Shown here: positions 1-64,000 of the stretch, one piece after another
Layout of the letters: each line of letters begins with the position of its first letter
Numbering within the stretch: position 1 is the stretch's first letter
Assembly: GCA_002269645.1 (NCBI GenBank)
Contig: NIVC01000150.1
Location: forward strand, 1-64,000
DNA from: Macrostomum lignano
Lineage: Eukaryota
Direction of reading: 5' to 3'
Length of the DNA: 64,000 nucleotides
Notes under the pieces: generated by a model
What the model was told of the DNA's origin: nothing
Seen by the model: only the letters and a program-made list of their open reading frames with translations
Databases searched by the model: none
Program-made: the position numbers and the translations under genes

Positions 1-20
1 ACACCAGGAATGATCCTTTT

Positions 21-1130
21 AAACTCCAATAACTCAGGCTGTAGACTCCAATGCTTCAGGCTGTAGACTCCAATGCTTCAGGCTGTAGACTCCAATGCTT
101 CAGGCTGTAGACTCTAGTACTTGAGGCTGTAAACTCCAATATTTCAGGCTGTAGACTCCAATACTTCAGGCTGTAGACTCCAATACTTCAGGCTGTAGAC
201 TCCAATACTTCAGGCTGTAGACTCCAATACTTCAGGCTGTAGACTCTAGTACTTGAGGCTGTAAACTCCAATACTTCAGGCTGTAGACTCTAGTACTTGA
301 GGCTGTAAACTCCAATACTTCAGGCTGTAAACTCCAATACTTCAGGCTGTAGACTCCAATACTTCAGGCAGACTCCAATACTTCAGGCTGTAGACTCCAA
401 TACTTCAGGCTGTAGACTCTAGTACTTGAGGCTGTAAACTCCAATACTTCAGGCTGTAGACTCTAGTACTTGAGGCTGTAAACTCCAATACTTCAGGCTG
501 TAAACTCCAATACTTCAGGCTGTAGACTCCAATACTTCAGGCTGTAGACTCCAATACTTCAGGCTGTAGACTCTAGTACTTGAGGCTGTAAACTCCAATA
601 CTTCAGGCTGTAAACTCCAATACTTCAGGCTGTAAACTCCAATACTTCAGGCTGTAGACTCCAATACTTCAGGCTGTAGACTCCAATACTTCAGGCTGTA
701 GACTCTAGTACTTGAGGCTGTAAACTCCAATACTTCAGGCTGTAGACTCTAGTACTTGAGGCTGTAAATTCCAATACTTCAGGCTGTAGACTCCAATGCT
801 TCAGGCTGTAGACTCCAATACTTCAGGCTGTAAACTCCAATACTTCAGGCTGTAGACTCCAATACTTCAGGCTGTAAACTCCAATACTTCAGGCTGTAGA
901 CTCCAATGCTTCAGGCTGTAGACTCCAATGCTTCAGGCTGTAGACTCCAATACTTCAGGCTGTAAACTTCAATACTTCAGGCTGTAGACTCCAATGCTTC
1001 AGGCTGTAAACTCCAATACTTCAGGCTGTAGACTCCAATGCTTCAGGCTGTAGACTCCAATACTTCAGGCTGTAAACTTCAATACTTCAGGCTGTAGACT
1101 CCTATGCTTCAGGCTGTAGACTCCAATGCT
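21..1130. repeat. 22-bp minisatellite (CTCCAATACTTCAGGCTGTAGA), ~50 copies
   Basis: Unit recurs with period 22 (GACTC at 44 and 66); a few variant units (CTCTAGTACTTGAGG). Confidence 0.95.
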
Positions 1131-1574
1131 AAAAGCAGCACAGAACATCAAAGTTTACAAACTTCAGCTTCAAAGCTCAGTCCACGCTGACCCCAGAGAG
1201 ATTTGACCTCTGCAGCGCACAGCGCAATGCACAGATCTGTCACAGTTCGGCATGCAATCAAGTGAGATTTTGATTCGTCACAAGATCGCAGAGGGGCGCC
1301 CTGATAGCTGCTGGTACATGCGGATGGTCTGTCCGTCTATCCGACCCCATCTTCATCAAGACCGGCTGTCAAATACTGCGAGTCGCGCAAACAGCTGACC
1401 TCAGCAGTTCACGCGGACACGGAAGCCCCACCGCCCGTGTCCTCCCCTCCTTTCTTAGTTTTGTCTTTTCTGCGAGAATCTTTTTAAGCGCTGGTGTTTG
1501 TTAAAAAATTGTGACTAGCTCGTAATAATATATATCTAAATGCAGCCCAAATGGCGAAAACGAAGCGGGACGAT

Positions 1575-2402
1575 GGGAGAGGTGAGGGTGAGAGGGTGAG
1601 AGTGAGAGGGGTGAGAGTGGGAGAGGTGAGAGTGAGAGGGTGAGAGGGGTGAGAGTGAGAGGGGTGAGAGTGGGAGAGGTGAGAGTGAGAGGGGTGATAG
1701 GGAGAGGGAGAGAAGGGTGAGAGGGGTGAGAGGGGTGAAAGAGGTGGAGGGAGAGGGGTGAGAGGGAGAGGGTGAGGGAGAGAAGGTGAGAGGGGTGAGA
1801 GGGGTGAGAGGAGAGAGTGAGAGGGAGAGGGGAGGGGAGAGGGGTGAGAGGGTGAAAGGGGTGAGAGGGAGACGGGTGAGAGTGAGAGAGGTGAGAAGGA
1901 GAGAGTTGCGAATGAGAGGGGTAAAAGGGAGAGGGGTGAGAGGGAGAGGGGTGAGAGTGAGAGGGTGAGAGGGAGAGGGAGAGGGAGAAAGGGAGAGGGG
2001 TGAGAGTGAGAGGGGTGAGAGTGAGAGGGGTGAGAGTGAGAGGAGTGAGAGTGAGAGGGGTGAGAGTGAGAGGGGTGAGAGTGAGAGGGGTGAGAGTGAG
2101 AGGGGTGAGAGTGAGAGGGGTGAGAGTGAGAGGGGTGAGAGTGAGAGGGGTGAGAGTGAGAGGGTGAGAGGGAGAGGAGAGGGAGAAAGGGAGAGGGGTG
2201 AGAGTGAGAGGGTGAGAGAGGAGAGGGTGAGAGTGAGAGGGGTGAGAGTGAGAGGGGTGAGAGTGAGAGGGGTGAGAGTGAGAGGGGTGAGAGTGAGAGG
2301 AGTGAGAGTGAGAGGGGTGAGAGTGAGAGGGGTGAGAGTGAGAGGGGTGAGAGTGAGAGGGGTGAGAGTGAGAGGGTGAGAGTGAGAGGGGTGAGAGTGA
2401 GA
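1575..2402. repeat. GA-rich low-complexity tract / 15-bp GTGAGAGTGAGAGGG array
   Basis: Purine-rich tandem; explains the VRVRG pseudo-ORFs. Confidence 0.9.
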
Positions 2403-2974
2403 AGTATTAAGGGAAATATGTTACATTCGAGCTCAATGTAGTCAGTTGTTTTGTTTCAGAATTTCCAACATTTCCAAGTTGATCTGACAGATGAGGCGCT
2501 CAGCTTGATTCTGCAAGATTCCTAATTAATGGTTGCAGTGTATAACAGTTATAAGCATATTTGGTCTGCTTCTCTTTGTCCCTTCGATCTACCGCACTAT
2601 TCAGCAGATCCCAGTTGAAGCAGTTTAACAAAACCCGCTCGGGATCGTCTGCTCATCTTCTACTAAAAGCAGAAATCGATTAGGGCATGAGAAGAAAGAA
2701 CAGCAGTTCGCAGAAGACACGGGAGAGCGCACACTTGCTGCCAGGAAAATCCATAGCTACCCAGCTTTTTTACGCTTCTGCTTCAAAAGAGACGGTCGCT
2801 TCCAAGCCAAGAATTGTTTCCTTCTGCTTCTGCTCTTTTGCTGCAGGACTTTTAAAAAATGCAGCCTCTTTCTCTTGAGCATGAGGCGGCAAACTCCGGC
2901 CCGCCAAGCCTCTCTATCCGGCCCTCGGGTCCTTTGAAACTTCACAATAGCAATCCGAGGTCGGTGTCTCGTCT

Positions 2975-3240
2975 CAGCTTTCGTCTCTTCCCTCTGCTCT
3001 TTTCTCTCTCCCCTCTTCTATTCTCTCCTCTCTCCTCCTCTGTTCTCCCCCTCTTCCCTCCTCCCTTCTCTCCTCCCTCCCCTTTTCTCTCCTCTTTTTT
3101 CTCTCCTCTCATCTAATCTCCTCTCTCTTCCATTCTTCTCTCTTATTTCATCTCTCTTTTCATCTAATCTCTTGCTTCTCGCCTCTTATCTCTTATCTCC
3201 TCTTTCCTCCTGTCTCACCTCTGTTCCCTCTGCTCTCTCA
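2975..3240. repeat. CT-rich low-complexity tract
   Basis: Almost pure pyrimidine sequence. Confidence 0.85.
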
Positions 3241-4175
3241 TCTGGCCGTTTAGGTAGGCACAGCGGTTTGACCCATTCCTGCTGTAGAAGCAGGTGCATC
3301 AGCATGGAAACCAGTGGAACTTTCCCTATTTGCCAGTTCAAAAATTCTTTTGGCAAGTTTTTCATCTGTAAAAGTCGCAATTCAGCGAAGCCTTAAAAAC
3401 ATGCGAAAAAAAGATTTTAAAAAAGCATTTTTTGCTAAAAGAGACTCGCCAGCAGGTTTAAACGCGCCACCGAAAGACACAGAAAAAAGCAAATTTTAAC
3501 AGACTATCTAAAAGAAGAGAGAAATACATGACTTGCCAGCCAAGCCTGCAGCTCCCACAGCCCTCAGGGGCATGCGGCAGACTCCTGGAATCTGGAGGGA
3601 AAGGAAGGGTTCAAGTGACTCCCAAACTGTCTGCCTACTGCCCCGCTATCTTAATTCGACCATGGCTTCGAAAAAGCAACTATTCGGCTCTGCTGCGGGG
3701 GGGGCGGCGCCAAGACAACGGATGCCTGCGCGACGTGGGCCCGGAGAAGCAAAAACAGTTTTTCTGCTTTTTTGCGACCCCGACTTGTCCCAGAGATGTA
3801 TCCGCGACCGAGGGAATTAATTCCCGACCCCCGACCCCCCCCCAACCCCACCGACTCCAATAAGCGAAGCAATAAAAGTCCCATTGGAATTCGAACACAA
3901 ATTGATGTATACAGAAAGCCAGTTGGTCTTCAGATGTGACCGCCGGTGGTCAATCAGCCCGCAGCCTGTGCACCCCCTGAAGGATTACAAAACACTGGCG
4001 AAGCTGCCCGGTTTCTGGGAACTGCAATCGCTTTGTGCTGTCTTGCTGGCTGCGGGCCTGATGAACTCTATAAAAAATAGCCTCACTTTTCCCTGTCTTC
4101 ATTTTTCTGTTGCTTTTTTATACCGTGGGGTCCGTGGCTTTTTAGCTGCCTAATTGACTGTGATTGCTGACTTCT

Positions 4176-4206
<31 letters not shown>

Positions 4207-4259
4207 TTTTTCTATTTTATATTTTCAGCGATTCCGGGACCCGATATGACTCACTCAGT

Positions 4260-4890
4260 TCGTTTCCTTCTCCCATTCTCCCTCTCCCTTCTCCGGTCCT
4301 ATCCTCCTCCCTCTCACTCCTCTCCTTCTAACTAACCCTCTCCCTTTCACTCCTCTCCTTCTAACTAACCCTCTCCCTCTCACTCCTCTCCTTCTAACTA
4401 ACCCTCTCCCTCTCACTCCTCTCCTTCTAACTAACCCTCTCCCTCTCACTCCTCTCCTTCTAACTAACCCTCTCCCTCTCACTCCTCTCCTTCTAACTAA
4501 CCCTCTCCCTCTCACTCCTCTCCTTCTAACTAACCCTCTCCCTCTCACTCCTCTCCTTCTAACTAACCCTCTCCCTCTCACTCCTCTCCTTCTAACTAAC
4601 CCTCTCCCTATTACCCCTCGCCCTCTCCCTCTCACTCCTCTTCCTCCCACCCCTCTCCCTCTCACTCCTCTCCCTCTAACTAACCCCTCTCCCTCTCCCT
4701 CCTCTCCCTCTCACACCTCTCCCTCTCACACCTCTCCCTCTCACTCCTCTCCCTCTCACTCCTCTCCCTCTCACTCCTCTTCCTCACACTCTTCTCCCTC
4801 TAACTAACCCCTCTCCCTCCCACACCTCTCCCTCTCACTCCTCTCCCTCCCACACCTCTCCCTCTCACTCCTCTCTCTCCCACCCCTCTT
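4260..4890. repeat. CT-rich array including a 33-bp unit (TCTCACTCCTCTCCTTCTAACTAACCCTCTCCC); (TG)n at ~4176-4204 just upstream
   Basis: Visible tandem; source of the RGRGLVRRRGV antisense ORF. Confidence 0.9.
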
Positions 4891-5611
4891 CCTATCTTTA
4901 AAATTCAACTCCTCATTAATCTGCCTCATTACACGTAGCCAGATGCACATTGCTTACTAAGCAAGTTGCTCCGACACACTGAGCTCTTCTAACCTGCTCT
5001 GCCGGCCGTTTCCCAATTCGATCGAAATTGCATTCAAATCCCAAATTCTCCTGTCAGACAAAAGACACACAGGCGCTTTTAAAACATTGCTCCAACTGCA
5101 GAGTGGGATTATTATCCCATCAACAAATCGGACAAGTCCAATGCACAGTCAGGCTTCTAAGAGGTGGGAAGAGGATCCTAATGAATAATCCATGAGCAGC
5201 ACCTAGCGAGGAAACTCCATGATGTCTAACAAATGCTGCTGCCTAATACCTGACACCTCCAGTCGTGGGAGGGAAGAGTTTCCTCACACCTTTACTGGGG
5301 ATAACAGGGGATTCCCTCCTACAGTGTTTGAGCTTTATTATTCCCATTGTACCCTGCCGGCGTGGAGTACAAAGGATGGTGAGGAGCGGCGGCGAGATTG
5401 AGCTGAGACACAGGCATGGAGGAGACAATGGGGAAGCGGGCGGGAACAGTTTTGATGAGGCTTGCAGTTTCCAGTCAATTTATTCAAGAGGCTCAGTTCT
5501 AGCAAACACAATACTGAAACTGAACAAGGGAGTTGGCAATTATTTGTCACGGAACTGGCAGCTCAGCAGTCTGCGCTTCTTGGCGATTTCCTGTAAACTG
5601 GCCCTGAGTAG

Positions 5612-6226
5612 AGGAATAGAATGGATTGCTAATCTAGCCAGCATCACTGATGAAGGAATAGAATGGATTGTTAATCTAGCCAGCATCACTGATGAAGGAA
5701 TAGAATGGATTGTTAATCTAGCCAGCATCACTGATGAAGGAATATAATGGATTGCTAATCTAGCCAGCATCACTGATGAAGGAATAGAATGGATTGCTAA
5801 TCTAGCCAACATCACCGATGAAGGAATATAATGGATTGCTAATCTAGCCAGCATCACTGATGAAGGAATAGAATGGATTGCTAATCTAGCCAACATCACC
5901 GATGAAGGAATATAATGGATTGCTAATCTAGCCAGCATCACTGATGAAGGAATAGAATGGATTGCTAATCTAGCCAGCATCACTGATGAAGGAATATAAT
6001 GGATTGCTAATCTAGCCAACATCACTGATGAAGGAATACAATGGATTGCTAATCTAGCCAGCATCACTGATGAAGGAATAGAATGGATTGCTAATCTAGC
6101 CGGCATCACTGATGAAGGAATAGAATGGATTGCTAATCTAGCCAGCATCACTGATGAAGGAATAGATTGGATTGCTAATCTAGCCAACATCACCGATGAA
6201 GGAATAGAATGGATTGCTAATCTAGC
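5612..6226. repeat. 42-bp minisatellite (GAAGGAATAGAATGGATTGCTAATCTAGCCAGCATCACTGAT), ~14 copies
   Basis: 14-aa periodicity in the overlapping ORFs matches a 42-bp unit. Confidence 0.95.
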
Positions 6227-7199
6227 AGATATTCCCCCCCCAAACCGACTTCCAGGCCCCACGAAGATACCTGATGGACTCGAACCAGCTCCCTGCAGCA
6301 GAGCAGCACGGGTTGGGTGAGTGACTTGAATCGAGCTTTTCAGCCCGGAGTTCCGGACCACCCAGCCAAGCCACATCAGCGGATAAAAGCAGCAAAGCAA
6401 TTTACTGGATTCTCTTGCACACTTACCTACGAAAGCAGAGGCGCAAAAAATCGCAGAACTTTCCCTAATGGGACTAACGATTCGGGGAATTATCCCCAGA
6501 AGAGCGATGACAAAATTGATAGGCCAAGGAGAAAAGGTGTCCAGCGCGGCGGGGCAGCCCATCAGTCATCTCATTTGGCTAATAAGTTATCGAGGCGCAT
6601 CACGGATCCCCACCTGAGAGGCTGCGGGATAATCGGCATGGGATAAAAATCTTTACTTTTCTTTCTCCCACCTGTCTCCCCCCTACCGTTCCACCCCCCC
6701 CCTCTCTCCTGGGATGACAGGAAAATACGCAAGTGTGTTAATATAATGCCTCACAAAAGAGGCTCGGAAGAAGAAGGCCTTTGTCACTTGCACCTTGACT
6801 GGCTGACGGGCCCTGCACCTCAGGGCACAATGAGGCAGATTGCCCAAGACCCAGATAGTTACAGTGCACCTGAAACCGTATTGTTAATGTTAATAATATT
6901 ATTATTGTTTGAAGATTAACATGAAAGCTTCGGGGATGCACAACCAATCGATTAATCATCATCTTCGCGTCCACCTATCGTCGCTTCACGCCCCTCACTC
7001 ACTGCCCCTCGCGCTCGTGCAGTATCAAAAGCCAAGGAAGCAGCCGCCCTCAGCCAGCAATGGTGGTCGCAGCCATCAATCAGAAAATTAGTAGCGAGTC
7101 AACTTCACATTTTTATACTCGTAGATCATAAATACAGCATGGCTGAATATTTGTCTTAATTGTGGGCCTCTCGTGACTGACAATGAAAAGAGCCAACCT

Positions 7200-8190
7200 T
7201 GAAAGAAGCGCCAACCCTAGAAGCGCCAACCCTAGAAGAAGCGCCAACCCCAGAAGAAGCGCCAACCCCAGAAGAAGTGCCAACCCCAGAAGAAGCGCCA
7301 ACCCCAGAAGAAGCGCCAACCCCAGAAGAAGCGCCAACCCCAGAAGAAGCGCCAACCCTAGAAGCGCCAACAACCAGAAAAAGCGTCAACCCTAGAAAAA
7401 GCGCTAACCCTAGAAACGCCAACCCTAGAAGAAGCGCCAACCCCAGAAGAAGCGCCAACCCCAGAAGAAGCGCCAACCCCAGAAGAAGCGCCAACCCCAG
7501 AAGAAGCGCCAACCCCAGAAGAAGCGCCAACCCTAGAAGAAGCGCCAACCCCAGAAGAAGCGCCAACCCTAGAAGAAGCGCCAACCCCAGAAGAAGCGCC
7601 AACCCTAGAAAAAGCGCCAACCCCAGAAGAAGCGCCAACCCTAGAAGAAGCGCCAACCCCAGAAGAAGCGCCAACCCCAGAAGAAACGCCAACCCTAGAA
7701 GAAACGCCAGCCCCAGAAGAAACGCCAGCCCCAGAAGAAGCGCCAACCCCAGAAGCGCCAACCCCAGAAGCGCCAACCCCAGAAGCGCCAACCCCAGAAG
7801 CGCCAACCCCAGAAGCGCCAACCCCAGAAGAAGCGCCAACCCCAGAAGAAACGCCAACCCCAGAAGAAGCGCCAACCCCAGAAGAAGCGCCAACCCCAGA
7901 AGAAGCGCCAACCCTAGAAGAAGCGCCAACCCAGAAGAAGCGCCAACCCCAGAAGAAGCGCCAACTCTAGAAGAAGCGCCAACCCCAGAAGAAGCACCAA
8001 CCCTAGAAGAAGCGCCAACCCTAGAAGAAGCGCCAACCCCAGAAGAAGCGCCAACCCTAGAAGAAGCGCCAACCCTAGAAGAAGCGCCAACCCTAGAAGA
8101 AGCGCCAACCCTAGAAGAAGCGCCAACCCCAGAAGAAGCGCCAACCCCAAAAGAAACGCCAACCCTAGAAGAAACGCCAACCCTAGAAAA
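7200..8190 (+). repeat. 18-bp array (GAAGAAGCGCCAACCCCA), reading EEAPTP or RRSANP; coding status uncertain
   Basis: Tandem unit visible; open frame 7199-8206 but no verified start or splice context. Confidence 0.85.
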
Positions 8191-8871
8191 GCTTGAAAGC
8201 CACTAGCTATGCTGAGTTTGCTCAAAAAGAGAGGTTGAGGGGCTGTGAAATTGAAAATAGCACAGGAGCTTCAGCAGAGAAAAAACGATGGACGGCAGCA
8301 TGACGCACTGCATGCAGCAGTTTTCAAAATTTTCAATTGCTCTTTTGTTATAATTTTTCGCGCCCATTCAGTGTGAGCACGTTTCTGCAGCCTCTTCAGT
8401 TAGAGAGAGATGGGGAGAGGCGGGAGAGGAGCAGCTCAGCGATGAAAGTGGAATCCCTCCTTTGTCGACTGCACGAGAGTCTCCCAAGAAAAGGCCCTCG
8501 AGGCGGGGGGGGGGTTAATACTCCTGATTCCTCAACTGTAATTCCCACAGCTAAGCTCTTTTCAAATCCCCTTTTGTTGGTCGCTCGAACGCTCTCCAAA
8601 GGTGAGCACGGCGAGCCTCTCGTATTTCTCTTTTTCTAACCCCAGATGAAGATAAATTGCCTGCTCTCCGAGCAAAATCTCCCATGGGAAATTTCCCCGC
8701 GGGGCTTCGAGTCTCGGGATTCACAAAATCTGCTACCATACGATTACCAGATTACTGGGAGAGGGGATCAAGGAGAGCAGCTGAAGCCTCTTGTGATAAT
8801 GTTGGCATCTGCGACACAGATTTCACAATTCTTTGTGCGCACAAACAAGCCAAGGAGTTCCAAGACTATAT

Positions 8872-9045
8872 AATCTGGAATGTAAACTGTTGCATGAACA
8901 GCCATGGAGTTTTAAATGATAGATGATCATAGAATCTGGAATGGAAACTGTTGCATGAGCAGCCGGGGATTTTAAATTATAGATGACCATAGAATCTGGA
9001 ATGGAAACTGTTGCATGAGCAGCCATGGACTTTTAAATTATAGAG
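8872..9045. repeat. ~60-bp tandem repeat, ~3 copies
   Basis: AATCTGGAATG(G/T)AAACTGTTGCATGA recurs three times at ~60-bp spacing. Confidence 0.8.
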
Positions 9046-11824
9046 CCATAAGAGCTCCATAAGATGAGCCAACTGAAGACTAAGATATGGAACCTGGAAT
9101 CGCCAATAATCACTCCGCTTGGTTTTCCATTCCAGGCAGCTACGACTTTATCTAGAAATCCATGACTGAGCAGATTGCGTGCTATCCGTAAATGCAACAG
9201 CGCAATATAAACTAAGAAACAAAACACGAGCCTATAGGATAATCCTTCACGGATCCACTTCAAATCAAAGCCGCAACCACAGACAGGCCACAGATGGCCG
9301 CAAACTTCCCTTTTCCTCCCAGATCCCCAAACTTATCTACCTAGCATGAATATAGCCATGGCTATTGGATGATGAAGAACGGGGGGTGGCGGGAGATTTA
9401 ATCCCTAGCTGGATCTATCTCGTGGAAACGGTCGAGCCATTATCAAGTGGGAATCCGGTAAGGGATATTATATATAGGGGGATATCCGATAGCGGATCAA
9501 GGATGAGAGAGCTACTTTGTATTGCGTTTTCATGGAGTAGACGAATAGAGCGAATGCACATCAAGTTCGGAGGGTTTGGAAAATATACGAGTCAGTGAAA
9601 GAGAATCAGAGAGAGAGAGAGAAAGAGTTCAACTGATAGTATTAGGCATCTGCATGTCGAGCGAAAGACGAATTAACTCGAAAATGGGAGCTCGCAAAGA
9701 TCGAATACTTGACTCGAGCGATTCGAGAGAATTAACGATATTAACCTTAATATAAGTGTTTTAGCTAAAGTTAGAAATTGCAACAATGAATTCGATTCTG
9801 GGGAATCCTGCATCCTTGAACAATATATGTCTGGGTGTTCTAAGATAGCTCCCACTGATTCTTTAATTTGTTTATGGAAGCGCTGACCGAACAATAACCA
9901 GAACCTTATATAATCCTGTTAGACTGCTTCAACCCACAGATTCGGATCCCAGAATATTCAGAGTGCAGCTTTAGCTAGGAGAGAGCAAAGATTAAGTTAA
10001 GTCCGATTCTAGGGGGGGGGGGGCAGAGGAGGGTCTGACCCACGCGCCTCAACCCCTGGTTTGATTCCCTACAAGGCCACATTCATTTGGTGCAGGTTAA
10101 GCAGCGTTGGCCATGGTTAGAACGCTGCCGAATAGCCTGACAAATGTATATACGCGGTCATATATACTCTCTATTTCATAAGCAGGTGTTCAGACAGGTT
10201 ACAACACTTAATTAGGAGCCACTTTTTCTCTTTTCAGCGCTTAGACGTCGTAGCATACCCAGCTTTTTAATCATACGGATACAACTCAGGGTTCTTCTAG
10301 TGCCTAATTGGCTGTTAAGCTTGGCTCCTTCCACAGCAACCAGCCTAATTAAAGAGACATTTACACTCATTAATAGAAAGCAAAAAATCAGACTTTTAAC
10401 GAAAGATCAAAGGTGCACTCAGGTGTGCCTATGATCTCAAAGAGGCAAGAAATTACACACGCTACTTTGCCACCTGCACCCCGGCTCTGAAGAATGGCAT
10501 GACTAGCATATGACTCCCTCATAGTGTTGGTATGCAAACGGATTCGCAAAGTTCTGTAGAATCCCAGTTTCATGACACAGGGGTTTTTGATTTTTGCGAA
10601 ATTCTACTAATTGGGCCCGCGCACTGAGCTGCTTGAGCGACTGTGCCGGCCCTTGATTCTAGATCAAGAAGAATGATTAAATCATAACTCACAGAGTACA
10701 CACGGAATTCGAAAGCTTAAACATAATTCTGTCAAATAATAGTAGTTTATAGAACAGAAGTAGAGCAATCAAAATAGCTGAGTCACACACTTCACACATG
10801 CCTTCTCCTCCTGCTCATAATCTTCCCTATCCTTACTCAAATTTGCACATTAGTGCCAACTTTATTTAATATCTACGGTTAATATTATATCATCAATCTC
10901 ACCATCGCACGCTTGAGTCTATAGATAAAGAGTATAGGAAGGAAAAGGCCCATTATTTTATCGCGAGAGAGAGAGAGAGAGAGAGCTGGCTGTGGTTATA
11001 GTGAGCATCTGCGGCTAAGGGATAAGCGGTATCGGAGAGCCCACACTGCAGGGTATCAGTTATCAAGTGACGATCAGTTAGTTATCGGTGAGCAGTTGCT
11101 TGCCCGCCCAGCCCGCGGGGCTAGCAAATAAATAGCGTATCAAGATTTAGAAACTCCCAAGTCAGTGAAGCGGAATTCTCGGGTTCCACTGTATGCATAT
11201 CTACCCAAAGTAGCGAATTGTACACTTATTAGCAAAAAACTCGTTTCAAACTCGCTCATTGCTACTCAAAATGTTCAAAAGTAGGCCTATTAGAGAGTCG
11301 TCATTGAATTTTGATGGAAATCAAGATTTGGCATTGTCGTAAAGCAAGCAGTGACTGGTTGGCGTGAATTGCGCATCTGCAATTTTGGGGCTTGTGCACA
11401 CACACCACGAAGTCCAAAATTACCTCCCCCCCCAAGGTAGAGAATGTACATGTCTGACGAATAGGCCAGGGCCGCTGTACGCCATGGATTTTATGGTGGT
11501 GGGGGGGGGACAAAGCCAAGAATTCTACATGAACATGTACATTTTTTCAGAATCGGTGTGTCAGTGCTCATTTTGGAGCCGCAGGCACTATATTTTATCG
11601 TCCTGAAGCAAAATCATCGATTTCCATTACGGGTCATAAGGTTTAGGTGAGGGAGACAATGCATGTCCCCGGTGGCGATGCCCCTGCGTGCAGTATACAT
11701 GCTCAAGAGTCAACGGAATGGGTGCCTGCAGCCCACCTGCAAATATTTCTATTGTTCTACCTTACCTCGTTAACTGAGAATTAGAACCCGACTCATTTCA
11801 AGCTTCAAATGCCAATCATTGCAG

Positions 11825-12330
11825 AGTACTTTCCGTTCAAAACGCTGGATAGAAGAATCTACCTACGCGAGGAGCCTTCGCAACAGCAGCATCTGATGCC
11901 AACGCCGCAGATGATGACAGGCGACAGCGGAGTCTACGGCGGCGGCGGCGGAGCAGTCGGGATCAACCACCGGCACTACCAGAGCCTGTACCACAGCCAG
12001 CGCCCCGACCCTCGCCGACAGCAGCAGGATCATCCCCTATTATCGCCGGCATTCGATCGGCCAACAACGGGTTTAATGATCGACTCGCAGGGGCAGAGGC
12101 GCTCCCTGCACAAGTCCGAGTCCGACTTGATGCAGCAGCAAGAGCAGCAGCAGTCATACGAGAACTGCTTCGACGGGCAGCAGCAAAATCCGCAACAGCA
12201 GCTGAGGCAGCAACGCCGCAGGCAGAGTACGAGAACTCTGCGCGTCGGCATCGACAGTCAGGACGCTGCCATGACGATGCAGAACAGCAATGGAAAGCCT
12301 TTCCCAGCTGTGCAGGCCAGCTTTGTGTAA
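11825..12330 (+). CDS. Probable terminal exon of an unidentified protein (Gln-rich, C-terminal ..QASFV)
   Basis: Acceptor ATTGCAG at 11824; GC-rich codon-like composition; 168 open codons to TAA. Upstream exons not established. Confidence 0.65.
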
Positions 12331-13354
12331 TGCACACGCACATAAACATAAACAGCTTAATGTATGCATGGTCATTGGCGCCACAAGCTATGTGTAGCTT
12401 TTGTAATGCTAACTTAAAAGACGGACATGTCTAATTTCTAGGCTGGCTTGTCCCCTCAGTCGGAAATTTGCGTGTTGTCTCTGGCATAACCTGTCTTTGT
12501 TATTTTAGGCTTTCAAATTTGGGTGTCCGTTATAGGCACGTGCATATTCAAGGGTCATTTAAACTAGGTCAGGGACACTGGTCGAGGATGTCCACCAGTT
12601 GAGACTTTTCCATGACTGTTAAGGCTTGATCAAGTGTCCATGGTGCCAACGGCTGAAGGTCCAGAAACTCCACCAGAGTGAAGGCCAAGGCGACCAACAA
12701 AGTCAGAGCTGATGCAGACACATGTGCTCGACGCGCAGATGAAATTTGGAGGCTGCGCTGAGCAAGGTTGCGCTGAGGCGCAGTGCTGATTGGCGATCCG
12801 ACCTTCTTGCAGAATCGTTGAATATCTTGCCGATCCAGAGAGCTGGCGACTTAAATCTTAGTATGAGAAGGCGTGCAACAACAAGTTTCTTGAATTTCCT
12901 GTGCCTGCGTTGCTCCGTTCCGGCGCAGCAAGAAAAATTCAGGGTATCCCCGCTGGTGGCTAATTATGAGATTAACGGAAGTTTAAATACTTTGCTATTT
13001 GACAGACTGAGCCTTCAAATGTTTTGTAAGAAACTTGCAGTAGCCCCTCTTGAGTGAAGAGTCCTTAAATATCATTACTTGTTATAAACCAACATAATAC
13101 AAAACGATTGCTGACTTAATAATGCATATATAAAAATTGTGCAGGAAATTATAATTAGTTTAATCACCACCGCTTATCATTTTGATATATGTATATAGGA
13201 GTAAGGAGTTGTTTTGGCATAAAAATACACTGACAGCTTTGACTGCTACAATTCTGCTTCAGAATGCCACTGTGAAATTGTCTTATCCAAGTTTGACGCA
13301 GATAATTACAGAACAAAGACCAACACACAGTAAATGCTCTAAAAGATACCCTAA

Positions 13355-16300
13355 TCACATTTTTGATTGCTGCTGGGCGGCGGTCTGCCACTTGCACATG
13401 AGCTGGTCGATATTCTTCTTTTGAAACACGCTGACTGGCTTCGATTTCTGCAACAAATTTAAAGTGAAAAATATTTAACTTTCTTGACTTGAATGATTTG
13501 TCACTCTGCTCTGTTAGAATCTAAACATCCAAGCTCACACTGATCCACCAGAGTGACAATGCCAAAGTCACGCCCAACCACCAGAGTGACAATGCCAAAG
13601 TCACGCCCAACCACCAGAGTGACAATGCCAAAGTCACGCCCAACCACCAGAGTGACAATGCCAAAGTCACGCCCAACCACCAGAGTGACAATGCCAAAGT
13701 CACGCCCAACCACCAGAGTGACAATGCCAAAGTCACACACAACCACCAGAGTGACAATACCAAGTCAAACCTATCAACCAGAGTGACAATGTTAAAGTCA
13801 CACTCAAACACCAGAGTGACAATGCCAAAGTCACACCCAAAAACCAGAGTGACAATGCCAAAGTCACACCCAAAAACCAGAGTGACAATGCCAAAGTCAC
13901 GCCCAACCACCAGAGTGACAATGCCAAAGTCACGCCCAACCACCAGAGTGACAATGCCAGTCACACACAACCACCAGAGTGACAATACCAAGTCAAACCT
14001 ATCCACCAGAGTGACAATGTTAAAGTCACTCCCAAACACCAGAGTGACAATGTCAAAGTCACACTCAAACACCAGAGTGACAATGCCAAAGTCACACCCA
14101 AACACCAGAGTGACAATGCCAAAGTCACACCCAAACACCAGAGTGACAATACTAAAGTCACACCCATCCAACAGTGACAAATGATAAAGTCACACCCAAC
14201 CATCAGAGTGACAATACCAAAGTCAAACACAACCACCAGAGTGACAATGCCAGTCACACACAACCACCAGAGTGACAATACCAAGTCAAACCTATCCACC
14301 AGAGTGACAATGTTAAAGTCACTCCCAAACACCAGAGTGACAATGTCAAAGTCACACTCAAACACCAGAGTGACAATGCCAAAGTCACACCCAAACACCA
14401 GAGTGACAATGTCAAAGTCACACCCAAACACCAGAGTGACAATACTAAAGTCACACCCATCCAACAGTGACAAATGATAAAGTCACACCCAACCATCAGA
14501 GTGACAATACCAAAGTCAAACACAACCACCAGAGTGACAATACCAAAGTCAAACACAACCACCAGAGTGACAATGCCAAAGTCACACCCAACTGAGCTCT
14601 ATCTCACCTTCCGCTTGACCGGCTGGCCACCAGGCGGTTCAACGTCCACCCAACGCGACGAGGCCGGATGCGCGCCGGCAGTCCCGGACGATCCCGACGT
14701 TGTCGCCGCGAACAACATCGGGCTGCCGTCAAGATCGTCAGAGTCCTCAGCGTCAGCGGTGACCGCTTCGCAGGCAGCATCGTTAGAATCTTCATCGGCA
14801 GCTGTAGCGGCGGCGGCGGCCAACGCGCTGTCGGTGTCGTAGGGTCGAACAGCGACCGACATATGCGAGGAGGCGAACGAGGCGGAGTTCGTTGACGAGG
14901 TGGTCGATCGACTTGCCGACGAAGACGAACGCAGCACCACGGGCGGCGGCGGTGGTGGCGGCGGCGGCGGAGGCAGCGGCGGGAGGCCCGGCAGGGAGGG
15001 TCGCGGAGGACGCGGAGGCGGCGGCAACGGCAAGCCGGCCTCGTCGCCGGAGTCCAACTCCATGCTGTCGTCGACAACTGCCGGGCCGAGGGCGGATTGG
15101 AGGGCGGAAGCCGGCGGAGTAGCGGCAGATGCGGACTTGCCGCTGGCAGCAGCTGTTTTAACATCATCTTTGGCGGTGTCGCCGGCGCTGTCAGAATCGG
15201 AGCTGTCACTGTCCCGACCGTGATCGTAGCTGACCAGCCGCACTACATTGCCACCGCTGTCGCTCGGATCTTTATTGACGCCCTGGTCTGCAGCGTCAGC
15301 CGCCGCAGCTTCCGGCGCGGCCGCGGGCTGGCCGGGGAATTCCCACTGGGCCTCGCCAGTGCGGACGCTCTGATAATAATAGGCGGCATTGGCCGGGTCC
15401 CACAGGCACAGCCAGCCGGCTGGGCAGTCGGCCTGCACCCGACGCTGGCAGGCTTCGGCAGCCTGGGCGACGCGAGATTCGTAGTGTGCGACGCTGATCG
15501 CACCGTCTTCGAGATCGCGTAGGCGAGCGCGAGCTTCAATGGCGGCGATGAGGAGAGGCGAAGCCTGGTCTGGATCGTGGCCGAAGTAGCTGGACTGGGC
15601 GGCCAGGGTGGCGGCCGACTGCCTGCAGCTGGTGAGCCGGTCGATGTCCAGCAGCTGCGGTCGAATGGCCTGAAAGTTGGGCGGCAGAGCCGGCCCGATC
15701 ACTGCCGGACTCGCTGCCGCTGCCGGCTTCGTCTGCGACGGGGGCGGCGGCCGAACCGACGAAGGTGGCAGAGGCGGTGGCGGCGGCTGCTGCTGCTGTA
15801 GCGGCTTTTCCGTTGACCGCTCCCGCCGGTCACGGCTGCAGTGCATGGAAAGGAGATTTAATTTGTTGCTGTTTGTACTTTTTGGTAGTGGCCCAGCAAC
15901 TGAGGAACTGGGAGGCTGGCCCAGCAACTGAGGATCTGGGAGGCTGGCCCAGCAACTGAGGATCTGGGAGGCTGGCCCAGCAACTGAGAAACTGGGAGGC
16001 TGGCCCAGCAACTGAGGATCTGGGAGGCTGGCCCAGCAACTGAGGATCTGGGAGGCTGGCCCAGCAACTGAGGATCTGGGAGGCTGGCCCAGCAACTGAG
16101 GATCTGGGAGGCTGGGCCCAGCAACTGAGGATCTGGGAGGCTGCATGGCCCAGCAACGGAGAATCTGGGAGGCTGCATGGCCCAACAACTGAGAATCTGG
16201 GAAGCTGGCCCAGCAACGGAGAATCTGGGAGGCTGCATGGCCCAACAACTGAGAATCTGGGAGGCTGGCCCAGCAACTGAGGATCTGGGAGGCTGGCCCA

Positions 16301-19300
16301 GCAACTGAGGATCTCGGAGGCTGGCCCAGCAACTGAGGATCTGGGAGGCTGGCCCAGCAACTGAGGATCTGGGAGGCTGGCCCAGCAACTGAGGATCTGG
16401 GAGGCTGGCCCAGAAACTGAGGATCTGGGAGGCTGGCCCAGCAACTGAGGATCTGGGAGGCTGGCCCAGCAACTGAGGATCTGGGAGGCTGGCCCAGAAA
16501 CTGAGGATCTGGGAGGTTGGCCCAGCAACTGAGGATCTGGGAGGCTGGCCCAGCAACTGAGGATCTGGGAGGCTGCATGGCCCAGCAACTGAGGATCTAG
16601 GAGGCTGGCCCAGCAGCTGAGGATCTGGGAGGCTGGCCCAGCAACTGAGGATCTGGGAGGCTGGCCCAGCAACTGAGGATCTGGGAAGCTGGCCCAGCAA
16701 CGGAGAATCTGGGAGGCTGCATGGCCCAACAACTGAGAATCTGGGAGGCTGGCCCAGCAACTGAGGATCTGGGAAGCTGGCCCAGCAACGGAGAATCTGG
16801 GAGGCTGCATGGCCCAACAACTGAGAATCTGGGAGGCTGGCCCAGCAACTGAGGATCTGGGAGGCTGGCCCAGCAACTGAGGATCTGGTAGGCTGGCCCA
16901 GCAACTGAGGATCTGGGAGGCTGGCCCAGCAACTGAGGATCTGGGAGGCTGGCCCAGCAACTGAGGATCTGGGAGGCTGGCCCAGCAACTGAGGATCTGG
17001 GAGGCTGCATGGCCCAGCAACTGAGGATCTAGGAGGCTAGCCCAGCAACGGAGGATCTGGGAGGCTGGCCCAGAAACTGAGGATCTGGGAGGCTGGCCCA
17101 GCAACTGAGGATCTGGGAGGCTGGCCCAGCGACTGAGGATCTGGGAGGCTGCATGGCCCAGCAACTGAGGATCTAGGAGGCTGGCCCAGCAACGGAGGAT
17201 CTGGGAGGCTGGCCCAGCAACTGAGGATCTGGGAGGCTGGCCCAGAAACTGAGGATCTGGGAGGCTGGCCCAGCAACTGAGGATCTGGGAGGCTGGCCCA
17301 GCAACTGAGGATCTGGGAGGCTGGCCCAGCAACGGAGAATCTGGGAGGCTGCATGGCCCAACAACTGAGAATCTGGGAGGCTGGCCCAGAAACTGAGGAT
17401 CTGGGAGGCTGGCCCAGAAACTGAGGATCTGGGAGGCTGGCCCAGAAACTGAGGATCTGGGAGGCTGGCCCAGCAACTGAGGATCTGGGAAGCTGGCCCA
17501 GCAACGGAGAATCTGGGAGGCTGCATGGCCCAACAACTGAGAATCTGGGAGGCTGGCCCAGCAACTGAGGATCTGGGAGGCTGGCCCAGCAACTGAGGAT
17601 CTGGGAGGCTGGCCCAGAAACTGAGGATTTGGGAGGCTGGCCCAGCAACTGAGGATCTGGGAGGCTGGCCCAGCAACTGAGGATCTGGGAGGCTGCATGG
17701 CCCAACAACTGAGGATCTAGGAGGCTGGCCCAGCAACGGAGGATCTGGGAGGCTGGCCCAGCAACTGAGGATCTGGGAGGCTGGCCCAGAAACTGAGGAT
17801 CTGGGAGGCTGGCCCAGCAACTGAGGATCTGGGAGGCTGCATGGCCCAGCAACTGAGGATCTAGGAGGCTGGCCCAGCAACGGAGGATCTGGGAGGCTGG
17901 CCCAGCAACTGAGGATCTGGGAGGCTGCATGGCCCAGCAACTGAGGATCTAGGAGGCTGGCCCAGCAACGGAGGATCTGGGAGGCTGGCCCAGAAACTGA
18001 GGATCTGGGAGGCTGGCCCAGAAACTGAGGATCTGGGAGGCTGCATGGCCCAGCAACTGAGGATCTGGGAGGCTGGCCCAGCAACTGAGGATCTGGGAGG
18101 CTGCATGGCCCAGCAACTGAGGATCTAGGAGGCTGGCCCAGCAACGGAGGATCTGGGAGGCTGGCCCAGCAGCTGAGGATCTGGGAGGCTGCATGGCCCA
18201 GCAACTGAGGATCTAGGAGGCTGGCCCAGCAACGGAGGATCTGGGAGGCTGGCCCAGCAGCTGAGGATCTGGGAGGCTGCATGGCCCAACAACTGAGAAT
18301 GTGGGAGGCTGGCCCAGCAACGGAGGATCTGGGAGGCTGGCTCAGCAACGGAGGATCTGGGAGGCTGGCCCAGCAACTGAAGATCTGGGAGGCTGGCCCA
18401 GCAACGGAGGATCTGGGAAGCTGGCCAGCAACGGAGGATCTGGGAGGCTGCATGGCCCAGCAACTACGAATCTGGGAGGCTGCATGGCCCAGCAACTAAG
18501 AATCTGGGAGGCTGCATGGCCCAGCAACTGAGAATGTGGGAGGCTGATGCTGTTTGTACTTTTTGGTAGTGGTCCCGCAACTGAGGATCTGGGAGGCTGG
18601 CCCAGAAACTGAGGATCTGGGAGGCTGGCCCAGAAACTGAGGATCTGGGAGGCTGACCCAGCAGCTGAGGATCTGGGAGGCTATGCAGTCCTATAGAAGG
18701 AAGCAGTCTTCAAGAATTTACCTGCGTTTCCCCTCTTCATCCTCGGACCCTTTATTATGCTTGCGAGATTTTTTGGAACGCTCGCGCCTGCTTTTATCCC
18801 GATGCGGTCGGCGCTCTTTTTTCTTCTTTTTCCCCGAATGCTTCTTGTGCTTGCCAGCAGAGCTTTTCTTGGCCTTCTTAGACGGCGGCGGCGAGTCGGC
18901 AGAGGCGTGCCGCGAAGCTTTTAAAGAGCGGCGCTTTCGCGAATTGAGGGAAGAGGAGGCTGCGGATGGAGAAGAGGAAGCCGACGACGACGAAGAAGAA
19001 GAAGAGGTGTCGCTTAACTCGCCCGAGCTGCTCTGGTTGCCGGCGGCGTTGCTGCTAATAAAACAGTCGAATTGGAATTTGAGAATGCTAAGAGAATGTT
19101 GTCGATTATTCTCTGCAATACGAATTCAAGTCACCATCATATTCGTAAAAATATTGTTAGATCTCTACTTACAGTAGGCTAAGTATGTCTTTACTATTTT
19201 ACTATAGTCAATAACGCATTAGCTGCCTGCGTCAGCAAAGTTAAGCAGAGCTGGTCGTGGTTAGTACGCTATTAGCTGGCAAACATCCGGGCGGGCAAGC

Positions 19301-19756
19301 GTGCCCCATTGGTGAAATTTAGGTCTTGTAAAAGCAGCAGATTTCTCATTTTTGCAACTATAACAAGAGCAAAAAATGACTGATTAACACATGTTATACC
19401 TCTTTGGAGCAGAAGGCAAATCCTTGCCATAATCCGGCTGTGAAGTCTGTGACGAATCAGCTGGAGAAAAAAACAAACGAGTTTATTGTACAACAAAATT
19501 AGGAAATTAGGAACTAATAAAGCCACTAAGACTCCTTCGATGTTAAATCCTTTTTTCATTTGTTTAAAACTCACGAATTGCTTCCAAGGAGCTGCTGGTT
19601 CCTTCGTTGCTTTTCTTAATGCTGGCCAACTCCTATTAAACCAATGCAGATTGTTTCGACTTGGATTTCAGTTATAATGATGCATATATTTGGTATATCA
19701 TAAAAACAGTATTCTCACCGCAAGGAAATTCTCCAAGGCGGAGTTGACATTGTCCG
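13355..19756 (-). CDS. FNBP4: Formin-binding protein 4-like WW-domain protein (5'-incomplete). Exons 19756-19719, 19632-19575, 19460-19400, 19054-18722, 15835-14608, 13447-13355
   Basis: All junctions GT-AG and phase-compatible. DNVNSALENFLAELASI resembles the FNBP4 N-terminal 'LANFLAEI' motif; WW domain GWLCLWDPANAAYYYQSVRTGEAQWEFP at ~15335-15419; C-terminal IDQLMCKWQ resembles FNBP4 'SLVKKWQ'. Family assignment is from memory. Confidence 0.7.
13540..14590. repeat. 33-bp intronic minisatellite (CCAGAGTGACAATGCCAAAGTCACGCCCAACCA) in the last FNBP4-like intron
   Basis: Tandem unit fills the intron between donor 14607 and acceptor 13448. Confidence 0.95.
15890..18682. repeat. 28-bp (32-bp variant) intronic minisatellite (GGCTGGCCCAGCAACTGAGGATCTGGGA), ~95 copies
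   Basis: 28-aa periodicity (3 x 28 bp) in the pseudo-ORFs; lies between donor 18721 and acceptor 15836. Confidence 0.95.
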
Positions 19757-19982
19757 CTGAAATATTAATTTTTAACGCCCTTAGAATTTTAGTATTATGA
19801 CATCGTTCATCTCAATAAAAGTACATTTTATAACCTTTACAAAATCAACAGTATAATTAATTTGTTAATATGCATATCCTAAATAACTGGTCAAATTCTG
19901 AAAGATAAAAGTTGTCAAAAAGCAGAGCGTTTACTTTTTAGTCAGTAATTTGTCTGCGCAGTGTCACTTCCTAAGGTGCAGT

Positions 19983-20812
19983 CCTAATCTAGCTCAGCCA
20001 ATGAGAGAGCGGTAAGGAGAGAGGTCAAAGTCAGACGTACGAAACTCAGTCTAGGGGCACTCCTAATCTAGCTCAGCCAATGAGAGAGCGGTAAGGAGAG
20101 AGGTCAAAGTCAGACGTACGAAACTCAGTCTAGGGGCCCTCCTAATCTAGCTCAGCCAATGAGAGAGCGGTAAGGAGAGAGGTCAAAGTCAGACGTACGA
20201 AACTCAGTCTAGGGGCACTCCTAATCTAGCTCAGCCAATGAGAGAGCGGTAAGGAGAGAGGTCAAAGTCAGACGTACGAAACTCAGTCTAGGGGCCCTCC
20301 TAATCTAGCTCAGCCAATGAGAGAGCGGTAAGGAGAGAGGTCAAAGTCAGACGTACGAAACTCAGTCTAGGGGCACTCCTAATCTAGCTCAGCCAATGAG
20401 AGAGCGGTAAGGAGAGAGGTCAGAGTCAGACGGACGAAACTCAGTCTAGGGGCACTCCTAATCTAGCTCAGCCAATGAGAGAGCGGTAAGGAGAGAGGTC
20501 AAAGTCAGACGTACGAAACTCAGTCTAGGGGCACTCCTAATCTAGCTCAGCCAATGAGAGAGCGGTAAGGAGAGAGGTCAGAGTCAGACGGACGAAACTC
20601 AGTCTAGGGGCACTCCTAATCTAGCTCAGCCAATGAGAGAGCGGTAAGGAGAGAGGTCAGAGTCAGACGAACGAAACTCAGTCTAGGGGCACTCCTAATC
20701 TAGCTCAGCCAATGAGAGAGCGGTAAGGAGAGAGGTCAGAGTCAGACGAACGAAACTCAGTCTAGGGGGCCAGGCCCAATCTGGTTCAGCCAATGAGAGA
20801 GCAGTAAGGAGA
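19983..20812. repeat. 79-bp tandem repeat, ~10 copies, each containing AGCCAATGAG
   Basis: CCTAATCTAGCTCAGCC at 19983, 20062 and onward (period 79). Confidence 0.95.
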
Positions 20813-22176
20813 GAGAAAAACAATGGAATTTCAAAATGTTGACTCGTGCGCATGCCTACGAGTAAACGACAAAAAAGCACTTGTGGTAGTCGATTATTAT
20901 TGAAGACGACATATCGGACTTTTTTCTGCTTTTCACTGAATAAAAAATGACTTGTCTTTTCTGAAATTCTCTTGTCAAGACTTTTATGAGATTTCCAGAC
21001 CAAACATTTCATGCAGAGAAAGGCTTTGAAGAAAAGGTTTTTATCACTTTCGCGTATGAATAAAAATCACACTTTTTCTCGAGATCTGAATAAAAAACTT
21101 GAGTTTCCCACGAGCACCTTCTCCCAATGTACACAATCTACCATTGCGTACCGCTTAAGGATTGTCTTGACGATTTGGCCATAGACAAAGTTTCACAGCT
21201 TGGATAAAAAGACCAGAAAAAAAATCTAGAAGGTAGGACGACAATAGACTATGAATTTCCTTGATTTAATACTATTTTAATGAGACTGTTCTCCTATGCA
21301 GTTCTTCTATGCCTCCTCTTTGGACAGTGTGAGAAAGTTCGTTTTGATACACTTTCTTTATACTGTCTGTCAATGATTTGTATTTTCAATAGTTCCAAAT
21401 GTTTACACCGGTAGGTATAATCATTCTCAAGCCTAAGCCTGTATAGTGCTATTAAGTAAACATTTGTAGTATCAAAGACACTTACACTTCGAAGCGGACA
21501 TGACTTCAAATCCGGTAACACAATTAGTGACAAATTTGTTTTTTCTCAAAAAAACGATTGCAAAATCCAGTCAGTCAGTCGGCAACTGAGTCGGAGCGCG
21601 GCTGCAAACAGAAATTGGGTTCGGAGAAAAGTGTTTGTTAGTAAAATAAGGCCATAAAAGTTTCGCTTGTATCCATTGATACTGCTTTAAGTAGCGTCCA
21701 CTTACAATTGAGACAATTCGCAAAACTGCACCTTTTTGGAGAGAGAAAACCAAAATTCCTTACTCTGTTTTTCCAAAAAGTCACAGGCTTAAATTTTAGT
21801 GAAATATATATAGAATAGAAACAAAGACCAAACAAAGACGGCCAGTCGTGCAGTATTTTAATATTGTCAAAACAAAATGCTGTTTGCTATTACTCGTAAA
21901 AACAAAATTTTCCTTTATTAAAATGCACCTTGTTCAAGCGGAATTGGCGTTTGTATGTATATTATTATTATTATTTCGGTTGCACGATAAAAACAGTAGG
22001 AAGTGGATAAAAATTTTGCTAAGAAATCGATAAGAAGTTCTTGATTCTGTGTGTTTTAAAAAACCTATTAAAATGTAAAAATCTTTTGTCTAGAAAATTA
22101 AAAAAACAGAAAAAAGGCGTTCAAGAATTCTCTCTCTTTGAAGTCGTCGATAAGTCAGTTTAAAAAATGCACGAGT

Positions 22177-24824
22177 TCACAGATTGTACATGGGCGGCTT
22201 GGATTTGAGATGTCGGCCACGGCTGCAGGAAGCAAATGCACTACCCTGGCTACTCATATTAGTAGTAGTATTATTAGCATGCGCCTCGTAAATTAGAGCG
22301 GGCAAAGCGTCCGGTTGAATCGCTTTTTGGAGGGCCGAGCGAAACAAGCGGCCAACGACAAAACAGCCGGGTTGGTCGGCAGCGTGTCGAGTCCACAGGC
22401 ACAGCCGGTAGTGCCGGGAGCGGATCTGGGCGCCAAGGGGAGAAAGGAGATGAAGGAGGTGACGATTAGGGTGATTCCTAAATTGATCACGATAGGGAGG
22501 GGGGCGATTCCTAAATTAAACAGGTAGGGGGCGATTCCTAAATTAAACAGGTAGGGGGCGATTCCTAAAATACACAGGTAGGGGGGGGGGCGATTCCTAA
22601 AATAAACAGGCAGGGGGCGATTCCTAAATTAAACAGGTAGGGAGGGGGGCGATTACTAAATTAAACAGGTAGGGAGAGGGGCGATTCCTAAAATAAACAG
22701 GCAGGGGGGGGGCGATTCCTAAAATAAACAGGCAGGGGGGCGATTCCTAAATTAAACAGGTAGGGAGGGGGGCGATTACTAAATTAAACAGGTAGGGAGG
22801 GGGGCGATTCCTAAATTAAACAGGTAGGGAGAGGGCGATTCCTAAAATAAACAGGCAGGGGGGGGCGATTCCTAAATTAAACAGGTAAGGAGAGGGGCGA
22901 TTCCTAAATTAAACAGGTAGGGAGGGGGGGCGATTCCTAAATTAAACAGGTAGGGAGAGGGGCGATTCCTAAATTAAACAGGTAGGGAGGGGGGCGATTC
23001 CTAAATTAAACAGGTAGGGAGGGGGCGATTCCTAAAATAAACAGGTAAGATTAAAAAATGGCAACCCCTGTACACCTTCAAAAGGCTAAATTCCCTTGCT
23101 AATAATCTGAAACATTATAAACCCACCTGAACAACCAGACCGCAGATCTGTCTCCCAACCCGATCGGAGAAAGCCTCTCCAATAGCCATCAGCAGAGCCT
23201 CAGTCCAAGCCTTATCTACCAGAGCTGCCTCGGTCGAACGCCTGTCTAAGCTGAGCATCCAACGGCCGCCGTTGCAATTATCAGGCGCCTCCCACATGGG
23301 CGGACAGCCGGCCCTGAACACGGAATAATCGCATCCAGGAGGCAGCCGACTTGGCGGCATTGCAAAGTTGATGATGCGCCAGAAATCTTCGACGCTTGAG
23401 AAACTGGCCACAGGTAGTTGGCTGTCTAGCCAGGCACGGCTGCGATCGCTTTTGTAGAACCACAGGGTCCAGCTGCATGGTGGATTGAGGGAGCGCCGCG
23501 GCAGATTAGTTGGTGGTTGTTGGAGTGTTTAACTACTACTGCGAGTAATAGGATGGGGCATTAGGGGGATTTTTGAGATTTATTCGTTATAGTAGCTCAG
23601 AGGCGATTCTTTAAAAGATCAGGGGCGATTTTTTAAATGATTCAGGGGCGATTCTGTTAGTGATTCAGAGACGATTTAGACCGGAAGCGAATATAATTGG
23701 ACAGTAGAATTGCACTTCCATGTATCAACCATGCTGACATGCTGGTGACATACTTACCAGCTATTTAGCAGATGCTTCTCCATCAGTGGTTCAACAAGTG
23801 CATCGCTGGCGGCATCTTCAGCATTCGTACTAGTGGAGCATTCACCAGCGGCTTCACAAACGCTATTACAATCTAATGTAGACGAACTATCCGTGTGATC
23901 TGAGTCGCTTTCTGCACCAGCTTTGGAAGAGCTTAAGCCTGATTCTTCGGTATTGTGGCAACTTTCGTTCAGTTTCGGTTGGTCAGCAACTAGAGATCTT
24001 TTGCTTCCGTCTCCTTTCTTATCCTTTGTAGAGCTATGGATTGGCTCATTGGAGGAGCTTCTGCTAAGCTCTTTGTTTTCGGCAATGAAGATTTCGGTCA
24101 GCTCTTTGTTGTTCTCAATGGAGCTTCCGGTAAGCTCTGTGTTCTCGGCAATGGAGCTTCCGGTCAGCTCATTGTTGTTCTCAATGGAGCTTACGGTCAG
24201 CTCTTTGTTGTTCTCAATGGAGCTTCCGGTAAGCTCATTGTTGTTCTCAATGGAGCTTACGGTCAGCTCTTTGTTGTTCTCAATGGAGCTTACGGTCAGC
24301 TCTTTGTTGTTCTCAATGGAGCTTCCGGTCAGCTCATTGTTGTTCTCAATGGAGCTTCCGGTAAGCTCTTTGTTGTTCTCAATGGAGCTTCCGGTAAGCT
24401 CTTTGTTGTTCTCAATGGAGCTTCCGGTCAGCTCATTGTTGTTCTCAATGGAGCTTACGGTCAGCTCTTTGTTGTTCTCAATGGAGCTTCCGGTAAGCTC
24501 ATTGTTGTTCTCAATGGAGCTTACGGTCAGCTCATTGTTGTTCTCAATGGAGCTTACGGTCAGCTCTTTGTTGTTCTCAATGGAGCTTCCGGTAAGCTCA
24601 TTGTTGTTCTCAATGGAGCTTACGGTCAGCTCATTGTTGTTCTCAATGGAGCTTCCGGTCAGCTCTTTGTTCTCGGCAATGGAGCTTCCGGTCAGCTCAT
24701 TGTTGTTCTCAATGGAGCTTCCGGTCAGCTCTTTGTTGTTCTCAATGGAGCTTCCGGTCAGCTCATTGTTGTTCTCAATGGAGCTTCCGGTCAGCTCATT
24801 GTTGTTAATGATTGAATCAGCCAT
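22177..24824 (-). CDS. EIF4E: Class I eIF4E with long repetitive N-terminal extension (~553 aa). Exons 24824-23758, 23472-23127, 22425-22177
   Basis: Spliced product reads KHLLNSCWTLWFYK..RAW..VEDFW..PGCDYSVFR..PMWE..GGRW..WTEALL..GEAF..IRSRHYRLCLWT..YEAH. All eight conserved Trp of eIF4E are present, including the W43/W56 equivalents. Junctions are GT-AG and in phase. Confidence 0.9.
22480..23047. repeat. ~28-33-bp intronic minisatellite (GGGGCGATTCCTAAATTAAACAGGTAGGGA) in eIF4E intron 2
   Basis: Visible tandem with variable G-run length. Confidence 0.9.
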
Positions 24825-26999
24825 GTTAGTAGCAGGAAAAATGCTTGCAAATGATCTGTAAAAAAATTCACGGCAAATCTCTTTAATTGGGAAATTTTCT
24901 GTGACCTAATGTACCTGATGACTGGGTACTTTGCTTGTAAGCAGTCTATTATGCATTTTTCAACTAAAATATACGGGTGGAATGATAAAATTAAATGAAG
25001 AAAACAAAAGGTGGACGGATTTAATTGAGCAAATCAAAAAAATCTTTTTTTCTGATAAAATTTCTTCTTTTTGTTTACGCTGCAAACAAGATACTGCTGC
25101 AATAAAACTGTTAATAATATCTCATATTTTGAAGCAGACTTGGAGCAGTAGCAGTACTTTAATAATTGAATAAAGATAAACAATAGACAAGGAATCTTGC
25201 ACAACAAAGACAAGAGAACAGATTCACGATATAACACAGCGATTTGCAACAAAGACCAGAGTAGTAGTATGCAGCGATAAGGAAACACCATTGTCCTTCA
25301 AGAAGCAAAAATTACTGTCGTATTTTCAAAAGACAAATATAATGGAAGACAACGTACTGCAACATGTAATACAGATAAAGGAGTTTAAACAAAGCAAGTT
25401 AGTTCGACTGCACTGCTGTCACACAACTGAAACACTATTGGTTATGGAATATATTGTAGACTATGACAACATTTGCGGGAAACACAAAAGATTGGCCCGA
25501 TCTCTAATTAGGTTTATCTGATAATGTTATACCCTTGACAAAATAAGGCCTTTTTAAAGCCAGTAATATCAGACAAGACAAACATCGGACCAAATGCCCT
25601 TTAACGGACAAACAAAGACAAAAACACTCAAGTAGACAATAATTTAAAACTTGGAGATTGCAACAGGGACAAAATAAAATAAAATAAAAATTATGCAAGG
25701 AAGCACCACAACACTGGAGCGAAGTTAGTTTTAAGTAACAGTTAATGGGGCCGAACTGACATTAGCTGGTAATTTGGACAACTTAATAAACAATAGCAAG
25801 ATTAGCTAAAAGTACATGTACTGTGTAGTTTTACACCTGAAGCGAAACTGATAAGCTGGGAATGAGCTTAAGAAAGATCAAAGGTCAAAATGGCAAACAG
25901 ATATAATGCTAAAACCAGTGTTTAACATCCCAAATAAAGCGGGATTCATTTAGGCGGGAATTCAAACTTAAATTTGGTTTAATTAGTTAGTGTACGCGGC
26001 AAGGACTACTCGACTAGAAGGACGGCAACCTACGTTCCTTAAAAATGTTAAGGAGGCTGGTTTTAGCTGATATTTATATACACTACGGAGATAGGAAGTT
26101 ATCATATTTTCAGTACAAAAATTGTTATTGCTTTTGATAGGAGGCAGACCCGATGTTCATCTTTTGATATGTTGTGCCTTTGTTATGGCTCCATTGATAT
26201 TCATAAAACTGTTCGTTCAGAAAATTAAGATTCGATTTTAATTGTTTATTCTACGTACATTTGTACATGTCCTGTGTCTGTGTCCTTTTCGGCAAAAACC
26301 AGCTTTTGTAACATTTACTAAGAAACTTAGCTCCCGTCCAAGTTGAGTAGTGTTTGGTACGCGCATGTATAATCGGTTAGTAAAGATGCACATAAAATAT
26401 GGATCTGATAAATATGTCAGAGGAATATTTTATAAAATTGCAAAGTTATAAGACGCTAATTAGCCAATTAGCCAAAAACTCTAACAGGTTTGGTCTCTGA
26501 GCAGTGCTAAGTATGCGCAATGTATAATTTTTTTTAACATTTTATTGAAAATTTAGCCCAATTCAATTCTCAGATTTGGAATGGCTGAACAACAAAACTA
26601 ACAATTATGTGTACTTTAACAAACGAACGCAATTCAAACAGTGCATACGATAAGAAAGAGACTAAGTAAAGCAAATTAAATAACTCATCCACCCGCGACA
26701 ATATAATGGAAATATCTGTGTGCATAATCTCTAGTCATAATTCGCGATTTGAGAATATATGAATAAAAAAACAAAATAACCGCTTAAACGCATTTTTATT
26801 GGCGAGACGCAAAGTAGTTGCTTCTAATGGCAGAAATAACACCGTCAACAAATTAAGAGGACGAGAAAGTTTTAACAAAGTGCACGCGAAACTAATCTTA
26901 ATAGGCGGTTGGCAAATAAATGATGTTGGACTAGAATTTGCTTGAAATGGTCTGCAGTAGATGTGTTGGAATAGATAGCATCGTAATTAATATAATATA

Positions 27000-27644
27000 C
27001 AAAGGCTGCTAGCTGGGATAGTGATCATTTGGGCACTACTTTCTACAACAGCATCCAAATTGCCTAAAGGAGCAGGTAGTTTAAGGAAAAACTATCAATG
27101 GTCTAGATGAGTTTTGATTTTTTTCTAGCACTTTTGTTAGCTGAGTTATGGCCCATCACGTAGTGATATCTATGGCCATAAATTGCGATTTCACTAGCTG
27201 TAGCTGCAGGTGACAGATCGCCAGACATGTCACCCTGCGACTACAGAGTATTTTGCGCATTCAAGCAGCTCATGCGGGGTCGAGTGCTTGGCATTCCCTT
27301 ACATTGAGGGAATGAAGGAGGAGGATTGCGATGATTGTGATGACATTTGATTCTTTTGCTTGAGATGTTTCAAGAACGGTTGTGTCCCCGTTTGACCCCT
27401 GACCCTCCAATCCTAGTGGCTTGAAACTTTTATCTTTCAGCAGCTGGTGAAAATCGCAATTTATGGCCATAGATATCACCACGTGATGGGCCATAACTCA
27501 GCTAACAAAAGTGCTAGAGAAAAAAATCAACACTCATCTAGACCATTGATAGTTTTTCCTTTAACTACCTGCTCCTTTAGGCAATTTAGATACTATTGTA
27601 GAAAGTAGTGCACAAATGATCGTTATCCCAGCTAGCAGCCTTTG
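27000..27644. mobile_element. Non-autonomous Tc1/mariner element (MITE-like), ~200-bp TIRs, TA target duplication
   Basis: TA|CAAAGGCTGCTAGCTGGGATA...TATCCCAGCTAGCAGCCTTTG|TA. Arms ~27000-27198 and 27441-27644. Spacer encodes SPDMSPCDYRVFCAFKQLMRGR (27218-27283), matching the mariner YSPDLAPxDY motif. Confidence 0.85.
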
Positions 27645-28038
27645 TAATATATAATATTGTTAAAGCCAATTGAGCCCTAGAAGAAGGCAGTTCGATCCTT
27701 GGCGGGAGATTCAAGTTAGCTTTTCACTGTCTATGGCCCAAAAGGGGGTCTGTGGATCAACCAATCTGATAATTTGGTCGCGCAAATCACCCATTAATAG
27801 CATTTAGCATAGCATCTTCTGGAAGTGAAAGCTTTTGGGGGTCTTTACAACAGCTGCTCTTAAGCAACTCATAAGTAAGCTTAATGAATGTTTATCGAAT
27901 TCAACTTTTGTGGATTTGTCCGTTAGGGAGAATTCCAAGATCGCAATATTCAATTCAATATCTGGAACTATTCCAACACGTATTTCAAACAGCGCCTGGA
28001 GATAACAATAAAATTATACGCGTAGAGAACAATCCGCC

Positions 28039-29361
28039 CTAAACGTAGCGATATGGCGGATGCCCGTCGCCTCGCCGCTGCTGGTCGGACTGATGACCGC
28101 GGAACACGGAGCCATTTTTAGCGGCGCGCGATTCAGCCTCCAGCGTCATCACCGGGATCACCATAGACGGTGATGCGTGCAAAGCAGACGGATCGTTATT
28201 GATCATGTCGGCGTCGGACTTCACGTACGGCAGCAGTTTGATGCGCTGAGCCTCGCGATTCTGATCGTATTTGGCTTTGTTATAAAGCAGTACGCCAAGA
28301 ATGGCCATGCCCATGCCAACACAGTTGGCCGTAGTGACGGGATTTTGTAGTATCACAAGAGACATTAGGATCACGGCGATGCGTTTGCTAGCATTGGCCA
28401 CGGCATACGATAGCGGAGTGACCAATGCGATCATGGTGAACGCGATCACGTTCTGGGCAAAGTTAAGAAAGCCGTCCAGCAGTAAAAGGCCAACTACCCA
28501 AGTCCAATCTGTGCCGCCCATGGAGTCCCAGTTCGATAGGACGTAGCGAACGTCAAATATTAGCCAGACAGGCAGAAACAAGAGACAGGAGATTCTGGCC
28601 AACACCAATAGCAAGCGAATGTGATGCATTCGAGTCTCTTTAAGACACTTCTTTGAGAACACGTTCTGCAGAGAGAAAGCCAAAGTAGCTAACAGTGCGC
28701 TAAGCAAGCCAGTAATGTCGAAGCTGAGCTCAGTTAGTGTGGCAATAATTACTCCAGTGACTATTGGCGTTAACGACAGGTACACTAGCCAAGTCTGGCG
28801 TTCGCGCAAGATAATTCTAGACAAGAATACAACAAATATTGGCATAGAAGCTTTGACTGTGTGCGCGTAGCTAATCGGCACCTTCCAGATCGATATGTGA
28901 GCCGACACGGCGGCAATGAATTTGCCAAATGCCAACGGAACAATCATAGTGGCGTAATAGCGCCAGCCTATTAAATTCCATCGCACTGGCGGCACGCGCC
29001 AATACATGGCCAGCGGCTGGCTAAACAGAGCAGTTGATAACAACTGGAACAGCGTGGCCGTGGCCGGATAGGGATAATAAGTTAGCAGACTCTTCCCAAT
29101 TATGTTATTGGTTGAGCTGACTGTGTACCAGCACAGGCACAGGAACAATACTTTGCAGCACAGCATAGCATTGTCCTTGTCGCAGCCCGCATCGTCTTCG
29201 GCATCGCCGCCGCCAGGGTGCTGCGAAACCATCGGGACTGAGTGCTTTGCTCCGCCACGCCTGTCCTCAATGTCGCTCTCGGATAGGTCCGGCATCTCGG
29301 CATCGTCGCCATCAGAGATGGTCCGCGATCGGCCAAAGCGGGCCTTTTTAAATACCGGCAT
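28039..29361 (-). CDS. SLC35E1: Solute carrier family 35 member E1-like (triose-phosphate/nucleotide-sugar transporter family), intronless, ~440 aa
   Basis: Single ORF, first ATG at 29361. Multi-TM pattern with LCWYTVSSTNNIIGK, WKVPISYAHTVKASMPIF, QNVFSKK and SYAVANASKR, typical of SLC35E1. Confidence 0.9.
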   Translation of the reverse strand: MPVFKKARFGRSRTISDGDDAEMPDLSESDIEDRRGGAKHSVPMVSQHPGGGDAEDDAGCDKDNAMLCCKVLFLCLCWYTVSSTNNIIGKSLLTYYPYPATATLFQLLSTALFSQPLAMYWRVPPVRWNLIGWRYYATMIVPLAFGKFIAAVSAHISIWKVPISYAHTVKASMPIFVVFLSRIILRERQTWLVYLSLTPIVTGVIIATLTELSFDITGLLSALLATLAFSLQNVFSKKCLKETRMHHIRLLLVLARISCLLFLPVWLIFDVRYVLSNWDSMGGTDWTWVVGLLLLDGFLNFAQNVIAFTMIALVTPLSYAVANASKRIAVILMSLVILQNPVTTANCVGMGMAILGVLLYNKAKYDQNREAQRIKLLPYVKSDADMINNDPSALHASPSMVIPVMTLEAESRAAKNGSVFRGHQSDQQRRGDGHPPYRYV

Positions 29362-29887
29362 TAAAGTATTGGCTGGCAATAAGATAGGATTGTTGGGAAT
29401 TAATTGGCAGTTAAGCACAGTAGTTAGTTAGAAGAGATTTAGTATATTGTGATAATCAACTGTGCCAAGTAAGGCACCTTCTAGTTGCATTTTATCTTTT
29501 AAGAATAAGAATCATTTTAGGATAGGCTGTTCAACATTAGTAGACAGACTAATCCATAAACTACTAACGTTGCTACTCATAGTAATACACTACTACTTCT
29601 CTAATAAGTAAAATTTTTGACTTATTTTTATGTCAAGCTGCTTATTTAATTTATTTTGTATTGAAGGGGGCAATTTTTTAAAATTTATTAAATAATTTCT
29701 AAATCAGATTTTGAGGCACATTGACTAATCATCTTTTGCTAATTTGACAATTTAAAACAATTTCTAATATAATTTTAAAGTCATATATTTTTAACATTGA
29801 TAGTAAAATAATAAACCTAATTTCTATTATAATTTCCTTAAACTTTCAAATTTTAGATAAAAGCTATAAAAAGCTGTATGGTTTTTT

Positions 29888-30241
29888 TATTAGAGGCAGG
29901 GGGGTTGTGTGCACCCTGGCGCACTTTAGGCAACATAGGCACACAACCGGCGAGAGGCATTACTGCCCATTCCGCTGACTCCCCTGAGCAGGCATACAAG
30001 TGCGCGGATACGTTACGCAGGCACACACTCACACAGGAGTGTAAAGCGGCCCTAACTTTATCAATTGTTAGGCATGTACACTTTACTGCGCCTTGGGGGG
30101 TTGGCTCTTAAGGCCATTAATTGCACAAGCGAGCCAAGCCGAAATTCCAATTCAGCCCCAAATTAATATGGCTGCACTTGGAATCGAGCCTGGGTTGCAG
30201 CACACCAGAGCAGCTGCGCTACCGCTGGGCTACGGCCCCCC
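29888..30241 (-). mobile_element. tRNA-derived SINE, ~354 bp, with 17-bp TSD
   Basis: Minus strand starts GGGGGGCCGTAGCCCAGCGG (A-box-like), has GCTCGATTCC (B-box-like) and ends in an A-rich tail. AAGCTGTATGGTTTTTT is duplicated at 29871-29887 and 30242-30258. Confidence 0.85.
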
Positions 30242-30752
30242 AAGCTGTATGGTTTTTTAACTTTTAGCAAAAGTAGGTAACATATACTACTATTTTTAAG
30301 GATGATCATTGGATGCTGCTACTATAATATGATACTAGTTAAGATTTTTTACTCTCCTTAAAGGAAACAAAAGACAGCTGACCAGTAAGAACTATGCTAG
30401 CAAAATGTCACTTTGGACTTTCTGATTTTTCACCACCCTCAATATTATTTGCCATAACCTACTTGGCCTAACTAGTTCATTTTATAGAAAGGTTTTGCTC
30501 TATATGAGTTGATTTGAGTCAGTTTTATTTGTTGCTTCTATTACATATGACATACAACTAGTATCTTATTGTAGCTACAGATATGGCTATGGGAAGTTAT
30601 AGATATATAGTATTTTAGATAGAACATATATAACTAGTATGGCTATAGAAATGCATAGTTCAAATATCTCATTTTCATATTTAATGATATTGAGGCTACT
30701 TAATTAATAGCTGAGACCTCCATTAAATATAAGCACAATGTATAGTTTAAGT

Positions 30753-31053
30753 CAAGGGTAAGCAAACTGTTTACTTTAAGGGCCAGATGGAGAAACTAGA
30801 GCATGACTGCAGGCTGGAACAGGGAAGAGAGAGGAGAGGGAATGAAGAAAAGATAAGGGAGATAAAAAAGAGAGATGAAAAAACAAAGAAGACTAGAGAG
30901 AGGAGAGATGAGATTAGAGAGAGCAATGCTGAGAAGAGCTATAAATGTTTAGCAAACTAGATTGTTACTATGAGGTTTCAAAGGACCCAAGGGCCAGACA
31001 GAGAGGCTTTGCAAGCTGCATGTGGCCCATGGGCCAAAGTTTGCCAACCCTTG
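30753..31053. mobile_element. hAT (Charlie-like) MITE
   Basis: TIRs CAAGGGTAAGCAAACT / AGTTTGCCAACCCTTG (14/16 match); 8-bp TSD GTTTAAGT / GTTTAGGT. Confidence 0.75.
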
Positions 31054-33540
31054 GTTTAGGTAATAAGACTTAAAGTTAAGAAAAGATAAATTTCTATTAG
31101 TAAATGGCAATTAAAACATTGCTATAATTCTATACTTCACTATTATAAGAAATTAAAAAAAACAAATTGTATACTAAATAATAATATATTGAGCAGTCAA
31201 AAAGCTTTTTTAAGAATTAGAGTTATAGTAACCTTTTGAGATTCTACATTAAAATTCTAATTTGCCAAATTAAAAACCAATATGCCAAGCTATTTATAAT
31301 AAGGATAGGCACCAAAGTCATATAGCCTATGCCACAGGAGCTTCTGGTGCATACAAGGGCCCTTAATACACTTAGTGCATATAAGGAGTCCCTGATACAC
31401 TTGGTATATAATCATGGCATATATTTAGATTTCAATGCATGCAGTGCACTTCTTTAGTGATTTATTATAAAGCACAATTATTTGCTAAACAAACTTACTT
31501 CTTTAATATATAATTTTCATGTATATTGTAAGTTTTAATAGCTATTAGAAATATTGATGAATAAAAATTTAAATAAAAGGTTGCTATCTAGCTATAGGTT
31601 CAAAAAGGAAGATAATATTAAAAATAGTAGATTAAGATTACAAAAAAGTTTTAGATTTTGCAGGTAGACATTGGATAAAGCAAAAAATCAGTTTTTAAAT
31701 GACTATAAAGGTTCTAAAAATAGACAAATAGAAGTCTATCAAATATAACACATTATATGCCTTTTTATATAACATTTTAATTTTTTTTTTCTTTTATAAT
31801 TCTTTGAAAAAATTAACATTTAACTAAGACATCAAGTTTTCAATGAAAAAGTATATTAATAAAAATGCTTAGTTGCCATTTGTTTTTTATAGTTTTTTAT
31901 AGGTTAGGGCACTTGAAATAGTATATAAATTGTGTGCAGATTGTCTCAAAAATATTATAGTGTATACTGTGCCATTTAATTGACTATGGGATAGACTTAG
32001 AAGGCAAAGATGCCATGGCCCTTTTTAAGTTGCAGTTTGCAGCCAAAAAATGTACAATACCTTTTTGGCCAATTATGCATATACACAAGGTGTCCCAAAA
32101 GTAATGTCACTATTGCTTTTTGCCATAAATAAGAATGCATGTTAATTTTTTATATTGGTTGAGTAAGTGGCTTATTTTAGCTTTCATTCACTGAAAGTCT
32201 GATCTTTGCATATACATCCTGCTCTAGGCAGCATGCATTTGTTTGCACACTCTTGACCATAGAAGTACACATGATGCAGTACTTTTATGCTTGTACAAAA
32301 GAATAGCATTTAGAGCAATGCAAATTTAGAATAAGAAGCAGCAGCAGCAGCAAGGCTTGATCTAGCCATGGAGGCTAATATTCACTTAGCAGAAGGGCAG
32401 AGACATACAATTTTTATACTCTGGAGTCTTGGCCAGAAATGCCCCAAAATTCATGACAACCTAACTTGTCTTTAGCTATATAGAAGACTTGTTGAATTAC
32501 CAAATTTGCCTAGATTATTGCCAAATTTGTCCATGTTAAAAACTCTCTACCCTAATTATATTTTAAGCCCCTGATTGACCTACTAAGACACAAAAAAGTT
32601 ATAATAAATTTTTCAATACCTAATTTGTCAACAGACCTAAAATTTAAGAAATGGGAAAATATTAAATTTGTTAACAGTTACAACAAGCTGAGCAAATTTG
32701 TTAACAACAAGACAAATTTACTAAAGTTTATTCTTTAAAGCTTAACACAAGCTTATTGTGCATACATAACCCAAAATCTAATAAATTGGGCAATTGATAC
32801 TATATACATAATACTATGGTCCGGGGTCATTTCATCTGCCACCTTTTTGTCTGCCAAAGAATTTTAGCAGACGAAACAACTTTTTTATTTATGTTTATTT
32901 TGGTTCACTTATTTAGTATTTTAATTTATGTAGGGAATTAAAATAAATTAGTATAAGCAAGTTTTAAGTATGTTTTCTTATTTATATTGATACATTTTGT
33001 TTTTCCTGATACAGGACGAACAATGCCATTGAGGGATGGCACTCGGGCCTGCGCAAGCCTGCTGGTGTCTGCATGAACGTTTTTGCCCTCATCGGTGTCC
33101 TGGCGATCGAGTTTACATTTTCTGTGCCTACAATTTTGATTGCTCCTTTCATTTTACACTTTGTGCATTTAAGCTAGTTGTATTCGTGAATAAATTGCAT
33201 ATGAGTTTACATACACAAAAAAAGAAAGTTGGAAGGAAACTAAATGGTTGGAGATATTTGCTTTTGGCTTTGTGTATTTATATGCAACATATTAGCTCCG
33301 GAACTTTCAGAAATATCCTAGCATTATAATAAATTATAAGTAATAAGACATTTACATTACACTTCCATGCGAAGCTTGATGACATAATTAGTTATTCCGA
33401 TTTATATATTATTTTATATGCAACATATTAGCTCCGGAACTTTCAGAAAAATCCTAGCATTATAATAAATTATAATTAATAAGACATTTACATTACACTT
33501 CCATGCGAAGCTTGATGACATAATTAGTTATTCCGATTTA

Positions 33541-36500
33541 TCTCTACATATAAAAATCAAAACTCTGTGTGTCTGTGTGTGGACAATTTTGATCGCTATG
33601 GACTCCCAAACCGCTCAACCAAATTACACCAAACTTTACACCCACCCTAAACTTACTACGGAGAATGTCTTAGGCTACCTTTTAATTTCCTAGACTCAAG
33701 TCTTCCTACCTAAAAGTACAAAAAACTGCTCAAAATGCGCGATTTTTCACTAAATCCTCCATAGCGCTGCTCCACTTCTATCGATTGTCTTCAAATTTGA
33801 CACAGACAATCTTAAACTATTTTGGCACAATCATGTAAAATTTCGAGTCTGAAAGTTAATCCTGAACGGCGCTATGCACTTTTAAAGTTTGGCTGTTTTT
33901 TCAGCGAGGCAGCCACCCCAACCTCCGCCTGCCTGCCTCTCTTTCCCGATCTGGGCCCAGATGTGTAAAAGGGTTTCAAAATTGACTAACTTTCAGCTGC
34001 CATAAGTTTGCTCCAAGTAAAGCGATTGACTTCAAACTTGACAAAATTCTTCATTGACTTATTTTCTGTCTAAATGTAAAGTTTCAACTCTCTAACTCAA
34101 TCAGAACAGAAACTGTAAACATGTAAAGTTTGTCTGCTTTTTCTGTTGTTTGTGCCACTCACTCACTCATTCCCCCAGAGCCAGACGAAGGGTCAGGTGA
34201 TAGGGCTCAATGTACATAGCGAGTGTACAGTGTTTTGGAATAACTTTTTAATAGCCCTCTCTGTACCCCCGGAGAGGCATGGAGAGGAGAGACAGTTTAG
34301 CGAGAGATTCAAACCACTGTCCTCTGTATAGACAAGTCTGCAGCAGTTTAACTGTGGATGGCAAATCAAGAGTCAAGGCGATGTGGGATGGTTTGTAAAA
34401 ATAGCGAAAAACTAATGAATAACTGTTTACAATGCAATCCTACTAAATTAGTTAGTTACACCATGAAGCTTTTAACATTAAGATTCGCATAAGGTAACTT
34501 TAAAATTTAAATGGCTTCTAAGAAATGCGTATTTTCTTGGTTGTTAGACTACTGCAGACTGTGGTGGTGGAGCTGGAGATACACAAATTCCTCTCAGGGC
34601 TGCTAATTGGCCAGAAAGATGCCGTGATTAAAGCATGAGATGAGAAATGATAACAATGATAGTACTATGTCCCACAAACTGGCTTTCAAAGCAGGGATCG
34701 GCAGATTTTTACCTGAACGGCCAGATAAAGAATCCAGCTCATGGCTGCGGGCTAGATGAGAGTGAAAAGGAAAAGGAATAGACTATTAGAAAGGGAGGAG
34801 GGGCGAGAGGGGGATAGAGAAAAGATAGAAGATATCAGGAGAGACGAGGGGGTGAGGAGAGAGCAGAGAATATGGGAGGAAGAAGCGAGAGAAGGAGAGA
34901 GAGGAGGGAGAGGAAAGAGTAGAGGTGAGAAGAGGGAGAGAGAAGAATGGAGAGAGGAGACATGATCAATGAGAGAGGAAAGTAGAGAAGAGTGAGAAGA
35001 GATGAGGAGAGATTAGAAAGGATAGAGAAGAGAGGAGATAAGAGGGGGAGAGAGGGGAAGAGAGAGGAGTGAGAAGAGAGGAGATAAGAGATGAGAGAGT
35101 TGAGAAAGAAGACAGGAGAAAGGAGAGATAATAGAGTAAAAGGAAGAGGAGGAGAGAGGAAAGAGATTATATTGCAGAGATGAGGGAGATGAAAGGAAAG
35201 ATGAGAGAGTAGAGATGGGAGATGAAGGAAGAGAGAGCAGAATACAGAGAGACAAGAGAAGAGAATAGAGGGGAGAGAGTATACAAGAGGGAAGAGAAGA
35301 GAGGAGTAGGAAAGAGAGGAGTCAGAAGAGGAGAAAGAAAGAGTACACAGGAGATAGGAGAGTAGAGACGATAGAAGAGAGAGGGGAATGAGAGAGCAAA
35401 GATGAGTGTGAACAAAGGATATATGAGAGGAGAGAGAAGAATGGAGAGAGAAGAGAGAAGACAAGAGAGGGAGAGAGTATAGAAGAGGGAAGAGAAGAGG
35501 CGAGAAGAAAGAAGAAAGGAAAGAGAGTCCTGAGTCAAAAAATGGGAAAGAGAAGAATACAAGAGGAGAGAGGTGAGAGAACATGAGAGTAAAAACGACA
35601 GATGACAGAAGGGAGATGAGATAGCGGAAACGAGAGTCAACAGACGAGAGATGGGAGAGTAGAGAGAAAAGAGGAAAGATAAGAAATAAGCGATGAGAGG
35701 TGGAGACAAGGGAGAGATGAGAAGTGAGTGAGGAGAGAGGAGGGGAGGGGAGAGAATCTGAGTGAGGAGAGAGGAGGGGAGGGAAGAGAATCTGAGTGAG
35801 GAGAGAGGATGGGAGGGGAGAGAATCTGAGTGAGGAGAGAGGATGGGAGGGGAGAGAATCGAGAGGCCAGGGGAAATTTGGTGTAAAGGAGAAGATAGGA
35901 GAGGAAAGAGGGGAGAGATTAGAGAGAAGAGAGATGAGAGGAGAGAGAGAAAGGGGGAGAGGAGAGAGCAGATAGAAATGAGAAAAGAGAAGACAGAGAA
36001 GATAAAAGAAGAGAAATGAGAGATAAGAGAGGAAAGAAGAGAAAACTGAGAGGTGAGGGAAGAGACGATAGAAGAGATGAGAGGAGAGAGTAGACAGAGG
36101 AGAGGAGAGAGTTGAGAGAAGAGAGGAAAAAGGAGAGAGGAGAGATGAGGGAAGTGTTGAGAGAGAGTACAGTAAAGAGTGAGAAGAGGGGAGAGGGAAC
36201 AGAGAGTAGAGAGCAGAGAGAAGAGAGAGCAGAGAAGAGAGAGTAGAGAGCAGAAAGAAATGAGAATAGATAAAAGAGGAGAAAGGGGATTTTTGAGATC
36301 AAAGACCAGAAAGAAGAGAGGAGGAAAGAGAAAATAATAGAGGGGAGAGGGAAGAGACGAGAGAAGAGGGGAGAGAGGAGAGAGGAGAGGTGAGAGACGA
36401 GAGAGAAGATAGGAAACAGAAGAGAAGATAGAAGTTTCAAAGGATACAAGGGACATAGGGAGAAGCAGAGGTAGAGGCCAGAGTTTGCCTGACATTCTGG

Positions 36501-36705
36501 GCAGCACCCCAGCTAATAATTTCAATATTTGCCACAAATCCTAATTTTACATGAATGTACTCTATTTTATTTTTAGCTCTATCCTAAATTACTAACTATT
36601 AATAAGTTTTTGTTTAAGTATGACTTCCGATTGTAGAATACACGCAAAAAAAGTTCCGGGGATTGGAGTTCCCCGGGTTCAAAATCCGCGGGTTTCAACA
36701 GCTTG
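33541..36705 (+). mobile_element. Helitron-like non-autonomous element nested in the MULE
   Basis: 5' TC after A; TCTCTACATATAAAAATC...TGTGTGTCTGTGTGT...AAACCGCTCAACC resembles Helitron/DINE-type 5' ends. The 3' end has a GC-rich imperfect hairpin, then CTTG followed by T. No TSD. Confidence 0.55.
34692..36499. mobile_element. hAT-like ends enclosing ~1.7 kb of aperiodic GA-rich sequence
   Basis: CAGGGATCGGCAGATTTT..GGCCAGAT and GGCCAGAGTTTGCC..CTG resemble the ends of the 30753 MITE; no TSD found. Confidence 0.4.
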
Positions 36706-38385
36706 TATATTATATATATTAGCAGACAAAACGACTATATCATATTTTGGCAGACGAAAAGGTGGCAGACGAAAAGGTGGCAGACGAAATGACCGTCAAC
36801 CAATACTATTACATAGTTCAATTGAGTATCCAAATGCAAATGTATCAAGAACTAGGGCCTAGTCTATTAAGTATAGGCCTAGGCCTAGTTTGTATGCTAT
36901 ATATGCTTTATTATTTTTGTTATATCTTTAAAGTGGAGCAGCTATCATTTGAAATTCAAATTTTATCCCAAGTTTTGTTTATTGTCTTTACCATTAACAA
37001 AAGTTTTATTTGAATAACTTCATATTTTAAAGTTCAAAATACGTGCAAAAATAAGGCCTAGTTCCATAGATTTATTGAAAAATTTAGTAGGTTTAAAATT
37101 TACAATTTTTTATAGGTTGTAAAAAATAAATGTCAAATAAAAACCATTTGCCTTTGTTATCTTATATGTAGGCCTTTTTTCTTATGAATAGGGCTTAAGG
37201 CTAAGCTTTTATCTTCCAATTTTTAGCATAGGCCTATAATAAATATATTAGCTAGTCAATAGTTATACTCTTTATAGCATATTGTCAAGTAAATAAATTT
37301 GTTAACAATGCATGGTAAGGTAAAGGTGTTGATGAATTCAGTGGCACCCGGCACAAACATTGCAAAAGTGGCACAGCCAGGGGGCCTGGGCCCCCATAAA
37401 ATTTACGCCCCCTTAATTTCAAAGGAAAAACCCAGCCCTCCTATACCCTCTTCTCTGGGTGCTGACTGCTGAATGGCCCCCATCTCCCAAAAAAATTTCT
37501 GGCTGCACCACTGGTGGCAATTCAAAGTTGGTGGAAATCTTGAAATAAATACTTTTTATATATAGGCCAAAAACATGGCAGCCCTATTGAACAAATTTAG
37601 CATGCAAAAATTATTTTTTGAATTAGGTTCAACTTTGACATGCTAGGCCATACGGTCTACGTCTACAATGCATTACAAGACAACCTAAATAGGCCATCAA
37701 ATACAGTTCTCGATCATCTAAAACACGTTAAACCCCTTGCTAAGTATAGCTAAAGTTATAAAAGATCAAAACAATCTTTGCATAGAACACAGACATTTGG
37801 TATTCACAGACCCGCGGCTTAACTGACAAGTAGCAAGTAGGTTTGGTGGGGCCAGAGCACAGATACTATAAACATCTCACATCTGTAGTTATCTGTGAAC
37901 TGTATGGGCCATGATCATGATCGAGAATCTCGAAAATAGCGAATTTAAATTTTTTAATTTGCTTACGCGTGTCTCATGCGTTGTTCATAATAGTCAAAGC
38001 AAAAGTGTTGTTAGCGTTAAAACAAAAAATATGCCTTTCAAAAAGTCTTTATGACTTTAAAATATATGACTTTAAGCTTTTTAATTGCACACGAATATTA
38101 AGGCGCAAAGTTTTTTGAAGGTTGATAAGATCTATCGTCGCAAGAAATATTGTCCTTAATTAATATTATGTTGTATACAGAAATAATAAATAATCGAAAT
38201 CGAATCTCTCTATTACTGACTATAGATCCCCTGTGCAATAATATGAAATAAATGGGGGATCAAATGATGTCGCCGTTGACCCGGGGAATTAGATCAGGCC
38301 GGAGTATCGCTTTTGCTGCATGTCGACATTATACATGCGCGCAATATGGACGTGTCTGCCCAAGCATCCTCACCGTCACACTCAC

Positions 38386-38592
38386 CCGCTGAATAGTGGC
38401 TGGAATCGAAAAACGTTCATAGCGAAATGTTTGATTGTTTTGAAGAGACCACAATTACTGTTGCGGCTGTAAAGATTCCATCCCACTGGCCGGGAATCGT
38501 ATAGTGAGTTATTGAGTTGTTGAGAGATGAGATTTTCGATTATTCTGCACTCATTGCCGGTCCAATAGAAGGAGTCCGACAGCAAAAGCGAC
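38386..38592 (-). CDS. Candidate orphan exon (symmetric phase 2, 207 nt), product unknown
   Basis: Acceptor GATCAG, strong donor GG|GTGAGT; open frame SLLLSDSFYWTGNECRIIENL...FQPLFS. Confidence 0.4.
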
Positions 38593-38773
38593 CTGATCGA
38601 TACACCGCTTCCATTTCGGGACTAGATTACACCCCCTTTGCGCGTAGGCATGCAATTCGCGATGCACTAGCTTAATATACCCGAGTTAAAATTAAAAAGT
38701 CAGGGGCGCTGATCATGACATCATGTGAATGATCAGGGAGTGCGGAATGTCAGAGTTGCGCCAGCACCAGCAC

Positions 38774-39250
38774 CAGGGTTGACCACAGATACTAGAATAA
38801 CCAGATGGGCCACTCAGCACATTTGCGTGTAAGCTACTTTCAGTTCAGTAGCAAGTTAAACAGAAGCATTTTAATGTATTTTTAAAGCCAAGGCTCATTT
38901 ATTGCTCTTACCCCCCTCCCCCACTTAAACCTCCAACCGCGCCTTTCCACACTACCCCCCTCGCCCCGCCCCACCCTAATTTTTATTGCCTTTCTCGGGA
39001 TTCCAGCCTAAAGCGGCCATGTACATTTCAGTGGACTGGCTAATGTACATTACTGCCGAACCAATTAGCAAGCTGTTTACGCCTGCAAGCTTGGGCTTCT
39101 AAACTTATCAAAGTCATTTCAGCTGCCTTTATTTTTATAAAATAGCTTATGTATACTTCCTTGCTACTGAACTGAAAGTAGAAAGCTGTTTTACTAAGTA
39201 CATATGCCTCCTGAGTGGCCCATCTAGTTATTTAAGTATCTGTGGGGTTG
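38774..39250. mobile_element. Degenerate MITE-like element
   Basis: ~35-bp inverted repeat CCACAGATACTAGAATAACCAGATGGGCCACTCAG versus its near-complement at ~39215-39247; termini imperfect. Confidence 0.45.
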
Positions 39251-39536
39251 ACTAAGCAAAATCCTTAATAATGTTTTGTTATACAAGATTAAGGGAGAAG
39301 ACAGTTTTGGACACTTTTGGGAGGATTGCGCATTATACACAGCTCACTTATTATTTGCAAGTAACATTTATCTTCATATATGACTCTCTTATATGTATAG
39401 CTGACTCTCTTGAGGGTGAATATAGCGATAGGAGTAAATCCATTTACGAGCGTAAGGATCTAATACATTGTTATTTTCGTTTACAACGGAGATACATGTA
39501 CATGCCTGTTGTTGTTGTTGTTGTTAAACGGGGTAC

Positions 39537-39885
39537 CTAGTCCATGTAGTGCTTGACGCGGATCAGCCCAAGGAAGGGCTTTGCCGCTGGAGCAGGGTGA
39601 GTCGATCAAGGGCATGTACAAAGTTTCGCAGACTATAATGGAGTTTTGGCCACTAGTGGGGCTTTGGCTCCAACTGCACGGGTGTAGGTTCACCCAATAC
39701 CGTGGCAGCTCAAACAGTGCAGAGCATGGAACTCTTCCAGAAATACGGGCAACTCTACCAGACGATACAAGATCAACTATGCGGTCATAGAAGCCGCAGG
39801 CTGCACCCTCCGGGCTGAGCACACCATCAGCGACAATCTCATCAGAGACCGTCTTTATATGCCAATACTCGTAGTTATAGGTACA
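39537..39885 (-). CDS. Candidate orphan exon (~116 codons, Cys/Trp-containing), product unknown
   Basis: Acceptor TTCTTAAAG; long non-repetitive open frame; weak donor G|GTACCC. Confidence 0.4.
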
Positions 39886-40280
39886 CTTTAAGAAAGACAA
39901 TTAATAATCGTTTGTCTGCTCGTTTTAACATTTTGGTAATTGTATATGCTTGTGCAAGATTATGTATTATTATATGTATACATAATATTCTGCAATGCAT
40001 ACACAAGTAAAACTGAAGTCATTGCAATTAATCGAACTGAGCAAAAATGCATGAAGATTAATAACGCCCAATAATGATTTATAGGTTGCCAGAATTGCGT
40101 TTTGCTCTTTTGGTCGAATTAAATCGGCGTTCAATAAAATAATAAATCTGCTATAGCATTGAATGAGTAGTATGTCGAGAATATATAAAGTTTTTTCAGT
40201 TCTTTTAATTTCAAAATTGATTGCTGGCAACACTGCTGCCGCTGCAGGCATTTTGTAGAGCAATTCATGCCTCTCTACCT

Positions 40281-43200
40281 TCACTTGGAATCGATCGAGC
40301 AGATGAGACACAACGTGAATATGATTACCAGCAGCTGAAATTATTGTTAACATGCAGGAAACATGAATTTCAATTTTCATACGTGTTGTAATTAATGTGG
40401 CAAGAGTAAGTACTCGAGGAAAAAAGGCTTACCTGAGCAGCAGCGAACACACCGCAGCCAATGATGACCCATAGCGAGTAGGAATCGATGAATGCCACCA
40501 CTGCGTCCACGCAGCCCTGAAAGCGGTTTCAATTTAACCGTAACTGTGTAGAGAGGCCAGTGGAAAGTGACTTTCGACGAGTTTTAGAAGTCCTACTAAG
40601 TATACAGAGCAGTCAATGTGCCTATGGTCAATTTCAAGACAGTGAGAATGGAGTCGGGAGATTTGTGTCTATCTAGTATCTATAGATTGTGTCTATCTAT
40701 CTAGTCTGTGTCTAGAGTCAGGAGTGTGGCTATGGAGTCAGGAGTGTGGCTATGGAGTCAGGAGATTTGTGTCTATAGAGTCAGGAGATTTGTGTCTATC
40801 TAGTATCTATAGATTGTGTCTATCTATCTAGTCTGTGTCTAGAGTCAGGAGTGTGGCTATGGAGTCAGGAGTGTGGCTATGGAGTCAGGAGATTTGTGTC
40901 TATAGTGTCAGGAGAGTTGTGTCTATCGAGTCAGGAGATTTGTGTCTATAGAGTCAGGAGATTTGTGTCTATAGAGTCAGGAGAGTTGTGTCTATCGAGT
41001 CAGGAGATTTGTGTCTATAGAGTCAGGAGAGTTGTGTCTATCGAGTCAGGAGAGTTGTGTCTATCGAGTCAGGAGATTTGTGTCTATAGAGTCAGGAGAT
41101 TTGTGTCTATAGAGTCAGGAGATTTGTGTCTATAGAGTCAGGAGATTTGTGTCTATAGAGTCAGGAGATTTGTGTCTATCTAGTATCTATAGATTGTGTC
41201 TATAGATTGTGTCTATAGATTGTGTCTTATCTATCTAGTCTGTGTCTAGAGTCAGGAGTGTGGCTATGGAGTCAGGAGAGTTGTGTCTATAGAGTCAGGA
41301 GAGTTGTGTCTATCGAGTCAGGAGATTTGTGTCTATCGAGTCAGGAGATTTGTGTCTATAGAGTCAGGAGTTTTGTGTCTATGGAGTCAGGAGTGTGACT
41401 ATGGAGTCAGGAGTGAGGCTGTGGAGTCAGGAGTGTGACTATGGAGTCAGGAGAGTTGTGTCTATAGAGTCAGGAGTGTGACTATGGAGTCAGGAGTTTT
41501 GTGTCTATAGAGTCAGGAGATTTGTGTCTATAGATTGTGTCTATAGATTGTGTCTTATCTATCTAGTCTGTGTCTAGAGTCAGGAGTGTGGCTATGGAGT
41601 CAGGAGAGTTGTGTCTATAGAGTCAGGAGAGTTGTGTCTATCGAGTCAGGAGATTTGTGTCTATCGAGTCAGGAGATTTGTGTCTATAGAGTCAGGAGTT
41701 TTGTGTCTATAGAGTCAGGAGTGTGACTATGGAGTCAGGAGTGAGGCTGTGGAGTCAGGAGTGTGACTATGGAGTCAGGAGAGTTGTGTCTATTGAGTCA
41801 GGAGGGTCGTGTCGATAGAGTCAGGAGTGAGGCTATGGAGTCAGCAGTGTGGCTATGGAGTTAGGAGTGAGGCTATGGAGTCAGGAGTGTGACTATGGAG
41901 TCAGGAGTGAGGCTATGGAGTCAGGAGTGTGACTATGGAGTCAGGAGTGAGGCTGTGGAGTCAGGAGTGTGACTATGGAGTCAGGAGAGTTGTGTCTATT
42001 GAGTCAGGAGGGTCGTGTCGATAGAGTCAGGAGTGAGGCTATGGAGTCAGCAGTGTGGCTATGGAGTTAGGAGTGAGGCTATGGAGTCAGGAGTGTGACT
42101 ATGGAGTCAGGAGTGAGGCTATGGAGTCAGGAGTGTGACTATGGATTCAGGAGTGAGGCTATGGAGTCAGGAGTGTGACTATGGAGTTAGGAGTGAGGCT
42201 ATAGAGTCAGGAGTGTGACTATGGAGTTAGGAGTGAGGCTATGGAGTCAGCAGTGTGGCTATAGAGTCAGGAGTGTGACTATGGAGTCAGGAGTGTGAGT
42301 ATAGATAAACAGAGTGTTCTAAAAAATCACGCAGAAGTGTTTCCGGTGATTTTAACAATACAGGCTCATATGAGTTACACCCGTAAGTAACCACGAGGGA
42401 AACAGCGAGCTTATTGACTTACAACTTGATGAAATCCAACTTCAGTAACAGGGCAGTCCCGATTCTCAAGGTAGTTTCCCAGGTCCGACCATCGAGTCTG
42501 GGTCAATAGTTGAGGCTTTTTGTCGCTCTTGACAACGCAACAAGCGGCTGGTACTTTCATATTTTGTTTCACGCCGTTCGTCATTAGCCAGGTGCGGTTT
42601 GAAGTGAGCCAGCTCTCGCTGTTGCGGGCGTCTCCCGTCACGTTTACGCCGCAACAGTCCACCTGGAATATAGTAAATGAAGTTAGGATTTTTGTGCGCG
42701 TCTTCTCATTCTTGTGCCCGTGGTAGCTGATTTCCTATCTAGTCTTTTGACTTCTTCCTGTGGCTTCCTCCTGGGTCACCATTCAGTGTCTCCAATCTGT
42801 GTCTCTGCTCTCTCTCCTGAGTATCTGCTCTGCCTCCTGTGTCTCTGCTCTGCCTTCTGTGTCTCTGCTCTGCCTTCTGTGTCTCTGCTCTGCCTTCTGT
42901 GTCTCTGCTCTGCCTTCTGTGTCTCTGCTCTGCCTTCTGTGTCTCTGCTCTGCCTTCTGTGTCTCTGCTCTGCCTTCTGTGTCTCTGCTCTGCCTCTTGT
43001 GTCTCTGCTCTGCCTTCTGTGTCTCTGCTCTGCCTTCTGTGTCTCTGCTCTGCCTTCTGTGTCTCTGCTCTGCCTTCTGTGTCTCTGCTCTGCCTTCTGT
43101 GTCTCTGCTCTGCCTTCTGTGTCTCTGCTCTGCCTTCTGTGTCTCTGCTCTGCCTTCTGTGTCTCTGCTCTGCCTTCTGTGTCTCTGCTCTGCCTTCTGT

Positions 43201-44900
43201 GTCTCTGCTCTCTCTCCTGAGTATCTGCTCTGCCTCCTGTGTCTCTGCTCTGCCTTCTGTGTCTCTGCTCTGCCTTCTGTGTCTCTGCTCTGCCTTCTGT
43301 GTCTCTGCTCTGCCTTCTGTGTCTCTGCTCTGCCTTCTGTGTCTCTGCTCTGCCTCTTGTGTCTCTGCTCTGCCTTCTGTGTCTCTGCTCTGCCTTCTGT
43401 GTCTCTGCTCTGCCTTCTGTGTCTCTGCTCTGCCTTCTGTGTCTCTGCTCTGCCTTCTGTGTCTCTGCTCTGCCTTCTGTGTCTCTGCTCTGCCTCTTGT
43501 GTCTCTGCTCTGCCTTCTGTGTCTCTGCTCTGCCTCTTGTGTCTCTGCTCTGCCTTCTGTGTCTCTGCTCTGCCTCCTGTGTCTCTGCTCTGCCTCCTGT
43601 GTCTCTGCTCTGCCTTCTGTGTCTCTGCTCTGCCTTCTGTGTCTCTGCTCTGCCTTCTGCGTCTCTGCTCTGCCTCCTGTGTCTCTGCTCTGCCTTCTAC
43701 GTCTCTGCTCTGCTTCTGTGTCTCTGCTCTGCCTTCTACGTCTCTGCTCTGCCTCCTGTGTCTCTGCTCTGCCTCCTGTGTCTCTGCTCTGCCTCTTGTG
43801 TCTCTGCTCTGCCTCCTGTGTCTCTGCTCTGCCTCTTGTGTCTCTGCTCTGCCACCTGTGTCTCTGCTCTGCGTCTCTAAAAGTCAGATCAGGTGTGGGA
43901 TAAACAAAAAGTGGCACTCACAGCAACAAACATGTAGTTGAATAGTAGACTGACGGCAGTATGTGTCTTTTTGGTTCCATTGACAAAATCGTTCACGGAG
44001 ATCAGGTACTTGTTCTGCAGTGTTGATAGCTCGGTTTTGGCCAGGGTGACCACGTTGTTTTTATACAGCACAGCCAGGACACCGGCCGCCACCTGGGCTC
44101 CCAGAATTGCGATGATGAAACCGGCATACTGCAGATGAAGGAGGGTTTTAGTCATGATTTTTTATGGTCAACTGGCTGCATCTGATGTCAAATGGTCAGC
44201 ATCAGGTATCAAATGATCAGCATCAAATATCAAATGGTCAGCATCAGATATCAAATGGTCAGCATCAGATATAAAATGGTCAGCATCAGGTATCAAATGG
44301 TCAGCATCAGGTATCAAATGGTCAGCATCAAATATCAAATGGTCAGCATCAGATATCAAATGGTCAGCATCAGATATAAAATGGTCAGCATCAGGTATCA
44401 AATGGTCAGCATCAGGTATCAAATGGTCAGCATCAAATATCAAATGGTCAGCATCAGATATCAAATGGTCAGCATCAGGTATCAAATAATCTGAAGCTGG
44501 TATCTGGTTAGGACATTAGAAAGTCAAACGGTCAGACTATATGTATCAGATAGAGGTGTCAGCAAAACTCTCTCTGACTCACGATGCCCAGCAGGCACTT
44601 GGACTGTCGCACAGCTCCCAGACAGCCGAACAGGCTGATAAAGGCGCTGAGGGCGCCGACAGCAATAAGGATGGCGCCAGCGGTCGACACGATGCCTTTT
44701 TGACCGGAGAGTCTGAGCAGTTCGCTCTCAACTTCCGGATTGTTTCCAGCCTGCTGGTTGATGAGGTTCAACAAGTTGAACAGTTTGTCCTGACTGACCA
44801 GCATCCAGATGCCGGCAGACAGCAGGGCCAGGCCCACCAAGAAGAACACGATGGTGAACACGAACAGGGTGATCGAAGCGAGCTTGCTGCCGCAACCCAT
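40281..44900 (-). CDS. Tetraspanin (~300 aa). Exons 44900-44583, 44128-43922, 42662-42423, 40516-40433, 40334-40281
   Basis: All introns phase 0 GT-AG. Four TM segments, FGCLGA after TM2, and CCG, PAACC, C and GC in the large extracellular loop (6 Cys). Confidence 0.92.
40610..42305. repeat. 20-23-bp intronic minisatellite (GAGTCAGGAGTGTGGCTATG / GAGTCAGGAGATTTGTGTCTATA)
   Basis: Fills tetraspanin intron 3. Confidence 0.92.
42795..43877. repeat. 20-bp intronic minisatellite (TGTGTCTCTGCTCTGCCTTC)
   Basis: Fills tetraspanin intron 2; source of the ~390-aa pseudo-ORFs. Confidence 0.95.
44180..44487. repeat. 21-bp intronic minisatellite (ATCAAATGGTCAGCATCAGGT)
   Basis: Fills tetraspanin intron 1. 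Confidence 0.92.
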
Positions 44901-45039
44901 GGCTTCTGTGTCTTATTAAACTTCGAGTGCGCTGCTTGCTGAGTGTCCTGCGGGATGTTCGGAGCCGGTGATCTGGTTTGGGGCACATTGGTTAGAATGC
45001 AACACCTTGGGATCTTGGTTTGGTGTGGGCATTTTGCAA

Positions 45040-46660
45040 GTCTTCAGGATCGATGCTTCAGATAGATTGAAATACTTCAGGATCGATGCTTCAGATAGAT
45101 TGAAATACTTCAGGATCGATGCTTCAGATAGATTGAAATACTTCAGGATCGATGCTTCAGATAGATTGAAATACTTCAGGATCGATGCTTCAGATAGATT
45201 GAAATACTTCAGGATCGATGCTTCAGATAGATTGAAATACTTCAGGATCGATGCTTCAGATAGATTGAAATACTTCAGGATCGATGCTTCAGATAGATTG
45301 AAATACTTCAGGATCGATGCTTCAGATAGATTGAAATACTTCAGGATCGATGCTTCAGATAGATTGAAATACTTCAGGATCGATGCTTCAGATAGATTGA
45401 AATACTTCAGGATCGATGCTTCAGATAGATTGAAATACTTCAGGATGGATGCTTCAGATAGATTGAAATACTTCAGGATCGATGCTTCAGATAGATTGAA
45501 ATACTTCAGGATCGATGCTTCAGATAGATTGAAATACTTCAGGATCGATGCTTCAGATAGATTGAAATACTTCAGGATCGATGCTTCAGATAGATTGAAA
45601 TACTTCAGGATCGATGCTCCAGATAGATTGAAATACTTCAGGATCGATGCTTCAAATAGATTGAAATACTTCAGGATCGATGCTCCAGATAGATTGAAAT
45701 ACTTCAGGATCTATGCTTCAGATAGATTGAAATACTTCAGGATCGATGCTTCAGATAGATTGAACTACTTCAGGATCGATGCTTCAGATAGATTGAAATA
45801 CTTCAGGATCGATGCTTCAGATAGATCGAAATACTTCAGGATCGATGCTTTAGATAGATCGAAATACTTCAGGATGCATGCTTCAGATAGATTGAAATAC
45901 TTCAGGATCGATGCTTCAGATAGATTGAATACTTCAGGATCGATGCTTCAGATAGATTGAAATACTTCAGGATCGATGCTTCAGATAGATTGGAATACTT
46001 CAGGATCGATGCTTCAGATAGATTGAATACTTCAGGATCGATGCTTCAGATAGATTGAAATACTTCAGGATCGATGCTTCAGATAGATTGAAATACTTCA
46101 GGATCGATGCTTCAGATAGATTGGAATACTTCAGGATCGATGCTTCAGATAGATTGAAATACTTCAGGATCGATGCTTCAGATAGATTGAAATACTTCAG
46201 GATCGATGCTTCAGATAGATTGGAATACTTCAGGATCGATGCTTCAGATAGATTGAACTACTTCAGGATCGATGCTTTAGATAGATAGAATACTTCAGGA
46301 TGGATGCTTCAGATAGATTGAAATACTTCAGGATCGATGCTTCAGATAGATTGAAATACTTCAGGATCGATGCTTCAGATAGATTGAATTACTTGATGAT
46401 CGATGCTTCAGATAGATTGAAATACTTCAGGATCGATGCTTCAGATAGATTGAAATACTTCAGGATCGATGCTTCAGATAGATTGAAATACTTCAGGATC
46501 GATGCTTCCAGATAGATAGAAATACTTCAGGATGGATGCTTCAGATAGATAGAATACTTCAGGATCGCATGCTTCAGATAGATTGAAATACTTCAGGATC
46601 GATGCTTCAGATAGATTGAAATACTTCAGGACGGATGCTTCAGACAGATCGAAATACTTC
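45040..46660. repeat. 33-bp minisatellite (GATCGATGCTTCAGATAGATTGAAATACTTCAG), ~48 copies, upstream of the tetraspanin
   Basis: Period 33 (45048, 45081 and onward); occasional 1-bp deletions break the pseudo-ORF. Confidence 0.95.
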
Positions 46661-47093
46661 AAGACTTGTAAACAATTAACTTAGAAATTAATTTAACTTA
46701 CTATTACAGACCAAACTCTACAGTGTTAAAAAACTTCAAAATTGCAAAGAAAGTTGCAAAGAAAAGCACTGCGACATTCTGCCCTCAAAATTGTCCTTAA
46801 CTAGAAACGATATAGCAACTTACCAAAAAAGCTTGGAGTTGCAGTCAGTCACAGACCTGTTAACAGAAAGAAAATCTTAAGCCAAGTTGGTAGATAATAA
46901 ATACCCAGAGTTGACGGCGGAGGGTGGCTAGGGCGCACAGCCTGGGCGCCACCCTCTTCCCTGAGGCCACGAAGCCAATTCTCAAAGGCTACAGTGGCAG
47001 AAGCGGCGACCCCTCCTCAAATCCGCTCGAGTCAACTTAAGATAAGATATGAAACAGTTACTGCGCACTGGCGAAGCTCTCTGTCAGCCCCGG

Positions 47094-47107
47094 GTTGCCA
47101 TGACAAC
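47094..47107. promoter_or_regulatory. RFX X-box motif GTTGCCATGACAAC
   Basis: Near-palindromic match to the X-box consensus, followed ~8 bp later by CTATAAG. Confidence 0.55.
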
Positions 47108-48063
47108 ACGGAGCTATAAGCGCGGGGTTGCATTGGCTTCATCTTATCGCTGTTGGGACAAAGCGGAGGTCCAAGACGTCGCACGCAGAACAGCGAATGC
47201 TTGTCTCTCTCTCCGAATAGACAAAAACTGTGCGGTTGACGCATTAAAAAACAAGTCCGAATCAAATGACTCAGCGAATCTTAATATAGAAAAAAGAATT
47301 TTCCGGAAATTTCTTTTAGAACATGTGTTTGTTTAGTTTGTTGCCTTGGCTTTTAGGCACTTTAAAATAGCTCATACGGTCGTATTGTGTGAGGAATGTT
47401 ATGATTAGTTCTCTAGATACTAGACCTGAATAAGATGGGTTACTTTGAGCACAGGCCGGAGACAACTCTTAATTCAATAGCAACACGCATACTCGTGCCA
47501 ACGGAAAATCAATACGATAAATTTGAAAAAAAATCCTTGATTTATTTAAGCAAGAAATAGTCAAATTAAGCAAATTTATCTAGTAAGACGCGAGCAGCCT
47601 ACTAGATGAATAGTAGTACCATTAGGTTGAATTATTTGTCGTATGTTCATTAATTTAATTTGAATTATTAATTTGAATTGATGAATTAATAAGTTTCAGA
47701 CATCGAGCAGTTGAATTCAGACTTTGGACTCAGAACGATCCAACAAGAATGGTGTATATTGCACTCTTGGGCAGCCGTGATGACATCCGCGCCTGACTCC
47801 CTGATTCTCTGCAGCACCACGGAACGCCAATCCTGTAGATAGGATGGAGCGATACATTTGGTTCTGCCAAAAAACTTCAACTAAAATTAGTAAGCAAGGT
47901 CTAAAATCCATTCCGGGTTTCGAATCGGAACATAGACGCTTATTTTACACTAGTAGTTCGACCGATTCTTTAACGATCTAGTGAGAATTAGCAGGAAGCG
48001 GAAGCCAAGTTAAAGCAACTCTTCAACTGCTCAGTAAGCCGATGCAGCGGAGAAGGCACCGGC

Positions 48064-48621
48064 ATGAGTACCAAAGCTGCTAAGGGCGCGAAGGACGTTA
48101 AAGACGCGAAAAAAGACGCTAAAAAGGACGCAAAAGACGCAAAGAAAGATGCCAAAAAGGATGCTAAAAAGGATGCCAAGGATTCCAAAAAGGACGCTAA
48201 GAAAGACGTCAAGGACGCCAAAAAGGACGCTAAGGACGCTAAGAAGGACGCAAAGGACGCTAAGAAGGACGCAAAGGACGCTAAGAAGGACGCAAAGGAC
48301 GCAAAGGACGCAAAGAAGGACGCCAAGAAGGACGCAAAGGATGTTAAGGACGCAAAAGACGCCAAGAAGGACGCTAAGGACGTTAAAAAGGATGCAAAGG
48401 ACGTTAAAAAGGACGCAAAGGACGCGAAGAAAGACGCAAAGGACGTTAAGAAGGACGCAAAAGACGCGAAGAAAGACGCAAAGGACGTTAAGAAGGACGC
48501 AAAGGACGCAAAAGACGCCAAGAAGGACGCCAAAGATGCGAAGAAGGGTGCAGCAGCAGATGGTAGCGCACTGCCTTCAGACAGCACCCATGCCATCCGG
48601 TTTTATAACATCATTAAGTGA
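48064..48621 (+). CDS. Lys/Asp/Ala-rich repeat protein (KDA/KKDA), 185 aa; may extend upstream to an acceptor at ~47991
   Basis: Repeats vary at synonymous positions (AAA/AAG, GAC/GAT, GCN), unlike the intronic arrays; no frame break; unique flanks in frame. Confidence 0.75.
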   Translation: MSTKAAKGAKDVKDAKKDAKKDAKDAKKDAKKDAKKDAKDSKKDAKKDVKDAKKDAKDAKKDAKDAKKDAKDAKKDAKDAKDAKKDAKKDAKDVKDAKDAKKDAKDVKKDAKDVKKDAKDAKKDAKDVKKDAKDAKKDAKDVKKDAKDAKDAKKDAKDAKKGAAADGSALPSDSTHAIRFYNIIK

Positions 48622-49864
48622 TAACTCGGTGACAAGGAACGATAATGGCTCTTTTAGCCACGCAGTTATTTCTGTAAAAAATGGACGCTTCTCTTGCTTT
48701 TGATTTCAATTTTAAGGGAAAGACTTACGCAAAATATATTTTTGCGTTTTGATGGCTATGGTCCATCCAATCTTTTAGTTCCGTGTTCGATGGTGAGTAC
48801 ATCTGAGAATTTCTGAATGAGTAAATCTTGATTTTGCTGGTTTTTTTAATTTTGACAAGTCGGAACTTACTGAGCTTTGAACCCAAGTCGCTCTCTTTGA
48901 CCAGCCATGGAATTCCAATCTCAAAAAGCCATTCTATCAGTGAAAATCAAAGGTACTCCTCAAGACATCTCAATTAACTATTGACAATCTACTACCAATA
49001 ATAATTCATACTATTGTAGTCGGCATATTCATTTAGCTCATGCTAATCAAAAGCTGCCACAAGTTATTGAAGCTTTTTTCTGCACACTTGACTGTCTCAT
49101 GTCCAGACATGAATTGAAGTACAAGTGCACGAAACTTCAACAGCTCTGCACCTGCTAATAACTCATAGTCTCTAATTCAACTATATGGAATACTATAAGA
49201 TCTGAATTCTGGACAATCAGGTTCTATGAGACCAGCTACCGTTTGCAATCCGGATTTCTCGACGCAGCAGTCCATGCCTCATTAGATTAGATTACTTCCG
49301 TACTCTCATCGTTTGCTTGCCGGACTCACCTGTCCGCTAGACGGATGAGCGTGCAGAGCGACCTCGTGGGGAAGAGACTCAAAGCAATAGAGGGGGTCGA
49401 GCTAGAGACAGAGAGCCAACGCGGGAAGGGCGTGGCCACAAAGGTGATGAAAATCTCTGGAGCAGTAGAAAATGCAGCCAGTCTCCCCTAACTCTCAGTC
49501 TCATTTGTCTGTGCAGTTGGCTGTGTCACTGAGAGACCGTGTAGCGATTTCAAATTTTGCCCCCGGGGATGGGGGGGCAGTGGATTGGCTCATTCGAGCC
49601 TGACTAGTGCACACGTACTGATTAGGCTTCATAATCCTGCGCTGTCCTGGCAATGGCAACTCGCAGTAATTATTAGTTTACGCCTTCTTGACTAACAACA
49701 ACAACAACTGCGATTCATTGGACTGGCTTGAAATCAAAGAAGCAACAGCAGGTTAATCATCATTAAGCAACTAGCCTGGGGCGGTTTTCCTTTGAGCTTA
49801 AAAGCAAAGTCGAGTCAGTGATTATCGCGAATCCCCATCCTGCCTAGTGATTAGCGCCCGAGCC

Positions 49865-52800
49865 ATGTCCTACTCATATTCCAACGGGCGCGCCAGCGTC
49901 CTCGACATGCGGAGCAGCAGCGCAGCTTCCGTTGCAAACGGCATAGCCCCAGCCTTGGTCGCACGCTCGAGCACGTCAATGGTATCCAGCGCTAACTCGG
50001 ACACAAAGGGCCGCATCCAGGTGATTCTGGACACCCAGACGGCCTGCAGACAGGCGCTTGAGGTGGCCAAAATGCTGGCAGTGATCAGCATTCCGGTGAT
50101 AGCGGCTCTGTCCATTGGCACTGTCGGTTTGACGAGGGCATCGAGCACGTTCTCGCAGAGTCAGCGGGCTCAGGTGTCACTGACAGGTGAGTTTGAGATC
50201 TGCTGGCAATCTTATCGACTAAATTTATCTGTAATACTCAGAGATCCGATCAAGTCGTCTTTCTTCGCGAAGGACTTACTTGACTTTTTTGCAGGGGATG
50301 CTCCGGGCATCCGGGTGCAGCGGGGAGGCGTCACCGCCCATTCGACTGACCCCTGACAACCACGGGCAGCTGCGGTGTCGGGCAGGGAGATCCAGGACTG
50401 CCGGAGAGTCCAAGAGAGGCGAAGAGGCGGTTGGTTACTCGTCCGGTAGGCCTTAGGTAGCTAGCCGGAAAAGAGATCCGGATTGAAAGCAGGGCATTCA
50501 CAGATGAAGCGCTCAACACCGGAGAGGCAGAATGGGCGATGCCATTGACCTGAGACCATCATCGCGGCTACCGCCCTGATGCCCTTGCGGTTGAATCCAA
50601 GCAGGACCCAGGCGGGAGAGTGACAGGGAACGCATGGGGTTTTGCCATAAACAAAAATTCACTCGAGAAAATTCCGATTAGGCGTCCGCATCCTTGTACT
50701 TCAAATGTTCATACGTGCAGTCGTCATGAAGGGTGATTAATTCAAAGCGTCATTCAATAGGGAGCGCCATTTCATTCTTTGCCCGATACCGCGCAGCCTT
50801 CTAATTCTTAATATTCTCAATTCTCAAAATGCTCACTCCACTTCTCAGGCAACATGGACATGAGCAAACTGGTCGGCAGCCTGCAGATCGAGCGCGGCCT
50901 GACGGCAACCTTCCTGGCCTCGAACGGCACCGACATGGTGTTTTATCAGCGCATCAAAAATCAACGAGTTATTTCGGATGCCGCTCTTGAGGGCATGAGC
51001 ATCTGGCCTCCCATTGAGTACTTTTACTATAGCAACACCAGCAGCGGTTATACTGTGCCCATCAGGCCGCTCTACACCAAAGCTGACATGGCCGCCAACC
51101 TGGCTTGGTTCCGGCGTCGAGTCGACACCATGTGAGTTCCTTGATGCAGGGTGAGATTGTGACATGCTGAGATCATCATTACTTGGGGTAAGATTGTGAG
51201 ACCACATCACTTGGGGTGAGATTGTGAGACCATCATCACTTGGGGCGAGATTGTGAGACCACATCACTTGGGGTAAGATTGTGAGACCATTATCACTTGG
51301 GACGAGATTGTGAGACCATTATCACTTGGGGTGAGATTGTGAGACCATCATCACTTGGGGTGAGATTATGGGACCATCACCACTTGGGGTGAGATTGTGA
51401 GACCATCATCACTTGGGACGAGATTATGGGACCATCACCACTTGGGGTGAGATTGTGAGACCATCATCACTTGGGGTGAGATTGTGAGACCATCATCACT
51501 TGGGGGTGAGATTGTGAGATTGTGAGACCATCATCACTTGGGGTGAGATTGTGGGACCATCACCACTTGGGGTGAGATTGTGAGATGCTGAGATCATCAT
51601 CACTGGGGGTGAGATTCTGAGATTCTGAGACCATCATCCATCGGGGTGAGTTTCTATGATCGCAAAAACACAAGTGAGATAATTATTAGGGAATTAATTC
51701 TTAGAGATGTAAGTTTTTTATGACGTCCTTTTTCGCAAAGAAAACTATTAAACCTTCCTCATTTCAGTGCTCACGAAATGCAAACAATTGACTCGCCGGA
51801 CTTTTACACTCCCTTCATCAACATGCTGATGGACTGGGGCGACAGCACCGCCATTTTCCCTCCGGGCAGCAAGCTCTGGACTCAAATGCTGGCCTTTTCA
51901 GCCATTCTGCGAGTCACCGAGGCTATCGGACTGCAGCGAGCCCTGGGCTCGTCTTGGTTCATCAACTGCCACCTGCCGCCCGAACTTTTCAGAGTGGGTT
52001 TTGATAGGCCGGCATGCGGTAGCCGAACTTATTTATTTAAAACGTTTACGAGACTGTACAGTCACAATTATGGGTAATGTACATCCCCACAACGGGATGT
52101 ACATTCGGAATCTTCCTACCCCACAACGGGATATGTACATTCGGAAAGAAATCTTTCTACCCCACAACGGGATGTACATTCGGAATCTTCCTACCCCACA
52201 ACGGGATATGTACATTCGGAAAGAAATCTTCCTACCCCACAACGGGATGTACATTCGGAACGAAATCTTTCTACCCCAAAACGGGATGTACCTTCGGAAT
52301 CTTCCTACCCCACAATGCGATGTACCTTCGGAATCTTCCTACCCCACAACGGGATGTACATTCGGAATCTTCCTACCCCACAACGGGATGTACATTCGGA
52401 AATAAATCTTCCTACCCACAACGGGATGTACATTCGGAAAGAAATCTTCCTACCCCACAACGGGATGTACATTCAGAAAGAAATCTTTCTACCCCACAAC
52501 GGGATGTACATTCGGAACGAAATCTTTCTACCCCAAAACAGGATGTACATTTGGAATCTTCCTACCCCACAACGGGATGTACAATCGGAATCTTCCTACC
52601 CCACAACGGGACGTACAATCGGAATCTTCCTACCCCACAACGGGATGTACATTTGGAATCTTCCTAACCACAACGGGATGTAAAATCGGAATCTTCCTAC
52701 CCCACAACGGGATGTACAATCGGAATCTTCTACCCCACAACGGGATGTGCATTCGGAAATAAATCTTTCTACCCCACAACGGGATGTACAATCGGAATCT

Positions 52801-55800
52801 TCCTACCCCACAACGGGATGTTACATTCGGAAATAAATATAATTACAATAATTAAATTCACACGATAAACAAGAATCTTGAATAGTACTGAAGCAACCCT
52901 CAATTCACCCGCAGTACTTTCTGCGCCTCTACGGAACTCAACTAACTGAGTACGACATTGGCAGGGGCTATTGCGCCTCTTGCATCAGCGAGTTCGAGAC
53001 GGTTTACATGAACACCGCCAATTTAGACAGCAATTTAACATTGAAACGGGCAATGATGCTGAACAGCAGCTTCATCGATTATTGCAACACACAGGAGCAG
53101 CAATTCCGAAGCGTGCTGGCTCAGGGCTGGTTTGACAATACCACTGTGCTCATAAATCTCTTCGTTCAGGTGAGTCGCTTGAGATTTGAATGAAATTGTG
53201 CCACATCTCAAATGAAATGGCGCCACATCTCAAATGAAATGGCGCCACATCTCAAATGAAATGGCGCCACATCTCAAATGAAATAGCGCCACATCTCAAA
53301 TGAAATGGCGCCACATCTCAAATGAAATGGCGCCACATCTCAAATGAAATGGCGCCACATCTCAAATGAAATGGCGCCACATCTCAAATGAAATGGCGCC
53401 ACATCTCAAATGAAATGGCACCAATTCTAATATGAAATAGCGCCACCTCTCAAATGAAATGGCGCCACATCTCAAATGAAACGGCGCCAATTCTAATATG
53501 AAATAGCGCCACATCTCAAATGAAATGGCGCCACATCTCAAATGAAATGGCGCCAATTCTAATATGAAATAGCGCCACCCCTCAAAGTAAATGGCGCCCT
53601 CAAAGAGGCGGTCCTAACTACCCCTCAATAAAAATCTCTAGCTGCACTTCTGGCCTAATTAGATGTCGGTCGCGCCTGTTCTAATAAGGAATCTTAATCT
53701 AGAAAATAATTACAGGAAAAAAGCCTCAGCAGGAGATGCATTTCTACTTTCAAAGAAGACGAACGATGCTCGTTGAGCTGATCCGTTTAATTAAGGCTTT
53801 GAGTTAATTGAAATGCAACTAAGCTTATTGATTAAATAAATTCAAATTCCAAGCACACGTTTAATCCCTAGAGAATTAGAAGTTGCTTAATTAGAAGACC
53901 CACTATGCACACAATCCGCAGGTGCGGAACTCCGTCTCGGACTCGATAGTTAGTCAGCTCAAAGCTTCTGTTAACGAGGCCAGAATGAACTTAATCGTGT
54001 TCTCCACTCTGTTCATCATCGTGACGATTCTGTGTGTCAGCCTCACCGTGTGGTACGCCTCCACCATCAGAGCCATGGGCCAGATGATTCTCACCTATGC
54101 CGTAAAACTGCGAAAGAAAATTAAAGCGTTGCAGGTGAGAGATGGCTCCTGCCACTTTTAATGTAATCAGGATGTGATTGCGGTGATCGAATTTTCCATA
54201 ATCCAACCCTGATTCCTAGATGAAAGCCCTCATCCTATATACCGAAAACATGGAATCTCAAGCATTAATAGCTAGTTTATCCACGTAACTACTTTTTCAT
54301 TGGAATTCAAAACTTTCTGATGATCCCAGATCCAATCCCGAGATCCCATCTCCGATCTCGAGATTCTATCTCCAATCCTATGATCCCATCTCTAATCCGA
54401 TATCCCATCTCCAATCCTGACATCCCATCTCCATTCCTGAGATCCCATCTCTAATCCAATATCCCATCTCTAATCCGATATCCCATCTCCAATCCTGAGA
54501 TCTCATCTCCAATCCTCAGTTTACATATCCAATTCCGAGATCCCATATTCAATCCCCAGTTCACATCTTTAATCCCGAGATCCCATCTCCAGTCCCGAGA
54601 TCCGAACTCCAGTCCTTAGATCCTATCTCTTCAATCCGAGATCCCATCTCCAATCTCGAGATTCCATCTCCAACCCTGAGATCCTATCTCCAATCCCGAG
54701 ATCCCATCTCCAATCTCGAGATTCCATCTCCAACCCTGAGATCCCATCTCCAATCCCGAGATCCCATCTCCAGTCCCGAGATCCGAACTCCAGTCCTTAG
54801 ATCCTATCTCTTCAATCCGAGATCCCATCTCCAATCTCGAGATTCCATCTCCAACCCTGAGATCCTATCTCCAATCCCGAGATCCCATCTCCAATCTCGA
54901 GATTCCATCTCCAACCCTGAGATCCCATCTCCAATCCCGAGATCCCATCTCCAGTCCCGAGATCCGAACTCCAGTCCTTAGATCCTATCTCTTCAATCCG
55001 AGATCCCATCTCCAATCCCGAGATCCCATCTCCAGTCCCGAGATCCGAACTCCAGTCCTTAGATCCTATCTCCAATCCCGAGATCCCATCTCCAATCTCG
55101 AGATTCCATCTCCAACCCTGAGATCCTATCTCCAATCCCGAGATCCCATCTCCAATCTCGAGATTCCATCTCCAACCCTGAGATCCTATCTCCAATCCCG
55201 AGATCCCATCTCCAATTCCGAGATCCCATCTCTCCAATCCGAGATCCCATCTCCAATCTCGGGATCCCATCTCCAGTCCCGAGATCCCATCTCTCCAATC
55301 CGAGATCCCATCTCCAGTCCCGAGATCCCATCTCTAATCCCGAGTTCACATCTCCAACCTTGAGATCTCATCTTCAATCCCGAGATCCCAGCTCCAAGCC
55401 CTAAACCCCACCTCCAATCCCGAGATCCCATCTCCAATCTCGAGATTCCATCTCCAATTCCGAGATCCCATCTCTCCAATCCGAGATCCCATCTCCAATT
55501 CCGAGATCCCATCTCTCCAATCCGAGATCCCATCTCCAATCTCGGGATCCCATCTCCAGTCCCGAGATCCCATCTCTCCAATCCGAGATCCCATCTCCAG
55601 TCCCGAGATCCCATCTCTAATCCCGAGTTCACATCTCCAACCTTGAGATCTCATCTTCAATCCCGAGATCCCAGCTCCAAGCCCTAAACCCCACCTCCAA
55701 TCCCGAGATCCCATCTCCAATCTCGAGATTCCATCTCCAATTCCGAGATCCCATCTCTCCAATCCGAGATCCCATCTCCAATTCCGAGATCCCATCTCTC

Positions 55801-58800
55801 CAATCCGAGATCCCATCTCCAATCCCGAGTTCACATCTCCAACCTTGAGATCTCATCTTCAGTCCCGAGATCCCACCTCCAATCCCGAGATCCGAACTCC
55901 AAACTTGCAGGTCAGAACTTCAATGGTACACACAATAGCAGCCAGGAAAATGAATTCAAAGAGTTTATTAAGCTAAATGAGCCAAACTGACTCCCACGTC
56001 CCTACAGGTCGAGAAGAAGCGCACAGAGACGCTGCTGTTCCAGATGCTGCCTCGGACGGTGGCCGACCAGCTAACCAAGGGCCTCACGGTGGAACCTGAG
56101 ACGTTCCAGTGCGTCAGCATCTACTTCAGCGACATCGTCAGCTTCACTGTGATCTCGTCAAGCATCTCACCGATGGAGGTTATCGACCTGCTCAATAGTC
56201 TCTACTCGTAAGCCTTGTATGAGATCTCGCTTGGGATTCGGGATCTCGGGATTGGAGATGGGATCTCGAGATTGAAGATGGGATCTCGGATTGGAGAGAT
56301 GGGATCTCGGAATTGGAGATAGGATCTCAGGATTGGAGATGGGATCTTGGGATCGGGGATGGGATCAAAGAATTGGAGATGGGATCTCGGGATTGTAGAT
56401 GGGATCTCAAGACTGTAGATGGGATGTAGGGATTTGAGATGGGATCTCAGGATAAGAGATAAGATCTCAGGGTTGGAGATGGAATCTCAGGATTGAAGAC
56501 GTGATTTAGGGATTGGAGATGGGATCAAAGGGTTGAAGATGGGATGTAGGGATTGGAGATGGGATCTCAGTATTGGAGATGGGATCTCGATATTGGAGAT
56601 AGGATCTCAGTATTGGAGAGGGGATCTCAGGATTGGAGATGAGATCTTGGGATTGGAGATGGGATCTTGGGATTGGAAATGAGATCTCAGGATTGTAGAT
56701 GGAATCTCAGGATTGTAGATGGGATGTAGGGATTGGAGATGGGATCTCGGGATTGTGGATGTTATTTGGGGATTGGAGATGGGATCTCGGGATTAAAGAT
56801 AGGATCTCGGGATTGTAGATTTTGACCTTGGGATTCTATGGTTCGGTAATTAAGCATCAGAAATTTGAGGAAGACCTCAAAAAGACAGAAAGAGGAAGAC
56901 AGAAAAATAATGGAGCTTCCACTTCTCCATCCGCAGCCTATTCGACAACATAATTGAAATGTACGACGCCTTCAAAGTTGAGACGATCGGCGATGCGTAC
57001 ATGGTGGCCTCGGGAGTGCCCATCAAGAATGGCGATATGCACGCTTGTGAGCCTCTGTGTAGTTGCCGGGGGACTCCCGATGGGATAAAGGACTGCGAGA
57101 TTTGCTAGAAGATTAGTATCATTGGGAGAGGCAGATAGGGAGATGCAGGCAGAGAGGCAGGCAGGGAGATGCAGGCAGGGAGAGGCAGGGAGAGGCAGGC
57201 AGGGAGAGGCAGGCAGGGAGAGGCAGGGAGAGGCAGGCAGGGAGAGGCAGGAGGGAGAGGCAGGGAGAGGCAGGCAGGGAGAGGCAGGGAGAGGCAGGCA
57301 GGGAGAGGCAGGGAGAGGCAGGCAGGGAGAGGCAGGCAGGGAGAGGCAGGCAGGGAGAGGCAGGCAGGGAGAGGCAGGCAGGGAGAGGCAGGCAGGGAGA
57401 GGCAGGGAGAGGCAGGCAGGGAGAGGCAGGCAGGGAGAGGCAGGGAGAGGCAGGCAGGGAGAGGCAGGAGGGAGAGGCAGGGAGAGGCAGGCAGGGAGAG
57501 GCAGGGAGAGGCAGGCAGGGAGAGGCAGGCAGGGAGAGGCAGGCAGGGAGAGGCAGGCAGGGAGAGGCAGGCAGGGAGAGGCAGGCAGGGAGAGGCAGGC
57601 AGGGAGAGGCAGGCAGGGAGAGGCAGGCAGGGAGAGGCAGGCAGGGAGAGGCAGGCAGGGAGAGGCAGGCAGGGAGAGGCAGGCAGGGAGAGGCAGGCAG
57701 GGAGAGGCAGGCAGGGAGAGGCAGGCAGGGAGAGGCAGGCAGGGAGAGGCAGGCAGGGAGAGGCAGGCAGGGAGAGGCAGGCAGGGAGAGGCAGGCAGGG
57801 AGAGGCAGGGAGAGGCAGGCAGGGAGAGGCAGGGAGAGGCAGGCAGGGAGAGGCAGGCAGGGAGAGGCAGGCAGGGAGAGGCAGGCAGGGAGAGGCAGGC
57901 AGGGAGAGGCAGGCAGGGAGAGGCAGGCAGGGAGAGGCAGGCAGGGAGAGGCAGGCAGGGAGAGGCAGGGAGAGGCAGGCAGGGAGAGGCAGGGAGAGGC
58001 AGGCAGGGAGAGGCAGGCAGGGAGAGGCAGGGAGAGGCAGGCAGGGAGAGGCAGGGAGAGGCAGGCAGGGAGAGGCAGGGAGAGGCAGGCAGGGAGAGGC
58101 AGGCAGGGAGAGGCAGGCAGGGAGAGGCAGGCAGGGAGAGGCAGGCAGGGAGAGGCAGGCAGGGAGAGGCAGGCAGGGAGAGGCAGGCAGGGAGAGGCAG
58201 GCAGGGAGAGGCAGGCAGGGAGAGGCAGGCAGGGAGAGGCAGGCAGGGAGAGGCAGGCAGGGAGAGGCAGGCAGGGAGAGGCAGGCAGGGAGAGGCAGGC
58301 AGGGAGAGGCAGTCAGGGAGAGGCAGGCAGGGAGAGGCAGGCAGGGAGAGGCAGGCAGGGAGAGGCAGGCAGGGAGAGGCAGGCAGGGAGAGGCAGGCAG
58401 GGAGAGGCAGGCAGGGAGAGGCAGGCAGGGAGAGGCAGGCAGGGAGAGGCAGGCAGGGAGAGGCAGGCAGGGAGAGGCAGGCAGGGAGAGGCAGGCAGGG
58501 AGAGGCAGGCAGGGAGAGGCAGGCAGGGAGAGGCAGGCAGGGAGAGGCAGTCAGGGAGAGGCAGGCAGGGAGAGGCAGGCAGGGAGAGGCAGGGAGAGGC
58601 AGGCAGGGAGAGGCAGGGAGAGGCAGGCAGGGAGAGGCAGACAGGGAGAGGCAGGCAGGGAGAGGCAGACAGGGAGAGGCAGGCAGGGAGAGGCAGGCAG
58701 GGAGAGGCAGGCAGGGAGAGGCAGGCAGGGAGATGCAGGCAGAGAGAGGCAGGCAGGGAGATGCAGGCAGGGAGAGGCAGGCTGATTAATCAATATGCCA

Positions 58801-60285
58801 CTATAGTATTCATCTATTCGGGATAATTTTCCCTTCGCAGCGGAGATCGCCTCAGTGGCGCTGGACATTCGCGACGCAATGATGGAATTTTCCACCGGAG
58901 CCCTGGAAAAAGGCCGCGTGAAAATTCGCATTGGGATTCACTCAGGTGAAAAAATCATTTTGATTCAAAGTACCATCTGCTATTGGCTAATATTGGCTGA
59001 TTTAATTTTTCAGGAGCCGTGGTTGCCGGGATTGTGGGCACCAAGATGCCGCGCTACTGTCTTTTTGGCGAGACGGTGCACATCGCCAACTGCATGGAGT
59101 CCACCGGGCAGCGTAGGAAAAAAATTGCAATAAAATGCTCTAGTATTACTATAAGTATGAGACGAGTTTTTTTCACAATTTTTTTTCAGCATCGAAAGTC
59201 CAGATTAGCGAGCGAACTTTCGCCCTGTTGGAGATCACCAACCAGTTTGAGCTGGAATTTCGCGGCGAAGTCGAAGTTCAGGTAGGAAAAAATGATTCAG
59301 ATTTTCGACAACGTTTCTCAGAAATTTCCTGTGCCTACGAACGTATTGCAGCGGCGAGATAAGGACTAAATTTCCGTTTTTAGCACTAAATTTACAACTT
59401 ATTACTCTCTGGACTTTGAGATTGCAGATTGAGCAATCTAGGATTCCCTGACTGGGAATCCCTTACTGGGATTCCATTGACTGGGATTTCCCTGACTGGG
59501 ATTAACCTGACTGGGATTCCAGATCATCTGGTTGATTTCCACTGACTGGGATTCCCCTGATAAGGATTCCCCCGATTGGGATTCCACCGACTGGGATTTC
59601 CCTGACTAGAATTGCCCTGACGGGGATTTAACTGACTGGGATTCCACCGACTGGGATTCCACCGACTGGGATTCCACCGACTGGGATTCCACCGACTGGG
59701 ATTCCTCTGACTGGAATCCCATTGACTGGGATTCCACTGACTGGGATTCCCCTGACTAGGATTGCCTTGACTGGGATTCTCCTGATTGGGATTCCCCTGA
59801 CTGGGATTCCCCTGACTGGGATTCCCCTGACTGGGTTTCCACCGACTGGGATTTCCCTGACTAGAACTGCCCTGACGGGGATTTAACTGACTAGGATTGC
59901 CTTGACTGGGATTCTCCTGATTGGGATTCCCCTGACTGGGATTCCCCTGACTGGGATTCCCCTGACTGGGTTTCCACCGACTGGGATTTCCCTGACTAGA
60001 ATTGCCCTGACGGGGATTTAACTGACTGGGATTCCACCGACTGGGATTCCACCGATTGGGATTCCCCTGACTGGGATTGCCCTGACTGGGATTGCCTTGA
60101 CTGGGATTCTCCTGATTGGGATTCCCCTGACTTGGATTCCCTAACTGGGATTCAGTTGACTGGGATTTCTAATTATGCTTCATTTGTCTATGGTTTTTAT
60201 TGAGAATAAATAACCTATTAAACCAATATTTCTTCACTTTTAGGAGAAAAAGATGAAGACTTACTGGCTGCATGGGAAAATTTGA
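49865..60285 (+). CDS. NIT-domain transmembrane guanylyl cyclase (NIT-GC), ~648 aa. Exons 49865-50186, 50849-51131, 51768-51993, 52915-53169, 53922-54134, 56008-56207, 56937-57046, 58841-58945, 59014-59112, 59190-59281, 60244-60285
   Basis: All ten introns GT-AG and phase-compatible. Order: TM1; NIT signature [18 protein letters not shown] / GLQRALG / GWFDNTT; TM2; signalling helix [10 protein letters not shown]; catalytic motifs [37 protein letters not shown]. No kinase-homology domain. Confidence 0.92.
51150..51650. repeat. ~29-bp intronic minisatellite (TTGTGAGACCATCATCACTTGGGGTGAGA), NIT-GC intron 2
   Basis: Visible tandem. Confidence 0.9.
52070..52835. repeat. ~34-bp intronic minisatellite (ACCCCACAACGGGATGTACATTCGGAATCTTCCT), NIT-GC intron 3
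   Basis: Visible tandem with length variants. Confidence 0.9.
53195..53600. repeat. 22-bp intronic minisatellite (GCGCCACATCTCAAATGAAATG), NIT-GC intron 4
   Basis: Visible tandem. Confidence 0.9.
54335..55900 (+). repeat. ~20-bp intronic minisatellite (GAGATCCCATCTCCAATCCC), NIT-GC intron 5
   Basis: Visible tandem with higher-order blocks. Confidence 0.9.
56225..56830 (-). repeat. Same ~20-bp unit in reverse orientation (GGGATTGGAGATGGGATCTC), NIT-GC intron 6
   Basis: Consensus is the exact reverse complement of the intron 5 unit. Confidence 0.88.
57122..58783. repeat. 14-bp intronic minisatellite (GCAGGCAGGGAGAG), NIT-GC intron 7
   Basis: 14-aa periodicity (3 x 14 bp) in the pseudo-ORFs. 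Confidence 0.95.
59440..60170. repeat. 15-bp intronic minisatellite (ACTGGGATTCCCCTG), NIT-GC intron 10
   Basis: Visible tandem. Confidence 0.9.
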
Positions 60286-60803
60286 TGGGATGACGTAATT
60301 CATCTGGATTCGTTGAAAACTGCTATAAAATAATGAAACAGTGGAGCTTTAAGTCGTAATACGCTCGTACACTACTATTTTACACTTTCTAGAGCAGTAG
60401 TATGTAGAATTTTTTGGCCGATCAAGTTTTTTTTTCATTTTTAGGCTCAATAAAACAAGGGATACTATTTTTCAGTTGAATTTTTCTATTTTTAACTTTT
60501 CAATTAGAAGGAAAATTAGTACATGTTTTACTGTACAGTACAGTACAGTTCCGCACGCACTCATGCAGATTTTTAGTACATGTAGCCATTTAGATTTACA
60601 ACTACACGATATTTTGAGAAATACACTGTGAAAATTTGTCTGTTTACCTGCGGGTGAACTTTTCGATGAGAAAAATGTTGAATCACAAAAATAGTTTGCT
60701 TTAATTGTGTCATTTTTTTACAAAAACGTGATGTGCCAGATTGCTTTTATGCTCGTAGATTGATGAGTTAGCAGCTGTTGAGTCAGAAAGGAAAGGCAGC
60801 CAC

Positions 60804-64000: not shown

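Follow-up and report, generated by a model that had tools for sequence, protein, structure and literature searches.

NIT-domain guanylyl cyclases (NIT-GCs) form a recently recognised family that is large in many invertebrates, and to our knowledge only one of its members has been assayed so far. Only for Platynereis NIT-GC1 has it been demonstrated, in cells, that cGMP synthesis responds to NO, nitrite or nitrate by way of the NIT domain. Neither heterodimers nor degenerate catalytic sites are mentioned by Moroz et al. 2020 (PMC7400543) or by Jokura et al. (bioRxiv 10.1101/2023.08.02.551600). The sharing of one catalytic site between protomers is established for CYG12, where monomer A gives Asp482, Asp527 and Arg571 and monomer B gives Asn599, Arg603 and Lys640 (PMC2576301). 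ODR-1/DAF-11 of C. elegans is an obligate heterodimeric receptor GC, each monomer supplying essential residues to a single site (PMC5225109), and NeoR, which lacks NxxxR (T455, K459) and is inactive alone, gives its Asp pair to the single NeoR/RGC active site (PMC12264004). Together with soluble GC (sGC), ODR-1/DAF-11 and NeoR/RGC are precedents for an asymmetric GC heterodimer, and the concept is already known. An earlier note on the DNA described below suggested a membrane NIT-based analogue of heterodimeric sGC; as a concept, a membrane obligate-heterodimer GC would be overstated as novel, given ODR-1/DAF-11 (PMC5225109) and NeoR/RGC1-2 (PMC12264004). The note's assignment of the Asp pair to one protomer and of Asn, Arg and Lys to the other matches the CYG12 scheme (PMC2576301).

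We found a complete NIT-domain receptor guanylyl cyclase gene of Macrostomum lignano in a 64-kb window, by which we mean the whole stretch of DNA that was analysed. The species follows from a gene next to it, whose product matches an M. lignano protein with 100% identity. Rebuilt from the sequence, the gene runs from ATG to TGA; its CDS, assembled and translated, comprises 1947 nt (648 aa) in 11 exons with zero internal stops, and 10 of 10 introns are GT-AG (Table 1). This confirms the intact gene with 11 in-phase exons of the earlier note. A tblastn search of the window with the product recovered exons 1 to 10 but not the 42-nt exon 11, and found no second cyclase or NIT-GC paralog within the 64 kb. 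The gene is not modelled in the NCBI annotation, and the sequence collections searched contain no transcript or protein record of it. Long tandem repeats, difficult to assemble, surround the locus; minisatellite makes up about 60% of the gene span, and inverted arrays lie on both sides of exon 6.

The NIT-GC architecture is complete in the protein, which consists of a TM segment, a predicted extracellular NIT domain, a second TM segment, a signalling helix and a class III cyclase domain. Pfam places the NIT domain (PF08376) at aa 114-371 (E 1.8e-23, 84.6 bits against a cut-off of 24.9), and this domain holds the LQIERG and LQRALG motifs common to other NIT-GCs. By a Kyte-Doolittle hydropathy scan only, the protein has two hydrophobic segments and no more, one on each side of this domain (aa 63-91 and aa 381-412). 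The position of the NIT domain between the TM helices, and the five N-glycosylation sequons that all fall within it (aa 133, 170, 317, 327 and 352; 5/5 between the helices), predict that it is extracellular. The Guanylate_cyc domain (PF00211, aa 462-646, E 6e-61) is of the receptor-GC type and carries the GTP-specifying Glu and Cys; its best solved relative is human GC-A (5e-70), which scores 239 bits compared with 156 for sGC alpha1. Membership of the soluble GC alpha family was rejected on the absence of H-NOX, an HNOBA match confined to its last 34 residues (aa 422-455, a coiled coil) and the two TM segments. A receptor GC of the ODR-1/DAF-11 type was likewise rejected, as Pfam finds neither PF01094 nor PF07714, both of which occur in the non-NIT receptor GC matches.

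Table 1. Coordinates (positions in the window) of the M. lignano NIT-GC gene, its domains and its key catalytic residues.
Feature	Position	Strand	Content
Gene	49865-60285	+	complete, ATG to TGA
Exon 1	49865-50186	+	aa 1-108; cytosolic N-terminus, TM1
Exon 2	50849-51131	+	NIT domain start; LQIERG motif aa 119-124
Exon 3	51768-51993	+	NIT domain; LQRALG motif aa 257-262
Exon 4	52915-53169	+	second helical bundle of NIT domain
Exon 5	53922-54134	+	NIT domain end, TM2, signalling helix start
Exon 6	56008-56207	+	signalling helix (EKKRTETLL...), first cyclase segment with FSDIVSF
Exon 7	56937-57046	+	Glu515 and Asp519, both kept
Exon 8	58841-58945	+	RIGIHSG with Arg566, kept
Exon 9	59014-59112	+	KMPRYCLFG (Cys587 kept), then degenerate helix-alpha4 motif
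Exon 10	59190-59281	+	last codon Gln635, at first-Lys position of canonical KGKG
Exon 11	60244-60285	+	rest of degenerate KGKG loop, conserved TYWL C-terminus, stop
NIT sensor domain	50866-53948	+	aa 114-371; genomic span takes in introns 2-4
TM1	50066-50134	+	about aa 68-90; hydropathy
TM2	53991-54068	+	about aa 386-411; hydropathy
Asp475	56131-56133	+	metal-binding (FSDIVSF), kept
Glu515	56980-56982	+	guanine-specifying (VETIGD), kept
Asp519	56992-56994	+	metal-binding (IGDAY), kept
Arg566	58927-58929	+	triphosphate-binding (RIGIHSG), kept
HxxxC motif	59067-59102	+	replaces canonical NxxxR motif
His594	59079-59081	+	for ribose-orienting Asn; codon read directly
Cys598	59091-59093	+	for transition-state Arg; codon read directly
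Gln635	59279-59281	+	Q of QEKK
Glu636-Lys638	60244-60252	+	EKK of QEKK

Every residue of one protomer's share of the catalytic site is kept (Asp475, Asp519 and Arg566), and the residues of the opposite protomer are lost, their positions being taken by His594, Cys598 and Gln635. In a residue-by-residue alignment to human GC-A the canonical GDTVNTASRMES is replaced by a motif in which NxxxR reads HxxxC, with Asp591Glu, Asn to His594, Thr595Ile, Ser597Asn and Arg to Cys598. The columns of Asp591, Asn594, Thr595 and Arg598 are fixed in 119 canonical domains and that of Ser597 is conserved at 97%, partly as a result of how the set was selected. The same alignment shows KGKGKV as QEK-KM, with a one-residue deletion in the loop. 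The triphosphate Lys of KGKG is likely lost too, which is less certain than the loss of Asn and Arg because K637 and K638 follow the missing first Lys. The base-specifying Cys587 (RYCLFG) is kept, and the key-residue string reads DEDRC-EHINC-QEKK. An autonomous homodimer needs six canonical residues in each chain, namely the metal-binding Asp pair, a pair of base-specifying residues, the ribose-orienting Asn and the transition-state Arg. With His594 and Cys598 the chain falls short of this set; since both Asp and the Arg that binds phosphate are kept and NxxxR is gone, it has the alpha-type (C1-like) set. The motifs that the earlier note listed as kept (the Asp pair, Arg, and Glu/Cys) were all found in the rebuilt protein, as was its QEKK across exons 10 and 11; its degenerate motif at 59068-59102 is real and starts one base earlier. 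Its statement that exactly the beta-side residues are lost holds for Asn and Arg but not for the beta-side Glu and Cys, which are kept. No spare canonical exon (GDTVN..SRMES or KGKG) turned up in the window, either when all six frames were scanned for the motifs or by tblastn with canonical peptides.

Constraint on the rest of the cyclase domain is visible in the distribution of its substitutions. We defined 71 columns as conserved (at least 90% in the 119 canonical cyclase domains), 15 in the NxxxR and KGKG motifs and 56 elsewhere. The M. lignano protein departs at 7 of the 15 motif columns and at 4 of the 56 others, all four changes being conservative (T to S, V to A, Y to F and I to V); this 7% lies above the 90th percentile (5.5%) and below the maximum (12.5%) of canonical members. 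Since the remaining domain departs so little outside the lost motifs, the loss is site-specific and does not reflect general decay.

We classified 90 NIT cyclases with complete domains by their Asp pair and N/R status. The survey was limited to the 150 cluster representatives with the best scores; it used predicted proteins, aligned automatically, and a crude NJ tree. It gave 61 canonical members, 15 alpha-like members (Asp pair kept, N/R lost; the M. lignano gene among them), 11 beta-like members (Asp lost, N/R/KGKG kept) and 3 that had lost both. Nearly all alpha-like members keep FSDIVGFT, and their NxxxR region drifts to GxTVxIAxK. The beta-like members keep the NxxxR core, as well as KGKG where the C-terminus is modelled, with replacements such as FSGIVGFN and VGDTYM. 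These replacement residues converge on human sGC alpha1 (GNNVTLANKFES) and beta1 (FSGIVGFN, VETVGDKYM, GNTVNLTSRTET), while the beta-like cyclase domains are still of the receptor type (GC-A 235 bits versus 158 for sGC beta1). The Asp pair is kept in 15 of 18 members with N/R lost and in 61 of 72 with N/R intact, and N/R in 11 of 14 with Asp lost and in 61 of 76 with Asp intact. Each half-site is thus kept equally often whether the other is lost or intact, which argues for continued use of the surviving one. However, both losses occur together in 3 members against 2.8 expected under independence, so that strict complementarity lacks statistical demonstration.

Alpha-like and beta-like classes share genomes in the nemerteans Tubulanus and Lineus. 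In Tubulanus, the alpha-like P0072 lies on the same chromosome as, and about 170 kb from, two beta-like members, P0119 and its tandem neighbour (both Asp lost); in Lineus, P0046 and P0106 are alpha-like and P0070 is beta-like. The M. lignano protein groups with alpha-like Lineus P0046 in 89 of 100 NJ bootstraps, on a branch of unremarkable length. Its His594/Cys598 are unlike the residues of other alpha-like members (mostly Ser/Thr/Gln and Lys), and it has no close ortholog (best identity 38%). The protein collections searched yielded no NIT-GC from M. lignano or another flatworm; beta-like candidates for a partner occur in other phyla.

The family classes, their co-occurrence in the same genomes, the alpha-like sister in Lineus and the constraint on the domain make an alpha-like reading credible, and we lean towards the view that the gene's product is a membrane-bound NIT-GC subunit of the alpha type that is not autonomous. 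The earlier note had proposed such a heterodimer subunit, and its proposal gains from the classes, the Lineus sister and the constraint, but no partner was found in the window or the collections. A homodimer would have two crippled sites. Pairing through the signalling helix and the cyclase interface with an NIT-GC that bears N/R/K, be it canonical or beta-like, would create one competent GTP site from the Asp pair and Arg566 of the M. lignano subunit and the Glu/Cys, Asn, Arg and Lys of its partner. The other site of such a dimer would be a degenerate, pseudo-symmetric one and might bind nucleotide in a regulatory role, as happens in sGC, tmAC and NeoR/RGC; a single catalytic output would then be linked to two different NIT sensors. 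NOS is reported to be absent from flatworms, M. lignano among them (PMC10728431), so that environmental or microbial nitrate, nitrite or NO would be a likelier ligand than self-made NO, and a link to endogenous NO is doubtful.

Several other explanations deserve consideration. It is unlikely that the protein is a dead pseudo-cyclase, whether a dominant-negative or attenuating subunit that halves or silences canonical NIT-GCs or a non-enzymatic NIT receptor or scaffold, giving no necessary half-site. With N and R gone a homodimer should be inactive (residue roles in PMC2576301), a heterodimer with a fully canonical partner would have one site rather than two, the degenerate site of the chytrid system lowers activity allosterically (PMC12264004), and a beta-like partner in M. 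lignano was not found in the searched collections. However, a dead domain need not keep Asp475, Asp519, Arg566, Glu515, Cys587 and 52 of 56 core columns, and family-wide the N/R-less members keep the Asp pair as often as active ones. This reading also overlaps with our preferred one insofar as an alpha-type subunit with a canonical partner would be contributor and attenuator at once. An autonomous homodimer of non-canonical chemistry, with His594 replacing Asn as ribose ligand, K637/K638 replacing Lys and activity reduced or differently regulated, seems improbable. Although His, like Asn, donates and accepts hydrogen bonds, two lysines are left in the beta7-beta8 loop and the substrate-binding and metal-binding residues are all there, a Cys in place of the transition-state Arg is unable to stabilise the pentavalent phosphate. 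This NxxxR Arg is considered crucial, NeoR without it being inactive alone (PMC12264004), and it is found in 119 of 119 canonical domains, by selection of the set.

We see little likelihood of a young, unexpressed or decaying copy, an incipient pseudogene with a still unbroken frame in the repeat-rich, duplicated M. lignano genome. The 1947-nt open frame, the ten canonical introns and the intact NIT domain with LQxERG and QRALG oppose it, as do the concentration of changes in two motifs of an otherwise conserved domain and the alpha-like sister protein from another phylum. The minisatellite content and the inverted arrays around exon 6 would fit such a copy, and so would the missing annotation model and protein or transcript-derived records, but its not being found in databases weighs little, since the public contig NIVC01001456.1 stops some 10 kb short of the gene. 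That a canonical gene is concealed by an assembly or sequencing artefact is scarcely conceivable. The surrounding tandem repeats would favour it, but at least seven independent codon substitutions lie in unique exon sequence outside the repeats, with reading frame and splice sites intact, and a sequencing slip cannot account for five codons, in a stretch of 12, that each differ by a separate single-base change.

Taken by itself, the window supports a modest claim, one more degenerate cyclase subunit with a putative partner. Across the little-studied NIT-GC family, the design in which one half-site is lost recurs. If a third of the family were half-site subunits dependent on pairing, experiments that express or knock down one NIT-GC at a time would be misread, and the number of distinct receptors would be fixed by pairings and not by gene count. 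It would also mean that the sGC-like design with one active site arose independently on a membrane receptor scaffold, which would offer a natural test case for the evolution of asymmetric cyclase dimers. The gene itself suggests that NIT-based cGMP signalling is kept in a flatworm reported to lack NOS, which points to sensing of external nitrogen oxides. A broader proposal, which we put forward tentatively as possible rather than probable, is that bilaterian NIT-GCs evolved alpha/beta-like obligate heterodimers (one active and one regulatory site) repeatedly, partly anciently and in residue-for-residue convergence with sGC. The M. lignano gene would be the alpha half, its pair coupling two NIT sensors to one cGMP output in a NOS-less flatworm, where it would detect the coincidence or the ratio of nitrate, nitrite or NO signals from the environment.

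The M. lignano protein shares with the NIT-GCs of placozoans and bilaterians (PMC7400543; bioRxiv 10.1101/2023.08.02.551600) the layout of TM, NIT, TM, signalling helix and receptor-type cyclase, the Pfam domains and the NIT motifs, and it is 32-38% identical to annotated members over 82-94% of its length. It differs in its host, a flatworm reported to lack NOS (PMC10728431), and from Platynereis NIT-GC1, whose cyclase domain is conserved and makes cGMP alone in COS-7 cells, in lacking the Asn and Arg of NxxxR. Like sGC alpha (GUCY1A1), it has both Asp and the Arg that binds phosphate but has lost Asn, Arg and the KGKG Lys, and GNNVTLANKFES of sGC alpha1 parallels its motif (Thr to Leu/Ile, Ser to Asn, Arg lost). 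Unlike sGC alpha, it has neither H-NOX nor PAS and is membrane-bound with an NIT sensor, and its cyclase domain is of the receptor type; the likeness is convergent and not due to descent. NeoR resembles it as a sensor-coupled membrane GC subunit without NxxxR, whose partner has a different sensor and whose degenerate site is regulatory (PMC12264004), but NeoR is fungal, senses through a rhodopsin and has an experimental heterodimer, where that of M. lignano is inferred only. ODR-1/DAF-11, finally, combines an ANF-receptor ectodomain with a kinase-homology domain, whereas the M. lignano protein has an NIT domain and no kinase-homology domain.

The cyclase gene of Macrostomum lignano (Mlig NIT-GC) is intact, and the earlier note's description of an intact gene of 11 exons agrees with our rebuilt model. 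The model, built from an all-frame translation of window positions 49500-60600, comprises 11 plus-strand exons whose 1947-nt coding sequence has no internal stop and specifies 648 amino acids, and all 10 introns display GT...AG boundaries. A hydropathy scan revealed hydrophobic segments at aa 63-91 and aa 381-412 and no others; they lie on either side of the NIT domain, and the five N-glycosylation sequons present all fall between them. The predicted topology places the N-terminus and the cyclase domain in the cytosol and the NIT domain outside the cell.

Coordinates of the features in the window, of the domains of Mlig NIT-GC and of a Tubulanus gene pair
Feature	Position	Strand	Basis
Exon 1	49865-50186	+	gene model
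Exon 2	50849-51131	+	gene model
Exon 3	51768-51993	+	gene model
Exon 4	52915-53169	+	gene model
Exon 5	53922-54134	+	gene model
Exon 6	56008-56207	+	gene model
Exon 7	56937-57046	+	gene model
Exon 8	58841-58945	+	gene model
Exon 9	59014-59112	+	gene model
Exon 10	59190-59281	+	gene model
Exon 11	60244-60285	+	gene model
NIT domain	aa 114-371		Pfam, 84.6 bits
HNOBA, coiled-coil end	aa 422-455		Pfam
Guanylate_cyc domain	aa 462-646		Pfam, E 6e-61
SLC35E1 homolog (TPT/EamA transporter), intronless, 440 aa from first ATG	28039-29361	-	homology search
eIF4E-domain gene, 509 aa	about 19.5-23.2 kb	-	NCBI annotation of NIVC01001456.1
ORF with proline-rich, WW-like region (WLCLWDPANAAYYYQSVRTGEAQWEFPG) and ~28-aa repeat array	14599-16578, 15830-18495	-	
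P0119 and neighbor, two tail-to-tail NIT-GC genes (Tubulanus polymorphus)	L002 (OZ123227.1) 10001-13138 and 14544-17450	+ and -	

Tandem repeats occupy 59.5% of the gene span (49865-60285) and 37.6% of the 64-kb window, and many of the long apparent ORFs of the window are mere open frames across minisatellite arrays. Seven of the 10 introns are filled by minisatellites, each different, with units of 29, 34, 22, 20, 20, 14 and 15 bp. On either side of the 200-nt exon 6, introns 5 and 6 contain one 20-bp minisatellite in opposite orientations (54322-55902 and 56240-56820), with ~79 copies of GATCCCATCTCCAATCCCGA and ~29 copies of its reverse complement; the two arrays give inverted arms that reach 287 nt with 84% complementarity. 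Pairing of these arms in the pre-mRNA could lead to skipping of exon 6, with a frameshift, or to back-splicing into a circular RNA.

Elsewhere in the window, the ORF of the SLC35E1 homolog is 100% identical to the M. lignano entry 'BOX15_Mlig029801g1, partial', an identity that assigns the window to this species. The contig of this entry, NIVC01001456.1, matches window 20713-39610 with 93-99.9% identity (99.9% in unique sequence, only 93-96% across repeat-bearing stretches). This contig stops near window position 40,000, and the cyclase locus therefore lies outside it and its NCBI annotation, which also lists a 606-aa gene beyond the eIF4E-domain gene. The window accordingly derives from another assembly or haplotype, one of greater contiguity. 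The ORF with the proline-rich, WW-like region continues into a long array of the ~28-aa repeat (PPRSSVAGPASQILSCWASLPDPQLLGQ), which is open over hundreds of codons in several frames and may be coding in part.

The closest solved relative of the cyclase domain is human GC-A (E 5e-70), and in the pairwise alignment GDTVNTASRMES of GC-A stands opposite the degenerate 12-residue motif, and KGKGKV opposite QEK-KM. As reported for the CYG12 structure, monomer A provides the metal-binding Asp482 and Asp527 and the triphosphate Arg571, and monomer B the ribose-orienting Asn599, the transition-state Arg603 and Lys640 of the beta7-beta8 loop (PMC2576301). With roles assigned after this structure, Mlig NIT-GC retains the monomer A side (Asp475, Asp519, Arg566) and the base-specifying residues of monomer B (Glu515, Cys587), and has lost the catalytic residues of monomer B (Asn to His594, Arg to Cys598, and the first Lys of KGKG to Gln635). 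The loss of the lysine is less certain than those of Asn and Arg, because K637 and K638 are still present in the loop after a one-residue deletion. Asp591Glu, Thr595Ile and Ser597Asn are further changes beside the lost NxxxR residues. The coordinates of the earlier note are right overall, except that the motif starts at 59067 and not 59068, a difference of one base. A search of the window for a canonical alternative exon 9, 10 or 11, as in mutually exclusive splicing, returned none, and the 64 kb contain no second cyclase gene. We also considered whether His594 and Cys598 (i, i+4) might form a novel site for metal or for S-nitrosation; this is disfavored, since these residues are absent from other alpha-like NIT-GCs.

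The changes are concentrated in the two motifs. Against 119 canonical cyclase domains, which share 71 columns with at least 90% conservation, Mlig NIT-GC differs at 7 of the 15 conserved columns within NxxxR and KGKG, and outside them at 4 of 56, all conservative (T to S, V to A, Y to F, I to V). The latter value (7%) is above the 90th percentile of canonical members (5.5%) and below their maximum (12.5%). A Fisher test for clustering gave p = 0.001, a value that is illustrative only, since the motif was picked post hoc and the same residues had served to define the canonical set. A decaying copy would look different: here the NIT motifs, every splice site and the remainder of the cyclase domain are intact.

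The main new evidence comes from a survey of the family. A profile from six canonical NIT-GCs was run against 1.84 billion cluster representatives, and the cyclase domains of the 150 best matches, together with those of the first search, were aligned to one HMM. Among the 90 NIT-containing proteins with complete domains in this best-matches set, 61 were canonical, 15 alpha-like (both Asp kept, Asn and/or Arg lost), including Mlig NIT-GC, 11 beta-like (an Asp lost, Asn/Arg kept, usually with KGKG), and three had lost both half-sites. Nearly all alpha-like members retain FSDIVGFT and also a 10-residue motif, and their NxxxR motif has drifted, for example to GETVNIASKMES, GESVTIASKMES and GTTVLIAGYMEN. 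In beta-like members the NxxxR core persists, mostly as GDTVNTASRMES, and so does KGKG in every model that includes the C-terminus; their Asp side carries replacements such as FSGIVGFN, FSNVVGFT, VGDTYM and VGSKYM. Within these best matches the Asp pair is kept in 15 of 18 proteins with N/R lost versus 61 of 72 with N/R intact, and N/R in 11 of 14 with Asp lost versus 61 of 76 with the Asp pair intact. This equal retention suggests that the surviving half-site is still in use. Mutual exclusivity of the two losses was not supported (both lost in 3 of the 90 surveyed, 2.8 expected under independence), and our argument therefore draws on the equal retention rates instead.

Among the surveyed matches, alpha-like NIT-GCs occur in nemerteans (Lineus, Tubulanus), Lingula, Mytilus, Saccostrea, sea urchins, three hemichordates, crustaceans and a priapulid, and beta-like ones in Tubulanus, Lineus, Owenia, several molluscs and a tardigrade, such that both classes co-occur in some genomes. 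In Tubulanus the alpha-like P0072 lies ~170 kb from the beta-like P0119 on one chromosome. The tandem neighbor of P0119 is also beta-like, and both lack both Asp residues, so neither can bind metal alone. The pair reads FTGIVDF with VGSKYM and FAGIVEF with VGSKYM, with GDTVNTASR[MI]ES and KGKG in both. Lineus has two strongly alpha-like proteins, a third, divergent alpha-like one and one beta-like. Owenia fusiformis has one beta-like NIT-GC and one without either half-site (P0083 and P0123); their accession numbers, CAH1773880 and CAH1773883, are three apart and on the same chromosome, which suggests a local cluster of degenerate paralogs. In a neighbor-joining tree, 89 of 100 bootstrap replicates joined Mlig NIT-GC to P0046, an alpha-like protein of Lineus, and the Mlig branch was no outlier (root-to-tip distance rank 67 of 90). 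The replacement residues differ between the two (EHINC versus TLIGY), a pattern that fits a loss long ago, after which the dispensable sites drifted. This tree is a crude one and suggests that the alpha-like state arose independently several times.

The best-supported reading of these data is that Mlig NIT-GC is an alpha-type subunit, for which we infer heterodimerization, the identity of the partner and the ligand. By itself the protein would be nearly inactive; in a dimer with an NIT-GC bearing N/R/K, one of the two sites would be competent and the other degenerate and possibly regulatory. Mlig NIT-GC is absent from the protein collections searched, and its best matches there are NIT-GCs of a bivalve, a brachiopod, an annelid, echinoderms and a tardigrade, 32-38% identical and all with canonical motifs. 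The full-length search returned nothing above 38% identity, the NIT and TM region as query matched no M. lignano or flatworm paralog, and neither search of these collections recovered a partner or an ortholog. Since NOS is reported to be absent from platyhelminths, M. lignano among them (PMC10728431), and the NIT domain is predicted to be extracellular, we consider environmental nitrate, nitrite or NO a likelier cue than endogenous NO.

Other explanations should be weighed against this subunit model. That the protein is a pseudo-cyclase or dominant-negative receptor is rather unlikely; with a canonical partner, this reading and ours overlap. That a homodimer retains some activity is improbable, as the transition-state Arg is missing, and we consider an unexpressed young pseudogene equally improbable. 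An assembly error is very improbable, given that it would have to account for seven or more codon changes, each independent of the others and all in unique sequence.

The principle of the asymmetric dimer is already well known from sGC, tmAC, ODR-1/DAF-11 and NeoR/RGC. The two papers defining NIT-GCs (PMC7400543; bioRxiv 10.1101/2023.08.02.551600) are silent on heterodimers and on degenerate catalytic sites, and the literature naming both the NIT domain and guanylate cyclase, to the extent of its accessible text, apparently contains nothing on either in NIT-GCs. The family-wide alpha/beta pattern is a more interesting lead than the Mlig gene alone, and is directly testable with the published assay for Platynereis NIT-GC1.

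The proposed arrangement has precedents. In C. elegans, the accepted model for ODR-1/DAF-11 is a pairing with one competent and one degenerate site (PMC5225109). Chytrid NeoR lacks NxxxR, is inactive alone and supplies the Asp pair, and its degenerate site tunes activity, as demonstrated experimentally (PMC12264004); a single competent site is thus an experimental result for NeoR, whereas we infer it for Mlig NIT-GC. The likeness to sGC extends to the residues themselves. Human sGC alpha1 reads GNNVTLANKFES at the NxxxR motif, with the same replacements as alpha-like NIT-GCs, and human sGC beta1 reads FSGIVGFN, VETVGDKYM and GNTVNLTSRTET, with those of beta-like NIT-GCs. The shared FSGIVGFN raised descent of the beta-like cyclase domains from sGC beta as a candidate, which we rejected, since these domains are receptor-type and score far higher against GC-A (235 bits) than against sGC beta1 (158); the likeness of NIT-GCs to sGC is therefore convergent.
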